DNA from: Klebsormidium nitens
Taxonomy: Eukaryota > Plantae > Klebsormidiophyceae
Assembly: GCA_000708835.1 (NCBI GenBank)
Contig: DF237127.1
Coordinates: 96,239-160,238, forward strand
Length of the DNA: 64,000 nucleotides
Reading direction: 5' to 3'
The stretch's first letter is position 1. The number at the start of each line of letters is the position of its first letter. The notes beneath the pieces were generated by a model, which made no database searches, was not told the origin of the DNA, and saw only the letters and a program-made list of their open reading frames with translations. Positions 1 through 64,000 of this stretch are shown here, one piece after another. Made by a program: the position numbers and the translations under genes.

Positions 1-190
1 ATATATCCCCTCGGAAAATTCCTCCCAGGCTCCCCCTCGTACAATAGGTAACGTAGGTACCAATAACGGATGATGATAATGTAGGTAGTCTTAGTCTTAG
101 TCTAGGTACGTACCGTACCACATGTATCAAGTAGTAGTACGCCGCGTCTCAACCAGAGCTGCTCTGAGAGCAGCAAAAAGCTGCAAAAGC

Positions 191-290
191 GGGATCCCCA
201 GTGCCCACTGCCGAGTGAGATTGCAATGAGGGATCCCCAGACCTACTGTACTGACTGCGACTGAGGGTTGTACCGTATTGAGGGATCCCC
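191..290. repeat. Three direct copies of GGGATCCCC (palindromic core GGGATCCC)
   Basis: Exact 9-mers at 191-199, 230-238 and 282-290; copies 2 and 3 share the longer TGAGGGATCCCC. Confidence 0.7.
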
Positions 291-334
291 GGATTCCAGT
301 TGACCTCAGTGGACCTACTAGTAAACGTATTACG

Positions 335-826
335 GGCTGCCTCCACACTGCCGGATACTTGGGTCGTCGGCTACTCCGAGTACCCCCCTCTGGAGTATCC
401 CGGGCAAGTAGCCCGTCCAGACTGCGGGATACTCCACCCGGCTACTTTGCGTTCCGCGATGATCGGGAGCTACTTTGCCTTATCACGTGTGAACGAGTAG
501 CCCGGCAAGTATCCTTCAAAAAGTAGGCTACTTGGCCGGCTACTCGGCGGTTGGCCAATCAGATTTCAGCATAACGGTCCAGTTGTTGAACCGGACGCGT
601 GCGAACATCGACAGTCTGCTTTCTTGAATGATTGCTCAAATCTTTGAGTCAACGTGGCACGCTGAGAGTGACCGGCGGAAGTAGCCGGTGTCCAAAGTAG
701 CCCCCAGTGTGGAAGCGGCTACTTCGGCTCCCGCATTTTGCGGAGAAGCTCCCGGTTCCTTGGAGAAACTTGAGAAGTAGCCGGGTACTCCAGTATCCCC
801 AAGTATCCCCCAGTGTGGAGGCAGCC
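335..826. mobile_element. Non-autonomous DNA transposon (MITE), PIF/Harbinger-like, 492 bp
   Basis: TIRs GGCTGCCTCCACACTGCCGGATACTTGGG (335-363) and CCCAAGTATCCCCCAGTGTGGAGGCAGCC (798-826) are 27/29 complementary. 3-bp TSD ACG at 332-334 and 827-829. Many subterminal GGCTAC/GTAGCC motifs; no coding capacity. Superfamily inferred from GGC termini plus the 3-bp TSD. Confidence 0.8.
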
Positions 827-2471
827 ACGGGAGTATTTATGCCACACCACGTGCATGGCCTGAAATGCGGATCATGTCGACACTGCCTGAGCGGACGGTG
901 CGGACCGCATGCATATGTCGATCCGAGTCCCGACTGAGTCTATAAACCGCGGCTCGCAAATAGGATCCTACGGTCGATCGCGCGGGACTCGGCAGGCAGG
1001 CGAGTAGTACATACTACATAGTAGAAAGTTGTAAAAGTGTGAACGCAGAAGTGTTACCGAGGCCGGCATCGTAAACCGTACGATACTCAGATGCGCGTAG
1101 AATCTGTTAAATCCGGAATTCACTACCAGGACCATTCAGGATCGACCCCTGACTTGCGGCCTTATCTCATACCATCGCACAGCTCAATCGACCGGGTGCG
1201 ACAAAGTGCCCCGGGTAATCCAACCGGCAAAGAAACGTACCCTCAAATCGTGGTCCCGGTACCTTTAACCGTGTTCAACAAGCCCTTGAGTCTTAGGGTG
1301 AAAGGCTTCCATAAACCTCACTGGTTTGACAGCGGGACCCTGCTAAACCCTGGATTGTCCTGTTGAAACCATCTCGGTGAGGATTTCACCGGGAGGCTAT
1401 TTTGAAGATGTACCGGGCTATTCATAGTCCAGCGATCGTGTGCGCTTATACCCTGATGATGCAAGCCCCTTGTGGAAAGTGCCTGTGAACACTTTTACAA
1501 CTGTCTTCTTTGCCCGTTTTGCGGCAGTGACGGCCCGGGCCGGGGCCTGCCAGCGGCCGCCGCGGCAGCCCCGCGGCCGGGCATAGTATGCTTCAAACTA
1601 GCATGTATAAAAATCTGCATACTAAAGGTATATGAAACCGGGCCCCCGGCGCGCGGGGCCCCGGCCGGGCGCGCGGGTGGTTGTGCCGGGCACTGAGTTT
1701 GGTTTTGCCGGTGCCCGCAAGGGGCCGGGGGGGTCCGGCAATGGTAACTTTAAACAGCCATCAGATCCTGCAATGGTCGATTCCATTCGCAGATCGGAGG
1801 CGCGCATGGTCTTCTTCGCGATTCTACATCGAAGCGCTCTGGAGTACCTTTTCCCCACCCACAAAAAGGCGGGTCCAAGAAAGAAGCCAATGGACCCTGG
1901 GGGGGTTTTTAACGGCTCCAGCGTAGTCTAATTTAGACAGATTTCGATGTAGAATAGTGTTAGAAGCTCCCATTTGAGTGAGGCTTGCATGCAAGTCGAT
2001 CGAAAACACTCATAAGCGTTGCCTATAACGAGCTCGAACCTATAAGAATATAAGATAAGTTGCCTCTAGAAATAGAACTCGGCGTATACGCATCGAGTTG
2101 CTTGTGGTAGTTCTATGCTCTTTTTGGGATCTGTAGGAGCATAGAATGAGAACCATTGACACATCCCATCTCCGTACCGGTAAAACGGTCGGATTGTAAA
2201 TGATACCATCAGATTCGGTAGCCGCAGCCTCGGAACGTAGGATACGGTACCAGGTAACCTGGCCTGGCACGGACTCGGACTCGATCGGAGTCCGATGCCC
2301 CGCCAACTGGGCGGTAACGGTGTTTTATCGTGCTTCCGCGGTGACTGCACTGCTCTGACAGGCTGCATGACTGCGCCAGCAGCACAGCACGCCTTGCAAG
2401 CCGCATGCGGCTCAAAAACTTGAAACCGCGCACTTTTCCACAGCTCGGCTTCATTTGCAGAGGTGTCCGGT

Positions 2472-5400
2472 ATGGCGGGGCCCTCAGGCATTGGTGCTGC
2501 TGGCGCCATGCCGGCTGACGACCGGATGCCCACCCTTCCGCCGATCGCTGCACCGGCGTCCCCTAATCGCAATGCTGACAACGTGGTTCCTCGTGCGAGG
2601 GATCTCATCAGACAGATCAATGCCGCGCAGAGAGGGCCTGATCCTCAGTGGCTGCATGAGCTGGCGGGGTTGTTGGAAGAGGAGGAGAGACGGTAAGAAG
2701 CACGTTTTATGGATTCCTTTTGAGATCATTTTTTTAGGGTTTGGAAGTTATGTTTCTCTTTGGTATCTTTTCTGAGAGGCAGGAGAGAATATGCGGTGCT
2801 TGTCTAGATTTCATTACCCGTCTTGGAAAAAACTTCCTCTTTTGAGAGGCTGCCAGCGTCAGCAACACATGACGGTTCAAGAAAGGGTTAGAGAGAGGTG
2901 TGAGAAAGGCAGTATTTTAGAAGTGGTGGTGGTACTTGTTCAACAAAATAGAAAGCTGGAAAATGCTGCAGGAACTGGTGGTGTGGCTGCATGACTTTGT
3001 AGGGAGACGCCATGGGGTGGTCTTGCAGTTCGCAAGCAGACGAGGAAAATCCCCCTTTGCATGTTTCCTGACATGAGTTCGTTTGACCACCAATCAAGAA
3101 AAAGCAAAGGACCGTTCCTTGTTCGGTTTAATGTTAGCAAAGGATGAATTATCCAGTGGAATTTGCTGGTGGCAGTTTGCATGTATGGAAACCCTGAAAG
3201 AAGTCGACCCTGATATCTGAACTATGATGAAACCGAAAACCTAAACCATAACACCTAACCCTATGAACCTAAACCCTGATTGGATGTCTGTTACATCACA
3301 GGTACCAGGAGCATATGGGCCACCCATTCACCAACACGCGCTCTTCCTACACCATTGGCCGCCTGATCAATCTCGCCCGAGACGATGATGATTTTTTCGA
3401 GTTAGTCAGCATCCGACTCTTGGTTGAACCAAACCATCCTACGAGCCTCAGGGCTGCCGCGGCGCGCTTGACACTAGCGTGCTCCTCAGTCTGGCTCTTC
3501 CCCTTCATCCTGGACGATAGTGTCTTGGAGAAGCTGATCGAGTGGACCAAAGAAGAGTCGCCGGAAGACGAGGAGCGGTTCCTAACTAGACCCGGGGCCA
3601 AATGGGGGAGGGATGCGGAGAAACGGGACAAGGAGTTGTTAAGAACATATGCGACAGGTTTGCTCGCCGTTGCGCTGCAGAACGAGGAGATTGTGGACGA
3701 CGTCGTTCGGCAGGGCCTTGTGGAGCCGTTGGTAAAGTTTCTGAGGAGGTCTGTGCTTAGGAACGATGGAAAGGTGGGGGCGAAACAGGGCCCCAAAGTT
3801 GGAGCGCAGCCAGGTTTGTTCAGCCCTGGGGGGGCGGCAAGGAAGAGGACGAAAGTGTCATTGGACACCCCCTGGAAAGATGAAAACCGCATGGCAGGTG
3901 AGAACGTGCCCGAGGGGGGGGTGGAGGCAAGAGTGGAAGGGAAAGGGAAGGGGAAAATAGACGAGGCGAATGCCGAGAATGATGAGGGGTTTGAGGGGGA
4001 GTCCGATGAAGCTTTGGACGAGTTTTACCACCGGCAGGGGATTGAGGGGGATGGAGAGGATCTTGACGAAGAAGGGGGGCCAGAGATTGGAAGAGTGGGG
4101 CAGAAGACCAGCAAGAGCGAGCGAAGGAAAAGTAAGACGGCAAGGGGGGTGGGTAAGAAGCGAGCAACCGTTGAGGAAGGGGGCAATGGGGCTAGCGGGG
4201 AGGGAACAGCTGGCGAGGAGCTGGGGGGCCCGGAGCGGAAACGGCGGAAGTCGCGAAAAGGGGGAGAGCAAGGAAGTGAAATCCCTGGGGGGGCTTCGGT
4301 GTCTGAGGGTTTGGCCCAAATTGGGCCTGGCAAGTTAGTGGGAGAAACGGCACGTGATGTCGAGTTGGATAGGGCAGGGGCGGCAGCACTGACACGGGCC
4401 AATGAGGAGGAGACAGGTGGCGGCACGGCGGCGGCGGCTGAGCTGGCGCAGGAGGTGCGGACGGAGGGGAATGGCGCGGACGCCCGAAAGGAGGGGTTTG
4501 GAGGGGAGACGATTCAGAACGCTGGGGAAAGCTCACGGAAAACTGACCAGAGGAGAGCGAAAGCGAGTGATATTGAGGGGGAAACAGGGGGAGGAAACGA
4601 ACGGCCTGGGTGTAGTAAGGATGCGCAAGAGGGGACAGAAAGCAAGTTATCTGAAGGACGGAGAGCTAGCGAGGGTGAGGGTGGGAAGGCAAAGAGGAAA
4701 GAGAAAGATCTTCGGTTTGTGCTGGCACGAGCGAGGGAGGCAGCGGAGAGCGAGGCTAGGGATGCCGGGGCACCGCAGGAGGCAGTGGTTGCAGCAGGAG
4801 ATGCGGCTTATGAGTCGGTAAGTCGAAGGATTTGTCGCGTTTACAAAGCCGGATTTGAGTCCCGCAGAGGCGTCCTCTTATTGTCCCCCCTTGCTTCCTT
4901 TCTCTGTGCTTTTCGATGAGGGGGAGACTCTTCGTGTGCAAGGAAGGCCGTTGTGTGTATGTACAGTTGGCAGTCCTCCAGTTGTTTTTTGGTAGATGCT
5001 GACACGAGCTCTCAAAACCCAGGTTTCTTCACCACTTTTCGCTTTGAAATTAGTCAGGTACAGGTTTCTGCATCTTTTGACGGAGGCCTATCGCAACTGC
5101 GTCTAGACAAAGCAAGTAGCTACGGATTCTGGATTGAGGCCCCTCAGTGATTCTTCAACAACGCAGGCCTTGGCTCTATCTTCTCCATTCGTCCTCTGCG
5201 TCCTCCAATTCCTCCTGCGACGCTCTTCTTTAACCACGCGTTATGCAGGTCGTGCTTAAGCCAACCCTGTGCTAACCGTTCTGTCTGCCGGCAAAACGCA
5301 GGCAGAATTTCCTGTTTTTGCCAGTCAGGTCATAGCCTAGCTAAGCCTGTGCTAAATGCTCCGACCCACCTTTCTTCTGCTTCAGGTGAAGTCCGCCCAC

Positions 5401-8400
5401 GCCGACGCTCTGGCCGCCGGCAAAACGCAAGAAGAGGCAGTTACTTCCGCAATCGGCGCCGCGGACGCAGTCGAGGACGCAGCGAAGCAGGCGGCTTCCG
5501 CCAAAGCGCAGCAGGAGGAAGCGAAGAAAGCAAAGCGCAAAGACCCCGAGCCGGAGAACGCAAAGTCTCAAACAGAAGGTGACGCAACCCTTCCGCAAGG
5601 GGTTGATGGGAGCAGAATACGAAAGCTGAGAGAGCGGTACTCTATCCAGTGTCTCGCATCTCTGGGGGAGTATCTCGAGGCGCTTGGGCCGGTGCTCCGA
5701 GAACGGGGGATCGACATATGCCTCGCCCTGCTTCGCCGGCAGCCGGACGGTCCGGTGACCGCGGAAGCTGCGTCCGAAGTCGCGGACAGTCTGAAGCTCG
5801 TGTGCAGTCTGCTTGCGCACCGGCGGTTCGCTCTGCTGTTCGTCGACCGGGGGGGTGTGAATGCGTTCCTGCAAGTGGTGCGAACGCCACACACGTACAC
5901 GGGCCTCTCTCTGTGCCTATTCGCACTCGCGTCAATCCAGGCGGTGATGGAGCGGGTGTGCTCGCTCCTGGGGGATGAGGTCAGCGGGTGCGTCGAGTTA
6001 GCGCTAACCCTAATTTCGTGCACGCACGACCCCGCGCGGAAGAACGCCGCGCTGTTCTTCGGCTCCGCGCTCGTCTTCAAAGCCGTCATCGATGCGTTCG
6101 ACGCGCAGGGGGGGCTTAAGCGCCTGCTCAGCCTCCTGCGAGCCGCGATGGCGCTGCGCGCCGAGATGACGTCATCCGGGCGTCAGATCGCGTTTCACAC
6201 CGTCCTCGCGATCCGGCAGTACCTCCGCAGTCACCTGGTGCTCTTGGTTGAGTCTCTAAAGCAGTCCCTCAAGGGGGGGGCTCAAACGGCGGGGAAAGAA
6301 GGGGGGGGAAAGAGGGGGTCCCGGCCAATCGACGTCAGCGATGCGGCGTATGAGTCCGTGGCAATCATGGTTCACAGGGACCGGAGACTTGGGCCGGTTT
6401 TTGTGAAGGCGCGGTGGCCGGCTCTAGAGGCGTTTCTGGACCTGGGGGGTCCGGGGGTGATGCTGGAACTGGCCAAGCCACGACCGCAGATCCAAAGCGC
6501 GGAGAGGTGAGTGGCTAATTCTGTGGTTGTGCCGCTTAGGTTCTGAGTATGAGTTGTTGAGCGGGCTGCATTATCATGATTTGCAGAATATGAGGGCGTC
6601 CTGAGGGTTCCTTCTCGGAATGCGGCTGGCAAAGGGAATGCGACAGATGCATGTCGCCATTTGTTGATGAGGCACTGGCACTCGTACTTGTACACGGGCA
6701 TTGAGAGCCTTAAGATGGTGAGATGTGAAAAGGTTTACTGTGAAAATTGATCCACTTCCGGTTTTATCAGCATGCTGAGGGTTCGAGGATCTCGCATAGT
6801 TGGACGCTCGGTCGGAGAAAGCCAGGAATTCCGCAGATTCTGTTCACGACGTTCGATTTGGAAATCCTGATGTGTCCGCTTCAAAAGCTTAGCGTCTGGT
6901 TACTCAACAAAGGCCGAGCTTATACCTCTTCAACCTTGGAGGGTCGTCACTTTGGACCGTTGACATGCTTTCAACCTTTCAAACGCTTCTTCTTGGGAAA
7001 AGCGGAACTGAAGCGAGGAGCTGCATCCTTGACTTGAAAAGTTCTCACGCTTTGTTTGTCCGCACAATTTGTGAGAATAGCACAACACTTGCCGAGCTCG
7101 GATATGTTCCCCTGCTCAGAAACAGTTCCGACACCGGTCATGCCGCCCTCGACGTCCTCAACATTAGCACTCTGGCGCCGTGCTCTCAGCGCGCGTCCCC
7201 TTTTTTTCGGTGCTTTTCCCTTCAGCTTTCTTCCCAGCTTTTGTATTTCTCGAGCGTCTTCCCTCTTCTTCATAAGCCAGGCAGCTCTGATGTGACAGTA
7301 CAGAGCTTAGAGCACTCGGCATCCAATCTACTTTTCTTGCTCAAATAGGNNNNNNNNNNNNNNNNNNNNNNNNNNNNNNNNNNNNNNNNNNNNNNNNNNN
7401 NNNNNNNNNNNNNNNNNNNNNNNNNNNNNNNNNNNNNNNNNNNNNNNNNNNNNNNNNNNNNNNNNNNNNNNNNNNNNNNNNNNNNNNNNNNNNNNNNNNN
7501 NNNNNNNNNNNNNNNNNNNNNNNNNNNNNNNNNNNNNNNNNNNNNNNNNNNNNNNNNNNNNNNNNNNNNNNNNNNNNNNNNNNNNNNNNNNNNNNNNNNN
7601 NNNNNNNNNNNNNNNNNNNNNNNNNNNNNNNNNNNNNNNNNNNNNNNNNNNNNNNNNNNNNNNNNNNNNNNNNNNNNNNNNNNNNNNNNNNNNNNNNNNN
7701 NNNNNNNNNNNNNNNNNNNNNNNNNNNNNNNNNNNNNNNNNNNNNNNNNNNNNNNNNNNNNNNNNNNNNNNNNNNNNNNNNNNNNNNNNNNNNNNNNNNN
7801 NNNNNNNNNNNNNNNNNNNNNNNNNNNNNNNNNNNNNNNNNNNNNNNNNNNNNNNNNNNNNNNNNNNNNNNNNNNNNNNNNNNNNNNNNNNNNNNNNNNN
7901 NNNNNNNNNNNNNNNNNNNNNNNNNNNNNNNNNNNNNNNNNNNNNNNNNNNNNNNNNNNNNNNNNNNNNNNNNCCAATCTACTTTTCTTGCTCAAATAGG
8001 AACGATGCAACGCCGGGTCTTCTCGCAGAGTTGCTAACCCCGAGCAAGTTTTTTCCTTCCAGGTACTCCTCTGACACCGCTCACGCCGCCCTCGACGTCC
8101 TCTCAATTGTCACTTTAGCACCCTACTCTCACCGCGCCGTCGTCTCCGCGCAACTCGCCTCCGACGACTCTCGCACCGGCATGTCGATCATCCTGGACGC
8201 AGCAGGGGGGCAGGCTTTCAGCGACCCGGAAATAATCGCCGCGGCTCTGGGCGTGCTGGTGCACGTTGTTTGTCCCCCCCCGGCGCTGGCAAAACCGTCC
8301 GCAAGCCCCCAGGTAAGATTGCTTGTGGTCTCACTGACGAATGTGCTGGGTCTGATGCTCTGGATGTCTACCAGATTAAATTTCGCTCTTTTAGATTTTT

Positions 8401-11400
8401 GTGATTGTTTCCTTTGTCGTCTTCATATTTGTTGCTTCTGTCAAAATCCTCCGCAATTCCCTGCAATCGTTTCTTCGCATGCCGCGACCAAGAATTCGCC
8501 ACCCAGGCGTGGATTTGTTATCTTCGACATTTTCACGATTCACCAACTCGTAACTTTTTGGAAAGTTAAGGGTACTCCTGATCGCTCATTCCCACTTACA
8601 AGCGGAGGACCTTACGATTCGCTCAGGTTGCTGTTGCTATGACCTGCTCTAATTTAAGCTAACCACTTCTTCCTTTCTTCAGGGGGGCGAAACAACGCCC
8701 GGGCCCAACCGGGGCCTCGTGGGCGATCTGCGGATCTCTCTTGGACCCGGGGGGGGCGGCGCAGGGCTCGCTAGTCTGATGGAACAAGGGTTCAAGCAAG
8801 CGAGGGAGGCGGTTCGACAGCACAACGGAATCAAGGTTTTGCTGTCGTTGCTTCACCCGCGGACGGCGCTCCCCCCCGGGACGGCGGATGTGGTGCGCGC
8901 GCTTGCGTGCCACGCGCTTTTGGGCCTGGCGAGGGACCCGGCGATTGCGCACATTTTGACGAAATTGCAGGTGAGGGGGGAAGCATCTTTCCAAGCTGTT
9001 CTCTGAAAGTTGTCCTCTGAAAGTTTTTCTTCTTTCCATATGTTCTCGGTTGAGACTGTTCGAACAAGCTCGCTCACGCGCTTTGGGGCTTGCGAGAGAT
9101 TTGGCAATCGTGGACATCCTGACCAAGTTGCAGGTAAGTGGGGTCATCTTCTTCTGTTCATCCGTTCACCTCAGCTCATTCAAATACCTTTGTCAGACCT
9201 GGTTATAGTCAAGGATTAGCTACAAATGCAAAAGAGGAGAGTTGTAAGCGCCTTCGGGCCCGGACCCGGTGATCGCGCACTTTCTCATCAAATTGCAGGT
9301 AAGGAGGGCTTGCTTGTGTAGCCGTGCTCTCGTGTGCTGCATTCACTGTCAGAGGAAGACTTTGTGCATGACTGAAGAGAGATTTCATATCTGCAGAGAC
9401 TTGTCCTGTCGATAGAAGAGTAATCTCATCCGAAGTGCTGTTGACACGCTTGGCCTTTATGGTAGACCAAGCACAGTGCTGGACCCTTCAGGGCGGCCTC
9501 TGATCACCCTGGTTGCGTCGAAGGAGAGGCAGAAGGGGGTACTAAACATCAGAGCAAAGCAAAGAAAAGTCTTTGCTCATTGCGTGTTTGTATCTCCCTT
9601 GTTTCCAGGTCGGACGCATGCTGTCCGAACTCGTCCGCGACTACGAGTCGTACGGCCCCCAGCGCCCGTCCGGAACCCAAGCCTCGCGCAACGCCGGCAC
9701 TCCCGCTCCCGATGCGGCGATGACGTCATCCGCGCCCCAGTGGCCGAGCGTGTTCAAGAAGGCGGCGCTGGACCTGATTGCGCTGACGTCAGCAGGCGTA
9801 AGCACGAAGGGCGCGAGCGCTGCGGCCGCCAGCGAGGCGGCGGCGCCGACGATGCGGAGGATCGAGAAGGCGGCGATAGCAGCCGCGACCCCGATAAGCT
9901 ATCCCCCGCAGGAGCTCCTGCAGGTTATCCATGTGAGTCTGTATGTCGAGATTTGGTCACTCGCTGTCGGTGTCCTTCCTTGTTTTAAGTTATCAAGTTA
10001 TAAGTATGTCCTTCTCTGGCCCACGTGCTGATCGAGATGCCCCACATTCATGATAAAGGCTCACGTCAGAGCTGGCGGGAAGCGAACAACCGTCAGCCGG
10101 TTGCAAGCGGCTTCCGAGTGTTTCCGACAACCCAGCAGGCGACTTTGGAGGAATGTCTTTATGACCGATTGCAAAGCCAGGTCTCACGCATGCGGTTGGC
10201 TGAACTTTAAATAGAAAGTCAGAGCTCGTGTCGAGCTGGCGCTTGGAAATCACATTGGGTTAAGGACTACCTTATCAGAGCTTTTAGCTTGTTCGAAAAT
10301 GGCAGACGTTTCTAAGTGGATGCGGTTTGTGTGGACCCCGGTCGTTCCTGCTCCGTTGTCAAGGAAAGCGACCCCTTTCCGATCCTGAGATGGCATGGAA
10401 GGCTTGCACGAGGCCGGATTCACATTCTTCCTGATTGGGCCGTTCTTCCTTCCTGCAGGAGCATCTCACGGCCTGCGGTCTCGACAAGGCCGCAGCCGCA
10501 CTCCAACAAGAAGCCCACTTGCCCCTCGTTTCTAAGGGGGACGAAGAAACCGGCTCAGAGACGGGCCCTCAGTCCACTGCTAAAGAGCTCAAACCCTTCC
10601 CCTCCAACGCCACCCCGACCGGCTTTCTGGTAGGCTCTACTGAACCCGGAACAAGCGGGGTTATCGCTGGAGCAACTAGAGCCGGCTCAAATCTGACGAA
10701 GCGATCCCTCTCGATCGCGGCCAACGTTCGAGATCCCAATGCCGAACAGGGGCCGTTGTCCCCCCCCGAAGCAGATGGTGTGAGCACCCCTCAACGGACC
10801 CCTCTCTGTAAACGGAAAGCAACGGAGCCGATCTCACCCCCCCGGAAGCGGTTGAACACCGGGGAGTCTCGGTTCGGGGGGGCGAGGCGAACCGTGTCCC
10901 CTGAGCCGGACTTGCCCCCCGGTGCAGTGCCCGCGTCGGAGTCAAAACCGCACGTCTACAGAACGCCCACAGCAGTTTGCCCTAACCCCTTGCCCGACCA
11001 GTCGGCCATCAACCCGTATTACTGGCAGTACGCAAACAACACCCCAAACCGAACCACTACCCTTCCCGCCATGTCAGATTCCCAATACCTCGAGTCGGCC
11101 TTCACGAGCGAGCGTGGGAGCGGTAATGGTAACGAGCCCCCAACCGTTACCACCACGCTTGACTCCATCGTCACCCAGTACCTCAAACAGCAGCATAGGC
11201 TATGCCCCGCGCCCATAACCACTCTCCCTCCGCTGTCTCTCCACCATAACCACGTTTGTCCGGAGCCGAGGCGGCCGCTCGATGCACCTGCGAACTTCAG
11301 CGCGAGACTGTTGGCGAGACAGTGGAGCCCTCGGTTTGGGGGGATGGGTGGGCGGAGACAGGAAAAGCACATGGTGTACAGTAGGTGAGTTCGAAGCAGA

Positions 11401-14400
11401 CGCGGTTGCCGCACTTTGATTTGCTGTGACAAATGCTAATCGAAGTGATCCACGACAATATGCGGGTTCGGAAGTGCATATTACACTCATCTTGAGCGGT
11501 TGCTTCCTCAGTTGAGCTTCAATGCAGTGCCATGTCGGTCGTAGAGGGTTCAAACCTTTGATCTGGCGGGCGTTTCCTTGAATGAGGAATCATTTGGAGA
11601 AACTACGAAAACTTTGCTTCCAGAGTCGAAGCCTGTGAATCTCTAATTCTATTTACAAGCAATCATCATCTCATTCTGCTGTTGCTGTTCTTGTGACCAC
11701 GTAAGTGTGAGATTCTGCAAGCAAGTTGTTTAGTAGTAAGCAAACCAACCTAGAATCGGAACGAACTCGAATCAGCGCCTTTACAGAAAGTCAAATTCAG
11801 CACGAGTCAAATAAGTCGCTAATCGCGTTCTGTAATAACCCGCAGGTTCCGCCCCTGGCGCACCTGCCGCGAGGAGGAGTCCACCATCATGACGTCAGCC
11901 GTCTTCCTCCCGACCGCCGACGCCTCGTCGCGCCTCGCGGTCGGCAGCCACGTGGGCGAGATCCGGCTCTTCGACGCGGGCAGCGGTGACGTCATCGAGA
12001 CGTACGCGGGTCACGAGGAGAACGCGGTTAATCTCCTGCAAACCGCAGTTAAGCCCGGGGGCGACGGCGCGTGGCTTCTGTCGAGTACGAGGCGAGAGGT
12101 TAAGCTGTGGGTTGCGGAGAACCTGGACATGGGCAGTGTGAAAACGTTCGAGGGATGCCGGTCGGGGAGGTTTAACACCGCGGGGACGCGGATCGTGGCG
12201 GTCGAGCAGCGGCAGTCGGGGCCGCCGCAGGTAAGGAGACCAAAGTGCACGGTCTTTTTCCGGGTCTACTTTGTCGTTCAAAAGGTCTTTTGTTGTCTTT
12301 TGCGAGGGTCCATTGCTGTTTTTCAAGGTTCTAGTGCTTGTACTTTAGGTAGGTCTGATGCTGTTTTGTCACTGGTTTTGTGCGGACCTTTAAGGGTTTA
12401 CTTTCATTTGTTCCTCATTTTTGCTTCTGAAATCAAATAGCAAGGAAGGGCGTTTGCCACTCGATAGTAAATCAGTGATAAGTATCATCCATTCAGTATC
12501 CTTTTCGGTCTGCACGTTGAATGGAGCAGCGGCACTCTTGAGTTTACTATTGCCTTACCTGAAGCCGAATACCCTCAATCCCCATACGAACTTAGTTTGA
12601 TGAAGAAACCAGACCCGCTCCGTTTCACAGGTTCGTCTGTACGACGTCAATAGCGGCAACCTCGAGTTAACGCTCACCGACTCGCATTCGAGCAACCCCC
12701 CCGGAAACGGAACTCGGTGGGGTTTGGGCGGACATTCGAACGCGTACTTCAGCCCGGACGACAGTTTGATCCTCTGGGGGGGAGTGCTTTGGGACCACCG
12801 GTTACCAAAGGGAGTTCACCGCTTCGACCAGTTTACGGACTATGGGGGAGGGGCGTTCCATCCCGCTGGGAACGAGGTACGCTTAGCTTTATTTATGATT
12901 TGTTAGGTGTTAGGGATTTGGTGGAATCACAGGGTCGAAGGATCCGGGTTTTGGCACGGATCCGCGATTTTCGACGTTTGGTTTTCTGATATTATGTTAG
13001 GCTGTCGAATCAAATCAGAGGGTCCAGGTTCCAGCTCGGTTAGCATGTTTCAGAATGCCGGGGTAAGATTTCAGAGACTTGTATTTAGGCTCCCAACATA
13101 ACATTAACATTCTTGAATGGTCCAAGTTTCCGCCTCAGCTATCGTTCTGCAGATCGACGGTTTCGATTCCTCCTTGAAATTCGGACCATTCTTTGCTGTG
13201 TGGCGCAAAGATGCAGGTTCTTGATGAGCCTTCGTTATTCCCAATTGTGTGGGGCTATGACGACACAGTTGGTTCTAAGGAGGCACACAGCAACGCAGGC
13301 GGTCTCTTTGACCTCACCTACTCATATGGTTGACGTCAGCAAGACTGTCCTGGACAGCTGAATGGCGCCTCGGTTAACAGGGTTTTGTTACGCTTCTGCT
13401 GAGGGGTTTCGGCACTTTTTCTGCTCAACGTATGATCACATTCCTTTTATGTCTCCAGCCCGTCCCGCAGGACTCAGATACTTCCCTTGACCCGTTTCTG
13501 GGTGGGACCTCTGGATGCACAAGCTCCTAAGCAGTATCCGAGGCTCCGGAAAACCCCAGCCCAAAATTGCAACAACGTTTTCTGTCACAGTCAAAAGACG
13601 ACTGAAAATGTCGTTCAAAACGCACGAGATCGTGACACTTGAATGTGGATTCAAGAAGTTGTGCCTACCACAGCTGATCATCGACAGCTGTATTCTGTTT
13701 CTTTACTTGACGCGGGTCCTGATTTCTTTCTTAATTCCGTAAAGTTTTGAGATCATCGATGGGTTACTGAGACCAATGCTGATTCCTTGGCTCTTCTAGA
13801 TGCAGGTGATTATCAACAGCGGTAGCTCCACTTAAAGCGAACCCGGAGTTGCATTCCTATCCGCGAGGATTGAGTTTATGGGTGGTTTTTTCGAACTAAG
13901 CCCGAGTGTTTCACTCTCGAACATGCAGGGGTTTTTAACAGCAAGGTGTGGGATCTACGCACCCATAAGCTGCAGTACTCGAGCGCATCTGGCACACCCG
14001 ACTGCGGTCGGGTCCTCCAGATGCGCAGATCGCGAAGCATTATTCAAAACCCCAGAATTCGACAGGCCTACAATGATGGATTCGTTTGGCTTTATATACT
14101 CCATATATCTCCGCATGAGCTCAAAAGTCACAAACTTGCTCCACTATATATTACCCCAGACGATTGGAATTGTTGTCCAAATGCAGGTGATCATCAACAG
14201 CGAGGTGTGGGATCTCCGCACCCATAAGCTGCTGCGCTCCGTCGCCTCGCTCGACAACACCACCATCTCCTTCTCCCCCACCGGTGACGTCATCTACGCA
14301 ATCCTCCGCCGGAGCTCCGACGAGTTGAACGCGGCGCTCAATCCGAAACGCCAACGTCACCCGCTCTGGGCGGCGTTTCGGACGCTGGACGCTACGGACT

Positions 14401-15338
14401 ATTCGGACATCGCGACGGTGCCGGTGGACCGGTGCGTGCTGGACCTGGCGGTCGATCCGACGGACTCGTACGTCGGCGCGGTGGCGATCGACGGCCAGGG
14501 CATCGAGAGCAATGTCAAGGTGCGTTCTCAGCAAGACAGAGTCACTTAGGATAAATATGAAGGTACAAATAAAGCCTTTGAGTCAATCAGGGCAAAGGAA
14601 AGGCAAAGGAGAGGCAAAGAAATGTTGTGACTCGAATATAAGCGAGAAGAAAAGAACAAAACGAACGTGAGAAGAAAAGAAGGTAGATGAAACCGATTTG
14701 GGTGCTCTTGGATTGAGCCTGTTACTGATGGTCGTTCCGCTCTCGGCTCAGAGATCAGGGGCGCAGCGGAACATATGGTCGAAGATCGGTTGGGTTATCT
14801 GGGTGTACGTCATCCTGATGATGACATTTTTAGACTTCCTCATCCGCAACTTTCCTTCTCTTGGCCGCTCTCTCATCCTTTTCCGTATTCTGATCTGAAG
14901 GTGTACGAAATTGGACGGCGGCGACCGGACGACGGCGACTCGGACGTCGACGTCAACGAGGAAGAAGATGACGAGAGCGAGGAGGAAGAGGAGGAGGAAG
15001 ACGAGGACGGGGGGGAGGGCGACATCTCCGAAGCGGAGGACGACGAAAACGACGGCGCCGGGGGGGTCGCCGCCCGGCTCCTGCGAGAGCTCGCGGAGGG
15101 GGGGGACGATGGGGACGATGACGTCAGCAGCAGCGGGGGGGAGGAGTCGGAAGAAGACGACGAAGTGGATGCGATGCTCGATGCAATGGAGGAAAGCGAC
15201 GAGGGGAGCGATGAGGGGGGGAGCGACGATGGGGGCGAGTATGGCAGCGAGGGGGGGGGCTCGTCGGCGGACGGGTATGATACGGACGAGGATTACGGAG
15301 AGGGGGACTTCGACGACTTGTTGCAGGGGATGCTATAA
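2472..15338 (+). CDS. DCAF1: DDB1- and CUL4-associated factor 1 (VprBP) homolog, ~2015 aa, 11 exons
   Basis: Exons 2472-2692, 3302-4817, 5386-6506, 8063-8312, 8683-8970, 9609-9932, 10459-11384, 11846-12230, 12631-12876, 14187-14519, 14901-15338; all GT-AG and phase-consistent (6048 nt). Plant DCAF1 motifs: DDDFFELVS..AAAARL, RERYSIQCL..LGEYLEALGPVL, LisH (ELLQVIHEHL..GLDKAAAALQQEA), SRFRPWRTCR, WD40 with WDxR motifs (LWDHRL, VWDLRT), VYEIGRRR and an acidic tail. Confidence 0.93.
7350..7973. other. Assembly gap (Ns) with overlapping flanks
   Basis: The 27-nt CCAATCTACTTTTCTTGCTCAAATAGG occurs at both 7323-7349 and 7974-8000. Confidence 0.9.
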
Positions 15339-16266
15339 GAGAATGTTTGAAGGGTTGTTTCCTTCAAAGTTTGGAGGGTTGATAAGCGTACGCACTTGCA
15401 AAGGTATCCCGACTCGTTCGTGACAGAGACCTTGGTGGTGTTGGTCTCCCATTTAGTCAAACCGCAGACGAAGACACGCTTAAAGCGACGGATCGCTGTG
15501 GATGTGCAGATTCCATGCAAGGCCGAACTTCGCAAGCTTCTCGAATCACGTATCCACGCTGAGTGTGCGCCAACCGCCACAGATTGATTGGTCTCATTCT
15601 CGAGTCCCTTTCAAACGACTCTGGGGCGGCCGCCATATGTTACGATGGTCCTGTATATCGCCACCGTCCCTGGCTTTCTATGGACGGTCCATGCGGTCAT
15701 CTTCATGCATGCCTATAACTCCAGACGATATAGCTCGCGGCCTGCTGGATGTTGGTCCCACAGGTTCAATCGAAAAACTAAATTTATATGCACACGACGA
15801 TGATCTTGTCTTGTATGAACAGGCTGATTTCCAAAGGTGTATCATGCTAATAATTGCTAGCGCTTTTCTTCCATGCAATATTTTGGTGATATCACATGCA
15901 TCTTTAAGGAGTTCGATCATGGCAGCTCGTGTTCGTTTAATAACTTGATGAACTCTAATTGTCATGCACTTCTTAGCATGGACTTGATGTAGTGACAGAC
16001 ATGCACATGGGTGAGGTGGAGATCCATGCGAAAGGTCTGTGCGTAGACTTTTCTAGCTATAAGGATCGGCGAAACCATTCTCTGCTTCCTTGTAAACATT
16101 GCGAGTCTGGACAGCTCCGTGAACACAGCCTAGTACTGTGGACTGAGACGGGCAGAAATTTCATGGAGGCCCATAGCATGTTTGAATGAATAAGCGGGGA
16201 AAATGTCAAAAAAACGGTGTGTTGGTCAGTCTGTAACCATCAAAGATTGCAACTGCGATCGCTCAC

Positions 16267-17852
16267 TTAGCTGTTGGGCTTGGCCCCACCGAGGTACTTG
16301 TACACCCCGTATAAACTTGAACCCAACAAGAAAACGCCGATTGTAGGAGAGAAGCTAGGGTATACATACTTGAGAACAAGGTCGTCTATATCCTCAGGGA
16401 AGAAGCCTGTCAACAGAAAGAACGGGAACATGTCAGAAAAGGTCTCACAATCTGCTGCTGGAAGGTTTGCAAAAGGTTTTTCGGACTAGCTGCCAAAGGA
16501 TACATGGTACGTGAAAATTAGAATTTCAAAGCACTCCGGTATGCCACAGACCATGATAAAACTATGGCGAACTTCTTTGTGAGTCCTTGATCGCTCAGCA
16601 TGATTCAAACTTTCGGGTACCAGATCAGTGCTATAAGGTCGTTCAAGAGCCTGCGCCAGCCTTTCTTGGGGCTAGTAAGAACACTCTGAGCGGTGGTTAT
16701 CGAGGGCACACGACCAGCAAAGGAGCAGTGCTCCCTTTCTCAAAGGAGAGAAAAAAGCGAAAGAAGCACAGTCTACAGACAGGTTTAGAAAGGACAGTAT
16801 TGGGCATTTCGGAAGCTCACCTGACGCCGCGAGGGCAATCCCCATTGCAATGATGATTCCGAAGAGGATCGCAAGGCTGACGACGTAGTACTGCTCATAA
16901 ACCTGCTCTTGACTTGGCTCCGTACTCGAAGGAGCAATCACCGGTCTTTCCGGGGCGGGCCTCCGGACAGTGGTCGCTTTCCCTCCTAGTTAAGGAGATG
17001 GATAAGGCAATTAATAAAGATTGTTTTTGCGTAACATTCCTGCTTTTCCTTCGCCTCTGGCTGTTTGTTGCACCTTGTGAGTACAAGTATTCTGTATGAG
17101 GCTCCCCAAGTTCCAGACTGAATGTGAAATGCTTAGTCAAGGACACGCTGAAAGTGTGATTTGCAACGGCCAGTTCCCCCCCCTCCTTATTTGTTGCCAC
17201 TATGTCTTTTTGGCCGACTACTCCATGCTCCTTGGTTTGCGCTTCACTCCGCTTTGGGGGTGAACTTGTGCTAAGAGTGGGCTTGACATTACGACGCGTC
17301 GTTCTGATTGTTGGCATCCTTCTCATGTCAGTTGGGGCATGGTAGTAACAGCAACAAGTTTTCTCTCAACAAGGCCTTGCTCAGGGCCCCTTAACTAGGT
17401 TTGGTTTATGGCGATTTCTTCTCACATGATGAGCAGGAAAAGCAGCGTCCTCCTTCTTGACAAGGAGAAGAGGCACGTTGCTCACCTTTCTTTCCGCTTC
17501 CTTTGCTCCCAAAGCCAAGCTGCTCAAGCTGCTCCAGTTGCGAGCTGCCCTTGGTCGGCTTCTCCCCAACCTCGTTGTCCACTTCTGCCATGCACTTCAC
17601 AACTCGTCTCTGGCCCTTGCCGCCTCGTCTTTCAAGGTATGCGGGCCTTTCTCTTAACGCCTTCGTACCCCCTGAAAGGCCTCTGTGTTTTTGCAACTCA
17701 CACCAATGCAACATAACTCTCCCATAACCTCCTTTCTGCAAGCTTCCTACACAATGCTGCTCAGACCTCTGCTTGCCAACTTCTCCAATTTCAGCACGCT
17801 GCAGACCAGGATGGAACAAGCCCAAACGCGCAACAACCTGAGATGCCGCCAT
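16267..17852 (-). CDS. LPA2: LOW PSII ACCUMULATION 2 homolog, plastid thylakoid membrane protein, ~223 aa, 3 exons
   Basis: Exons 17852-17486, 16985-16821, 16406-16267 (672 nt). Transit-peptide-like N-terminus, then GFGSK, RRPAPERPV and GIALAASGFFPEDIDDLVLKYVYPSFSPTIGVFLLGSSLYGVYKYL, which matches the recalled LPA2 C-terminus (GIALAASGFLPEE..KYVYPVFTPSVVLF..YGVLKY). Confidence 0.85.
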
Positions 17853-19030
17853 GGTTTTAAATGGTCGGTTCTAATCAAATGATTACACCACCACACCCTT
17901 CTTCACACTTTCAAGTATGGAGATGTGGAAGAAGCGCTTTCTGTGAATGCTAGTTCCGTTGCACAGCCTGCTCAATTGACTGACCCGTTGCGGCTGGACT
18001 TCAGCAGTTTCGGGGCAGGCTTCCCGGTTGCGTTGGATAGATAGGGTGTATTTAGGGTCTAAATCTAGTCTGTGTATAGGCTATTTAGTCTAAGTTTTAG
18101 CTTTTGCTTTGACGTCATTTAAAACCAAGGTGAACACCGAGCCGTAGATTCGCTGCTCAGGGCCCATCTGACGCGCCGATTTTTGCCACGTATCAATATT
18201 GGTCTCATCTATGACGTCAATTGGTCTGGTAATGCAACTAAACTTAGTCTAAATTTAGCGTAAGTTTAGACTAAATACACCCTATCTATCGAACACAACC
18301 GGGAAGCCTGCCCCGAAACTGCTGTTCCGAATGCTGATTCAAATTCAATGCCGAATGGCGCCCTGAAATTGCTAAAATGCTTGCCTTCTTGAGGCTGGAT
18401 TCCAATTTCAGACTGGACCAGGAATCGATCCGCCACGGAAGACCGGAACACGCCTCTAATCCACCTTCTCGATCTGAACGGAATGATTGTGACCGGAATC
18501 TGGACGGGAGGCGGATCATGCATGGAACTGCTGGCACTGCATTGCCATGAAAGTTTTGAGGTTTTGTGAGAAAATGGTGAGAAAGTGGTGCATAAAGGTT
18601 GAATCCTGGAAGGGGAAAAGGCGCCTTGCTTCGAGACAAGCGGTTAGAAAGGCTGTGTAACTTTGAAAGCCTTCTTCAATGCCATTTTTGTCCCTCCTAG
18701 ATGGGAGAGCGGATGTTTTAGCTGGAAGACCCTTTTGTCTGGATTCTATGAGATTCTTGAAGCAAGAGGAGCTCAGCAATGTGCCCGTTGTGCAAACACC
18801 CCTGTCAACCTTCCAAGCCAAGTCCTTACGTCTTCTCTGCCTTGCTTACACTGAACAGGTATAGCAGCTGTTGTAAAACTGTTAGAACTTGGATTCAATC
18901 CAAGCCAGCAAGCAAATCTGATTGCCCCAGCAAAGGTAGGCTGCGCTTACTTGGAGCTGACTCAGATAGGTACATTCAAGGCACTCCATGACATCAGCGC
19001 GCCTCAGCTGAAACCCCGCCCGGCGCAATC
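17853..19030. promoter_or_regulatory. Divergent (bidirectional) promoter region between LPA2 and the Agenet/GATA gene
   Basis: Head-to-head start codons at 17852 (-) and 19031 (+). Contains the foldback element and two TGACGTCA palindromes (about 18110 and 18211). Confidence 0.6.
18002..18324. mobile_element. Foldback / MITE-like element with 54-bp inverted arms
   Basis: 18002-18055 and 18271-18324 are 52/54 reverse-complementary. The AT-rich interior has repeated TAGTCTAA-like motifs. No target-site duplication found. Confidence 0.65.
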
Positions 19031-22000
19031 ATGGCGGTCGGAGGCGCTGGGGCAACTAGAGAGGAGTGGCGGAAGCGTGCGGTGACGCACCTGAGTGTTC
19101 CTGACAGCTTCCCTGCGGGAGAGGAGCTCTTTGTTCCGCAGCCCTTTGAGAAGGGCGCTGTCATTGAGACGCGATCCTTTCAGACGGGGTTCCGGGGGGC
19201 TTGGTTCCTCAGTGAGGTGAGGGGGGGGCTGGGAGGTCGAAGGGTATGTTTGAAGGTCGGAACAGGGTCAAGTCCTTAGTTTGTTCTAGTTCCCTAGTTC
19301 TAGTTCTCAGAGCATATTACCGTGAATGTGGGTACGTCTTTGATGCGCAGTGAACTTGTATTGTGAATGCGGCAAGTTCCCTGCATCTGATTTGTAAGTT
19401 GTCTGGTTGGGGATCTGGTTGTCGTTCCGGTCGGAGTATTGACTGGCTTCTACTCTTCAATTTCTGACTTTAAGAATTTGGTGTGACAAATACTCGCAAG
19501 ATTGAGCTCTTGAGTGGCCACATTTGTGAATAATAAGGTATACAAGCGTCTGGTGTTCATATGGCAATTTGCAATTTGCCAAGAGGTAAATCACAGATTC
19601 TTCTGAGATTTGGAGCGTGCCTGTTGGATGAAGTAACTACAACAATGTTACTTACAACCATACACTTTTGGATCGTGCTCAAAGGATGGCTAGAAGGGGC
19701 ACAAGTGCGAGTCAATCTGCCCAACATTCAACACTTCATTTGATTGATAGCGCCAGTAGCAATCGCCGTTAATCACCAATAATCCATTAATACGTTAATC
19801 CGTTAATTCTTGATCGTCTGTGGCTGCATGGATCATGGCCTGCTATTGTGGAAGACTAGGTCTAAATGAAGCTGAAAGCCACAGGTATGAAGGAAGACCT
19901 TTTGCTGTGCGAGTGTGGAGAAGCAGACACTTGTGCCTTGACGTCGGCGACAAAACATTTCAACACATTCAGGGACATATCTAGGTAACTCCCATATCAA
20001 ACTAGTCATTCCTCTTAGATTCGGATTTTCAATTACTGACACTCAACGCCCAAACCCATCAATTTACGCGCTCCATGGTGAACCCTCCATTACCCCCAAA
20101 CAACCCCCACTCATCTCTCGGGCGCCTTGTTTAGAAAGTTTCCACGTGATAGAACTAGAGTTACCGGGTATCAAAGGTCCTACATTTGGCCTGCAGGTCG
20201 TCGCCTTCCACACCGACCGAAGTATGCCGACACAGCAGGTCACAATCAGGAATTTGTCCTACCCAGACGATAGTAAGTTCTTCCTTCATCCTCATTCCCT
20301 CATGCTTCCCTTCTTTATTTTACGTTTCTTCATCTCTGTATTTGTGCCTCTTCTCTAGCAGGGAGGCGGTGCCTTCGTATCAAATGCACGTTTATTTATG
20401 CCAGTGCTAGAGAGGCGGTGCTGTCGTATCCAAATGCACGTTTGTTCATTTTAAGCATTCAAATCAAGCCCGTCTAAGATAGTGCATTGGCAACCACTGA
20501 GTCGACACATGTGCTGCATTGCAGAGCCGTCCAAAATGTGCCTGTACCAAGTCGACCCGAACGACAGAGGCTCGCGCTACCTCATGGTGCGACCAATTCC
20601 ACCCCGGAACATCCCTTTTGGCGAGGACGCACCGAATCCGGGGCAGACAGATCAGCCCGTCTTCAAGCACGAGCGCCAGTAAGCTGGATGGCTGTACTTC
20701 GCAGAAAAGGCACCACCATTAAGAAGGACACAGGAGGGCTCGGGTTCAGGAAAGGTGATGCAGAAAGGCGAAAGGGTGCAGAATCTCGCGGGTTTGAATG
20801 GCGGCTTGCTTTATTCATCGAAGTAGAGTTGCCGTACTGTGTTACCCCACGAGTAGTACTGACGAAATAATCTCTCCAGGCATGATGGTCGAAAAAGCCT
20901 CGATATTACGTGGTGGCTTGCCTGTTCGGTAGACCCGTACTACTCGTACTGCTCGTCGGTTAGGCATAAATGAGTGAAGACGGAAGGTGCTTCCATTGAC
21001 AAGCCGGCAATACTTGAAGTACTTTGTGGTGTATTTCCACACCGTTTTCAAGCACCAGTATGTGCCCAATGAAAAGACCCGGAACAACGAACAGGACGGT
21101 CCGATGCTTTAGCCTCGGCGCGCAGCAGAACCAACCTCGTGCGACATGTTGCGTCCGATTGCCTAATATCCAAGTTCCGGCGAGGTCGTCCGGTTCCTTA
21201 TCAAGACAACGGATCTCCAGAAGTGAGATCTTCCGAAACTTAGGCGATGAATGATGCTACCGTCCGACTTCGTCCAGGTATGCCAAGGGTGATAAGGTCG
21301 ACGCTTATGTCTTGGAGTGCTGGTGGAGCGGCACCGTCCGGGCGATCAGCGGAAAGCGCGCACGGGTAAGCCAGCCTTTTCTTGAACTGAGCCCAGTTTT
21401 GGCACAGGGATAATCATTAGTCACAACATGTAGTTTCAACTCGAGGCCTTCGTCAGAAATAGGTTCTCGTTCATCCGACCAACTAGTGGCACCTGCAAAA
21501 CAGGACTTTGTTTCACATTTGGAATCTGGTTGACCATGTGCTAGGTTAGGAGGTCGACATCCTGTCTGAAGAAGCGTTGTTGTACTACGGCGTTCCCATA
21601 TCAAAACCGCTCGAGAGCGGTAATATCAGCGACAGCCCCCTTGTGGTTCGTTCCCCGGCTCAGCTTCTTTATCTTCTGACCGCTTGAGACTGAAAAGGTG
21701 CAAAAACAGCGAGAACACAAATCGACCCTTTCTAGCTCTCTGTTATCACTTCCCTCAATGCGTTATTTTGCAGGTTGAGTGGCGCCCCGAGCCGTTCGGA
21801 GAGGGGGGCACGGGCTGGGTCCCCTTCAGAAACCTGCGNNNNNNNNNNNNNNNNNNNNNNNNNNNNNNNNNNNNNNNNNNNNNNNNNNNNNNNNNNNNNN
21901 NNNNNNNNNNNNNNNNNNNNNNNNNNNNNNNNNNNNNNNNNNNNNNNNNNNNNNNNNNNNNNNNNNNNNNNNNNNNNNNNNNNNNNNNNNNNNNNNNNNN

Positions 22001-25000
22001 NNNNNNNNNNNNNNNNNNNNNNNNNNNNNNNNNNNNNNNNNNNNNNNNNNNNNNNNNNNNNNNNNNNNNNNNNNNNNNNNNNNNNNNNNNNNNNNNNNNN
22101 NNNNNNNNNNNNNNNNNNNNNNNNNNNNNNNNNNNNNNNNNNNNNNNNNNNNGGGGCACGGGCTGGGTCCCCTTCAGAAACCTGCGGCCGACCCTTCGCT
22201 GGGCGGGAAAACGGTGGCACATGCTCAAGAATCTGACTGGCCCGCTTGGCAAGATCGTCGTTCCAGTCGGGGGGTCAGGGTCGCCTGCAATCGAGGCCCC
22301 CGGCGCCGTAGGGGGCTCAGAATCGAAAACAACAGGGACCCCCAGGAAGCGCGGCGGCTCCGCAGGGGGGTCGAACAAGGAGACGGAAGAGGCCCCCAAC
22401 GGATTAGTAGGGGGTTTGGGATCAGCGGCGAAAGAGACCCCCCGCAAGCGCCCCGGCTCAGCAGGGGGTACAAAAGCGGAGGCAAAAGCAACCCCCCGAA
22501 AGCGAGCCGGCTCAGCAGGGGGTTCGAAACCAGAGGCGAAAGGAACCCCCGGGAAGAGGCCTTGCGGACCAGCAACAGAAGCCGGGCCTGAAAGGGTTGC
22601 GAAAGCGGGCAAGCCTGCGGCGGACGCCTCGGCAGCCAGAACAAAACCCACTCCTAAGCCGGGCATGTCCGAGAAAGGCGCTGAGACACTGACAGAACGG
22701 AGCCCCCCGAGAGTGCGGCCGCCTCCCAAGGTCCGAACCCCTCCAGAAGTGAAGAAACCCCCGGAAAAGCAGGAATCTCCAAAAGTGCGGATACTTCATG
22801 AGGTGCAGGACTCCTCTAAACCGCGGCTGCAACCGGAGACGCTGTCCCTGCCCAAAGTGCACATCCCTGAGAAAGTGCAAACCCCCGAAGAAGCGCGAAC
22901 GCCTCCAAAGGTGCAGAACTCTCCGAGACCGCGCCACCTCTACAAAGTGGGAGAAAGGCCTCCAGAAGACGCGGGCCCCCCTGAGGGGGGGCAAACTGAG
23001 GAGCGGCCAAGGGGAGTGCCCGGGAGAAAGTGCTTCGACTGCGGGACAGAGAAGACCACTGCGTGGCGACGGGGCCCCTTGGGCGATAACACGCTGTGCC
23101 AGACGTGCGGGGTGCGTTACTGGCTGATGAAACTGAGGGAGAAAAGGTTGGGGAGGTCGGAGACGTTTGAACGGGAGCGGATCGAGGCGGTGCAGAATCC
23201 GGGGCCTGAGGGGGCGACAGGTGGCAGCGGGCTAGGGATGACAGGTGGCGGCGCCCCAGAGGTGACAGCTGACGGCGGGCCAGAGAAGAGCTGTATGCAG
23301 TGTGGGAAGTGGAGGAGAACCAAATTGAGTCAATGGCGGACGGGGCCGCCAGGGAAAGAGACGCTGTGCAACGAGTGCGGGCTGCAATTTCGCAGGCTGG
23401 GCCCCGATTGGGTGCCAGGTGGCGCCCTTCTATTGGCCGAAAGCACCGCGCCAGTACAAGCTGGTGCGGGCAGGTACTTAGCCAAGCGGGGAGAGCCGAC
23501 GAAGGGGTTACGCAGCACGAGTGCGGGGCCGATCGGACAAAAGGGGGGTACAAAAACAGGCGTTGAGGAGGGGTGGTGGAGAAAACCCGGGTTGGGCAGT
23601 GGCAGCTTCTTTGACAAAAAAATAGACCGGTCGGCGCTGGAAGGAAAGGGCACGGAGAAGCTGACGAGTTCGGCAAATGGGGATCCATTCCGCCTCCAAA
23701 GGCCGCCAGCCTCTTTTGCGGGCCCCCCTGGAAAGCCGAGGCAAGGCCCCCCCGCGGAGAAGAAGCGGGCGGCACGAGACTTGGAGTCGTCGAGTTTGTC
23801 GGAGTCTTCGAAGCGGATGCGGATCCAGGGCAACTCGGTGAGGAGTGCTAGTGCGAGGATCATCGGACAGGCCCTCAGAAACGTCCGGATACGGCCAGAC
23901 GCTTCCGGCGCGTCCGAGAAAGCTGTGTCCGGAAATGCCGCGTCCGAAAAGGCTGTGTCCGTAAATGCCGCGTCCGAAAGCAAGGAGAGGAACGTCGAGA
24001 GAGAACGAACGGCGGCCGGAGATGAGGGGGCGCAAGCGAAAGGAATTTGGACGCAGCCCGACGCTTCTGCTGCGGCCGAGTGCGACGTGTCCGAAAGCAT
24101 GGCGCCTGAGAAGAACGTTGAGACGGAGAGCGAAGGGGCCGAACAGAAAGAGGCGAAAGCAGAGCGAGAGAGGAAACAGCGGGCAGAGGCGCGGAGAAAG
24201 AAACGGGAAAGGGTCTGGCGGCTGAAAGCACAGCTGGCGTGTTCGATTGGCGAACCGAAGGGGCAAAAGGTTGCGAGGCTGAAAGCACAGCTGGCATGCT
24301 CAGTAGGCGAGCCTATCGGGAAGAGAAAAAGGCTTACGCGGCAAGAGGCGAGGAGAGAGGATGGCGAGGTGGGGGTGAAAAGCGGGGCGGCGAAAGGGGG
24401 GCCGACGAGCGGAAAGCGAATCGATGTAGAAAAGGGAGGGCTTACGAGAAATCGGGGTGCTTCAGATACGGGGGGTGTAGATAGAGGGCTTAGCAGCGCC
24501 GCTAAGAAACTAGCGGTGTACGAAAAGCTGAAGCGAGTGGTGGGGGGTTCGGACAAGGTGACGCGTCCGAAAGGACGTCCGAAGAGAGGGCGTCCGAAGA
24601 AGGGCGCGGCGCAGGAATCACCGAGGCGGAATCCGAAGAGGGGGAGAAAGAGCGACGAGGAAGAGAGCAGCGAAGAAAGCGACCCGTTACGGGGTGGAAT
24701 TAATGAAGGAAAAGAAAGTGCGGGCGTAAGGGAGAAGGAAAAACAGGGAGTGTCAAAGCCACCGAAGCAGAAAGGGCCGGGACGGCCGGTGTTTTGGGGG
24801 GTCAATTTGGACGAGTTGATCGTTGAAGAGGAGTTTGAGCTGCCGGAGAAGGTCCGGGCGCGGGCGGAGAGGGAACGCAGGGAGGTTAGGCGACGGTTAA
24901 GCGAGGTTAGCGGTGCAGGTGGCGAGGCGGGGAGCAGCGGGAGGGATCCCTCGGGAATAGAAGAGGTGCTTATTCACAGTGTGAAAGTGCCGGGGAAGAC

Positions 25001-28000
25001 AAGCCGTGGGGAGAGTGTTGTCGAGAGCAAGAAAGCTGGAGCGAGGAGCGATGCGGCGGGGCTCGAGACGGGAAGAGCGCGGTGTTTTGCGGGAGTTTTA
25101 ACGGAGATAGGCGCGGGGGAAACTCCGCTCCTCGGGCAGGAAGGAGCGGACGATTCGGGGGGTAGTCGGGCCAGTGAAACGATTCCCCTAGGAAGCGCGC
25201 ACAAAGTGGCAAGCAGCGGGGGGGGTGCTGGGACCAGCGGTCGGACCCCCCCGGAAATCGAACAGCCACCACGGCCGGATGAGTTCGATCTAACGGAAGA
25301 GCTCGTCTCCTGTCTAGACAAGTCCGAGGCCTTGTCCGCAGCGGAAGAGCTTCTTAGTAGGTGGGAAGAGGTGTCGCTGGACGAGGTACGGGGCCTCTTC
25401 TTGATGGTCAATCTTTGGAGTCCGGACGAGGAGTCGCTGAAAGATCCCGTGGGGTGGTATCGGGACAAGATCGAGGCGCTCGCGTTCCGGGAACAACGGT
25501 TTGTGGAGGTTGGGAGTGGGGGGAATGCGGGGGTGTTTAGAAAGTGGGCGGTGAAAGATGACGACAGAGATGCAACAACGGAGGGAGAAAGGAGGCTTGG
25601 ATTTTCGGAAAGACTGGAAGCGGTGAGTGCGGGGTCACCATCACTAAAAGATTTCTTCACGTCTTAGCACGTAAACCCTCGGTTGATAGCAGACTTTACA
25701 CCCTCGTCGAAGCGCGCCAGCCACAGAGGGGAAAATGCTCGGTTCGCCTTCGCTTGTCCGCTTTGGAATTGCCATGCGGCTACATCGTTTTGGGTATTGG
25801 ATCCCCGAAGGTGACTCCTTCTCTGACCAGCAAAGCCCATCCATTCAATTTCTCGATAATCTCGTCGGTTGCTTGACAGCAGGAAGGATAAGAGGAATGG
25901 GAAGGAAAAGGCGCATGTGCAGGACGTTTTCTAATAGGACCTGTGCTCAGCTTGTGTTGAGGCATCTCAATCTCAACTTCTCAAGAGCTCTTCACACCTG
26001 TATCCTCCCTCAGGCGAAGGACGGGCCACTGGGCACTGCTCCTCTCGAAGCTGGCGTCAACTATGCCGACGTCAGCACCGCCGCTCCTCAGGCGCGAAGC
26101 CGTGAGCCTCTCGGGACGTTCCCCGTCAGTGGAACATTCGATGCGGAAGCTGCCAACGTCCCCGCTCCGACGTCAGCCAGTCTGGCAAATCCAACGTCGA
26201 AGACGGCTGAGATTTCGAGCGTTCCGGGCTCTAGAGGCGAAGCAGTGCGAAGGGACTTACTTTCTTCGGACGTCCTGCCTGGGCCTGGGGCGTCCGTTGC
26301 TCGGACGCTGTCCGAAGGTATGGCGGACGACCGTGGTGGGGGGCTGGAGTCGAGCGACGGGGTGAATCCGAAGAAGGGCCTCAATAAGGACGACGAACGA
26401 GAACCAATCGGCGGGCCTGTCCCAGACAACGGGCTACGAGGGAACGATACGATCTCGAGTAAGGAACTGAGTCCGAACGGAAGGCTAGACCTGACTGGGG
26501 GGTTACATTTGGGCCAGGGCCTGGCTGCGGGCGGAACGCTGGACTCGGAGTGGGGGGTTGTTTTGGATAAGGCGATGGGTGTGGAGAAAGAGTTGAATGC
26601 GAACGGGGGGCTGGGTTCACATGGAGGGCTGCGATCGGACGGGGATCCAAATAAGGACGAGGTTCTGAGGTCGGCCAAAGGGCCAGTTTCGGACGGGGCA
26701 CTGAAGGGGCCAAGTTCGGACGCGGGTTTGGACTTGAACGGGGGACCGAGGGCAGACGAGAGGGACCAGGGGCTGGAAACGGACGTTGTTCGGACGCTGG
26801 ACGGGGGCCTGGATATGGACGAGGGGCTGGATTCGGACGCTGGGTTACGTGCGGACGCGGGACCGAATCTGGGCGGGGAGCCGAATAAGGAGGAAGCGTC
26901 GAATGCAGACCGGAGGCTCTTTTCGCACGTGAAGGTGGCTGTGTCCGTGGGGCTTCATTCGGACAGAGGCCTGCCTGCGGACGACGGCCTGACTCAGAAA
27001 GACGTCCGAAAGTCGGTCGAGGCGCTCCACTTGGGTGAGAGGAAGGATCCAAACGACGGGCACACTGCGAACAAGGCTGCTCAGCGATCAAACGGCAGAG
27101 AGGGGATGATGCGTGTTGAGAAGAAGCGTTTGGTCGAAGACTCGGAGAGATCCGGCGGGATGGGGCTGGAGGGATCGGGGGGAGGCGTGACTGGAAACGC
27201 TTTGGAAACGCAGCAGGCAAGTCGGTGGTGACAACAGTCTGATTTGCGTTGTTAGCGCCTCCTATTTCATTGGTTCATTTCTTTTTTTGTGAGATTCCTC
27301 GAATTCTGAACCATTTGCTGGCTCTGACCACGCATGCTATGGGTTGTAATTCATGGATTCGATAACAAATATGTTGAAAAAGTCCTTTTTGGTGGAGGGA
27401 ACAGCCACACTTTTCGAAAATGTGGAGCGAAGAGCCACTAATGGGGCTGTTGCGATGCGTCTCTTCTAGACTTCTCAGATGATCGACATCGGCTCGAGTA
27501 GGCTTCTAGGCTTTTCAGGTGAACGACTTGGGGATTTATTCGAGCTGAATTTGGGGCACCGAAGGTAAAGCTCTTGCTGAATTTTTTTGCAAGCTATATC
27601 CAGGAGCAAAGACCCTGCTGCCAACCCTGGGTCTTTTCTCACAAGATAGCAATTTTGGAGAGATAGCAATGGTTGTCAAAGAAGGGTTGCGAAGAGACTA
27701 CTGTCACCTGTCAGCACCTTGTATCCATTATGGTAGGGTAAGACTTGTATTGGCGTAAAGAAGATGGGCTTACCCCCCGACCTAAGCTGCTCTCTGGAAA
27801 AAGAGAGCATTGCATATTGCATATTTGCCTTACGATTGCTTCCGTCTGTTTCCTTCTTCGAACTCACACCAACGACCGCTCTAATGCTCTTATCGGACCG
27901 CTCTGATGCTCCCTCATTCTTCTGTTCACAGGGCCTGCGGATACCTCCCCCCCGAGGGAACCCGCCTGCCGCCGCCGCGCCCGTTTGGTCCGAGCACAGA

Positions 28001-31000
28001 ACCCCCGACGGTCGCCCGTACTACTTCAACCGTGCGGTCCAAGTCTGCATATGGGAAAAGCCGTTGGAGCTGATGACCCCCCAAGAGCTGCATTCCCTCA
28101 ACGTTTGGAAGGAGCTCATCACCCCCGACGGGCGCGTTTATTACTCCAACAGACTCACGATGGCGTCGAGTTGGACTGTGCCGGAGGATCTTCGCGCAGC
28201 GGGGGGGGGCTGGGCTGCTGGATCTAAGGGGGGGGCTGCCTTCGCTGGTGAGGATTCTTTAGAATTGACTCTTCAACATAAGGATAATGAGCTGTAGGAT
28301 AAGCTCCTTAGCCACTGAGTCTTTTATCCCCAACGTTACGTGCTCCACAACCGTAAGCACCGTGAACCGCCAAACCAATTCCATCGGCCCCAGGCTGGTG
28401 ACTTCACCGTCAACGCTCCCGATCTCTAGACTGAATCTTCATGCTCTATGGTTGGGGTCTGGAGTCAGCAGGTGGGTTTTAGCGCAAAGATGTTGAAAAT
28501 TCAGCCGCTATCGATTGAGATTCTCAAAATACAGCAAGATTCGAGACGGGGGCCTTTGAAAAGCAATCGCCATGCCAGAGAAGCGAGGACGAGAGGGAAA
28601 CACTTCAACACTGTGGTTTGAAGAACCGCAGTGCTCCGCTCCTGTCGCTGAGTTGATCGTTGATCCCTTGTCGGATCCCGTTCCTTTTTGCGAAAGAGTC
28701 GTTGGCTGCTTCGTCAGTTTCTTGCAAAAGAAAAGTTTGAGCCAATCCATTGTAGTGAATACTTTGGTGGACGAATTTTCTGATGCTATAAGACAGTGTT
28801 CGGCTTAGGTCAAATCTACGGTTTCCGGCCATGCTGGTCAAGTAGGAAACTGACTTGCCACCCTTGTCATCAGACCCCTTCTGCGGTCGATCCTTTTGCA
28901 GTGTTTCTCTCGTCAAGTTGTAGAAAGTATCATCTCTTGGTCATGACACACGAAATCTTGCTGATTTTACGGCCTCGCTTGTTGAATTGTCTTGTTATTC
29001 TTACTCGAGAGCGCTTCGGTGTGTTCAAAGGTCAGGATCTCTCAGACCCTAATGCCTTGAAACCATTCTGCATTGCTTCCAGGTCCTATTGCTTCCCGGG
29101 CGTTTCCAGACGCCCAGCGAGCGGACTGGGACAGCCTGTTCCCCTGCATTGCGAACGGCTTCCCAACGGTTCCAGCGACTGAGCGGGCCACTCCGGACGT
29201 GCTGCGGACGCCTTTGGACGCACAACGAACGGTTCTGAGCGGCCGTCGGACGTTCTCGGACACGCGGCAAGCAGAACTGGACAGCCTGTTCCCCTGCTCT
29301 GCGAACGGCTTCCGAACAGTACTAACAACCCAGCCGGCGATTTCGGGCGGACTTGGGAGCGCTCCCGACGCACTGTGGACACTTTCGGAAGCACAACGAA
29401 CGGATCTAAGCGGCCGCCGGACGCTTTCGGACACCATGCAGAGGCTGTCGGACGCTGTCGCCGGGCGCAGCTCTGCAGAGCGCCCCTTGGCAGATGGTGC
29501 AATAAGGTCGAACCAGGTGTTAGCAGGGGACGGATTTACAGGGTCTCCCGACCCACTGCGGACGCTTTCGGACGCACAGCAAACGGATCTAAGCGGCCGC
29601 CGGACGCTTTCGGACACCATGCGGAGGCTTTCGGACGCCATTGCAGGGTGCAGCGCTACAGAACCCCCTTTGCAGAATGGTGCGATAGGGCCGAAACGGA
29701 CGTCAGCAGGTGCGAGAGGGTTGGGGGGCGGTGAAGAGGATGAAACGCACTGGTTAGCGGACCTGATCGTGGAGTCTCACGAACACAAGTGCGGCGCCGA
29801 GCAGGTTGGACCTCCACTTCAGGGGCCTAACCCGGCGCCCCAATTATTCCCGAACACACCCGGCTTAGTGAGCCCCCCAACCCAGAAAGCGTCGGCCAAA
29901 GTCACCCCTGTCCAGCCGCTGACCTCCCCAATCCCGCCACCCACGCCTAGTTACCCCCTCGCTCCTTCGAGCATTAGTGCCTGGTTAGCCAAACCCTCAG
30001 AAAACCCTCAAGACGGAGGGAAACGTCAAATTGTGTGCGGAGCAGGGGAGATGTTGGACGCTCGGACGAGTGCGGCAAAAAGTGGAGAAAAGCAATCTCC
30101 AAGTGTGAATACACGCCGGCCAGCGCCAGGTGTCCACCTACAGATGGCGCCAGGTGGCGTGCAGCGGCTGGTGCCAGGTGGCGCCGGGACGGTGACTGAG
30201 GTGCCACTTGGTGGCGCGTGGACTAACGGAACGGAAGGGAACGGATTTGAGGCTGGGGGCAGGTCTGAGCAAGTACCCGGTGGCACGCTTCCGGGGCGGG
30301 AGAATGGCGCGCACACAGGGGTGGAGACGGCGGGTCAACTAGGAGAGCTCGCGGGCGGTCCGCTGGGAGAATGCGGCGAACGGAATGGTAGTCGCAAAGG
30401 GTTGACCAACGACCGCAGCGCAGAGGTGAGGCTCCCCAAAATCCCGAGACGTTTTTAATGCAGTTGTTTCGATGTCGTTGGATGGCTTTGGGGATCATAG
30501 TGTAGCCGTCAAATTCCTCTTCAATTGAGAGTAGGGAAGAATGCTCTGCTTGGTACATGTTTTTTGATCGCGCCGGAAAGTCGTCCAGCCTCTCCTGATA
30601 CAATCAAAGTGCTGAACGTGCTACTAGAAAAGACAATTTCAATGCATTAGGAGCAAATTGAGGGACCTTTTCTGACGAAGCGTTCTTACGAATCCCCTGA
30701 TCAGGTGTGCACAAGCCATCGGTTTAAAAAGTCAACAAAGCTTTCCTGATGTCACGCTTACACACTAATAGATGCTTGTCCCTGCCCCGAAAAAGTACAG
30801 ACAGTCATGGTCATATCTTAACGTTCTTCCGTGGATCTGCAGGGTACGCAACCCGGCAACCCTGCGACGAGTCACTTCGTTCCTGGCAGAGACGGCCACC
30901 CCGGTCTTTGGCACACCATCCTTCCCGGTGGGGTTCTCATCTCCCAGTTCGGGACCCCCCCGGATGTAAACCAGGGGTCCATGCTCCCCCCTGCTACGAG

Positions 31001-34000
31001 TCCTGCACTGACACTGCAAAACGCCCCTGTTTCGAACCGGGGGGGTAATGCGGCCGGGTCAGAGACAACCAGAGTCGCCCCGCCGCCGATCTGGTTTCGC
31101 CGACGTGTTTCCGACAACCTTACGGTGTTCAGTCAGCCCCCCGCTTCCGTCCAGGGGGGCATGTCCCCCCGTCCCGCCACCATCTCAATGAACCCTTTGT
31201 CAGCCCCACCTTACGCTGCAGGGGGGTCGTCAAATCTTTGTGCTTCTCAAGCAATGGCCGCTGAGCTCACCCATGGTTTGTCTCAGGGGGTGGCTCCAAA
31301 CCCCGGGCCGGGGCAAATGCAGCCCCCCACAACGGTTTGGGGTGTTCCACGGCTGCCAATAAACCCCCGGGGGTTAGGAGCTATACCGATTTCCGCTCAC
31401 CCGAGAGCCTCTGGCGCGGCCATCATCGCCCTTCCAGCTCCGGGGAAACCTACCGAGGGGATCCCTTCACAAAGGGCAGCTGGGAAACGGGGCCGGCCCC
31501 TAGGGTCGAAGAACAAATCGAAGTGCCGTCAAGTGGCGATGTTGTCTTGGGAGGAGTTGCAGCAGATGAAGGCAGGGGGCAAAGAGTCGGTGTTTCTCGC
31601 TCTTGCCGCGTACGAAAAGCCGGCTCCGTTGGAAGCCCCCGATTCCGCTGCACTTTCGTCGCTGCCAGAGATTCCCCTTGACATGGTCGCGCCGGAAGAT
31701 TCAGCCAGGCAGCTCGGGCCAGCAAACACGCCGAAAAACACGCCGGAAATTGTGCCCAGCAAAAGCCCAGACTTCGCATCGGAGCGAGAGGGGGAGCCGG
31801 GGCCAGAAAGCACGCCGGATATCCCGCCCAGTAAAAGCCCGGTATTTGAACTGGGGCGAGAGGGGGAGCCAGGGGAAGGAAACAGTCCAGAGCTTATGCC
31901 CCGCGAAAGCCCGGTAACCGAAACGGGGCGAGAGGAGGGAGAAGCATCAGCGGACGAGGTCGGCCATCCAAATCGTGCGCAGTGCGCTCCGAACCGGGCT
32001 GAGACCGGTTCCCACCTGGCTGCGAATCCGGACGAGTCTCCCGCTGAGAAGAGTCCTAACGATCTGGATGAGTGCGAGGGGGCGGAAAGAGTGCTGGACA
32101 AGTTCGGACGTCTAAACGGTGCGGAGAGCGGTCCGAACCGGGCTGAAACCGGTCCCCACCCTGCGGCGAGTCCCTACGAGTCACCCGCTGGGAAGAGTCC
32201 AAACGGTTTGGACTGGTTTTACTCGCTACTCGGCCCTTCGGACCAATCCCCGCGTCCGCAAGCTGCGGTCGGTGGAAGTCCGGCAGTGGCCGCACGTCCG
32301 GAAGAACGGCCGGAAACCGAACGGCCGACGGCCCGGGAGTGCTCCGCTTGCCGCGTGTCCGAGAGTCCTCAGTGGAGGCGTGGCCCCACGGGGCCCCAAA
32401 GTCTGTGCAACCGTTGCGGGGTTTTTTGGTACAAGCACAGGGACGGGTGGGGGGATTTCCTGGAGCAATTCAGCCCCCCCTCAGATGGAGCGAACGGCCT
32501 GCCTTGCGGCAATGAAGAAAGTGCCCGGTTGGATGTCCCGGTCGCTTTTGAAGAGTGCCCGGAAGCCGTCGAAATCGCCCACCAGGCCGAGGCAGCGGCG
32601 GCGGGAAGCTTAGAGGGTTCGGAATCGCCGGACGGTCCGGTGTCGGCGGGAGTTCGGACGGTCGGACGCGCCACTTTCAGGGAGGTGACGAGCGAGGACG
32701 AGGTGGCTGCGGCGCTGGAGAAGAGCCTGCGGGCGGCTGCCACATGGCAGCGGATGGCGCACTCGCTCGCGCGGACCACCGGCCTGCGCTCGAGGCTGGA
32801 GGAGTTGGGAAAGGGGGGTGCAAATGGCGGGATTCCAGGGGGGGTGGACGGTGCGGGAAACGGAAGCGTGCTGGAGGCGTCGATAGAGGACGGGGGTAGC
32901 AACTATGCGAGAGCAACGCGATCCAGAAGAAGCCGCGAAAGTATGGAGAAGGCTCTATCGGGGGCTGCTGAGGGCCTGGGATCCGGGGGGGGTGCTGCGG
33001 CACATGAGGACACGGTGGAGAGGGATGCAGGTGGACAACTTGCAGGGGGTGCCGAATGCCTGGAAAATGGGGGGGGTGCTGCGAAGCAAACGGGGGAAGG
33101 GACTGCGGGCGTGCAACTTGCGGGGGCCGGCCGGAGGTACGGACCGGAGGAAATCTGGTGCGGGAGTTACCGGGGGCGATGGGGACCGGATGGGGCGTTT
33201 GTTTGGACGGACAGCAAGAGTGAGGGCCCTTGTTCAGCCCTCGCTTTTTTAGGACGACCGTTTGGTTCGAGGGAATTCGTATACCTTTTCTTTTCGGGGC
33301 GTTGTTTCAAGCGACAACAAGAGCGGGCGAAATACTCTAGCTTTTATAGTGATGCTGTCATGGACACAACCCGACGTGCTCACATGACATTGGAGACAAG
33401 GGTTGCTAGCCTAGACATACCACATTTCCTGGTCAGTGAAGTAAGGAGCGGTGCCCTTGAGGTCAATCTGCGCAATCACCCTGTTCACATCCATGCTTGT
33501 CTTTGCTTTCCAGGTCGCCGCGTCCGGTTCCGTTCCGGTGGCCTGGCCCAGCTGGAGTCCGGAACGCCCGTCAAACCAAAGGGGAAGAAGCGCGGACGCA
33601 AACCCGGGGCGCCAGAGTCCGCTTCAGGTGGGCTGGCCCACGCGGAATCCGGAACGCCCGTCACACCAACAGGGAAGAAGCGCGGACCCAAGCCCCGGGT
33701 GGCCGGGCCGTCCGACTCGGACGCCGACTTCCAAGCCAGGCGGGAACGGGAAAGGAAGCTGTGGGAAAAGCGGATGGACGGGTGTTTCGACCGCATTCAC
33801 GAAATCTTCTCGCGGGCGAAGCCGATCCTTGCTGCGCTGTCCGAAAGATTCCCGCCTGGGGAAGGCGACCGTCCGGTGTCCGCATCTCCTCCGGGCGATC
33901 CCAAGGTGTCGCCGGGATTCGACACTTTCGCGCTGAGGGGGTTGACGGACTGGGCAGACGAGGAGTGGGAGCTGACCCCCCTGCCGAACGGGGATCCCTC

Positions 34001-34205
34001 GCACATCGGCATGGAAAGAACGGGCCGACACAAGTTGCAGGAAACGGGGGGGAAGGAAGCAAGCATCACCGGGGCTGGGGACCGGAGACTGAGTCGAAGC
34101 GGCCGAGGCGAGCGGAGGATGAAGCATCTCAAAGTGAAGCTCAGCAGGCAGGTTTTCGTAGACAGGACTCTCACTTACGTCAAGGCAGTTCCGTTGGCGG
34201 GTTAA
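19031..34205 (+). CDS. Giant multidomain chromatin/transcription protein: 2x Agenet(Tudor), 3x GATA zinc finger, AT-hooks, tandem WW; ~3311 aa, 10 exons
   Basis: Exons 19031-19216, 20197-20272, 20525-20678, 21278-21365, 21774-25622 (348 nt of gap plus overlap removed), 26014-27216, 27932-28247, 29083-30425, 30843-33219, 33514-34205. Every junction is phase-consistent; one has a GC donor (27217). Domain motifs are read directly. The single-gene joining is inferred from splice sites only. Confidence 0.72.
19136..22222 (+). other. Tandem Agenet/Tudor-like domains (split over exons 1-5)
   Basis: FEKGAVIETRSFQTGFRGAWFLSE...YLMVRPIPP, then YAKGDKVDAYVLECWWSGTV..VEW..GWVPFRNLRPTLRWAGKRW; both fit the plant Agenet consensus (G..VE..S...GF.GAWF; VDA....WW.G.V; LRP...W). 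Confidence 0.78.
21839..22152. other. Assembly gap (Ns) with overlapping flanks inside exon 5
   Basis: The 34-nt GGGGCACGGGCTGGGTCCCCTTCAGAAACCTGCG occurs at 21805-21838 and 22153-22186; collapsing it gives a continuous Agenet sequence. Confidence 0.9.
23031..23108 (+). other. GATA zinc finger 1 (C-x2-C-x18-C-x2-C)
   Basis: CFDCGTEKTTAWRRGPLGDNTLCQTCG. Confidence 0.92.
23292..23378 (+). other. GATA zinc finger 2 (C-x2-C-x21-C-x2-C)
   Basis: CMQCGKWRRTKLSQWRTGPPGKETLCNECG. Confidence 0.88.
27980..28195 (+). other. Tandem WW domains, PRP40-like
   Basis: VWSEHRTPDGRPYYFNRAVQVCIWEKPLELMTPQELHSLNVWKELITPDGRVYYSNRLTMASSWTVPEDL. Confidence 0.9.
29120..29645 (+). repeat. Coding internal repeats in exon 8
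   Basis: DSLFPC.ANGF occurs twice (about 29130 and 29280). RT.(S/L)DAQ.T.LSGRRT.SDT occurs three times (about 29205, 29380, 29560), with near-identical DNA in copies 2 and 3. Confidence 0.85.
32340..32417 (+). other. GATA zinc finger 3 (C-x2-C-x18-C-x2-C)
   Basis: CSACRVSESPQWRRGPTGPQSLCNRCG. Confidence 0.92.
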
Positions 34206-35659
34206 AACGTCTACAATAGCCGCTGGTATGTACGTGCTCGTGTCGATGCGAGGCACGGGCTGGTATGCGGTCAGCCCGTGGCTGTGTTTTCTCTTTGATC
34301 GTCGTTTCTGTGCGGGGCCCAAGGCGCAAAAGCATAGCATCTCGGCCTGTAAGAGGATTGCGAAGGTAATTATGCTGCAATTTGCAGTGCCTGCCCCTTG
34401 CGAGGCCTGCGCCACCGAGCTCGAATTTATGGCACATTTGCACAACGCCACGTGCAGTCTACTATGGAAGGCATTGCATCAGTGACAGAGTTCAAGAACC
34501 GCCAACTGTCCAAGTTCCGAATCTGCCGCACAAGCATACTATCCACTGTCAGTGGACTTTAGTTCATGCTTCAATCGCGTGCATGATTCGGTCGCACTTT
34601 TATCCCAGAACTCGAGTCGAGCTCCAAATGATCATCCAAGTGTCATTGCATGCACGTACGAGCCCTAGCTCGAATATATGGCGCGACCAGCTCCGCGGCG
34701 TTACGGAACGAACTTATATTCAATCGATAAACGTGGCGGCAACATGGTGCGTCGGAATTTATGCAGTCATATAATTCGTCCGGTATACATGCGCATGCAA
34801 CCTCAGTGGCGTACTTCATGTTGCAATCAAGAGCTCATCACCGAGACAACTTGAACGATCCGATCGGCGCCTAGCAACCATAAGCAATCATGGCTGGCAC
34901 CGCGGCCAATCTCAATAACAGGTGACGTATACATGCGACTAGGCTCCTCTTCAGGAACAAAACACACAACGGTAATTGCAGATCAACAGACCTACTCAAC
35001 GCAAATGAGTGACGTCCTTATGGCCACACCGTCTGTACAAGCTCGCAAATCAACACAACTAAGCTCTTACCTCGCCCAAGTCAACAACCAAAATGTGCAG
35101 GATCTACGAGCACAGCCCTGGCGGGCAATTGCACCGCCTTATTCAATGGGCCTTCGCCAATGCGGCAAACCCGGCCGCGGAGCTGCATGTTCAACCCCGC
35201 TAATCATATCCGCTCAGATCTCTATCAGTATTTTACAACCTTTACGGACGCTGCCTCCTAAACCTCTCTCCCGTTCAACCACGACAAAGGACCCCGACTA
35301 ACGAGCTCAGGATAGGTAGACGCTACTAAGTATAGGTGCAACACAACCAAGTCAATTAGCCGCGGACCGAATGCCTATGCGCGTCACCCATTGCCCCAAT
35401 CTCGCCCAACCAGATTGCGCCTATACTTTCAGCTATCGACTCCCACATCAATCTCCGCAACAGCAATATGCCAGCGGTTTATGCCGACAACGCAAAACAG
35501 ATTTTGCTGAACTGAGCACCCCCCTTCCGTTTGCGCTTCCGCTCCCCTTAATGCGCGTTACATCCGCCACTCGGTCACTCCTTTACACCTTTACTACCCT
35601 ACATTCCTCCGCCGACCAATGAGCCGACGAGACCCGCAAGCTTTGCATGCAATAACATG

Positions 35660-38600
35660 CTACTCCCCGTAACGCCTCCACTTTCGAAAGTTGGTTCCTT
35701 CGCTAACCGCCATCCCGATCGCAAACTGGATCCGGTCACTGACGCCCACGTAGTACAGCCGGTAGCTGCCGTCATCCAAAGCGACCACGTGGGGCGTTCC
35801 GACGTTCTTGCTGTCCCAGGCGTCCTGCGAAAAAAACATTCTTTGAGCTCGAGCGGAACAACGGAATGGATGATCGAAGGTGGACGAAAAGGATGCGTGC
35901 TACCGCCCAAAGCGACCATGTGGGGGCGTTCTGACGTTCTTCTTTACCAAAAGTCCTTCGGAAAGCAAAACTAATCTTGAATAATATTCCAGTCCTTTTC
36001 TGGTTGCATTCGTGTGGTTTGAAGAGTGCCCGCCTGCGAGGCACCTTCGACTGGACCATAATGCATGACGACTGAGAATCAGCGGAGCACAACTCAAGAA
36101 TGAACGCTACATTTAGAAACGCGATGGATGATCTCCTCGCTTTCACGTTAAAGTGCCCACAATCTGCCTTCAATGACAGCCTCGCAAATGCACGAAATAC
36201 CACAGACGAAGAGCCTTCATGAGCTGTCTTCATCAAACTCGACGCCCTCTCTCTCGATATTCAACCTTCAGTACCTGGCCTTAGACCGCTAATCCAGCCA
36301 ACTTTGTTGAAACTAAAATCCAATGTTGCAGTGGTCGATGAGGTTTTGGCTTCAAGGGGGGCGCAAATTATGATCTGACAATGGAGTAGCACTTGCTTAA
36401 AGAATGAAGTCATAAATGGATGCAATCTCTAAACAATCTATTATGACCCTCACTTATATTTTCTGAAATAATATAAAACATTAATGTAAATCTTTACCGT
36501 ACCTCGCCTGTCCGCGGCCGTAGGATTGGGCCGCCGGGATCGGGTCCGCATTGCCGGTCCTTCTCCCACGTCAGTCCGTCGTCCGACCACGCGAGCCCGA
36601 TCGCATGCACCTGGTTCCGATCTACTGCCTCGTAAAACATGGCCAGCCTGCAGGCAAGGCGTAAAACTGTTGCAGCCGTTCGAATAAGCTTTAGTTGCTT
36701 CCACGTCATCAGCTTGACGGGAGACAGAGGCTGAAAAGAATCGCTTCTCTGGACGTCTCCGAGGACTTCAAAGCCTCCGGACGGAACGAAGCTGCACAAA
36801 AGCTCAGTTACTTCGTTCGTATGGCGGATGGCTAGACGGTCCATGGAAAGACTAGAATCCACCGAATGTTCCACCTTTAGTTGCGGTTATTAGTATAAGG
36901 CCACATAAAGAACCAGCAGAGTCAAAAGAAGAGCTCTCCTGGGGCGTAATTGCTACCTAAACTCCTGTTAAATGAGCATCTGATGAAAATACACGCTTCT
37001 CAGAACCAATAACATGATGCTCAATCACGTGGCTCTGCGCTTCTCGGAAGCACAGGACAAATGAAACAAGAGGAAGCTCCGAATGCTACTTTGACCACAC
37101 ACGAACAGAAACGAGCCAGGCTCTTGTGCCCAGTGCGAAACACAGGCCCTTCCTTGATCGAAAATCTGTTCCAAAAAGCACAAGCAAACAGGAACTACTC
37201 TTGCTAAGGTTCAGGTGGTCAGAATTCATGCTCACCTCCCGTCTATCCTGATGACGTGCCGCACCCCCACCCCTAGTTCGTCCCACGTGCCCTTCCCTCC
37301 CGGCCCCAAAACCTGCCCGCGCTTCTGCCACGTCACCCCATCTTCCGAGGTCGCCGCTGCGGCCCAGAAGATGCCCTTGGGGTTCAGAGAGTGATACGTC
37401 ATCAGCCACGTGTCATCCGTTCCTTCTTGGGGGGGTACGACTTTCGGCCAGCCCACGTAGAGGGCATCCCACTCTCCGGGAACCCCCGTTGGGAGGATCG
37501 GTTGGGGTCGTCGTCGAAAGGTCAGACCGTCCTGCGCAGAGAAGCGGGACGCTTCTTTATGGTTGGCATAAACCGAAGGGACGCTTCTCGGCTTATCTGA
37601 AGGCCGTTGACGCTTTGATGTTTCAAATGGACTATGCCGTTTCGTGGCTTCTAAATACCGGGGCGGACGCTTTCACAGACCTATATGGATTGACGTAGAA
37701 GGGGGAGGGTTGCAGAAGAAATTAGAAGGGAAAGAGGAGCCAATACATTGAGAAACGCTCGCATATGCACAGAGGATGAGGACACGAGTCGAGGTGAAAG
37801 AGGAGCACTACGCTTTCTGTCGCCGTGGTTTGCAGAATCCGTAGGGCATACGCAAAGTAGTTTCCGCGATTGAGGACACTCTTTTTTGAAACACACGTTA
37901 GAATTACCGATGAACACTTCCAGCTCTGTCAGTTTTGGAAAGGTGAGTTCAGTCTTCCTCCTCTGGAAAGATGAATCAATCGGTGTCTTCAGTATTCCAC
38001 TTGAAAGTCGAGAAAACGGAGGTAAAAAACTGACTTCGGTTCCGAGACAAGCCTTCTTAACAATCCATATTGACTCTTTGCCAAGATGCTATAAGCTGCC
38101 CCCTCAATCGCTTGGCAGCTTCCAAAGAGAACAAGGATTCAAGCTCTAGAAGAATTGCGCCAGCCCAACTTTGAAGCCGTAAAAGACATCCTTCATTTCG
38201 TCTTGGACCAAGATCTTTCAAACTTACCGGTGATGTCGCGAGCCCGACCTGCCAGTTTAACCCGGTAAACTCTCCCGGCATCATTTTCATCATCCCCTTC
38301 ACTAACGTCTCCGCCCCCCGCCCCCAATGCGCCCCCGCCGTCGCCCCAAGAACCGCCCCTACCCCACTCCCAATCGGCGTTTTCTCCAGACCCCCCCCAA
38401 AATAGTACAACCAATGCTCCCCCCCAGGACGAATCAAAACGTCGGAACTCCCCACGACTACGGAGTCGAAAGCGGCGGGGTCCTCTTGCGGCCCCAGGAC
38501 TGCGAAGTTCGGCAGGGGGCCTTGGACTTTTCGCCAGGTGACTCCGTCAGTGCTTTCAGCAACGCCGACCCATCCCATTGGGGGGGCCATCATTGCCTTG

Positions 38601-40185
38601 ACGCCCTGGCCCCAAAAGTCTCCTCCCCTACCATAGTAGTACATGCGCCACGAGCCATCACTGCAAAAAGGGGAGTTAAAATGAGTACTCCGTGATGATG
38701 ATTCATCAACCCGTTAAACCTTTGAGCTTGCAAAGGTTGTTTGGGTTCATAGATGGGGAACCTCCGGCTTGTGGAACTTGTTGCAAACACGATATATCGC
38801 CTCCGCCGATGCATTCTACTCAATAATAACAAGAATAGATTGCAAGAGTGCAGAACCGAGGCCCAAGTGCCTCCGCAATGCGTCTAGTGCAAATTGCCTT
38901 TCTAGAAGTGGTCACAAACACATTTGTATAGACGACTGCTAGCATATGTGATAGTGAGAATATGGACAGTCAACGGAGAAACGGCGGACAGGTCTTGGAG
39001 GTTCTGGCTTCACAACTGGAAACCAGTCTTCAGAGCACCCTTAGAGAATGGTTAGAATGGCTACATTGATGGCCACCAGGCATGTACCATGGGAAGAGGG
39101 GGCGTGAAGAAACTCGGAGTGGCAGCTAGACGGTAGGTCTTGACTCTACCCAATGACAGGCCGCTTGCTCCATTCCTTTCCAACCTTAATCATGGCAACT
39201 TGCATAGGCCTTTTTTCTTTGGCAATCTTTAGAATCCCTTGACACACCTCAGAACTCAATGAGTGGCCTGAAGAAAGTGTGAGCCGCCTTCTGCGAGACA
39301 GACAAAGAGTCCGCAAGTAGGAGCAACTTTCACAAAACGCTTGATACTGATAATTGGAATTCTGAAGTGTTTGCCAACTGAGGTGCCAATTGCTACAGGC
39401 ACACCTGAGCAAGAGACCTCTGCAGGATTCTGAACACAGACTAATAGGCAACTCCAGGACGAGAAAACAAATCTCTGCCCCATATCTACTTACGTCAAGC
39501 GCACCACCGCAGGGCAGGCTGCTGCCTTAGCGTCCCACCAACCGCTGCCATCGCCTGACTTCTCCAGAACCCTTCCAAGAGTGTAGTCAGCAGACTTGCC
39601 ACACCCTTGGTCTCTGCTAGCTGACCTCCCAAACCCTCTGCATGTCAACCTGCCTGACCTAGCACCGTACTGTTGGTCTGCTGGCCAGCTATGCAATCGC
39701 CTCGCGCTTTGCGTTGTTTCTCTGAACTCAGATGGTTTCGGATTGGTTTGCCTTGGTTCTGATTGACTACCACTCTGCCAGGGGTGCTCAGAATGGAACG
39801 TTTTCCCCTCTCTGGAACCAATGCTGCAAGAAACCCTTGCTTTGACCGCATGTTGTTGCGTTTCATAGCTTGTAGTAGCACCCCAGAAAGACCTTGAAGA
39901 TCCACCTTGAATGCAGCTCAAACTATGCAACTCTACACTCTGCAGCTGGGAAAGGTGTCTCTGCTCACGAGGAGAAGAATAAACTTTTGAATGACCAATT
40001 TCTGAGAAAGTGTGAGCTGGATTCAAAGCCCTTAGACTAAACTGCCTTCTGCAATGCTGTGAGCTGTCAAATGCTGTGTTGAGAGAATATGAGCAATCAA
40101 TTGGACTCTTCGAGCTTCGCAGACGAAGGCAAGACGGCATTGTGGTTCCTTGGAGCGGATCAAAGCAGACGGAAGCATGCGCCAT
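35660..40185 (-). CDS. Plastid-targeted five-bladed beta-propeller glycoside-hydrolase-like protein (arabinanase/levansucrase/invertase superfamily), ~576 aa, 5 exons
   Basis: Exons 40185-39494, 38660-38228, 37531-37236, 36647-36503, 35824-35660 (1731 nt). Repeated blades of the form (W/F)D....G.P.V......W.MYY.G.....IG.A.S.DG.TW, e.g. AFDSVVVGSSDVL..HWLYYFG, EWDALYVGWPKVV..WLMTYH, AWDSKNVGTPHVV..YRLYYVG. Ser-rich transit-peptide-like N-terminus. Confidence 0.85.
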
Positions 40186-41111
40186 AGCGGCGTCCCTACA
40201 GAGAGTACTTCAGCAGCTCAGTAGAAGGTATCTCAGCTGCGCATTTTCTGGAAGGGTTCGCATTTGGGTTTGCATCTGGTTAGCGTGTTCCTGTCGCACC
40301 ATGTTATACGAAAGAACGGCAAAACAGTCTCGGTGGGAGAAAACCTTGCAGGGTTTGGAAGTTCGCCCTCTCTGGTCGTAGACTTGACACGTCGCCTCAC
40401 AATAGCGAGCACCCCAGCGAAAGGGCGCGCGCGCGCTTTCGAACCAGGCTGGCGGCCGCGCAGCGCAATTGACGGTGCCTTGCATATACATGCCAGGCAG
40501 GCAAGGAACGTAACATGTCCGGTCCATGATGAGTGTACAAAAGTTGGTCACGCATGCCGAATTCGACCAACATGTTCTACTAGAGTACTATCGGTTGGAT
40601 CACGCGTATCTCGATATGAAACGTCGCGAGATGCACTTCAGCTCCTCATGAGCGGATATATTGTGACAAAACATTGAAGGTGCTGCAGTGTGTACCCGCA
40701 AGCTTACTTTTCAGGCGCGGCCGGTCACAGTGTGTACGGTGAGAGATTTCCTGCTGCAGCTCAACAATATAAGTGAGTCAAATTTAAGAGAAGGGTACAC
40801 TTGGGCGCGTGTGCATGAAATGTCGCATGTCATGTTTGCAAGAAACAATCGTGGTCAATCAGCATGTTCATGGCCTGGCATTGGAATGTCGTCTTTAAGA
40901 AGTGAGCAATCTAGCTCACGAACGTACGTCAACCAGCGCTGCATAGTGAGAACGTACTTGTGGTTGAAGTCAGTGAAGACAAACGCACATGCTTAACTGG
41001 TGCTAGAAGCTGTTGAAACTTTCCGCTTTCAACTTTTCAGATTTATAGGCGCGATTCCCAACATAACTGCAGTGACTCGAAATGCACAACGATACGCTTT
41101 CGACCAGGAGC

Positions 41112-44100
41112 CTAATACGTACTGGTCCTCCGCCGCACCACTGGCTTGCGCGCCGCGACCGGGCTCGCGTCCACCGGCTCTTTGGCCTTTGCCCGGGTCA
41201 CCATCCCTGAGGTAAAGCTGCCCGGAGAGGAGCTGGGGGCGCTTCCCCCGCCCGTAAATGACTGCACGTTGGTGTACTTGAAAAACAGGTAGATAGCGAC
41301 GGCGAACCCAAGGATTGGGACGAGCGGCGTCACCGGGGCGTCGTGCTTCTCGTGGCTCTCGGCCGCAGAGAAGTGGAGGGTGCCAACGTGTGTGGGCTGC
41401 ACAACGGATGCCACGTGTCAGACTCCCCGGAATCCGCCGAGCGGAGGGCACCTGGCCGGCTATTGAGCACGACGAAAGGAGCCTACCGGCTGCATTCCGG
41501 TCAGTTCTGATCCCCTTGGAAACGAAAAGTGGAGACGTTGCCAACTCTGTCTTGCTGAGCTTCGCTTAGCTGAGCCACCGTAAGTTCTTATCCGCCCAAG
41601 TCCTCTTGCATAGGCATTCAGAAACCGGCGGAACCAGGGTGAGACCAATCAGGCTCCCTTTAATGGACAAAACATTGTCGACAACCCTTTACTGGACATA
41701 GCATGTCGACAACCCTTCATGTCGGGAAGACACGTTGGATATAGACGAGACTCTATCAGAAATACAACCCGCTTCCTCCCTTGAGAAGCTACTAGTCAGG
41801 GAACTAGAACGGACGGAAACATTTGAGAAGCTGCGCACCTTGCACCCCTCGCCGAGGTCCACTTCCACCGACTCCGCCTCGAAAGAGTGCGTCCGATCGG
41901 AGAGTCCGAACGCCAACTTCACGACGTACCTGGCAAAAATAGCAGCGTAAGTCTGTCAAGAGAATTGTGTTCAGACACCAAAAGCTGGCAATACTCCACC
42001 CATAACGCAGAGTGTACCTGATACGGTTAGGAACACCACCGCCCCGTTCTAATCATAAGCGGGTGCATCCAACTAAGGTAAAGTGCCACAGAACAAGCGT
42101 TTCTTTCAGCTCAGAATCACCTTCAAAAGAGCTCGGAACCAAAAAGGCACCGGCGTTCTCTCTACAAGTCGAGTGACTGAGCATTGGCCCCGAACGTTAC
42201 TTAGACTAAGTCGTGCCGGCTCTTCCGAGTACCGTACTGCTTTTTAACATCGGCACCTTCGACGCAAAATAGTTAATTATGAAACGTTTGAAACTTTCGG
42301 CAGACCTAGCGTTACCTGCTAAAAAAACCGTTATCGCCCTTGGATAATTATTTAGAAATTTCAGCAGGCCAAACAATCATTTATTTTTCCCCGATATTAA
42401 AAAGCAGTACGGTTTTTAACTTTTCATCGAAGCGTCCTCGACCGGGACTTCGAAAAACTTGGCACGACTGGTTCCCTGACTAGGTCGGGTACTCGAGTTT
42501 GGGCGGTTTATATCTTCCGGTCAAGTTTCTTTCCATCACGTGCGTTTATAACCAACGTTCTCGGTTCGCCCCGCCCAGATACATTCTCAGCTTTTCTTGT
42601 GGCACGCCACAACCTGAACCTTCCAGCACAAAAGGGTTTGGTGGAGAACTCCAGTATTTCTAAGTCGTGAGTACGGCGATAGACTCACTTCCCGGGCGCG
42701 AGGCCCCCAACCTCGAAGAACCGGGAGAACGGCAGCTGCACTGCTCGTGCGACTGAGGACGACGATGCAGAAACAACCTCCACCTGCGCAAAGACCAAAA
42801 AATGCTTCAGGCTCTACGCAACGTCGAAGCTATCGGGATGACAAAGGACAGTAGAAGCCGAGTACACGGAGATCCGTACCAGGTTTTGCCAAATGAAACC
42901 TCTGGGCGGGTTTTATTTTGCGTCATCTCGTGGGACCCCGTACTTAAGTAGATTATAGCCATGTCCTTGGTCTCATTGGCAACGACGGATGTATGCTGAT
43001 ATGTTATGATATGTATGATGTATGCTTGAAGGTGGACAGAGCATGCTTCAAGTCAAGAGGAAGAAAGCGGAAGCTCGTTGACCCCCGTCATCGCTTAACT
43101 CTGCGCATTTTATTGTGCCATTCACCAGACTACCGCCTTGGTCCCAAGCCGAACACTTTGTTGTCCCCGGTGCTCACGGCCGTGCCCGTGGTCGAACCGC
43201 TCTTTCGTTCTGCTTCTCTTGTCTTTTTTCCCCCCCATTCCCAACCTTCCTATTGTTACCCCCGAAACGATCTTCCAGCTTTTTTTTTTGTCAACCCCCA
43301 AAAAGTCTTCCTTTTGTTGCCCCCGAAAACCATTTTTCAGCAAGCAGAAAGTAAGCTGCGGCAAAGCGAAAGACGAGAGGAGAACGAGCACACAACGGTA
43401 CGTACCGTGACTTGCGGTCTGTACTCCTCGTCGCCCTCCGCTACACCGGTAATCGTGCACTTGCCGGGCCGCTCGAACACCAGAAAGTCGACCCCGTCCT
43501 TGTCGGCACTTGTCACGGAAACTGCGGTTTCGCCAGGGGCGGCGCGCTCCACCCGAGAGGACACGTCCGTCTGCAGGAGCATTCTTCAATGTCAAAGAAG
43601 GTCTCCTCCTTTCTCTCTCTCTCCACCTGCCTGTATCATTCTCGTGATTTCTGTGTCGCCTTCCCGCCTTACATACTTCTATCCGTCACGCCAATCGGAG
43701 AATCCCTTTTGAGCTCACTACTCTAAGACTGTGAACTCCTTTTGGATTCAGGAGATCAACACAGTTTCCTTTTTGAGCCTGTAATACCTCCTCAACCGCG
43801 ATGACATGCAACGTGTTCGAGATCAACACTACAAATTCGATTCAAGCACCAGAAATTGAGCAACCAAGAGTGTCAATCTCAACAAACCTAGTCAACTTGA
43901 CCCACCTTAATTCGGACGGTATACTCCGTGTTTGGCGCCAGCCCCCGCAGCCGATACTGTCCGGAAGCATCCGTCACCGCCTCCTCGTACGAGCCGTCCG
44001 ATACTGCTACAACGGTCACTCCTTCTGCCACGTGGCCCCCCAGGAGACGGACGGTGCCCAGAACGGAGAAGGCCGTCCGATGGGCGACGAATCGGACGGT

Positions 44101-47100
44101 TTTGGACTGTCCGGAGCCGACCTCAATGACTGCGTTGGCGGGCTCGAAACGGTACTCCTGAGAATAAGAGGAAAGTGGAATGCATGAGATACGCCGCAAT
44201 TGTCATCTTCATGTTGGGCCACAAAGAACCTCTGCTGCTGAAAGTATTTCGTCTTCTATGTTGCAAGCTATTTCCGCTTTTAGACTTTTTGATTTTTGTG
44301 TCAGACGGAGGGGGGACAAGGATATATGTCTTGATTCTGCGTAATGGGGTCAGCTAGCGACTGAAACCCGTTTCGACAGGACCAGCTTTCTTGTCTAGCT
44401 CAACTGTTCACGACTCCGGGGTTTGAGATTCAAATAAGATTGCTCTCATTTTGTGTTTGAAAAGAAGACGCTTCAGCATTGTTCGTCAACAAGCTGTAAA
44501 GAGGTCGTCGGCAAGCGAAGCGGCGTGTTAAGCTGTCCCATCTCGGACTCGCTGCGAAAACATCATCATGCGGTGCCCAAAAAGCAAACGAGACGGTGAA
44601 ACCTTTTATCAAGTCGCACAGGGTGCGCTGATCCCTCGACGAGCTTCAAGACGCGTGTAGGACCGACGAATGAATGAGACTCCTCATATTCCCAAAGATT
44701 GCTTGGAAAGATAACAGCACACGGGCAATGTGGTCAAAGACGCCAGGATTGTAATGACCAGCTCAAGGCAAGAAAAAAATGCACTTGGTTCAAATCCTGT
44801 CAGCAGCGCTCTTGCTGCCAGATCGCAGTAGTCACCGATCCAGACCGCAGAAGAAGTGGTACAAGTGAAGCGTTCCAAACGAAAAGTACAAGGGCGTGCT
44901 TTCCGTCACAACTTGAATGCAAAGCGCCTAGTCAACAAACGCCCACTGCCCCAAAGAAACGCTCACCTTCAGAAGCGGCTTCAAGTAGAAAGTACCCGGG
45001 AAGAGCTCCTCGAACGTCAGACTGCCCCCCTCTCCAGTAGCGGCGTTCTTTTGGTACCGCTGATCCCCTGACAGCGAGAGCAGAACGGACGGAAGCGGTT
45101 GCTCGGCGCCGGAACCGGGGCCGATTTCCACCACGATCTTGCCCAGCTTCAGCCCCTCGAAAGACCACTTGTCGCCCGGTGTGAACTGGCGGAATTGGAA
45201 GCCGGGCTTGGAGGCGACCGCCTCGTACTCAGCGTCGTCGTAGAGGGGTCCAACCGAGTACCTGCGAAGATTTCGGGTCGCTCGTTGCAAGAAGTCGAAT
45301 GTACCATTTGTAGCTTTACAGGTTTGAGACGAGGGGTCGTTCTGCGTTGCAGGGTTTACGGATGGTACCTAACGGGGGTGAATCCAAACAGATGACAGAA
45401 AACGGGGAAGGGGTTTCGAAGGGCCCCCTTCGTCTCAGATCATTTGTAAGTATCCTACAGAAGCTCGGAAACACAAGAATCGAGCCTCGGAAGTTGAGCT
45501 CGCAGGGACTGGGCGAAGTAAACAGAACAACTTGTGTGGAGGCATCGGTCTAGGGACGCAGTCCTTAAGGGAGTACTTGAGACTCTGGGGCGTGCGTTGA
45601 ATGAAAGTTTTAAGATGTAAACTCAGGAGATCATGTAACGGTTCCGAAACTGCGGATTCAGGAGCAAACATATTCCCAGTTCGGGTCAGTGTACGGTGCG
45701 CTGATTCCTCTTTCCGCATATAAGGATATAGGCTATGTGCATTCCCAGGGTTTTAGGCTTGGTGATTCTGCACGAGGTCAAATGCACGGCGGCTCATCAA
45801 ACAAGCGAACATGTTGCTCGAGCACGCGTTCGCGCATCAAAAGCCAGTCAGGAACAGGAAACTAGGTGCGCGAGCTTCCCCTCCGCAGGCAACCAGGTAT
45901 GCGAGCTTCCCCTGCCAATCGAACAACAAATTTCGACCACCCTCCCGTGTCGTTCTGCAAGTTCCAGACAGCCAGCGAAGGACCACGCCCAATCGAGGAA
46001 ATGGAACGTTTAAACAGCTTGTTGCATGTGCACCAGACCATACTAGGAAAGAAAACTTTCCTAATCCCTAAAAATGACAGGCTGGAGTAGACCGTGTGTA
46101 CTCACTTCCCCCGCTTGTCGGTGAAGGCCGTGACCGCCACCGCTCCGGCCTCTCCCCCGGCCGTTTTGCTCGGGCTCACAAACTTGACCTCCACTTTGAC
46201 CCCCTCCTCCGGAGGGTTGATACTGCCCTCCACTTTCAGCCCCGGGCGACCTTCGAAAGCGGGAACCTTCGCTGGGCATTCTGTGGTGTCAGTTGACGGC
46301 ACCTTTGTCGTCCTGCGAAACATTGACACTTAGATTTCAGATCTTGAACTGGGAAGGGGCGGATTGTGGCACCCATTTTCAACCCCCGCAAGTTTTGAAA
46401 GAAGGGAACCTTTGGGGGCAATAAGTGGTGTCAGCCGACTGCACGTTCGTTGTCCTGCAAGTGTCTGACACCAACTTTTTTTCTTTCGCTTGAAAGCCCG
46501 CTGATGGTGCCCTTCGCTTCGCTCGCGGGGCGAGCTTGGAAGGCGGGAATAACCAAGGGGCTCTCTGTAATGTCACAAAAACAAGAGAGAGAGAGAGAGG
46601 GAGAAAAAGGCGGCACTTCCTTGCCCCCGCAACCCATGCCAGCAAAATCGGACTGACGTTTTCCGTCTTAATACAAGTTCTGGAGGCGGAGACCTTCAGT
46701 CTAGGCAACTTCAAGGGATTGCACTCTCGGTTTGCTCGAGGTAACCATCCTCGCGAAAAATGGTCATGACGCCGTCACCCTCCGGCCCATGGCAGACTTG
46801 ACCGCCGAGGACCTCATTTTGCGGGCACGACCGATCCCATTCAGGACACTGACGTCACTTTGGACGCTTCTGAGCCTTCTCACCAACCGAAAAGAGTTTC
46901 CCGACCCGGCTTCAGCACCTTCTACTCGTGCACGTTTCCAGCTCTGTATTGGTCCCGCTTGTCGGATGGTCCCTCTATATTAGAAAGAGCGGTTTCGGCC
47001 TTTTTCAGTACTGCGAAGATCCGTGGTAGTTCACAAGTGGTGCCAGCTCCTCACCTTGAGCGCGGGTAGAAAAGCAAATTCGAGTGCGCTGGCGTCAGCA

Positions 47101-50100
47101 CCAACGCCTCCCCTGGGGCAGCCCACTTGGCGTACTCGTACACTACAGTGACGTCATCACCCGTCGCTTTTCTGGCCAGCAAGACCGGGATCTTCTCTGC
47201 GGCCGTCCCGGCGCTGCCAGCCGGCGCGCTGCTGACATAGATTTCCTCCGCGAGTGCGTCAGCGTCTGGGACGGTTTTGGAGTCGATCGAAATGGAACCC
47301 CGGGTTAGGAAGTGGGTTAGGCGGAGGTTGATGGGGGCTGGCGCAGCGGTGTCAAACTCGAAGGCCTTCTTGCCGAAGTAGACGCAGGCCCGCTCAAAGC
47401 TCAGGGAGTAGACACCAGGTTTCGGGAGGCAGAACTCTTGGGCGCCCGTTTTGATTGGCGCGTGGATCGCGTCGGAAGCGCTCCCGCCAAACAGCTCGAT
47501 TGTCCCGTTCACCGCGTGGCTCGACTCAACCTTCATGCTAAACCCGGCTTGGGTTAGCTCTAACCCGGTCACGTCCTCCGCGCCCACTTCAAACTCCGCC
47601 TCGCCGTTGTTGACCCAGCACCACGAATTTTGGGTTTTGGCGCTAACCTTGTAATTTCCTGGGGTAATCTCGGAGAACGAAAACTTGCCCTCGGGGTCGT
47701 TTGGTTGCAGGTGCTCGGTTTGGGCAGGGGCGTGGGTTCCAATCGGGGATAAGGTCACGGTTACCGATTCGCCGCAGGGAGGGGATAAACAGATTACCGA
47801 GCCGGAGACGGTGACCTTGGTTGGAGTGAAGTCAACGTTTAGGAGGGGGCCACTGGATACTGCAATAAGGACGGGAATCATTTCGGCAATTGTTCGGGTT
47901 TACTGAATTGCTGATGTTTCATGCAGTTGATCTGGTTGCTTCGGTGTTGAGAATTAAGGTCAGCCACAAGGTCCGCGCAGAAGTGATACTCCCGTTATTC
48001 AGCTGTGCCGAGAATCAAAGTCAACGAGAAGCATGCCAGAGACGAAGAGACACGGGACAATAAGCTGGTTGTACCAGAATCTGGAACACTGACTTCACTA
48101 ATGGAGTGCCAGAGCCGATGGTTAAGCTTTGTATTGCTTGCAGGGTCAACAACGAATGGAGGAAGCGTCGATGGACCTCGAGTCAGGGGCTGCTGCCTTT
48201 GCCTTTCGTTCTGAACATCACCGTTCCCAGATTTCAGCGTCTCCTGTTGAGCTCGTTCAGGAGAGAGACTAGACTTGCCCGAAGAGCTACTTTGCCTTCT
48301 GTTCCACAAGTTGGAAGCCTTCAAGTCTTTTGTTCATTAATCAAGAGCAGCTCCTGTCCGGAAAATTTACCCAGGCACCTTTGAAAGTATCTCGGTAATC
48401 TAGATGCATGCAAAGATTGGCGACTTTCAACTCACGCTTCACTTCTTTGGAGGCCGGGGTGAACAGCACGCCCGCCGCTTTCTCCTGGCTCGACACCACA
48501 GGCGACACCACGTACTCTCCCGCAGGCACGCTGAAGCAGTACTTGCCGCTGCTGGTGTCAACCGGCGCCGTTTTGGGGCCGACTCCAGCCGGCCCGTGCG
48601 TGAGCGCCACTTGGCGCGACGAGGAGTGGTCGGGGGAGATGACGACACCGCAGAGGTCGTACGCGTCAGCAATGACGTCAGGGAGGGTCGCCATGCTTGG
48701 GAGGATGGTGAGGGAACTGAGGGAGGGGAAGCGGTGGTGCGGCTTGGAGGCTTCGATGGTGTACTTGGTAGATGAGGACACCTGCAAAAGCGGGGTTGCA
48801 ACATGCTTCAACACGAACGAACAGATTGTCTTTGTCAAGGTTTGAAGATATCCAAGTCGCGGACTTGGATGAGGAGGGCAACTATGACCGAAAAAGGGGG
48901 ACCCGGAACGATAGTTGAGCTCAATATGTGGCTTTCAAACTCAGAAAACTTGGCAAAGGAGTCCGGGGCAGCAAAAACAGCTCCAACCCGTTCACCATCC
49001 CCTGCGTACTTTGTGAAGGAGCCAGAGACACCCCAAGTCTTGGCCAGAAAGGATACACGAGAGATGCACTGTAAAGCTGGTACTGTACAATAGCAGAATC
49101 AATTGAGCATAAAATGGTCAAGCTGGCAACTAAAAGTTGAAGGACCCTGCCGAGGTTTTTCCTTCAACCCAGAAATTTCGACAGAAGTGAGCGCATGTGT
49201 TTGCAAGTCAATACAGGCCAGCGTGAAGGCGGAACTGAAGCAGGAAAAGCAGACGAGCACTGACGAACTTACAAGTGCTCACGTTCGACACAGCGAATGT
49301 GCAAAGGACTTTAGCGGAAATAGAAGCTGGTACAGTTGAATAGCATAATCAAGGTACACGTTTCTCCATCATGAAAGGTTCATGACGGAAGCCATAGGAG
49401 TTGCGCGACGAAGCAAGACACCCACCTTGTCAATGCTGTATCGGCCATCCGCTGACGTCACACCCCCGTCCGCACCGTTGATGACGATTTTCACGCTCGC
49501 GATGCCTTCTCCCTTGTCATTGAGCACTCTGCCACTTACAGAAAAACCAGTCACCTGAAACAGAAAAGGATTTGTCATACAAGAGCGGATGCTACCAAGC
49601 TTTTTAGCAGCTTATTCTACGGAAGTCTGAAGCAGATCAGCGACGGTCCCCAGCGACACTAGGATTCTTAGAAATGGCGCATTGAACGGGGTGCGAGGTA
49701 CTTTGCGAAGGTGGAGTCACATTCAATGGCGACGAGTAGAATCAAAGAGGATGGAGTCATCTTAAAAGAGCAAAGAGTAAAGTACGACTGATTCGCATCA
49801 TCGTGACTTGAAACGAACTGCGGGTTGCTGGATTTCGACAGAGGGAATGGTCAATTAGTCAACCGACTTGGGTTGGCTCCTTGATTACGGCCCCCCCGTG
49901 CATCAACATTCTAACCGTCATCATTGGCAGCCAAAGATTAAAAGGTCAGAAAAGGCAGCAAGGCAACGTTAGTGTCTGCTCCTCTTGGTAAACGGCGACC
50001 GAGAAACAGGGAAACAGGAAGGAAGCAGATCACAACGGGTGAATGTATCAGCGACCGACTTACCCGAAAATGGACACCCCGTGCCTGATCGTTACCTCCA

Positions 50101-53100
50101 CCTCCACAAGCTATGCGTCCCACCCCGGGCATTCACCTCGATAGAACGGCAACCAAACCAAAACGAAGATAGACAAGCAGAAACTAGATTGAATCTCCGA
50201 CTGATTCACTCGAAACGGCTCTTCAAGAACGGCCCCCCCGTTCCCCACCGTCACCTCGGCCTCCGCAGGCGACACGTCAAACACTGTCTCTTCCCCTCGG
50301 TAAAAGCGCCGACCAGGAAATAACGAGACGGCAACCAGCATGAGGTAGGAAGAAAGTAAATCCCAAAACTGGTGATCTACATAACTGACTCACCCGAAAC
50401 AGCTCCTCGACGACGGGCCCCCCGTGCCCCACCATACCCTGACCTTCGCAGGCGACACGTCAAAGACCGTCTGTTCTCCTCCAGAAATTCGCAACCAAAG
50501 AAGAACGAAGGTAGATAGGAAGCAAATCAGAGAAACACAATCGGACTTTGGAATGACTTACCCAAAATGGCTCTTCAATGACGGCCCCTCCATGCCCCAC
50601 CGTCACCTCGACCTCCGCAGGGGACACGTCAAACACCGTCTGTTCCCCTCGGTAGAATGGTACCAACTTGTACGATGCGCACGGCAGACCCGAGAAGCCG
50701 AACGTGCCGTCTTCTTTGGAGGTAGCCACCGCGAGCGGTTTGCCGTGTCCTGAGGGACCGGTGCTGGACGGCGGGGGGGCGTCCGGGAGCGCTTGGAAGT
50801 CGTCCGAATAAAGGAACACCTGCAGCGGGGCTTACACTAAGAATCTCGACTTTTGGGGGCGATCTAGATGCTAGGAACTGAGGATGACCGGCTTCTGAGT
50901 AGTAGTGTTGCTCCGAAGGCTCGTAGAAGCATACGCAAATTGAGGTGAGAACGGAAGGGTGAAGGGGACTTGGATGTCTTTTCTGGAGTAGAAACCTCTA
51001 CTTGCGAACTCGAAGCTCGGTATCATTGCAGATTCGTAGAGCGCTGAACGCACAATCTGTCGAAGGTCGCTGCCTACTCGGACTAAAACTCCGCGGGTTT
51101 CAAAACGAAACCTAAGCCGCCGAACGCACGAGATGAAAGCATGAGTCAGCTGAAGATCTGCGTTTGGCCCAAGCGTGGTTGGAATGTGCGGCCAGCTTTG
51201 ACTAGAAACTGCAATGCCTCACGAAAGGATCCGCTTACCTGAACGCCTAGGATAGGATTCCCGTCTGCCACGACAGACCCAGTCAGATCGTAGCCGGTCA
51301 CTGTAAAGTCCTTCGCCACAGCTACGTTGCCCCAGTCAATTGTGACCTCCCGCGGCGCCCCGTCCAGCTTCCAGGACGAGTGGGAGGCTGACACCGTGTA
51401 GACGCCTGCAGCCCGCACAGTACTTGGTAAAAACTCAGTGTCAACTGTCGCCAGGGGATGTCCTTCTCTGCTGGATCTGAATATCAGGCTGCCAAACGAG
51501 CGTTCCGATGAACCTTCGGTCCGATCACCGACGGACGCGCGTTGTCAATATCACAAACGCTAAACGTTCCCGCTTTTCTGAAGTATTATGTTGAAGTTGT
51601 TAGTGCTCAGCACTGCCCCAGTACCACTCGCCAAACGACGTTCCACAGGCCTTACAGGTCAGAGTCACCAAGCAAAATCGCTGAACTCACACGCCAAAGT
51701 TGCTCAAACATGCACACCTGCGACACTCACCCGATGGAGAGTTTCTCAATCGTTGTATCCAGGTAAGCACCAGTGCAGACTTTAAGTGCACCGGTCCAAG
51801 CCACCTGACTGCTCATGATGTCAAGTGCTTCCTATATCCCACCGGCTGAAGGCCTACCTGACGACAGGTTTCCGAAAGAGTACCTCCCGTTGGCATCCGA
51901 AACGGCGGACGTCGTGCTGCCGTCCGGTCTCTTCAGTGTCAACTTCACTCCCTCCGGACCGGCATTCCCAGACTGGGGGCAAGATTTGCCTCCAGCTCCG
52001 CTCTTGACACTGCCCGTCAAGGAAAAGCTGCAAGCAGGGAACGAAACGTGACTACCAGATGCAGGTGAACCTTCTTTAAGCGGGGCGTTTGGGTAATTTC
52101 CTTTTCCATCGGGCAAGCGGTCTCAAAGTTGGGGTATCGCTTGCTCTGGTGGTGCTCTTGACAGCGCCTGTCAGAGGACGTGCAAGCTAAGACGGGCAAT
52201 TATTACCAGGCACACATTTGTAGACCGTCCAGATCGCGATATAGTCAAACGGAATATACAAGTCGGAATACCTGTGATCACTCGAAACTAGTTGACATGG
52301 TCCAATCATTGTAGCATGGAGCACGGTACAAGTAGGGCCCTCAACCCAGAGACGTGAACCGTTTTGCTTCAGACCGCTTTTCTAGGCCCAATGCTTCGAA
52401 AGCCCTACGAACGGCATGCCTTGGCGATCAAGAACTGCTGCAATTTGACACAGGCAAAGGCCTGCCCTCCTCTTCATCAAGTCTCCAACATTTGTGACAA
52501 CTAACTCTATTTCCGCCCAGATATCTGACGGAGGTTTGCACCTCACCCCGTGACCTTGAAGTTGACATACTCCTCCGTTCCACACGCCTCGCCAACGTCA
52601 ACGTGCGTGGACGGCGGGTCGAACGTCCACCCATCAGGCCCGGCTACGCGCAGCATGTACGAACCCTGCAGAGACCACGGTCTCGTAAGTATGGCGGCGA
52701 AGAATGGAAGGCGCTTAAAACCCTGTAGATCACTTACTTCGACCAAGTAGATATCAGCCGTTAAAGCTGATAGATGATCGCGCCTGAACATAGATGATTG
52801 TCCCTCGTCAGGCGAAGGTTGGTTTCAAGTCACAGGAGAAACTGCGGATATTCAGCCGGCACTGGGCTCGGGGGCAACGACTTTGCAAGAGATAGGTTAG
52901 AGTCTCTCCTCGTATGGCTTCAAAGGCGGGAGCAGTCAATGTTGCAAGCTTTGGTGCTAGCGACTTCGCTTTTAGCGCTTCAGCATTGTAGTAGGACCAT
53001 AAAGAAGGCAAGTGAAACTTGAAATCCCAAAACATGGCCATCAAGCATTCCTGCATAGCAGACTATAAGGAAAACATCCTCAGACCCAGTCCTTAAAGGC

Positions 53101-54230
53101 GGCTGGCAAGTTCCCAGATTCAGTGCTTCTCACCTTGTCATAGACGGGGATGAAGTAGTACCCATTCGGGGAGCACTCGGTCTTTTCCTTGACCACGCCT
53201 AGGTCGCTAACCAGCTCGACGGAGATGAACGAGTAGTCCAGCTTGGCGGCTGCGGCCCCCCTTGCACTAACCAATGCATGACTTGCCTGAAGAAGGATAG
53301 AAGAAATGTGAGGAGCAAGAGTTCTTAGCCAAATTTCTGATCGATGCGTAGTCTGGAGTTTGCATAGACTGTAACTGTACATAGACTGTAACTGTAGGCT
53401 TTGATCGCTAGAATATATGTGATGAGGGTCATCGTTTTCGAGAGAAGGTGGTAAGCGGTGACCGTCCGCCAGGATCTGGACGAAGTATTGAAGAGAACTC
53501 TGTGCGGCGGAGGACTACTTACGGCTGGGATTCTTAATAGACTCTGACAACTCACTAGGGTCTGCATTTGCATGTCATGAACAAGGCGGCCCAGCTTTGA
53601 TGGTGGAGGTGGTGCAAAAGATGGTAATTGATGACGTTGACCCTCTGCACTTGATCTATCTCCAATGTAGGAATGCAAGAGAGTGACGGGTATGTATCCG
53701 GGCTGCATTTGCAATATGAAGCCAGATTACACCAACAACGCAAGCTAGTGATTGCTGAGTTGGATAACCAAGATCTACCTTTTTCCGTCCCAATTACGGC
53801 ATCTTTTGAGTTTGCCCGATCCCAAATTGTCAAATTGACAAGTTTACGATCTGTCCATGGGTTTACCAAGTTGCACCGTACACTATCAGAACGACACAAG
53901 AGGAGCTGTAGAAAGGAGCAGGCTTGTCGACTGGCGCCACCAAGAAGCGTTACAACTAGGTGGAAGAAACTAATGCAGCGCACGCTCGGTCACTTCATAA
54001 ATGCAATGACGCCGGCATCAGACGCAGTGTAAGTGTCATGCTGGCCCATGCCTCAACGCTGTACCCATTGGCTAAAAGACAAAGATAGGAACAATTAGAA
54101 GATGGGATCAAGATGGCGGACACAAACTACCCACCTCAACAAAACCGCCACATCCAACTATTTCCGCACTGCTTCGCCCCGCAAGCACCACCAAGGCGAA
54201 CACCGCAACGACCCAGACGTTGAACCCCAT
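41112..54230 (-). CDS. NOMO1: Nodal modulator (NOMO) homolog, type I ER membrane protein, ~1210 aa, 16 exons
   Basis: Exons 54230-54135, 53286-53134, 52665-52547, 52027-51858, 51405-51239, 50819-50562, 49554-49426, 48781-48436, 47859-47055, 46312-46106, 45261-44967, 44157-43906, 43570-43406, 42783-42689, 41929-41839, 41396-41112 (3633 nt, phase-consistent). Signal peptide plus GCGGFVE, ECSPNGYYFIPVYDK, VTGFSVSGRV, YLKPLLKEYRFEP, a C-terminal TM helix and a basic tail (RKPVVRRRTSTY). Confidence 0.93.
42232..42412. mobile_element. Small intronic MITE-like element (181 bp), possibly Tc1/mariner-type
   Basis: CCGTACTGCTTTTTAACATCGG (42232-42253) and CCGATATTAAAAAGCAGTACGG (42391-42412) are 21/22 complementary. 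AT-rich interior. The left flank is TA but the right flank is TT, so the TSD is imperfect. Confidence 0.6.
46584..46599. repeat. (AG)8 microsatellite in a NOMO intron
   Basis: AGAGAGAGAGAGAGAG read directly. Confidence 0.8.
50058..50660 (-). repeat. Four degenerate tandem units, each an exon-6 3' end plus a splice donor (NOMO)
   Basis: Donors at 50561 (real, GTAAGT), 50393 (GTGAGT), 50209 (GTGAAT) and 50063 (GTAAGT), each preceded by homologous exon sequence. Confidence 0.88.
53363..53396. repeat. Perfect 17-bp tandem duplication
   Basis: CATAGACTGTAACTGTA x2. Confidence 0.85.
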
Positions 54231-55019
54231 CCTGGCGCTCAGGTGCTGACAAATCGGCCTACCTCAGGCTGATGCTGTGTCCATGCAGAGCAAAAATGGA
54301 GCTCTGCATTCGCTTCTGATCGACTGCTTTTCAAAGATAAGGGTTTCCAAATTGCTCACCTGCGTGAAACCCTGCACTAGCAGGGTTTGTTATCTTGGTA
54401 TCAAACCCTCTTGCAGGTTTTGCTGTTTGAAACGTCGTGAAGTTCCTGTTGCAAGCGCCGGGCACAGTAGAGAGAGTTGAAACCCCTTTCTTCATCGGTA
54501 CCCTATCCACCGAGAATATAAAGCTCTTTCAAACTGCCCGGTATAAATAAGAGTCTGGAGGCGGTGAAAGTGCTTCAAGACAGGAGGAGCCTTAAAGATA
54601 TATTCCGAAAAACCCGAAGAACATAGCCGTCAGAGGAAGGTGCTGTAACCGTGGCCGGCGTAACGTACCTACCTCCCCTCCGCCAGATTTCTACTTTGCA
54701 CCTGAGGTCACTTCAATCAAGGTTTCAGGGCAATTCAGGGCGTCTTCGAAGACTTCGTGTCGTTTGGTCCCATTGTTCAGTTTCGCAAAAAGAGAAGAGA
54801 GAAGAGCAAGGTGGTCCGCCCTGCTGACGCACGCCGGTTTACCTTGCGGGAAGAGGAAGAGGCCTTTGCCAGCTTTCTGGTTACTAGAAGTATAGGCGCA
54901 AAAGCTGTGGCTGCCTGATGTCGCCTTTGCACGACACCATTTCCGCAGCTCGTTGCCCCGCAAGGTGTGCATGTAACGGGTGAAGACGTAAAGTTTTTTG
55001 AGCTGCGGCAGCAATCGAT
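54231..55019. promoter_or_regulatory. Divergent (bidirectional) promoter region between NOMO and the PHD gene
   Basis: Head-to-head start codons 789 bp apart; several AAACCCT/AGGGTTT telo-box-like 7-mers at about 54340-54410. Confidence 0.55.
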
Positions 55020-58000
55020 ATGGCGGCAGATCTTGACTCTGGCTCAGCTTCCGACGCTGTGCTTTCGCTTGGGGCTGGCAAAATGCAGCACGTGCAAGAC
55101 ACCATCAGACATGCTGATGGAGTCCCACATTTGCCAGGGGGAAATGGCTCTGAAAAAGCTGGTGCCAAGACTGGAGTGGCCAGGCTGGTGCTCGAGGCAA
55201 CGGTGGTGACGGACCCTGGCAAACTTAGAGAGAACACTGGCAAGCTTTACTCGTCTTCTGAGATTAAAACTGGCGAAGGGGGAGTAAGATCTGAGTCAGA
55301 GAAGGTTCCCCCACAACCGGCAAACTTAGCATCCTTGGAAGGTGCATTAGGGCTAAACGAGGAAGCGCAGCCAAGCCTTCAGTTGACTGAACAGGAAAGC
55401 CTTGCGTATCCTCCTGTAAGGGAGATGGAGAGTGGGGAAGGGCCCCCTTACGCACCCCCAGGTTAGTGTCACATTACCTGCCTACATTGTGGAGGTATTA
55501 TGGAATGTGAAATGGTTGTTGAGGATTTCAGAAATAGATAAATATGAGAAGCTTGATATCAAATCTGCTAGAAGGGCTGTCAAGGAAACATGTAGCTCTG
55601 GTTCCCCCAACTTTAATATATTTAGGATACTGCATGATAGGGAGGAGATAGATGTGATATATTTGGTGCAAAATCTGCTGATGCCTTAGTTATCTAGGAC
55701 GGATTGGGAAAAGATGGGTAATGGCAGATGCTTAAAAGAATTGTCGCTTAGCACCGTGCAACCTTCTTACTTTTGGAGGTTCAATCTGGTCAACTGGTAC
55801 ATTAGCCGCATTCCACAAGTATGTAACACCCAAGGCCAGAGGCTGACTCTGCAACATGTGTTTCAGGTTGGCGGTGGCGTGTGGGAAGGAGGCAAGCAAA
55901 CGGAACATGGACAGACAGGCAAGTCCCTTGAATGAAACTTCTTTGTCAGCATTTGTGTGACACGTCAGCACCTCAGTCCACCTACCTTGCAAAGATGCTG
56001 GTTAGGTGAATATTACATGTGTACTCTGTAATGGAGCGGGGGCCAGAGTGACCTGGCAGAAATCTTATAGGTGTTGGACTTATATTTTGCCATCTCCCGG
56101 ATCTGTACAAAGTCGCGCTGTAGCCGCATCTCCCTTACACATTTTATCTTTAGTTGCTTGTCCCTTTCCCTCAAAATGGTTCTGTAAGGGCAGGGGTACG
56201 CGCTACCTTGAGAGCCGACTCATCTAAACCAAGGAGCCAAGCCGAGCAAATGCAGAGCTCAACAAGCGCATACACATCGTGGCCTTTATAAATGGATTGT
56301 GCTGTGCCTGATGGGTGTGCATTCTGCCCTCATGCTGATCTAGAAACCGTTATTGAGATATAATACATCCATATCCTTGTTAGATTGGTAATTGTCGCAC
56401 CTCCAATGCCAATTCTTAAGCAAACTGCAAGAGTAAAGAGTGTGTACGTCAGCTGTGGCTTCTAATGCCCTTGCTCTGCAATTTGGGGAAGAAGTGTGCA
56501 TTGAGAAATTATGCACACATCGGTTTAGGGGTCTGGTTTGGGGGCAGGTTGTGAAGCAACAGGAGCATAGTAGGAGATTAGTGAAGAAGACCTTGCGTAG
56601 AGGGGCCTGGCAAAAGCTGATGGAAGAGTCTCAAGAAGCCGCTAATGTCCAGCAGACTGTTTGCATCATCCACCACCTATTTGACATGACATTTGTAAAC
56701 TTCGGAGAGGGAAGAGCTTGCTCAGGGTTGGTTCGTCACAGGGGCTAAACTTCCGCCAGGCTTTTTCTGAGTGCTCCTGACATACGTAAGGTCCCCCCTT
56801 TGCCCAAAGTGAGTGGCCCTGGCCTGTCTGGACATGAGAACAAGAAAATGTATGCCAAGAATAAGGCATGCAGAAAGGGCGGGGGAACAGGGGCTTTGAT
56901 AGCACTTTTTTCCGTGTGGCCTGCACCTAGGGTCTTGTCGAGGTGTCTACTCCAAGGCCACTGGTGCTGTAGCAAAGATTGCTGGGGGCGACTCTTCGAA
57001 TCGAAGCAACATTCACGTGACTCTTGGCTTCTTCTGTCAAGGAGGTTGGGACTTCTGGGGGCTACCCTGTGCTTTGAGGGCTTTGAGAAACGTAGACTGT
57101 CAGGATTAGAAGCATCGATAGTGATGTCATCGGCGGAATAATGTTCCAACCCCCATTTTTTGCAGGTACTTTTATCCCCCGGGCGGCAAGAGAGAGTTTG
57201 CTAGCAAGAAGCAAGTGGAGCAGTACCTCAAGTACACCCAGCCCGGCATTGACTTGGACGCATTCTGGGAGACATACCGGTGGCGGATACCTGCTGTTGA
57301 CGGTGAGCTACACTTAGCACTCAACTCATACAGCAAGTAGAGTGTTTGGCCGACAGCAGCAATTGTGATGTCCCGTGTAATTGCCAAGAGGCGGGCAAGG
57401 CACTGTAGACAGAGGGGAGATGGTCAGCTTATCGATCGCCGAAATGTCAAGGGGGCGTCAGTTGAATCAGCACTTAGTGAAGGTTTGCAACGGTACAATC
57501 TTCATAATGACGTTTGGTTGAGAATGAAAATGAGTAACTTAGCCATCAGTGCTCCGTTAGGGACTCTTTGCCAAAGGCCATGGCCGGGGCGATTTGTTGG
57601 AAAACCTTGAAACTTGCATATGGCGAGGTTTGTGCGGCTTTCTTTTTTTGAGCATCTCTTACAAACACTTTCTAGTCATCTTTTCATTCTGGATTGATCT
57701 TTTAGGAGGTAGCAAAATGGAGTCAAGTATGCTCAAGAGCCAGATTGCCCTGGCGTAAATACTCCTATAGTTTTGGTAGGATAGCATCGTTTGTAGGTAG
57801 GATAGTCACACTCACCGTGCAGAAACAAAACAAGAAACCTAATTCAACAATCTACCGACTCCGCACCCTTGCCCACCCCAACCTTCAACCTAACCCCCAC
57901 CCATCCCCCGGGCCATGACCATATCCTACCTGGTTCCATCCTACCTAAATCATAGGTCTATCTGGCATAACCCTACAGGTTCGGGGGAGAAGCGCCGCCC

Positions 58001-61000
58001 GGACACCGGCTCAGACGCCTCGGCCCGGCCAACAACAAGCGACACCACAAAGCGCGCTAAAAGTTCCAGGGAGAGCTCCCCGGCAGTGGCGCAGGCGCAC
58101 AGCACGTCCCCGGCGCCGAGCGACCCGCGGTCGTGCCCTAAGCGGAGTGTGGCGTGCGGCTTGGTCACCGGCAAGAGCTTCCTGCTAGTGGTAAGTTTTG
58201 ACTGGATGGACATCCAACTGTCTGAAGGCTGCTTTGAGGATTTTTTTGGCTTATGCGGCCTTACGTCCTGGTCTGCTATCTGCTTTGGGCACTGGCAAGA
58301 GCTTCTTGCCGGTTGTAACTTAAGCTGGAATCAATCTGGAAAGTTCTTGATGGAACTGTATCCTGGGTGTCGACTTCCATTTCAGTCCTCTCAAGAATAG
58401 CAGCCAGTCGAGGACCTTGGCCAAGTGGAGACTTACACTGTGGATTCACAAAAGTCACATCCATGTGGCCTGTGTAAAGGAGGCCACACGCAGCCAGTAC
58501 CCGTACAACATCGCTTGCTGAATCCCTCGTTTATTGTGTCAAATCTTCCAACCTTGGTGTTCACTCAACACCTATATATAGTGCAGGCCCTTGATCCTCG
58601 CATTTTTTGATTTCTAATTTGTGACGCTGATGTTTCTCTCCAGGCAACCAAAGTAGCCCCATGCGACATTTGCTGCGCTGAGGAGGGCTTCTGCAGAACG
58701 TGTAGCTGCATCTTTTGCAACGGGGACGTGAGGTAAGCAGCCGGTTGAGCGGTCTTTACTTTCTGGGTCCTCCATTCCTAAGAGTGGTGCTTCTGGCGAA
58801 GGACAAGTAATGGTTGAAGCAAGGCAACGTACTGGTGGGTTTTTGATAGGTTTCAGCAAGAGCGGGGACTTGGTTCTGAGGGCTCCATTAGGGTCTGGAA
58901 TGGAAGTACCGTTCATTATAGATGTGGAGCCTCCTGCTGTATTGTGGCAGGATGACTGGCAGGCTCTGATTGCTAATTGCTGCTTGCTTGGCTTTACCAC
59001 ATCTTGTCTGGTTGGCAGACAGCAAAGAGACGCTGGGATTTGCATTGCCTGGCGTGTCTACTACAGTCGTTTGACTGCACTTCTCGATTACCCACTATTC
59101 AGCCTCGACTGCTTATGTGAACCCTTTAACTTCATCAAGCTCAGCTGTGATGCAGTGTGCATTCAAGGTGCCCTTCATTCAGTAAAGACGGCTTCCAATT
59201 TCCCTGGACTTTCAGCGGGACTCACCTCCACATCGCCTGCTTTCATCATTGATTGCATGACTAGGGATTTATTGACCGGTTCATCCTTTTCATTCCAGAG
59301 GGGATGCGTCCAATTCCGTCCATGTGAGTGGCATCTGGTGTGCTCGATCATCTGGAGCAGGCCTTTGTGGACACGCTGCGCATCTGCGGTGCGCGCTGAC
59401 CAACAAGGCCGCTGTCAGCAACAAGAAGGAGCGCACGGTTAACTACCTCTGCAGGCGATGCGGAGAGGTGAGTTACCAGCAGTGGGAGTGAATCTGGCAT
59501 TTCCAAACGGGACCATTTTGCTCCTTAGAAGCTTTGCCTAAAGAATTTGGCAAGGTCTCCTCACAAACAGAAAGGATGTGGTCCTGACATGCATCAGCAC
59601 CAGTTGTGGATCCTGTTGTCATCGGGTTGGCCTATGACGGCAATTGTAGGTCGGACAAAAACCTCGCACAACGATTAGCCTACAGGCCTTGTTTTCAGCA
59701 CAGTTGCCCGGTTGAAAGCCTTTTCAAGAAGGTTAGACCAAGCCTTTGCGCCCTTCCTTGGAGAGCCCCATTCAAATCCATTTTGTCAGAGCAACCCCGT
59801 CCGAGTTGCTGCGATTCCTTGACTCCGAGTCCAGGCTTTATCATCTTTGTTCCTGGAAAATCCTCGTTCGCTCCTTACAATATTTCCTCCGCTGTTTTCT
59901 TCCACAGACGAACATCCTTTCCCTGGACGACGGCCGCCCTGTCTCTGCGGGGGATCCCCCTTTCCTCCCCGACAATCAGCAGTCCCAAAGCACCTCTCTC
60001 GCCAGCGGGACATCCAAGCTGGACCCCACCGCGAACGGTCACCACGCTTTTGGAAACCATGAGGCGCATCTAATCGCAGGGACGAAAGGCGAACTGGATC
60101 AGATTGTAGAGGCGGGGGAAAACGGTTTTACTTCGGGGGGGCAGCGCAATGGGGAAGCCAAGGAGACGGGGACTGAGGACGAGTACGAAGATCGTGTGAA
60201 GGAGGAGAGGCACGGTCAGTCGAGCACGGCGCAGCTGGACTCGGACCGGGGGGGTAGCGCAGCACAGGCGGGGACCCCCCCGCTAGAGGCGCTGAACAGC
60301 TTCACGGGGAGAAGCGACGCAGGGGGCGAGGAGCAGCAGGAGGGCCGTTCCCACGAGGGGGGGCACTCGCACCAGGAGAAACAGCCCCCCGGCATGAAGC
60401 AGGAGCCCGCGCAGTCGGAGGACCCGTTCGAGGTGGAGCTTGCACGGGCGCTGCTGCATCTGCCGGACGGTCTGCCGGACGACGGCGCGCCGCCGCTGAC
60501 GGATTCGGACGAGTTTCAAACAGAGAAGCGGCGAAAAGACCTGCTGATTGCGGTGACGGACGGGCTTCGCGAGCGGGGGGAAAGCTCCGACAGCGGAGAC
60601 GAGCCGCAGGCTTCGACCCCGGGGGGAGGTTTGAACACGCTCGCGGGACGAAGGATACTAGCAGAGGAAAAGGGCGCGTACGGGCTGCGCAAGAGCGCGT
60701 CCCAACAGAGCTTTGACTCGGGGTACAGCACTCCCCCCGACGAAGTCATTGACGGCGTGAGCCGGCCAAAGCGCAGCCGGGGCCGGGCAAGAACGCCTCG
60801 CACTAGTTCCAAGCCGTCGCAGTGGGTGCGCGCGGCGCAGGACGTAACCAACGGCGCGCATTCGGACGATCAGATGGCGGCAGAGCTTTTGGGGGGCGCT
60901 TTCGACGGGGAGAAGCAGTGGAACATCCCCCCCAAGAAGAGGGGCGGCCCCGGGCGGCCGAAAAGGAAGATGGAACCTGCCGGGCCGGTTGCGAGCCGCG

Positions 61001-62128
61001 AGCCGAGCGCCGGACTGTCTGAAGACGCGGCGCCGGCGTCCGATGACGAGCTGAACCCAAAGAACCCGCCGAAGTCGCGGTTCGTCACTGACGGGTTCCA
61101 CCGGACTGCCGCCAGGGTGAAAAAGGAGGGCTACTTCGAGGTCGCGGTGAAACGGGACGAGGAGGAAGAGAACCCCGGGCCGATTCCAATTGGGAGCAAG
61201 ATTCCGCGTGCGAGCCGTTCCGCACGGCATACGCGCGTGCACATCTCGGCGTCGTTTCTGCTCGCAACCAGCGAGCATGACAGCCCGGCGCAGAGCGATT
61301 CGCAACCACACGATCTAGATACCCCGGGGTCGCCCGGGGTAAGGAGCGAGAGCCCGTCAGTGTCTGGGCTGAAGCGGAAACTAGAGGCGAGGGAGAACGG
61401 GCCGGCTCCTAAGCGGAAGGGGAGGCCACCGGGCAGCAGGAAGGACGGCGGCAATGGGAGGGGCGTCGTGGTGGATTTTGAGGCGGATCTGGATGGGGCG
61501 ATGAACGGGGGCTTTGGGGCGGCCAAAGCCTGGCTTCATCAGCAGGTAGGATATGCGAACCAGTCCGAGCCTCACTTTAGTAGATTGCAGTTAATGATTG
61601 ACCGCGTACCATTTAATCTGGTAGGACTTTTGTGGTTTGCTGTCGTGATGTTTGCATACTCAGTCAGAAGCGCCGATGAGGTTACAAGGTGATCCGTTCA
61701 GCAGGATCCGCCATGTTGTCTCCAGCAGGCCGTGATGTTTGCAGTTCTCTTCTCGGCTTGTTGGCATTATGATCGAGTTTACACCAAATGTGCTTTCTGC
61801 CTCGCTGTAGCGAGGAGTTTCCGTGCTGAAGTCCCCGCCTTCTAGCAAATTTGCTGAACCGTGGATTATCTCCGTGCAGGCTGGTTTGACGCTGCTCGAG
61901 TCACAACAACTGACCTCACAAGAGGAACGAGTGCACAGTGCTTGCCGAGCCCTCAAGCAGCAGATTGACACCTTCTCACCAACAGGGAAGACTCTCTTTA
62001 GTCGCCTAGATGACCTCATCGACAAGCTGAAAGCTGCGAAGGACGCTGCACGTCAGGAGATCGGCGAGTACCACAAAATGGTAGTTCAGTTGCTAGACAA
62101 TCGAGGTGTGCATGTGCAAATGTACTAA
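55020..62128 (+). CDS. MBD-like + OBERON-type PHD finger + C-terminal coiled-coil protein, ~995 aa, 8 exons
   Basis: Exons 55020-55461, 55867-55918, 57166-57302, 57979-58190, 58644-58732, 59299-59467, 59908-61545, 61880-62128 (2988 nt; GC donor at 55919). GEGPPYAPPGWRWRVGRR..DRYFYPPGGKREFASKKQVEQYL..FWETYRWRIP; CDICCAEEGFCRTCSCIFC..CGHAAHLRCAL..YLCRRC. Resembles the recalled Arabidopsis At1g05410-type family. Confidence 0.82.
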
Positions 62129-63213
62129 TGTCAGGCGGGTCGGCTTTGTAACATAAGGGTGAGGTCAAGGGTTCAGCATATATCGGATTTATTAGTGGTC
62201 GCTCTGCCAGAGCACAAGGGTCTCGAGCGGAGTAGAGTCGAACATTTTAGTCGGGTGTCCTTACGATTACTGATCATTGTTCTAGTTAAGCTCTCTGCCC
62301 AACAAATCTGCCTCCACAATCTTGCTATGAAATGGTGCAATGTCCCAACTCCATTCAAAACTTTCTGTGCAAAGCTAGTTGCAAAATTGCATAGCATGCC
62401 GTCACTTCACATGTAGCGATCTGCATTAAGTAAAATGCAGAGCAGATTTTCAGTTTTAATTCAGCGGTGAAGCATTGCTCATTCAGCGCGCTAAACCAGC
62501 GGCCTCTTGTACTCAAAGTTAAATGCAGTGTTATGACTCGGCTTAGGTTACTTGGCATGCCAGCTACGATCGCCTTCCACATGTGCAGTCCGTTGCTGAA
62601 TCATCACTGCATGACAGTACGTGACGGTATACGGCTCTAGTATGTAAATCAATAAGGATAGCTAGGTAGCTGCGCCAATATCGCTATAGCTGTCTGGCCG
62701 GCCCGCGTTCAGTCGCGTCTGTCCGATCGACCATGATTCAACTCACCGCCGAGCTCCACCATAGTGAACTTCAATCAGAGTTGTCGGATGATGGTCTCTT
62801 CCCATTGCTCAAGTTGCAAGGCAGGCGCTCAAGTTTGAATTATTGGATGATGACGTTCTCTTTCAAACGCCGTAGTCACCTGGACTTTATCAGCTTTCAT
62901 GGCATACATATGGATCCATGTTTTGAGTTTCGAACGCCTATCACGCCTAGCTACCCTACCGAGATTAAGTGTGCTACTTTAGTCCAAACCTAGCGAGTCA
63001 ATTAGCTTTCACATCCGAGCATTTGGGCAAGTGCGTTTGTGCTAGTACTAAAGCAGCGGTGCTGGATGTCAAGTTGCAAATACTACTTTCTGACTGTTCG
63101 AATACAAAGGGTTGACGAGCCCAAGACTTTGGGTGCGGCGGGGGCATGAGGTCTAAGTGACGGACCCGATTGAGGGGCGTCTTCGTTCTTCTTGATGGCC
63201 AAGTCTGTCGACG

Positions 63214-63870
63214 TTAAAAGCTTTTATGCCCCGCAATCCGGTCCTGGATAGCCGGGAGCGACATCCCTAATTCGATCTCAATGGAGGGGTCGCTTGGCAA
63301 CCGGTACGGGCTCTTAACCACAACCCCGTCCTCAATATAGGCATATGTCACCTTCCCCCAATCCAAGAAGAGACACAAGGCAGCCCGCACGTTGACCTCC
63401 GGAATCAGCGCCTGGTTGACGAGCACGAGAGGCCCGTCGAGACCGTGACAAGACGTGGCGGCAAACCTGTTGTAGAGGTTTCGGAGGCTGTCAGTGATGT
63501 CCTGCGGGCGCAAGGACACCTGCGCAGCCACGTCTTTGACTCTCTTCTGCAACCCCAACGAATCCTTCTTGTCTTCAAGGAGTGCGTTGATGACCGCACG
63601 CGGATCTTCTCTTACCCTTCCGGGGCGCGCTTCCTCCCTGCGTGCATTGGATGACTTCGACAATGACTTCGAGTGCGGTTCTTCTGTTTTTATGTCCTTC
63701 TTCCCGCTGCGGTCCAAGAGGGCGTTCGTCAAGCTCCGGAGCTTCAGCTCAGAGATGACGCTCTCCGTTCCCAGCTTCGCGATGTCCCGCTCCACCTTGA
63801 GCAGGGACTCGTGCAGCTCTGCATTCTTCTGTACTTGCGTGGTCAGGGCACTACTCAACGCCTCAATAGC
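63214..63870 (-). CDS. Terminal exon of an uncharacterised coiled-coil protein (gene continues beyond the window)
   Basis: Acceptor CTACAG at 63876-63871, then a 218-codon open frame (AIEALSSALTTQ...AGHKSF*) with a heptad-like N-part and a globular-looking C-part (LYNRFAATSCHG..LCLFLDWGKVTYAYIEDG..PY). Confidence 0.7.
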   Translation of the reverse strand, partial: AIEALSSALTTQVQKNAELHESLLKVERDIAKLGTESVISELKLRSLTNALLDRSGKKDIKTEEPHSKSLSKSSNARREEARPGRVREDPRAVINALLEDKKDSLGLQKRVKDVAAQVSLRPQDITDSLRNLYNRFAATSCHGLDGPLVLVNQALIPEVNVRAALCLFLDWGKVTYAYIEDGVVVKSPYRLPSDPSIEIELGMSLPAIQDRIAGHKSF

Positions 63871-64000
63871 CCTGTAGTATCCACCGCCCGCACGCCCACC
63901 CCGGCCGCTCTTCTTGGCATAGATTTTTGGCAGCTGACTCTTTCGAATACACCCGGGTCAACAAGTTTTGTAACCAAACCCGGATGACGTGGCAACTCCG

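Follow-up and report, generated by a model that had tools for sequence, protein, structure and literature searches.

The window analyzed here is a stretch of 64,000 nt of the Klebsormidium nitens contig DF237127.1, and all coordinates refer to it. Positions 19031-34205 on the forward strand, which carries all the features described below, most likely represent a single protein-coding gene with ten exons and a 3,311-residue product; we put the probability of this reading at roughly 0.78. Joined, the exons comprise 9,936 nt without a computed internal stop, as expected from the initial annotation, which had proposed one reading frame running through compatible splice junctions. The intron phases are 0, 1, 2, 0, 0, 0, 1, 0 and 1, and the previously drawn junctions 25622/26014, 27216/27932 (with a GC donor), 28247/29083 and 30425/30843 all show proper splice signals, and their phases are compatible. 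For comparison, we used a collinear contig of a related alga (L001) and contigs of more distant relatives (L002 and L007).

Exons and splice sites

The gene starts with the ATG at 19031, which opens exon 1 (19031-19216; 62 codons, encoding the first strands of Agenet domain 1); this ATG, its context and the donor GAG/GTGAGG are all kept in L001. A conserved block inside the first intron as originally drawn turned out to be an additional exon of 76 nt, exon 1b (20197-20272), which encodes the second half of the same domain and is delimited, in L001 as in the window, by a CAG acceptor and a GTAAGT donor. Among the more distant contigs, it was found in L002 only, and a small exon occupies the matching position in P0041, an annotated K. 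nitens paralogue. We had first ended exon 1 at 19211 and joined it straight to exon 2, a model that was replaced by the 19216 donor and exon 1b; a snoRNA was also considered for the block and discarded, as Rfam identified no RNA family across the whole window. Exon 2 (20525-20678; 154 nt) encodes the linker after Agenet domain 1, including an RPIPP motif, with 80% amino acid identity to L001 and 66% to L002, and its splice sites are kept in both. Exon 3 (21278-21365; 88 nt), the first half of Agenet domain 2, is 46% identical to residues 115-142 of the paralogue (E 5e-7), with the same exon borders.

Exon 4 (21774-25622) contains the end of Agenet domain 2, a Pro/Lys-rich region, GATA fingers 1 and 2, AT-hook 1 and a conserved segment that we call module X. 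Once an assembly gap and a 34-nt duplicate are removed, it is 3,501 nt long (21774-21838 plus 22187-25622), and its product aligns with a 1,322-aa ORF of L001 (P0001) at 59% identity and 98% query coverage, the frame being open in both. Exon 5 (26014-27216) is a disordered linker ending in the GC donor CAG/GCAAGT, which is kept in L001; it is open for 401 codons in the window and 440 in L001, whereas the other frames contain 5-17 and 2-17 stops, respectively. Exon 6 (27932-28247; 316 nt) encodes tandem WW domains and shows 73% amino acid identity to L001. Exon 7 (29083-30425; 447 codons), disordered and rich in repeats, including a coding tandem repeat of 183 nt, is open in both the window and L001, with conserved splice sites.

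Exon 8 (30843-33219) encodes AT-hook 2, GATA finger 3 and, just ahead of its conserved donor A/GTGAGG, the motif RRYGPEEIWCG.Y.GRWGP.G.FVW (33132-33206), which does not vary between the window, L001 and L002. The segment that follows, 33220-33513, had been taken as coding but is an intron instead: although these 294 nt keep the frame open in the window, and would add 98 residues if retained, they have GT..AG ends, the counterpart in L001 carries 6 in-frame stops, that in L002 extends over ~1.1 kb with stops, and conservation halts and resumes exactly at the borders. The original set of ORFs and exons does join into one frame, except that its last ORF read through this intron; the product, first put at ~3,300 aa, has 3,311 aa in the present model. 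Exon 9 (33514-34205) ends in the stop codon and contains the basic motifs KKRGRKPG/KKRGPKPR as well as the conserved C-terminal motifs LRGLTDW..EEWELTPLP (33933-33986) and KHLKVKL; its product, 40-45% identical to those of L002 and L007, includes invariant blocks. At E <= 10, Pfam gave no match in exon 9 or in the exon 8 segment downstream of GATA finger 3 (32601-33218). Overall, about 75-79% of the residues of the product are G/S/P/A/E/K/R/T/Q/D; it is about three-quarters low-complexity or disordered, with small folded modules along the chain.

Domains of the predicted product

Two Agenet domains, each split by introns, are predicted at the N-terminus. Exon by exon, the Pfam model PF05641 scores 13.6-19.3 bits against a cut-off of 27 in the window, L001 and L002, with 19.2 bits for exon 1 at model positions 1-18, 14-19 bits for exon 3 and its orthologues, and E-values for exon 3 at model positions 1-30 of 0.07 in the window, 0.009 in L001 and 0.0017 in L002. 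The confinement of these matches to the N-terminal half of the model is what would be expected of domains divided by introns, and the assignment is backed by the K. nitens paralogue, which scores 38 bits for Agenet in two stretches. Tandem Agenet domains are found in chromatin readers such as AGDP1/ADCP1 and the EML proteins of plants and FMRP of animals, and the product would resemble these by its predicted pair of Agenet/Tudor-like barrels at one terminus of a long chain. To our knowledge, no AGDP1/ADCP1, EML or FMRP protein contains GATA fingers or WW domains.

GATA fingers were detected with Pfam (PF00320, cut-off 26.8 bits) in the ORF at 22155-25664 (52.4 bits, two stretches) and in the ORF at 30831-34202 (47.9 bits), and a PDB search also returned GATA fingers as the best matches. 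Finger 1 (23031-23108), of the form CX2CX18CX2C, is almost identical in L001 and matches the fingers of GATA-3, GATA-1 and plant GATA18. Finger 2 (23292-23378), the second Pfam stretch, is an atypical, fast-evolving CX2CX21CX2C; its loop of 21 residues is beyond the usual CX2CX17-20CX2C spacing, and in L001, where the loop has 20 residues, the conserved Trp is lost and 12 of the 40 residues in the bin are identical. Finger 3 (32340-32417), in exon 8, is again CX2CX18CX2C. By these sequence features, finger 2 is degenerate, and fingers 1 and 3 are canonical. Plant GATA factors (classes A-D) are small and usually combine a single finger with CCT/TIFY, HAN, LLM or ASXH domains. Fingers 1 and 3 share the plant-type CX2CX18CX2C arrangement with these factors and match solved fingers, including that of Arabidopsis GATA18; unlike classes A-D, however, this protein would carry three fingers in 3,311 aa, along with Agenet and WW modules. 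None of the CCT, TIFY, HAN, LLM or ASXH partner domains was identified by Pfam, which lists only GATA and WW in the long exons.

Two AT-hooks, defined by an R-G-R-P core with flanking basic residues, were assigned by pattern only. AT-hook 1 (24563-24611, RPKGRPKRGRPKKG, with KRGRPKKG at ~24590) is built by a 15-nt tandem repeat (TRF: period 15, 3.2 copies) and is not kept in L001, which has five residues fewer and RRPKKG without the GRP core. In AT-hook 2 (31485-31520, KRGRPLGSK at 31485), the KRGRP stretch is conserved in L001. With the caveats that finger 2 is degenerate and AT-hook 1 is absent from L001, the order first described, two predicted Agenet domains, two GATA fingers, an AT-hook, two WW domains, an AT-hook and a GATA finger, is upheld.

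Module X (25275-25565) is a conserved, Trp-rich region of ~90 aa, 65% identical to its counterparts in L002 and L007 and present twice both in the K. nitens paralogue and in P0014. An alignment of 10 copies contains 10 invariant residues, with the pattern W-x11-F-x3-N-x-W-x-P-x-E ... W-x-R ... W. The AlphaFold2 model consists of three helices and a hairpin, with a core pLDDT of ~90. Pfam at E <= 10 gave no match, matches in the ESM Atlas were at chance level only, alignments against metagenome contigs turned up no relative, and fold searches produced no credible match (best E = 1 with Foldseek, best Z = 4.9 with VIA-align). A winged-helix topology was considered for this module but gained no support from Foldseek or VIA-align.

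The WW pair (WW1, 27983-28063; WW2, 28103-28183) scores 60 bits in two stretches of the ORF at 27764-28294 with Pfam PF00397 (cut-off 26.9), and both units show the W...W..P pattern. The best solved match is the tandem WW of PRPF40A (2l5f; E 2.4e-17 over 77 residues), with yeast Prp40 (1o6w) at 1.2e-14, in line with the earlier description of this pair as PRP40-like. The pair resembles those of PRP40/PRPF40A (FBP11) and TCERG1 in its tandem arrangement and spacing, but here it forms one internal exon of a chromatin-type protein. No FF domains follow the pair, Pfam being empty for exon 7, so the protein is not a member of the PRP40 family. The WW exon is absent from L002, and the exon 6 query found no match in L007 at E <= 1e-3; therefore, this exon appears to be an accessory module rather than part of the family core.

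One reading frame and its alternatives

The case for a single gene comes mainly from the comparison with L001. Each of the nine introns begins with GT or GC and finishes with AG, at sites homologous to those in L001 and with identical phases. The exon length differences (0, 0, 0, 0, -162, -117, +15, +228 and +30) are all multiples of 3, whereas those of the introns are not in multiples of 3, and the periods of all tandem repeats are likewise divisible by 3. Read-through stops occur in every intron except intron 9 of the window. In exons 4-8, the frame of the model contains no stops in either the window or L001, compared with 2-46 stops in every other frame, and 2,000 shuffles per exon never left the frame open. 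In each of these exons, conservation starts at the acceptor, 22-117 codons ahead of the first Met, and in L001 a stop codon lies directly upstream of the WW exon, which together indicate that exons 4-8 are internal. The borders of the N-terminal exons agree with those of the annotated paralogue, and both L002 and L007 keep the order of exons 1, 2 and 3, exon 4 with module X, an exon 8-like exon and exon 9. Between the window and L001, the differences in exon 4 are distributed over codon positions 1, 2 and 3 as 250/231/351, and an excess at the third position is also seen in exons 6, 7 and 8, with none in exon 5. Judged from these comparisons, selection acts on the frame formed by the joined exons. 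The collection, which includes the K. nitens GenBank proteins, yielded no annotated protein that covers exon 4 or exon 8. When exon 4, the WW exon and the last ORF served as queries in word searches, every match was an ORF from a related contig; neither an annotated protein nor a spliced fragment was among them.

Could the same exons instead belong to at least two adjacent genes kept in order, for example, one consisting of exons 1-4 and one or more downstream genes sharing exons 5-9? We consider this unlikely. The Agenet-GATA-module X gene would stop at 25665-25667, by reading through the exon 4 donor, and the downstream promoters would lie within introns. An ATG at 25735 does share the frame of exon 5, but the 93 codons from there to the acceptor at 26014 are unconserved and L001 has no such ORF; exons 6, 7 and 8 have no Met close to the start of conservation, exon 6 of L001 directly following a stop. 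The weak constraint on exon 5 and the far shorter K. nitens paralogue (1,412 aa) would fit separate genes; against this, phases and multiple-of-3 length differences are maintained over every junction, and the spacers are just 391-835 nt. Exons 5 and 7 are weakly conserved, with amino acid identity of 45-59% (45% for exon 5) and nucleotide identity overlapping the intron range. Some probability is therefore left for internal promoters, or for isoforms that retain an intron and end at 25667 or 27231.

It is considerably less probable that the locus is decaying or non-functional, with long frames persisting in G+C-rich, repeat-rich DNA and only the small domains under selection. The compositional bias of the product, the lack of codon-position bias in exon 5 and the gain and loss of modules between relatives would be compatible with decay. 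However, the frame runs through more than 3,300 codons without a stop in two species whose exons differ at 12-39% of their nucleotides, the other frames being full of stops; every indel and repeat is in frame, and the third-position excess extends over exons 4, 6, 7 and 8. Finally, a scaffolding error that placed the Agenet exons before an unrelated GATA gene at the spurious gap of 314 N in exon 4 (21839-22152), 65 nt past its acceptor, can be practically dismissed, given that the flanks overlap by an exact 34 nt (21805-21838 = 22153-22186), that the independent contig L001 is contiguous at the join (window 21838 and 22187 corresponding to L001 3462 and 3463) with all exons on both sides in the same order, and that L002 and L007 keep this order too. 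The duplicated flanks and the continuity of L001 further indicate that no sequence is missing and that the frame of the single gene is kept.

Lineage and possible role

The only annotated relative found is the paralogue P0041, K. nitens KFL_002460120 (GAQ85636.1, 'Agenet domain-containing protein', 1,412 aa). It shares with the gene described here the N-terminal tandem Agenet domains (predicted in the latter), the exon borders and module X, of which it has two copies, the better one 47% identical, but it lacks GATA fingers and WW domains and is less than half as long. The gene belongs to a family of the Klebsormidium lineage, with tandem Agenet domains and module X as the probable core. DNA-binding and WW modules would have joined this core, and some would have been lost later in close relatives: the WW pair is missing from both L002 and L007, and the latter is without GATA finger 3 too. 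The suggestion that the architecture is lineage-specific gains support from a HMMER search with exon 4 against 1.84 billion representatives, in which only two proteins, both ORFs of related algal contigs, fell below E 1e-30; the full search revealed no longer relative. The Agenet-GATA-WW combination, found only in the closest relatives, appears to be a narrowly distributed and unstable architecture. Literature searches on this combination of domains yielded nothing relevant, and no Klebsormidium GATA identifiers turned up in the supplements of PMC11608367.

Given its domain content, the product might be a multivalent nuclear scaffold. The GATA fingers and AT-hooks would hold it on chromatin via DNA, and the Agenet pair via a methylated histone or protein ligand, whereas the WW pair would recruit proline-rich partners; the nuclear role, ligands and partners proposed here are all deduced wholly from the domains present. 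The initial annotation had offered a similar candidate scaffold, one that might also couple to splicing. A far-reaching version, which we regard as improbable, is that this is a recent, lineage-restricted invention in which a sequence-specific GATA factor was fused to a histone-mark reader and a WW pair of the PRP40 splicing-factor lineage, so that a single polypeptide would tie the state of chromatin to promoter DNA and to the machinery of transcription or splicing, with module X as a hitherto undescribed domain defining a Klebsormidium-specific chromatin family. All the parts are known kinds of domains, giant disordered multi-domain nuclear proteins are common, and no new principle is involved.

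The genome of Klebsormidium is a reference for the algae related to land plants, and the transcription factors it encodes are used to reconstruct the origin of plant gene regulation. As this locus seems to be absent from the protein sets searched, the count of GATA factors in Klebsormidium may miss one unusual member. That the WW pair and GATA finger 3 are present in some close relatives and absent from others, and that an AT-hook arose from a 15-nt tandem repeat, shows domain shuffling in progress. In the predicted natural fusion, cooperation between the chromatin reader, the DNA-binding fingers and the WW adaptor could be put to the test.

Evidence for a probable single gene at 19031-34205

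On the plus strand of this G+C-rich eukaryotic DNA, positions 19031-34205 contain four very long open reading frames (ORFs) together with smaller ones, which we read as a single gene with a probability of about 0.8, on a comparative case that is well supported but unproven. The model comprises ten exons, namely, E1 (19031-19216), E1b (20197-20272, 76 nt), E2 (20525-20678), E3 (21278-21365), E4 (21774-25622, with an assembly gap collapsed), E5 (26014-27216), E6 (27932-28247, the WW exon), E7 (29083-30425), E8 (30843-33219) and E9 (33514-34205). Joined by script, these yield 9,936 nt, or 3,311 codons, with zero internal stops; length and frame were computed for the joined product, and domain and homologue searches were run exon by exon. 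The initial annotation, a single protein of ~3,300 amino acids, captured a real feature: its GATA and WW domains are matched by Pfam, and the stop-free frame and all four splice junctions it named, one with a GC donor, were borne out. Its last long ORF, however, is not entirely coding, as it encloses a 294-nt intron (intron 9, 33220-33513). The length of this intron is a multiple of three and it is stop-free in the reading frame in the window, with stops in its homologues in L001, a collinear related contig, and in L002, a contig of a more distant relative. Its retention would add 98 residues and leave the protein unbroken.

The main evidence comes from L001 (14.5 kb, Logan assembly of SRR23617307), in which the exons are all present and ordered alike, with nucleotide identities of 61-88%. 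The nine introns occupy homologous positions in the two sequences, each beginning with GT or GC and ending in AG, and the phases (0,1,2,0,0,0,1,0,1) and an unusual CAG/GCAAGT donor 3' of E5 are shared; E1b itself, a conserved block in intron 1, has an acceptor and a donor in both. Exon length differences (0, 0, 0, 0, -162, -117, +15, +228 and +30 nt) are all multiples of three, whereas those of introns are not, and the periods of tandem repeats across the locus are all divisible by three. Across E4-E8 of both sequences, the model frame has no stops and each other frame has 2-46, and shuffling each exon 2,000 times never kept the frame open. In addition, the N-terminal exon borders coincide with those of the annotated K. 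nitens paralogue KFL_002460120 (GAQ85636.1, "Agenet domain-containing protein", 1,412 aa).

Alternative isoforms or internal promoters within 19031-34205 are possible, and E5 is near-neutral at the protein level, with 126, 132 and 134 differences at codon positions 1, 2 and 3, respectively. Amino-acid conservation, however, begins at the acceptor, 22, 102, 47, 117 and 46 codons ahead of the first Met in E4, E5, E6, E7 and E8, respectively; L001 has a stop codon directly 5' of the WW exon; and the 93 codons from the ATG at 25735 to the acceptor at 26014 show no conservation between the window and L001. Because of these three observations, exons E4-E8 cannot begin translation alone, which favors the single gene.

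The assembly gap in E4 consists of 314 N (21839-22152) flanked by the same 34 nt on both sides (21805-21838 and 22153-22186). The left flank aligns to L001 up to base 3462 and the right flank from base 3431, so that, with the duplicate collapsed, window 21838/22187 corresponds to L001 3462/3463 with no indel. On this alignment, two contig ends that overlap were joined through a spacer, with nothing missing and the frame continuous.

Upstream, a 39-nt block (18475-18513, ~520 nt from the ATG) matches L001:150-187 at 95% identity, well in excess of the flanking sequence, and further conserved blocks extend up to the ATG (18905-19030). None of these blocks matched Rfam; they are possibly promoter, 5'UTR or part of an opposite-strand neighbour. 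By ORF translations, the upstream neighbour (10435-15340, plus strand) has several exons and a long acidic tail at its end, and the exons of the downstream one (36494-40185, minus strand) resemble a beta-propeller glycosidase-type protein.

Domains of the predicted protein

In Pfam searches, the Agenet match at 19031-19276 remained below threshold. Exon by exon, the window, L001 and L002 all match one and the same N-terminal half of the model, with scores of 13.6-19.3 bits that stay low because introns cut each domain; the K. nitens paralogue has two Agenet stretches above threshold (38 bits). The 3' end of E4 encodes module X, a conserved segment of ~90 aa in which ten residues, including four Trp, are invariant. 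Its AlphaFold2 model consists of three helices and a hairpin (core pLDDT near 90), for which neither Foldseek nor VIA-align found a credible solved relative. Tandem Agenet and module X recur together in a small gene family, made up of the K. nitens paralogue (L003:3001-10921, DF237195.1), with two copies of X, and of three further contigs (L004, L005 and L006) from SRR23617307, the sample of L001, with one or two copies each.

Pfam GATA matched two stretches in 22155-25664 (52.4 bits) and, with 47.9 bits, one finger in 30831-34202. The canonical CX2CX18CX2C spacing is found in fingers 1 and 3, which are kept in L001 and have the GATA-1/-3 and Arabidopsis GATA18 fingers as their nearest solved matches; in finger 2 the loop is 21 residues long, and the conserved Trp is gone in L001. 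A 15-nt unit repeated in tandem (24563-24606, 3.2 copies) creates the canonical RGRP core of AT-hook 1, and in L001, which has one unit fewer and no GRP core, this hook is absent; it looks like a DNA-binding motif born of microsatellite-like expansion. AT-hook 2 (KRGRP) is conserved in L001.

The WW pair (Pfam, 27764-28294, two stretches, 60 bits) can be aligned with PRPF40A (2l5f, E 2.4e-17) and yeast Prp40 over both domains and the linker but, unlike in PRP40, Pfam found no FF domains downstream. In L001, the WW exon's 5' end is partially duplicated within intron 6 (9153-9234, translation ...AHVWSEHRTPDG...), ~260 nt ahead of the exon proper, with 73% nucleotide identity to window 27930-28011. 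A conserved motif also marks the end of E8 (RRYGPEEIWCG.Y.GRWGP.G.FVW), and E9 contains C-terminal motifs; in the long exons, 75-79% of residues are G/S/P/A/E/K/R/T/Q/D.

Distribution and probable role

A search with exon 4 among 1.84 billion representatives found only two proteins below 1e-30, both ORFs of related contigs. Two contigs of more distant relatives from JGI metagenomes, L002 and L007, which share 80-85% nucleotide identity including introns, retain E1, E2 and E3, an E4 that contains module X and, further on, an E8-like exon and E9; E1b, checked in L002, is present there. The exon-6 query found no WW pair in L002 even at E 50, or in L007 at E <= 1e-3; L002 has one 836-aa ORF in place of E5-E7, and L007 also lacks the segment with GATA finger 3 (L002:19272-19809, ~540 nt, encoding the C-terminal finger).

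The sole annotated relative found was the K. nitens paralogue (assembly GCA_000708835.1), in which neither GATA nor WW was found. The collection searched includes the K. nitens GenBank proteins, and neither exon 4 at any length, nor a word search with exons 4 and 8 within its length range, matched an annotated protein from 19031-34205; the public gene set may lack this locus or misannotate it, with the gap as a possible reason.

The proposed architecture holds: within a narrow algal lineage, known domains are combined in a new way, with the WW pair missing from L002 and L007. A coupling to splicing, also suggested initially, has the WW pair's similarity to PRP40 as its sole basis and is weakened by the missing FF domains and by close relatives that have no WW exon. 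Presence and absence in L002, L007 and the paralogue identify the Agenet pair and module X as the family core, with GATA, AT-hook and WW as accessory and labile elements. The established functions of these domains suggest a nuclear scaffold, bound to chromatin and DNA, which would recruit proline-rich partners.
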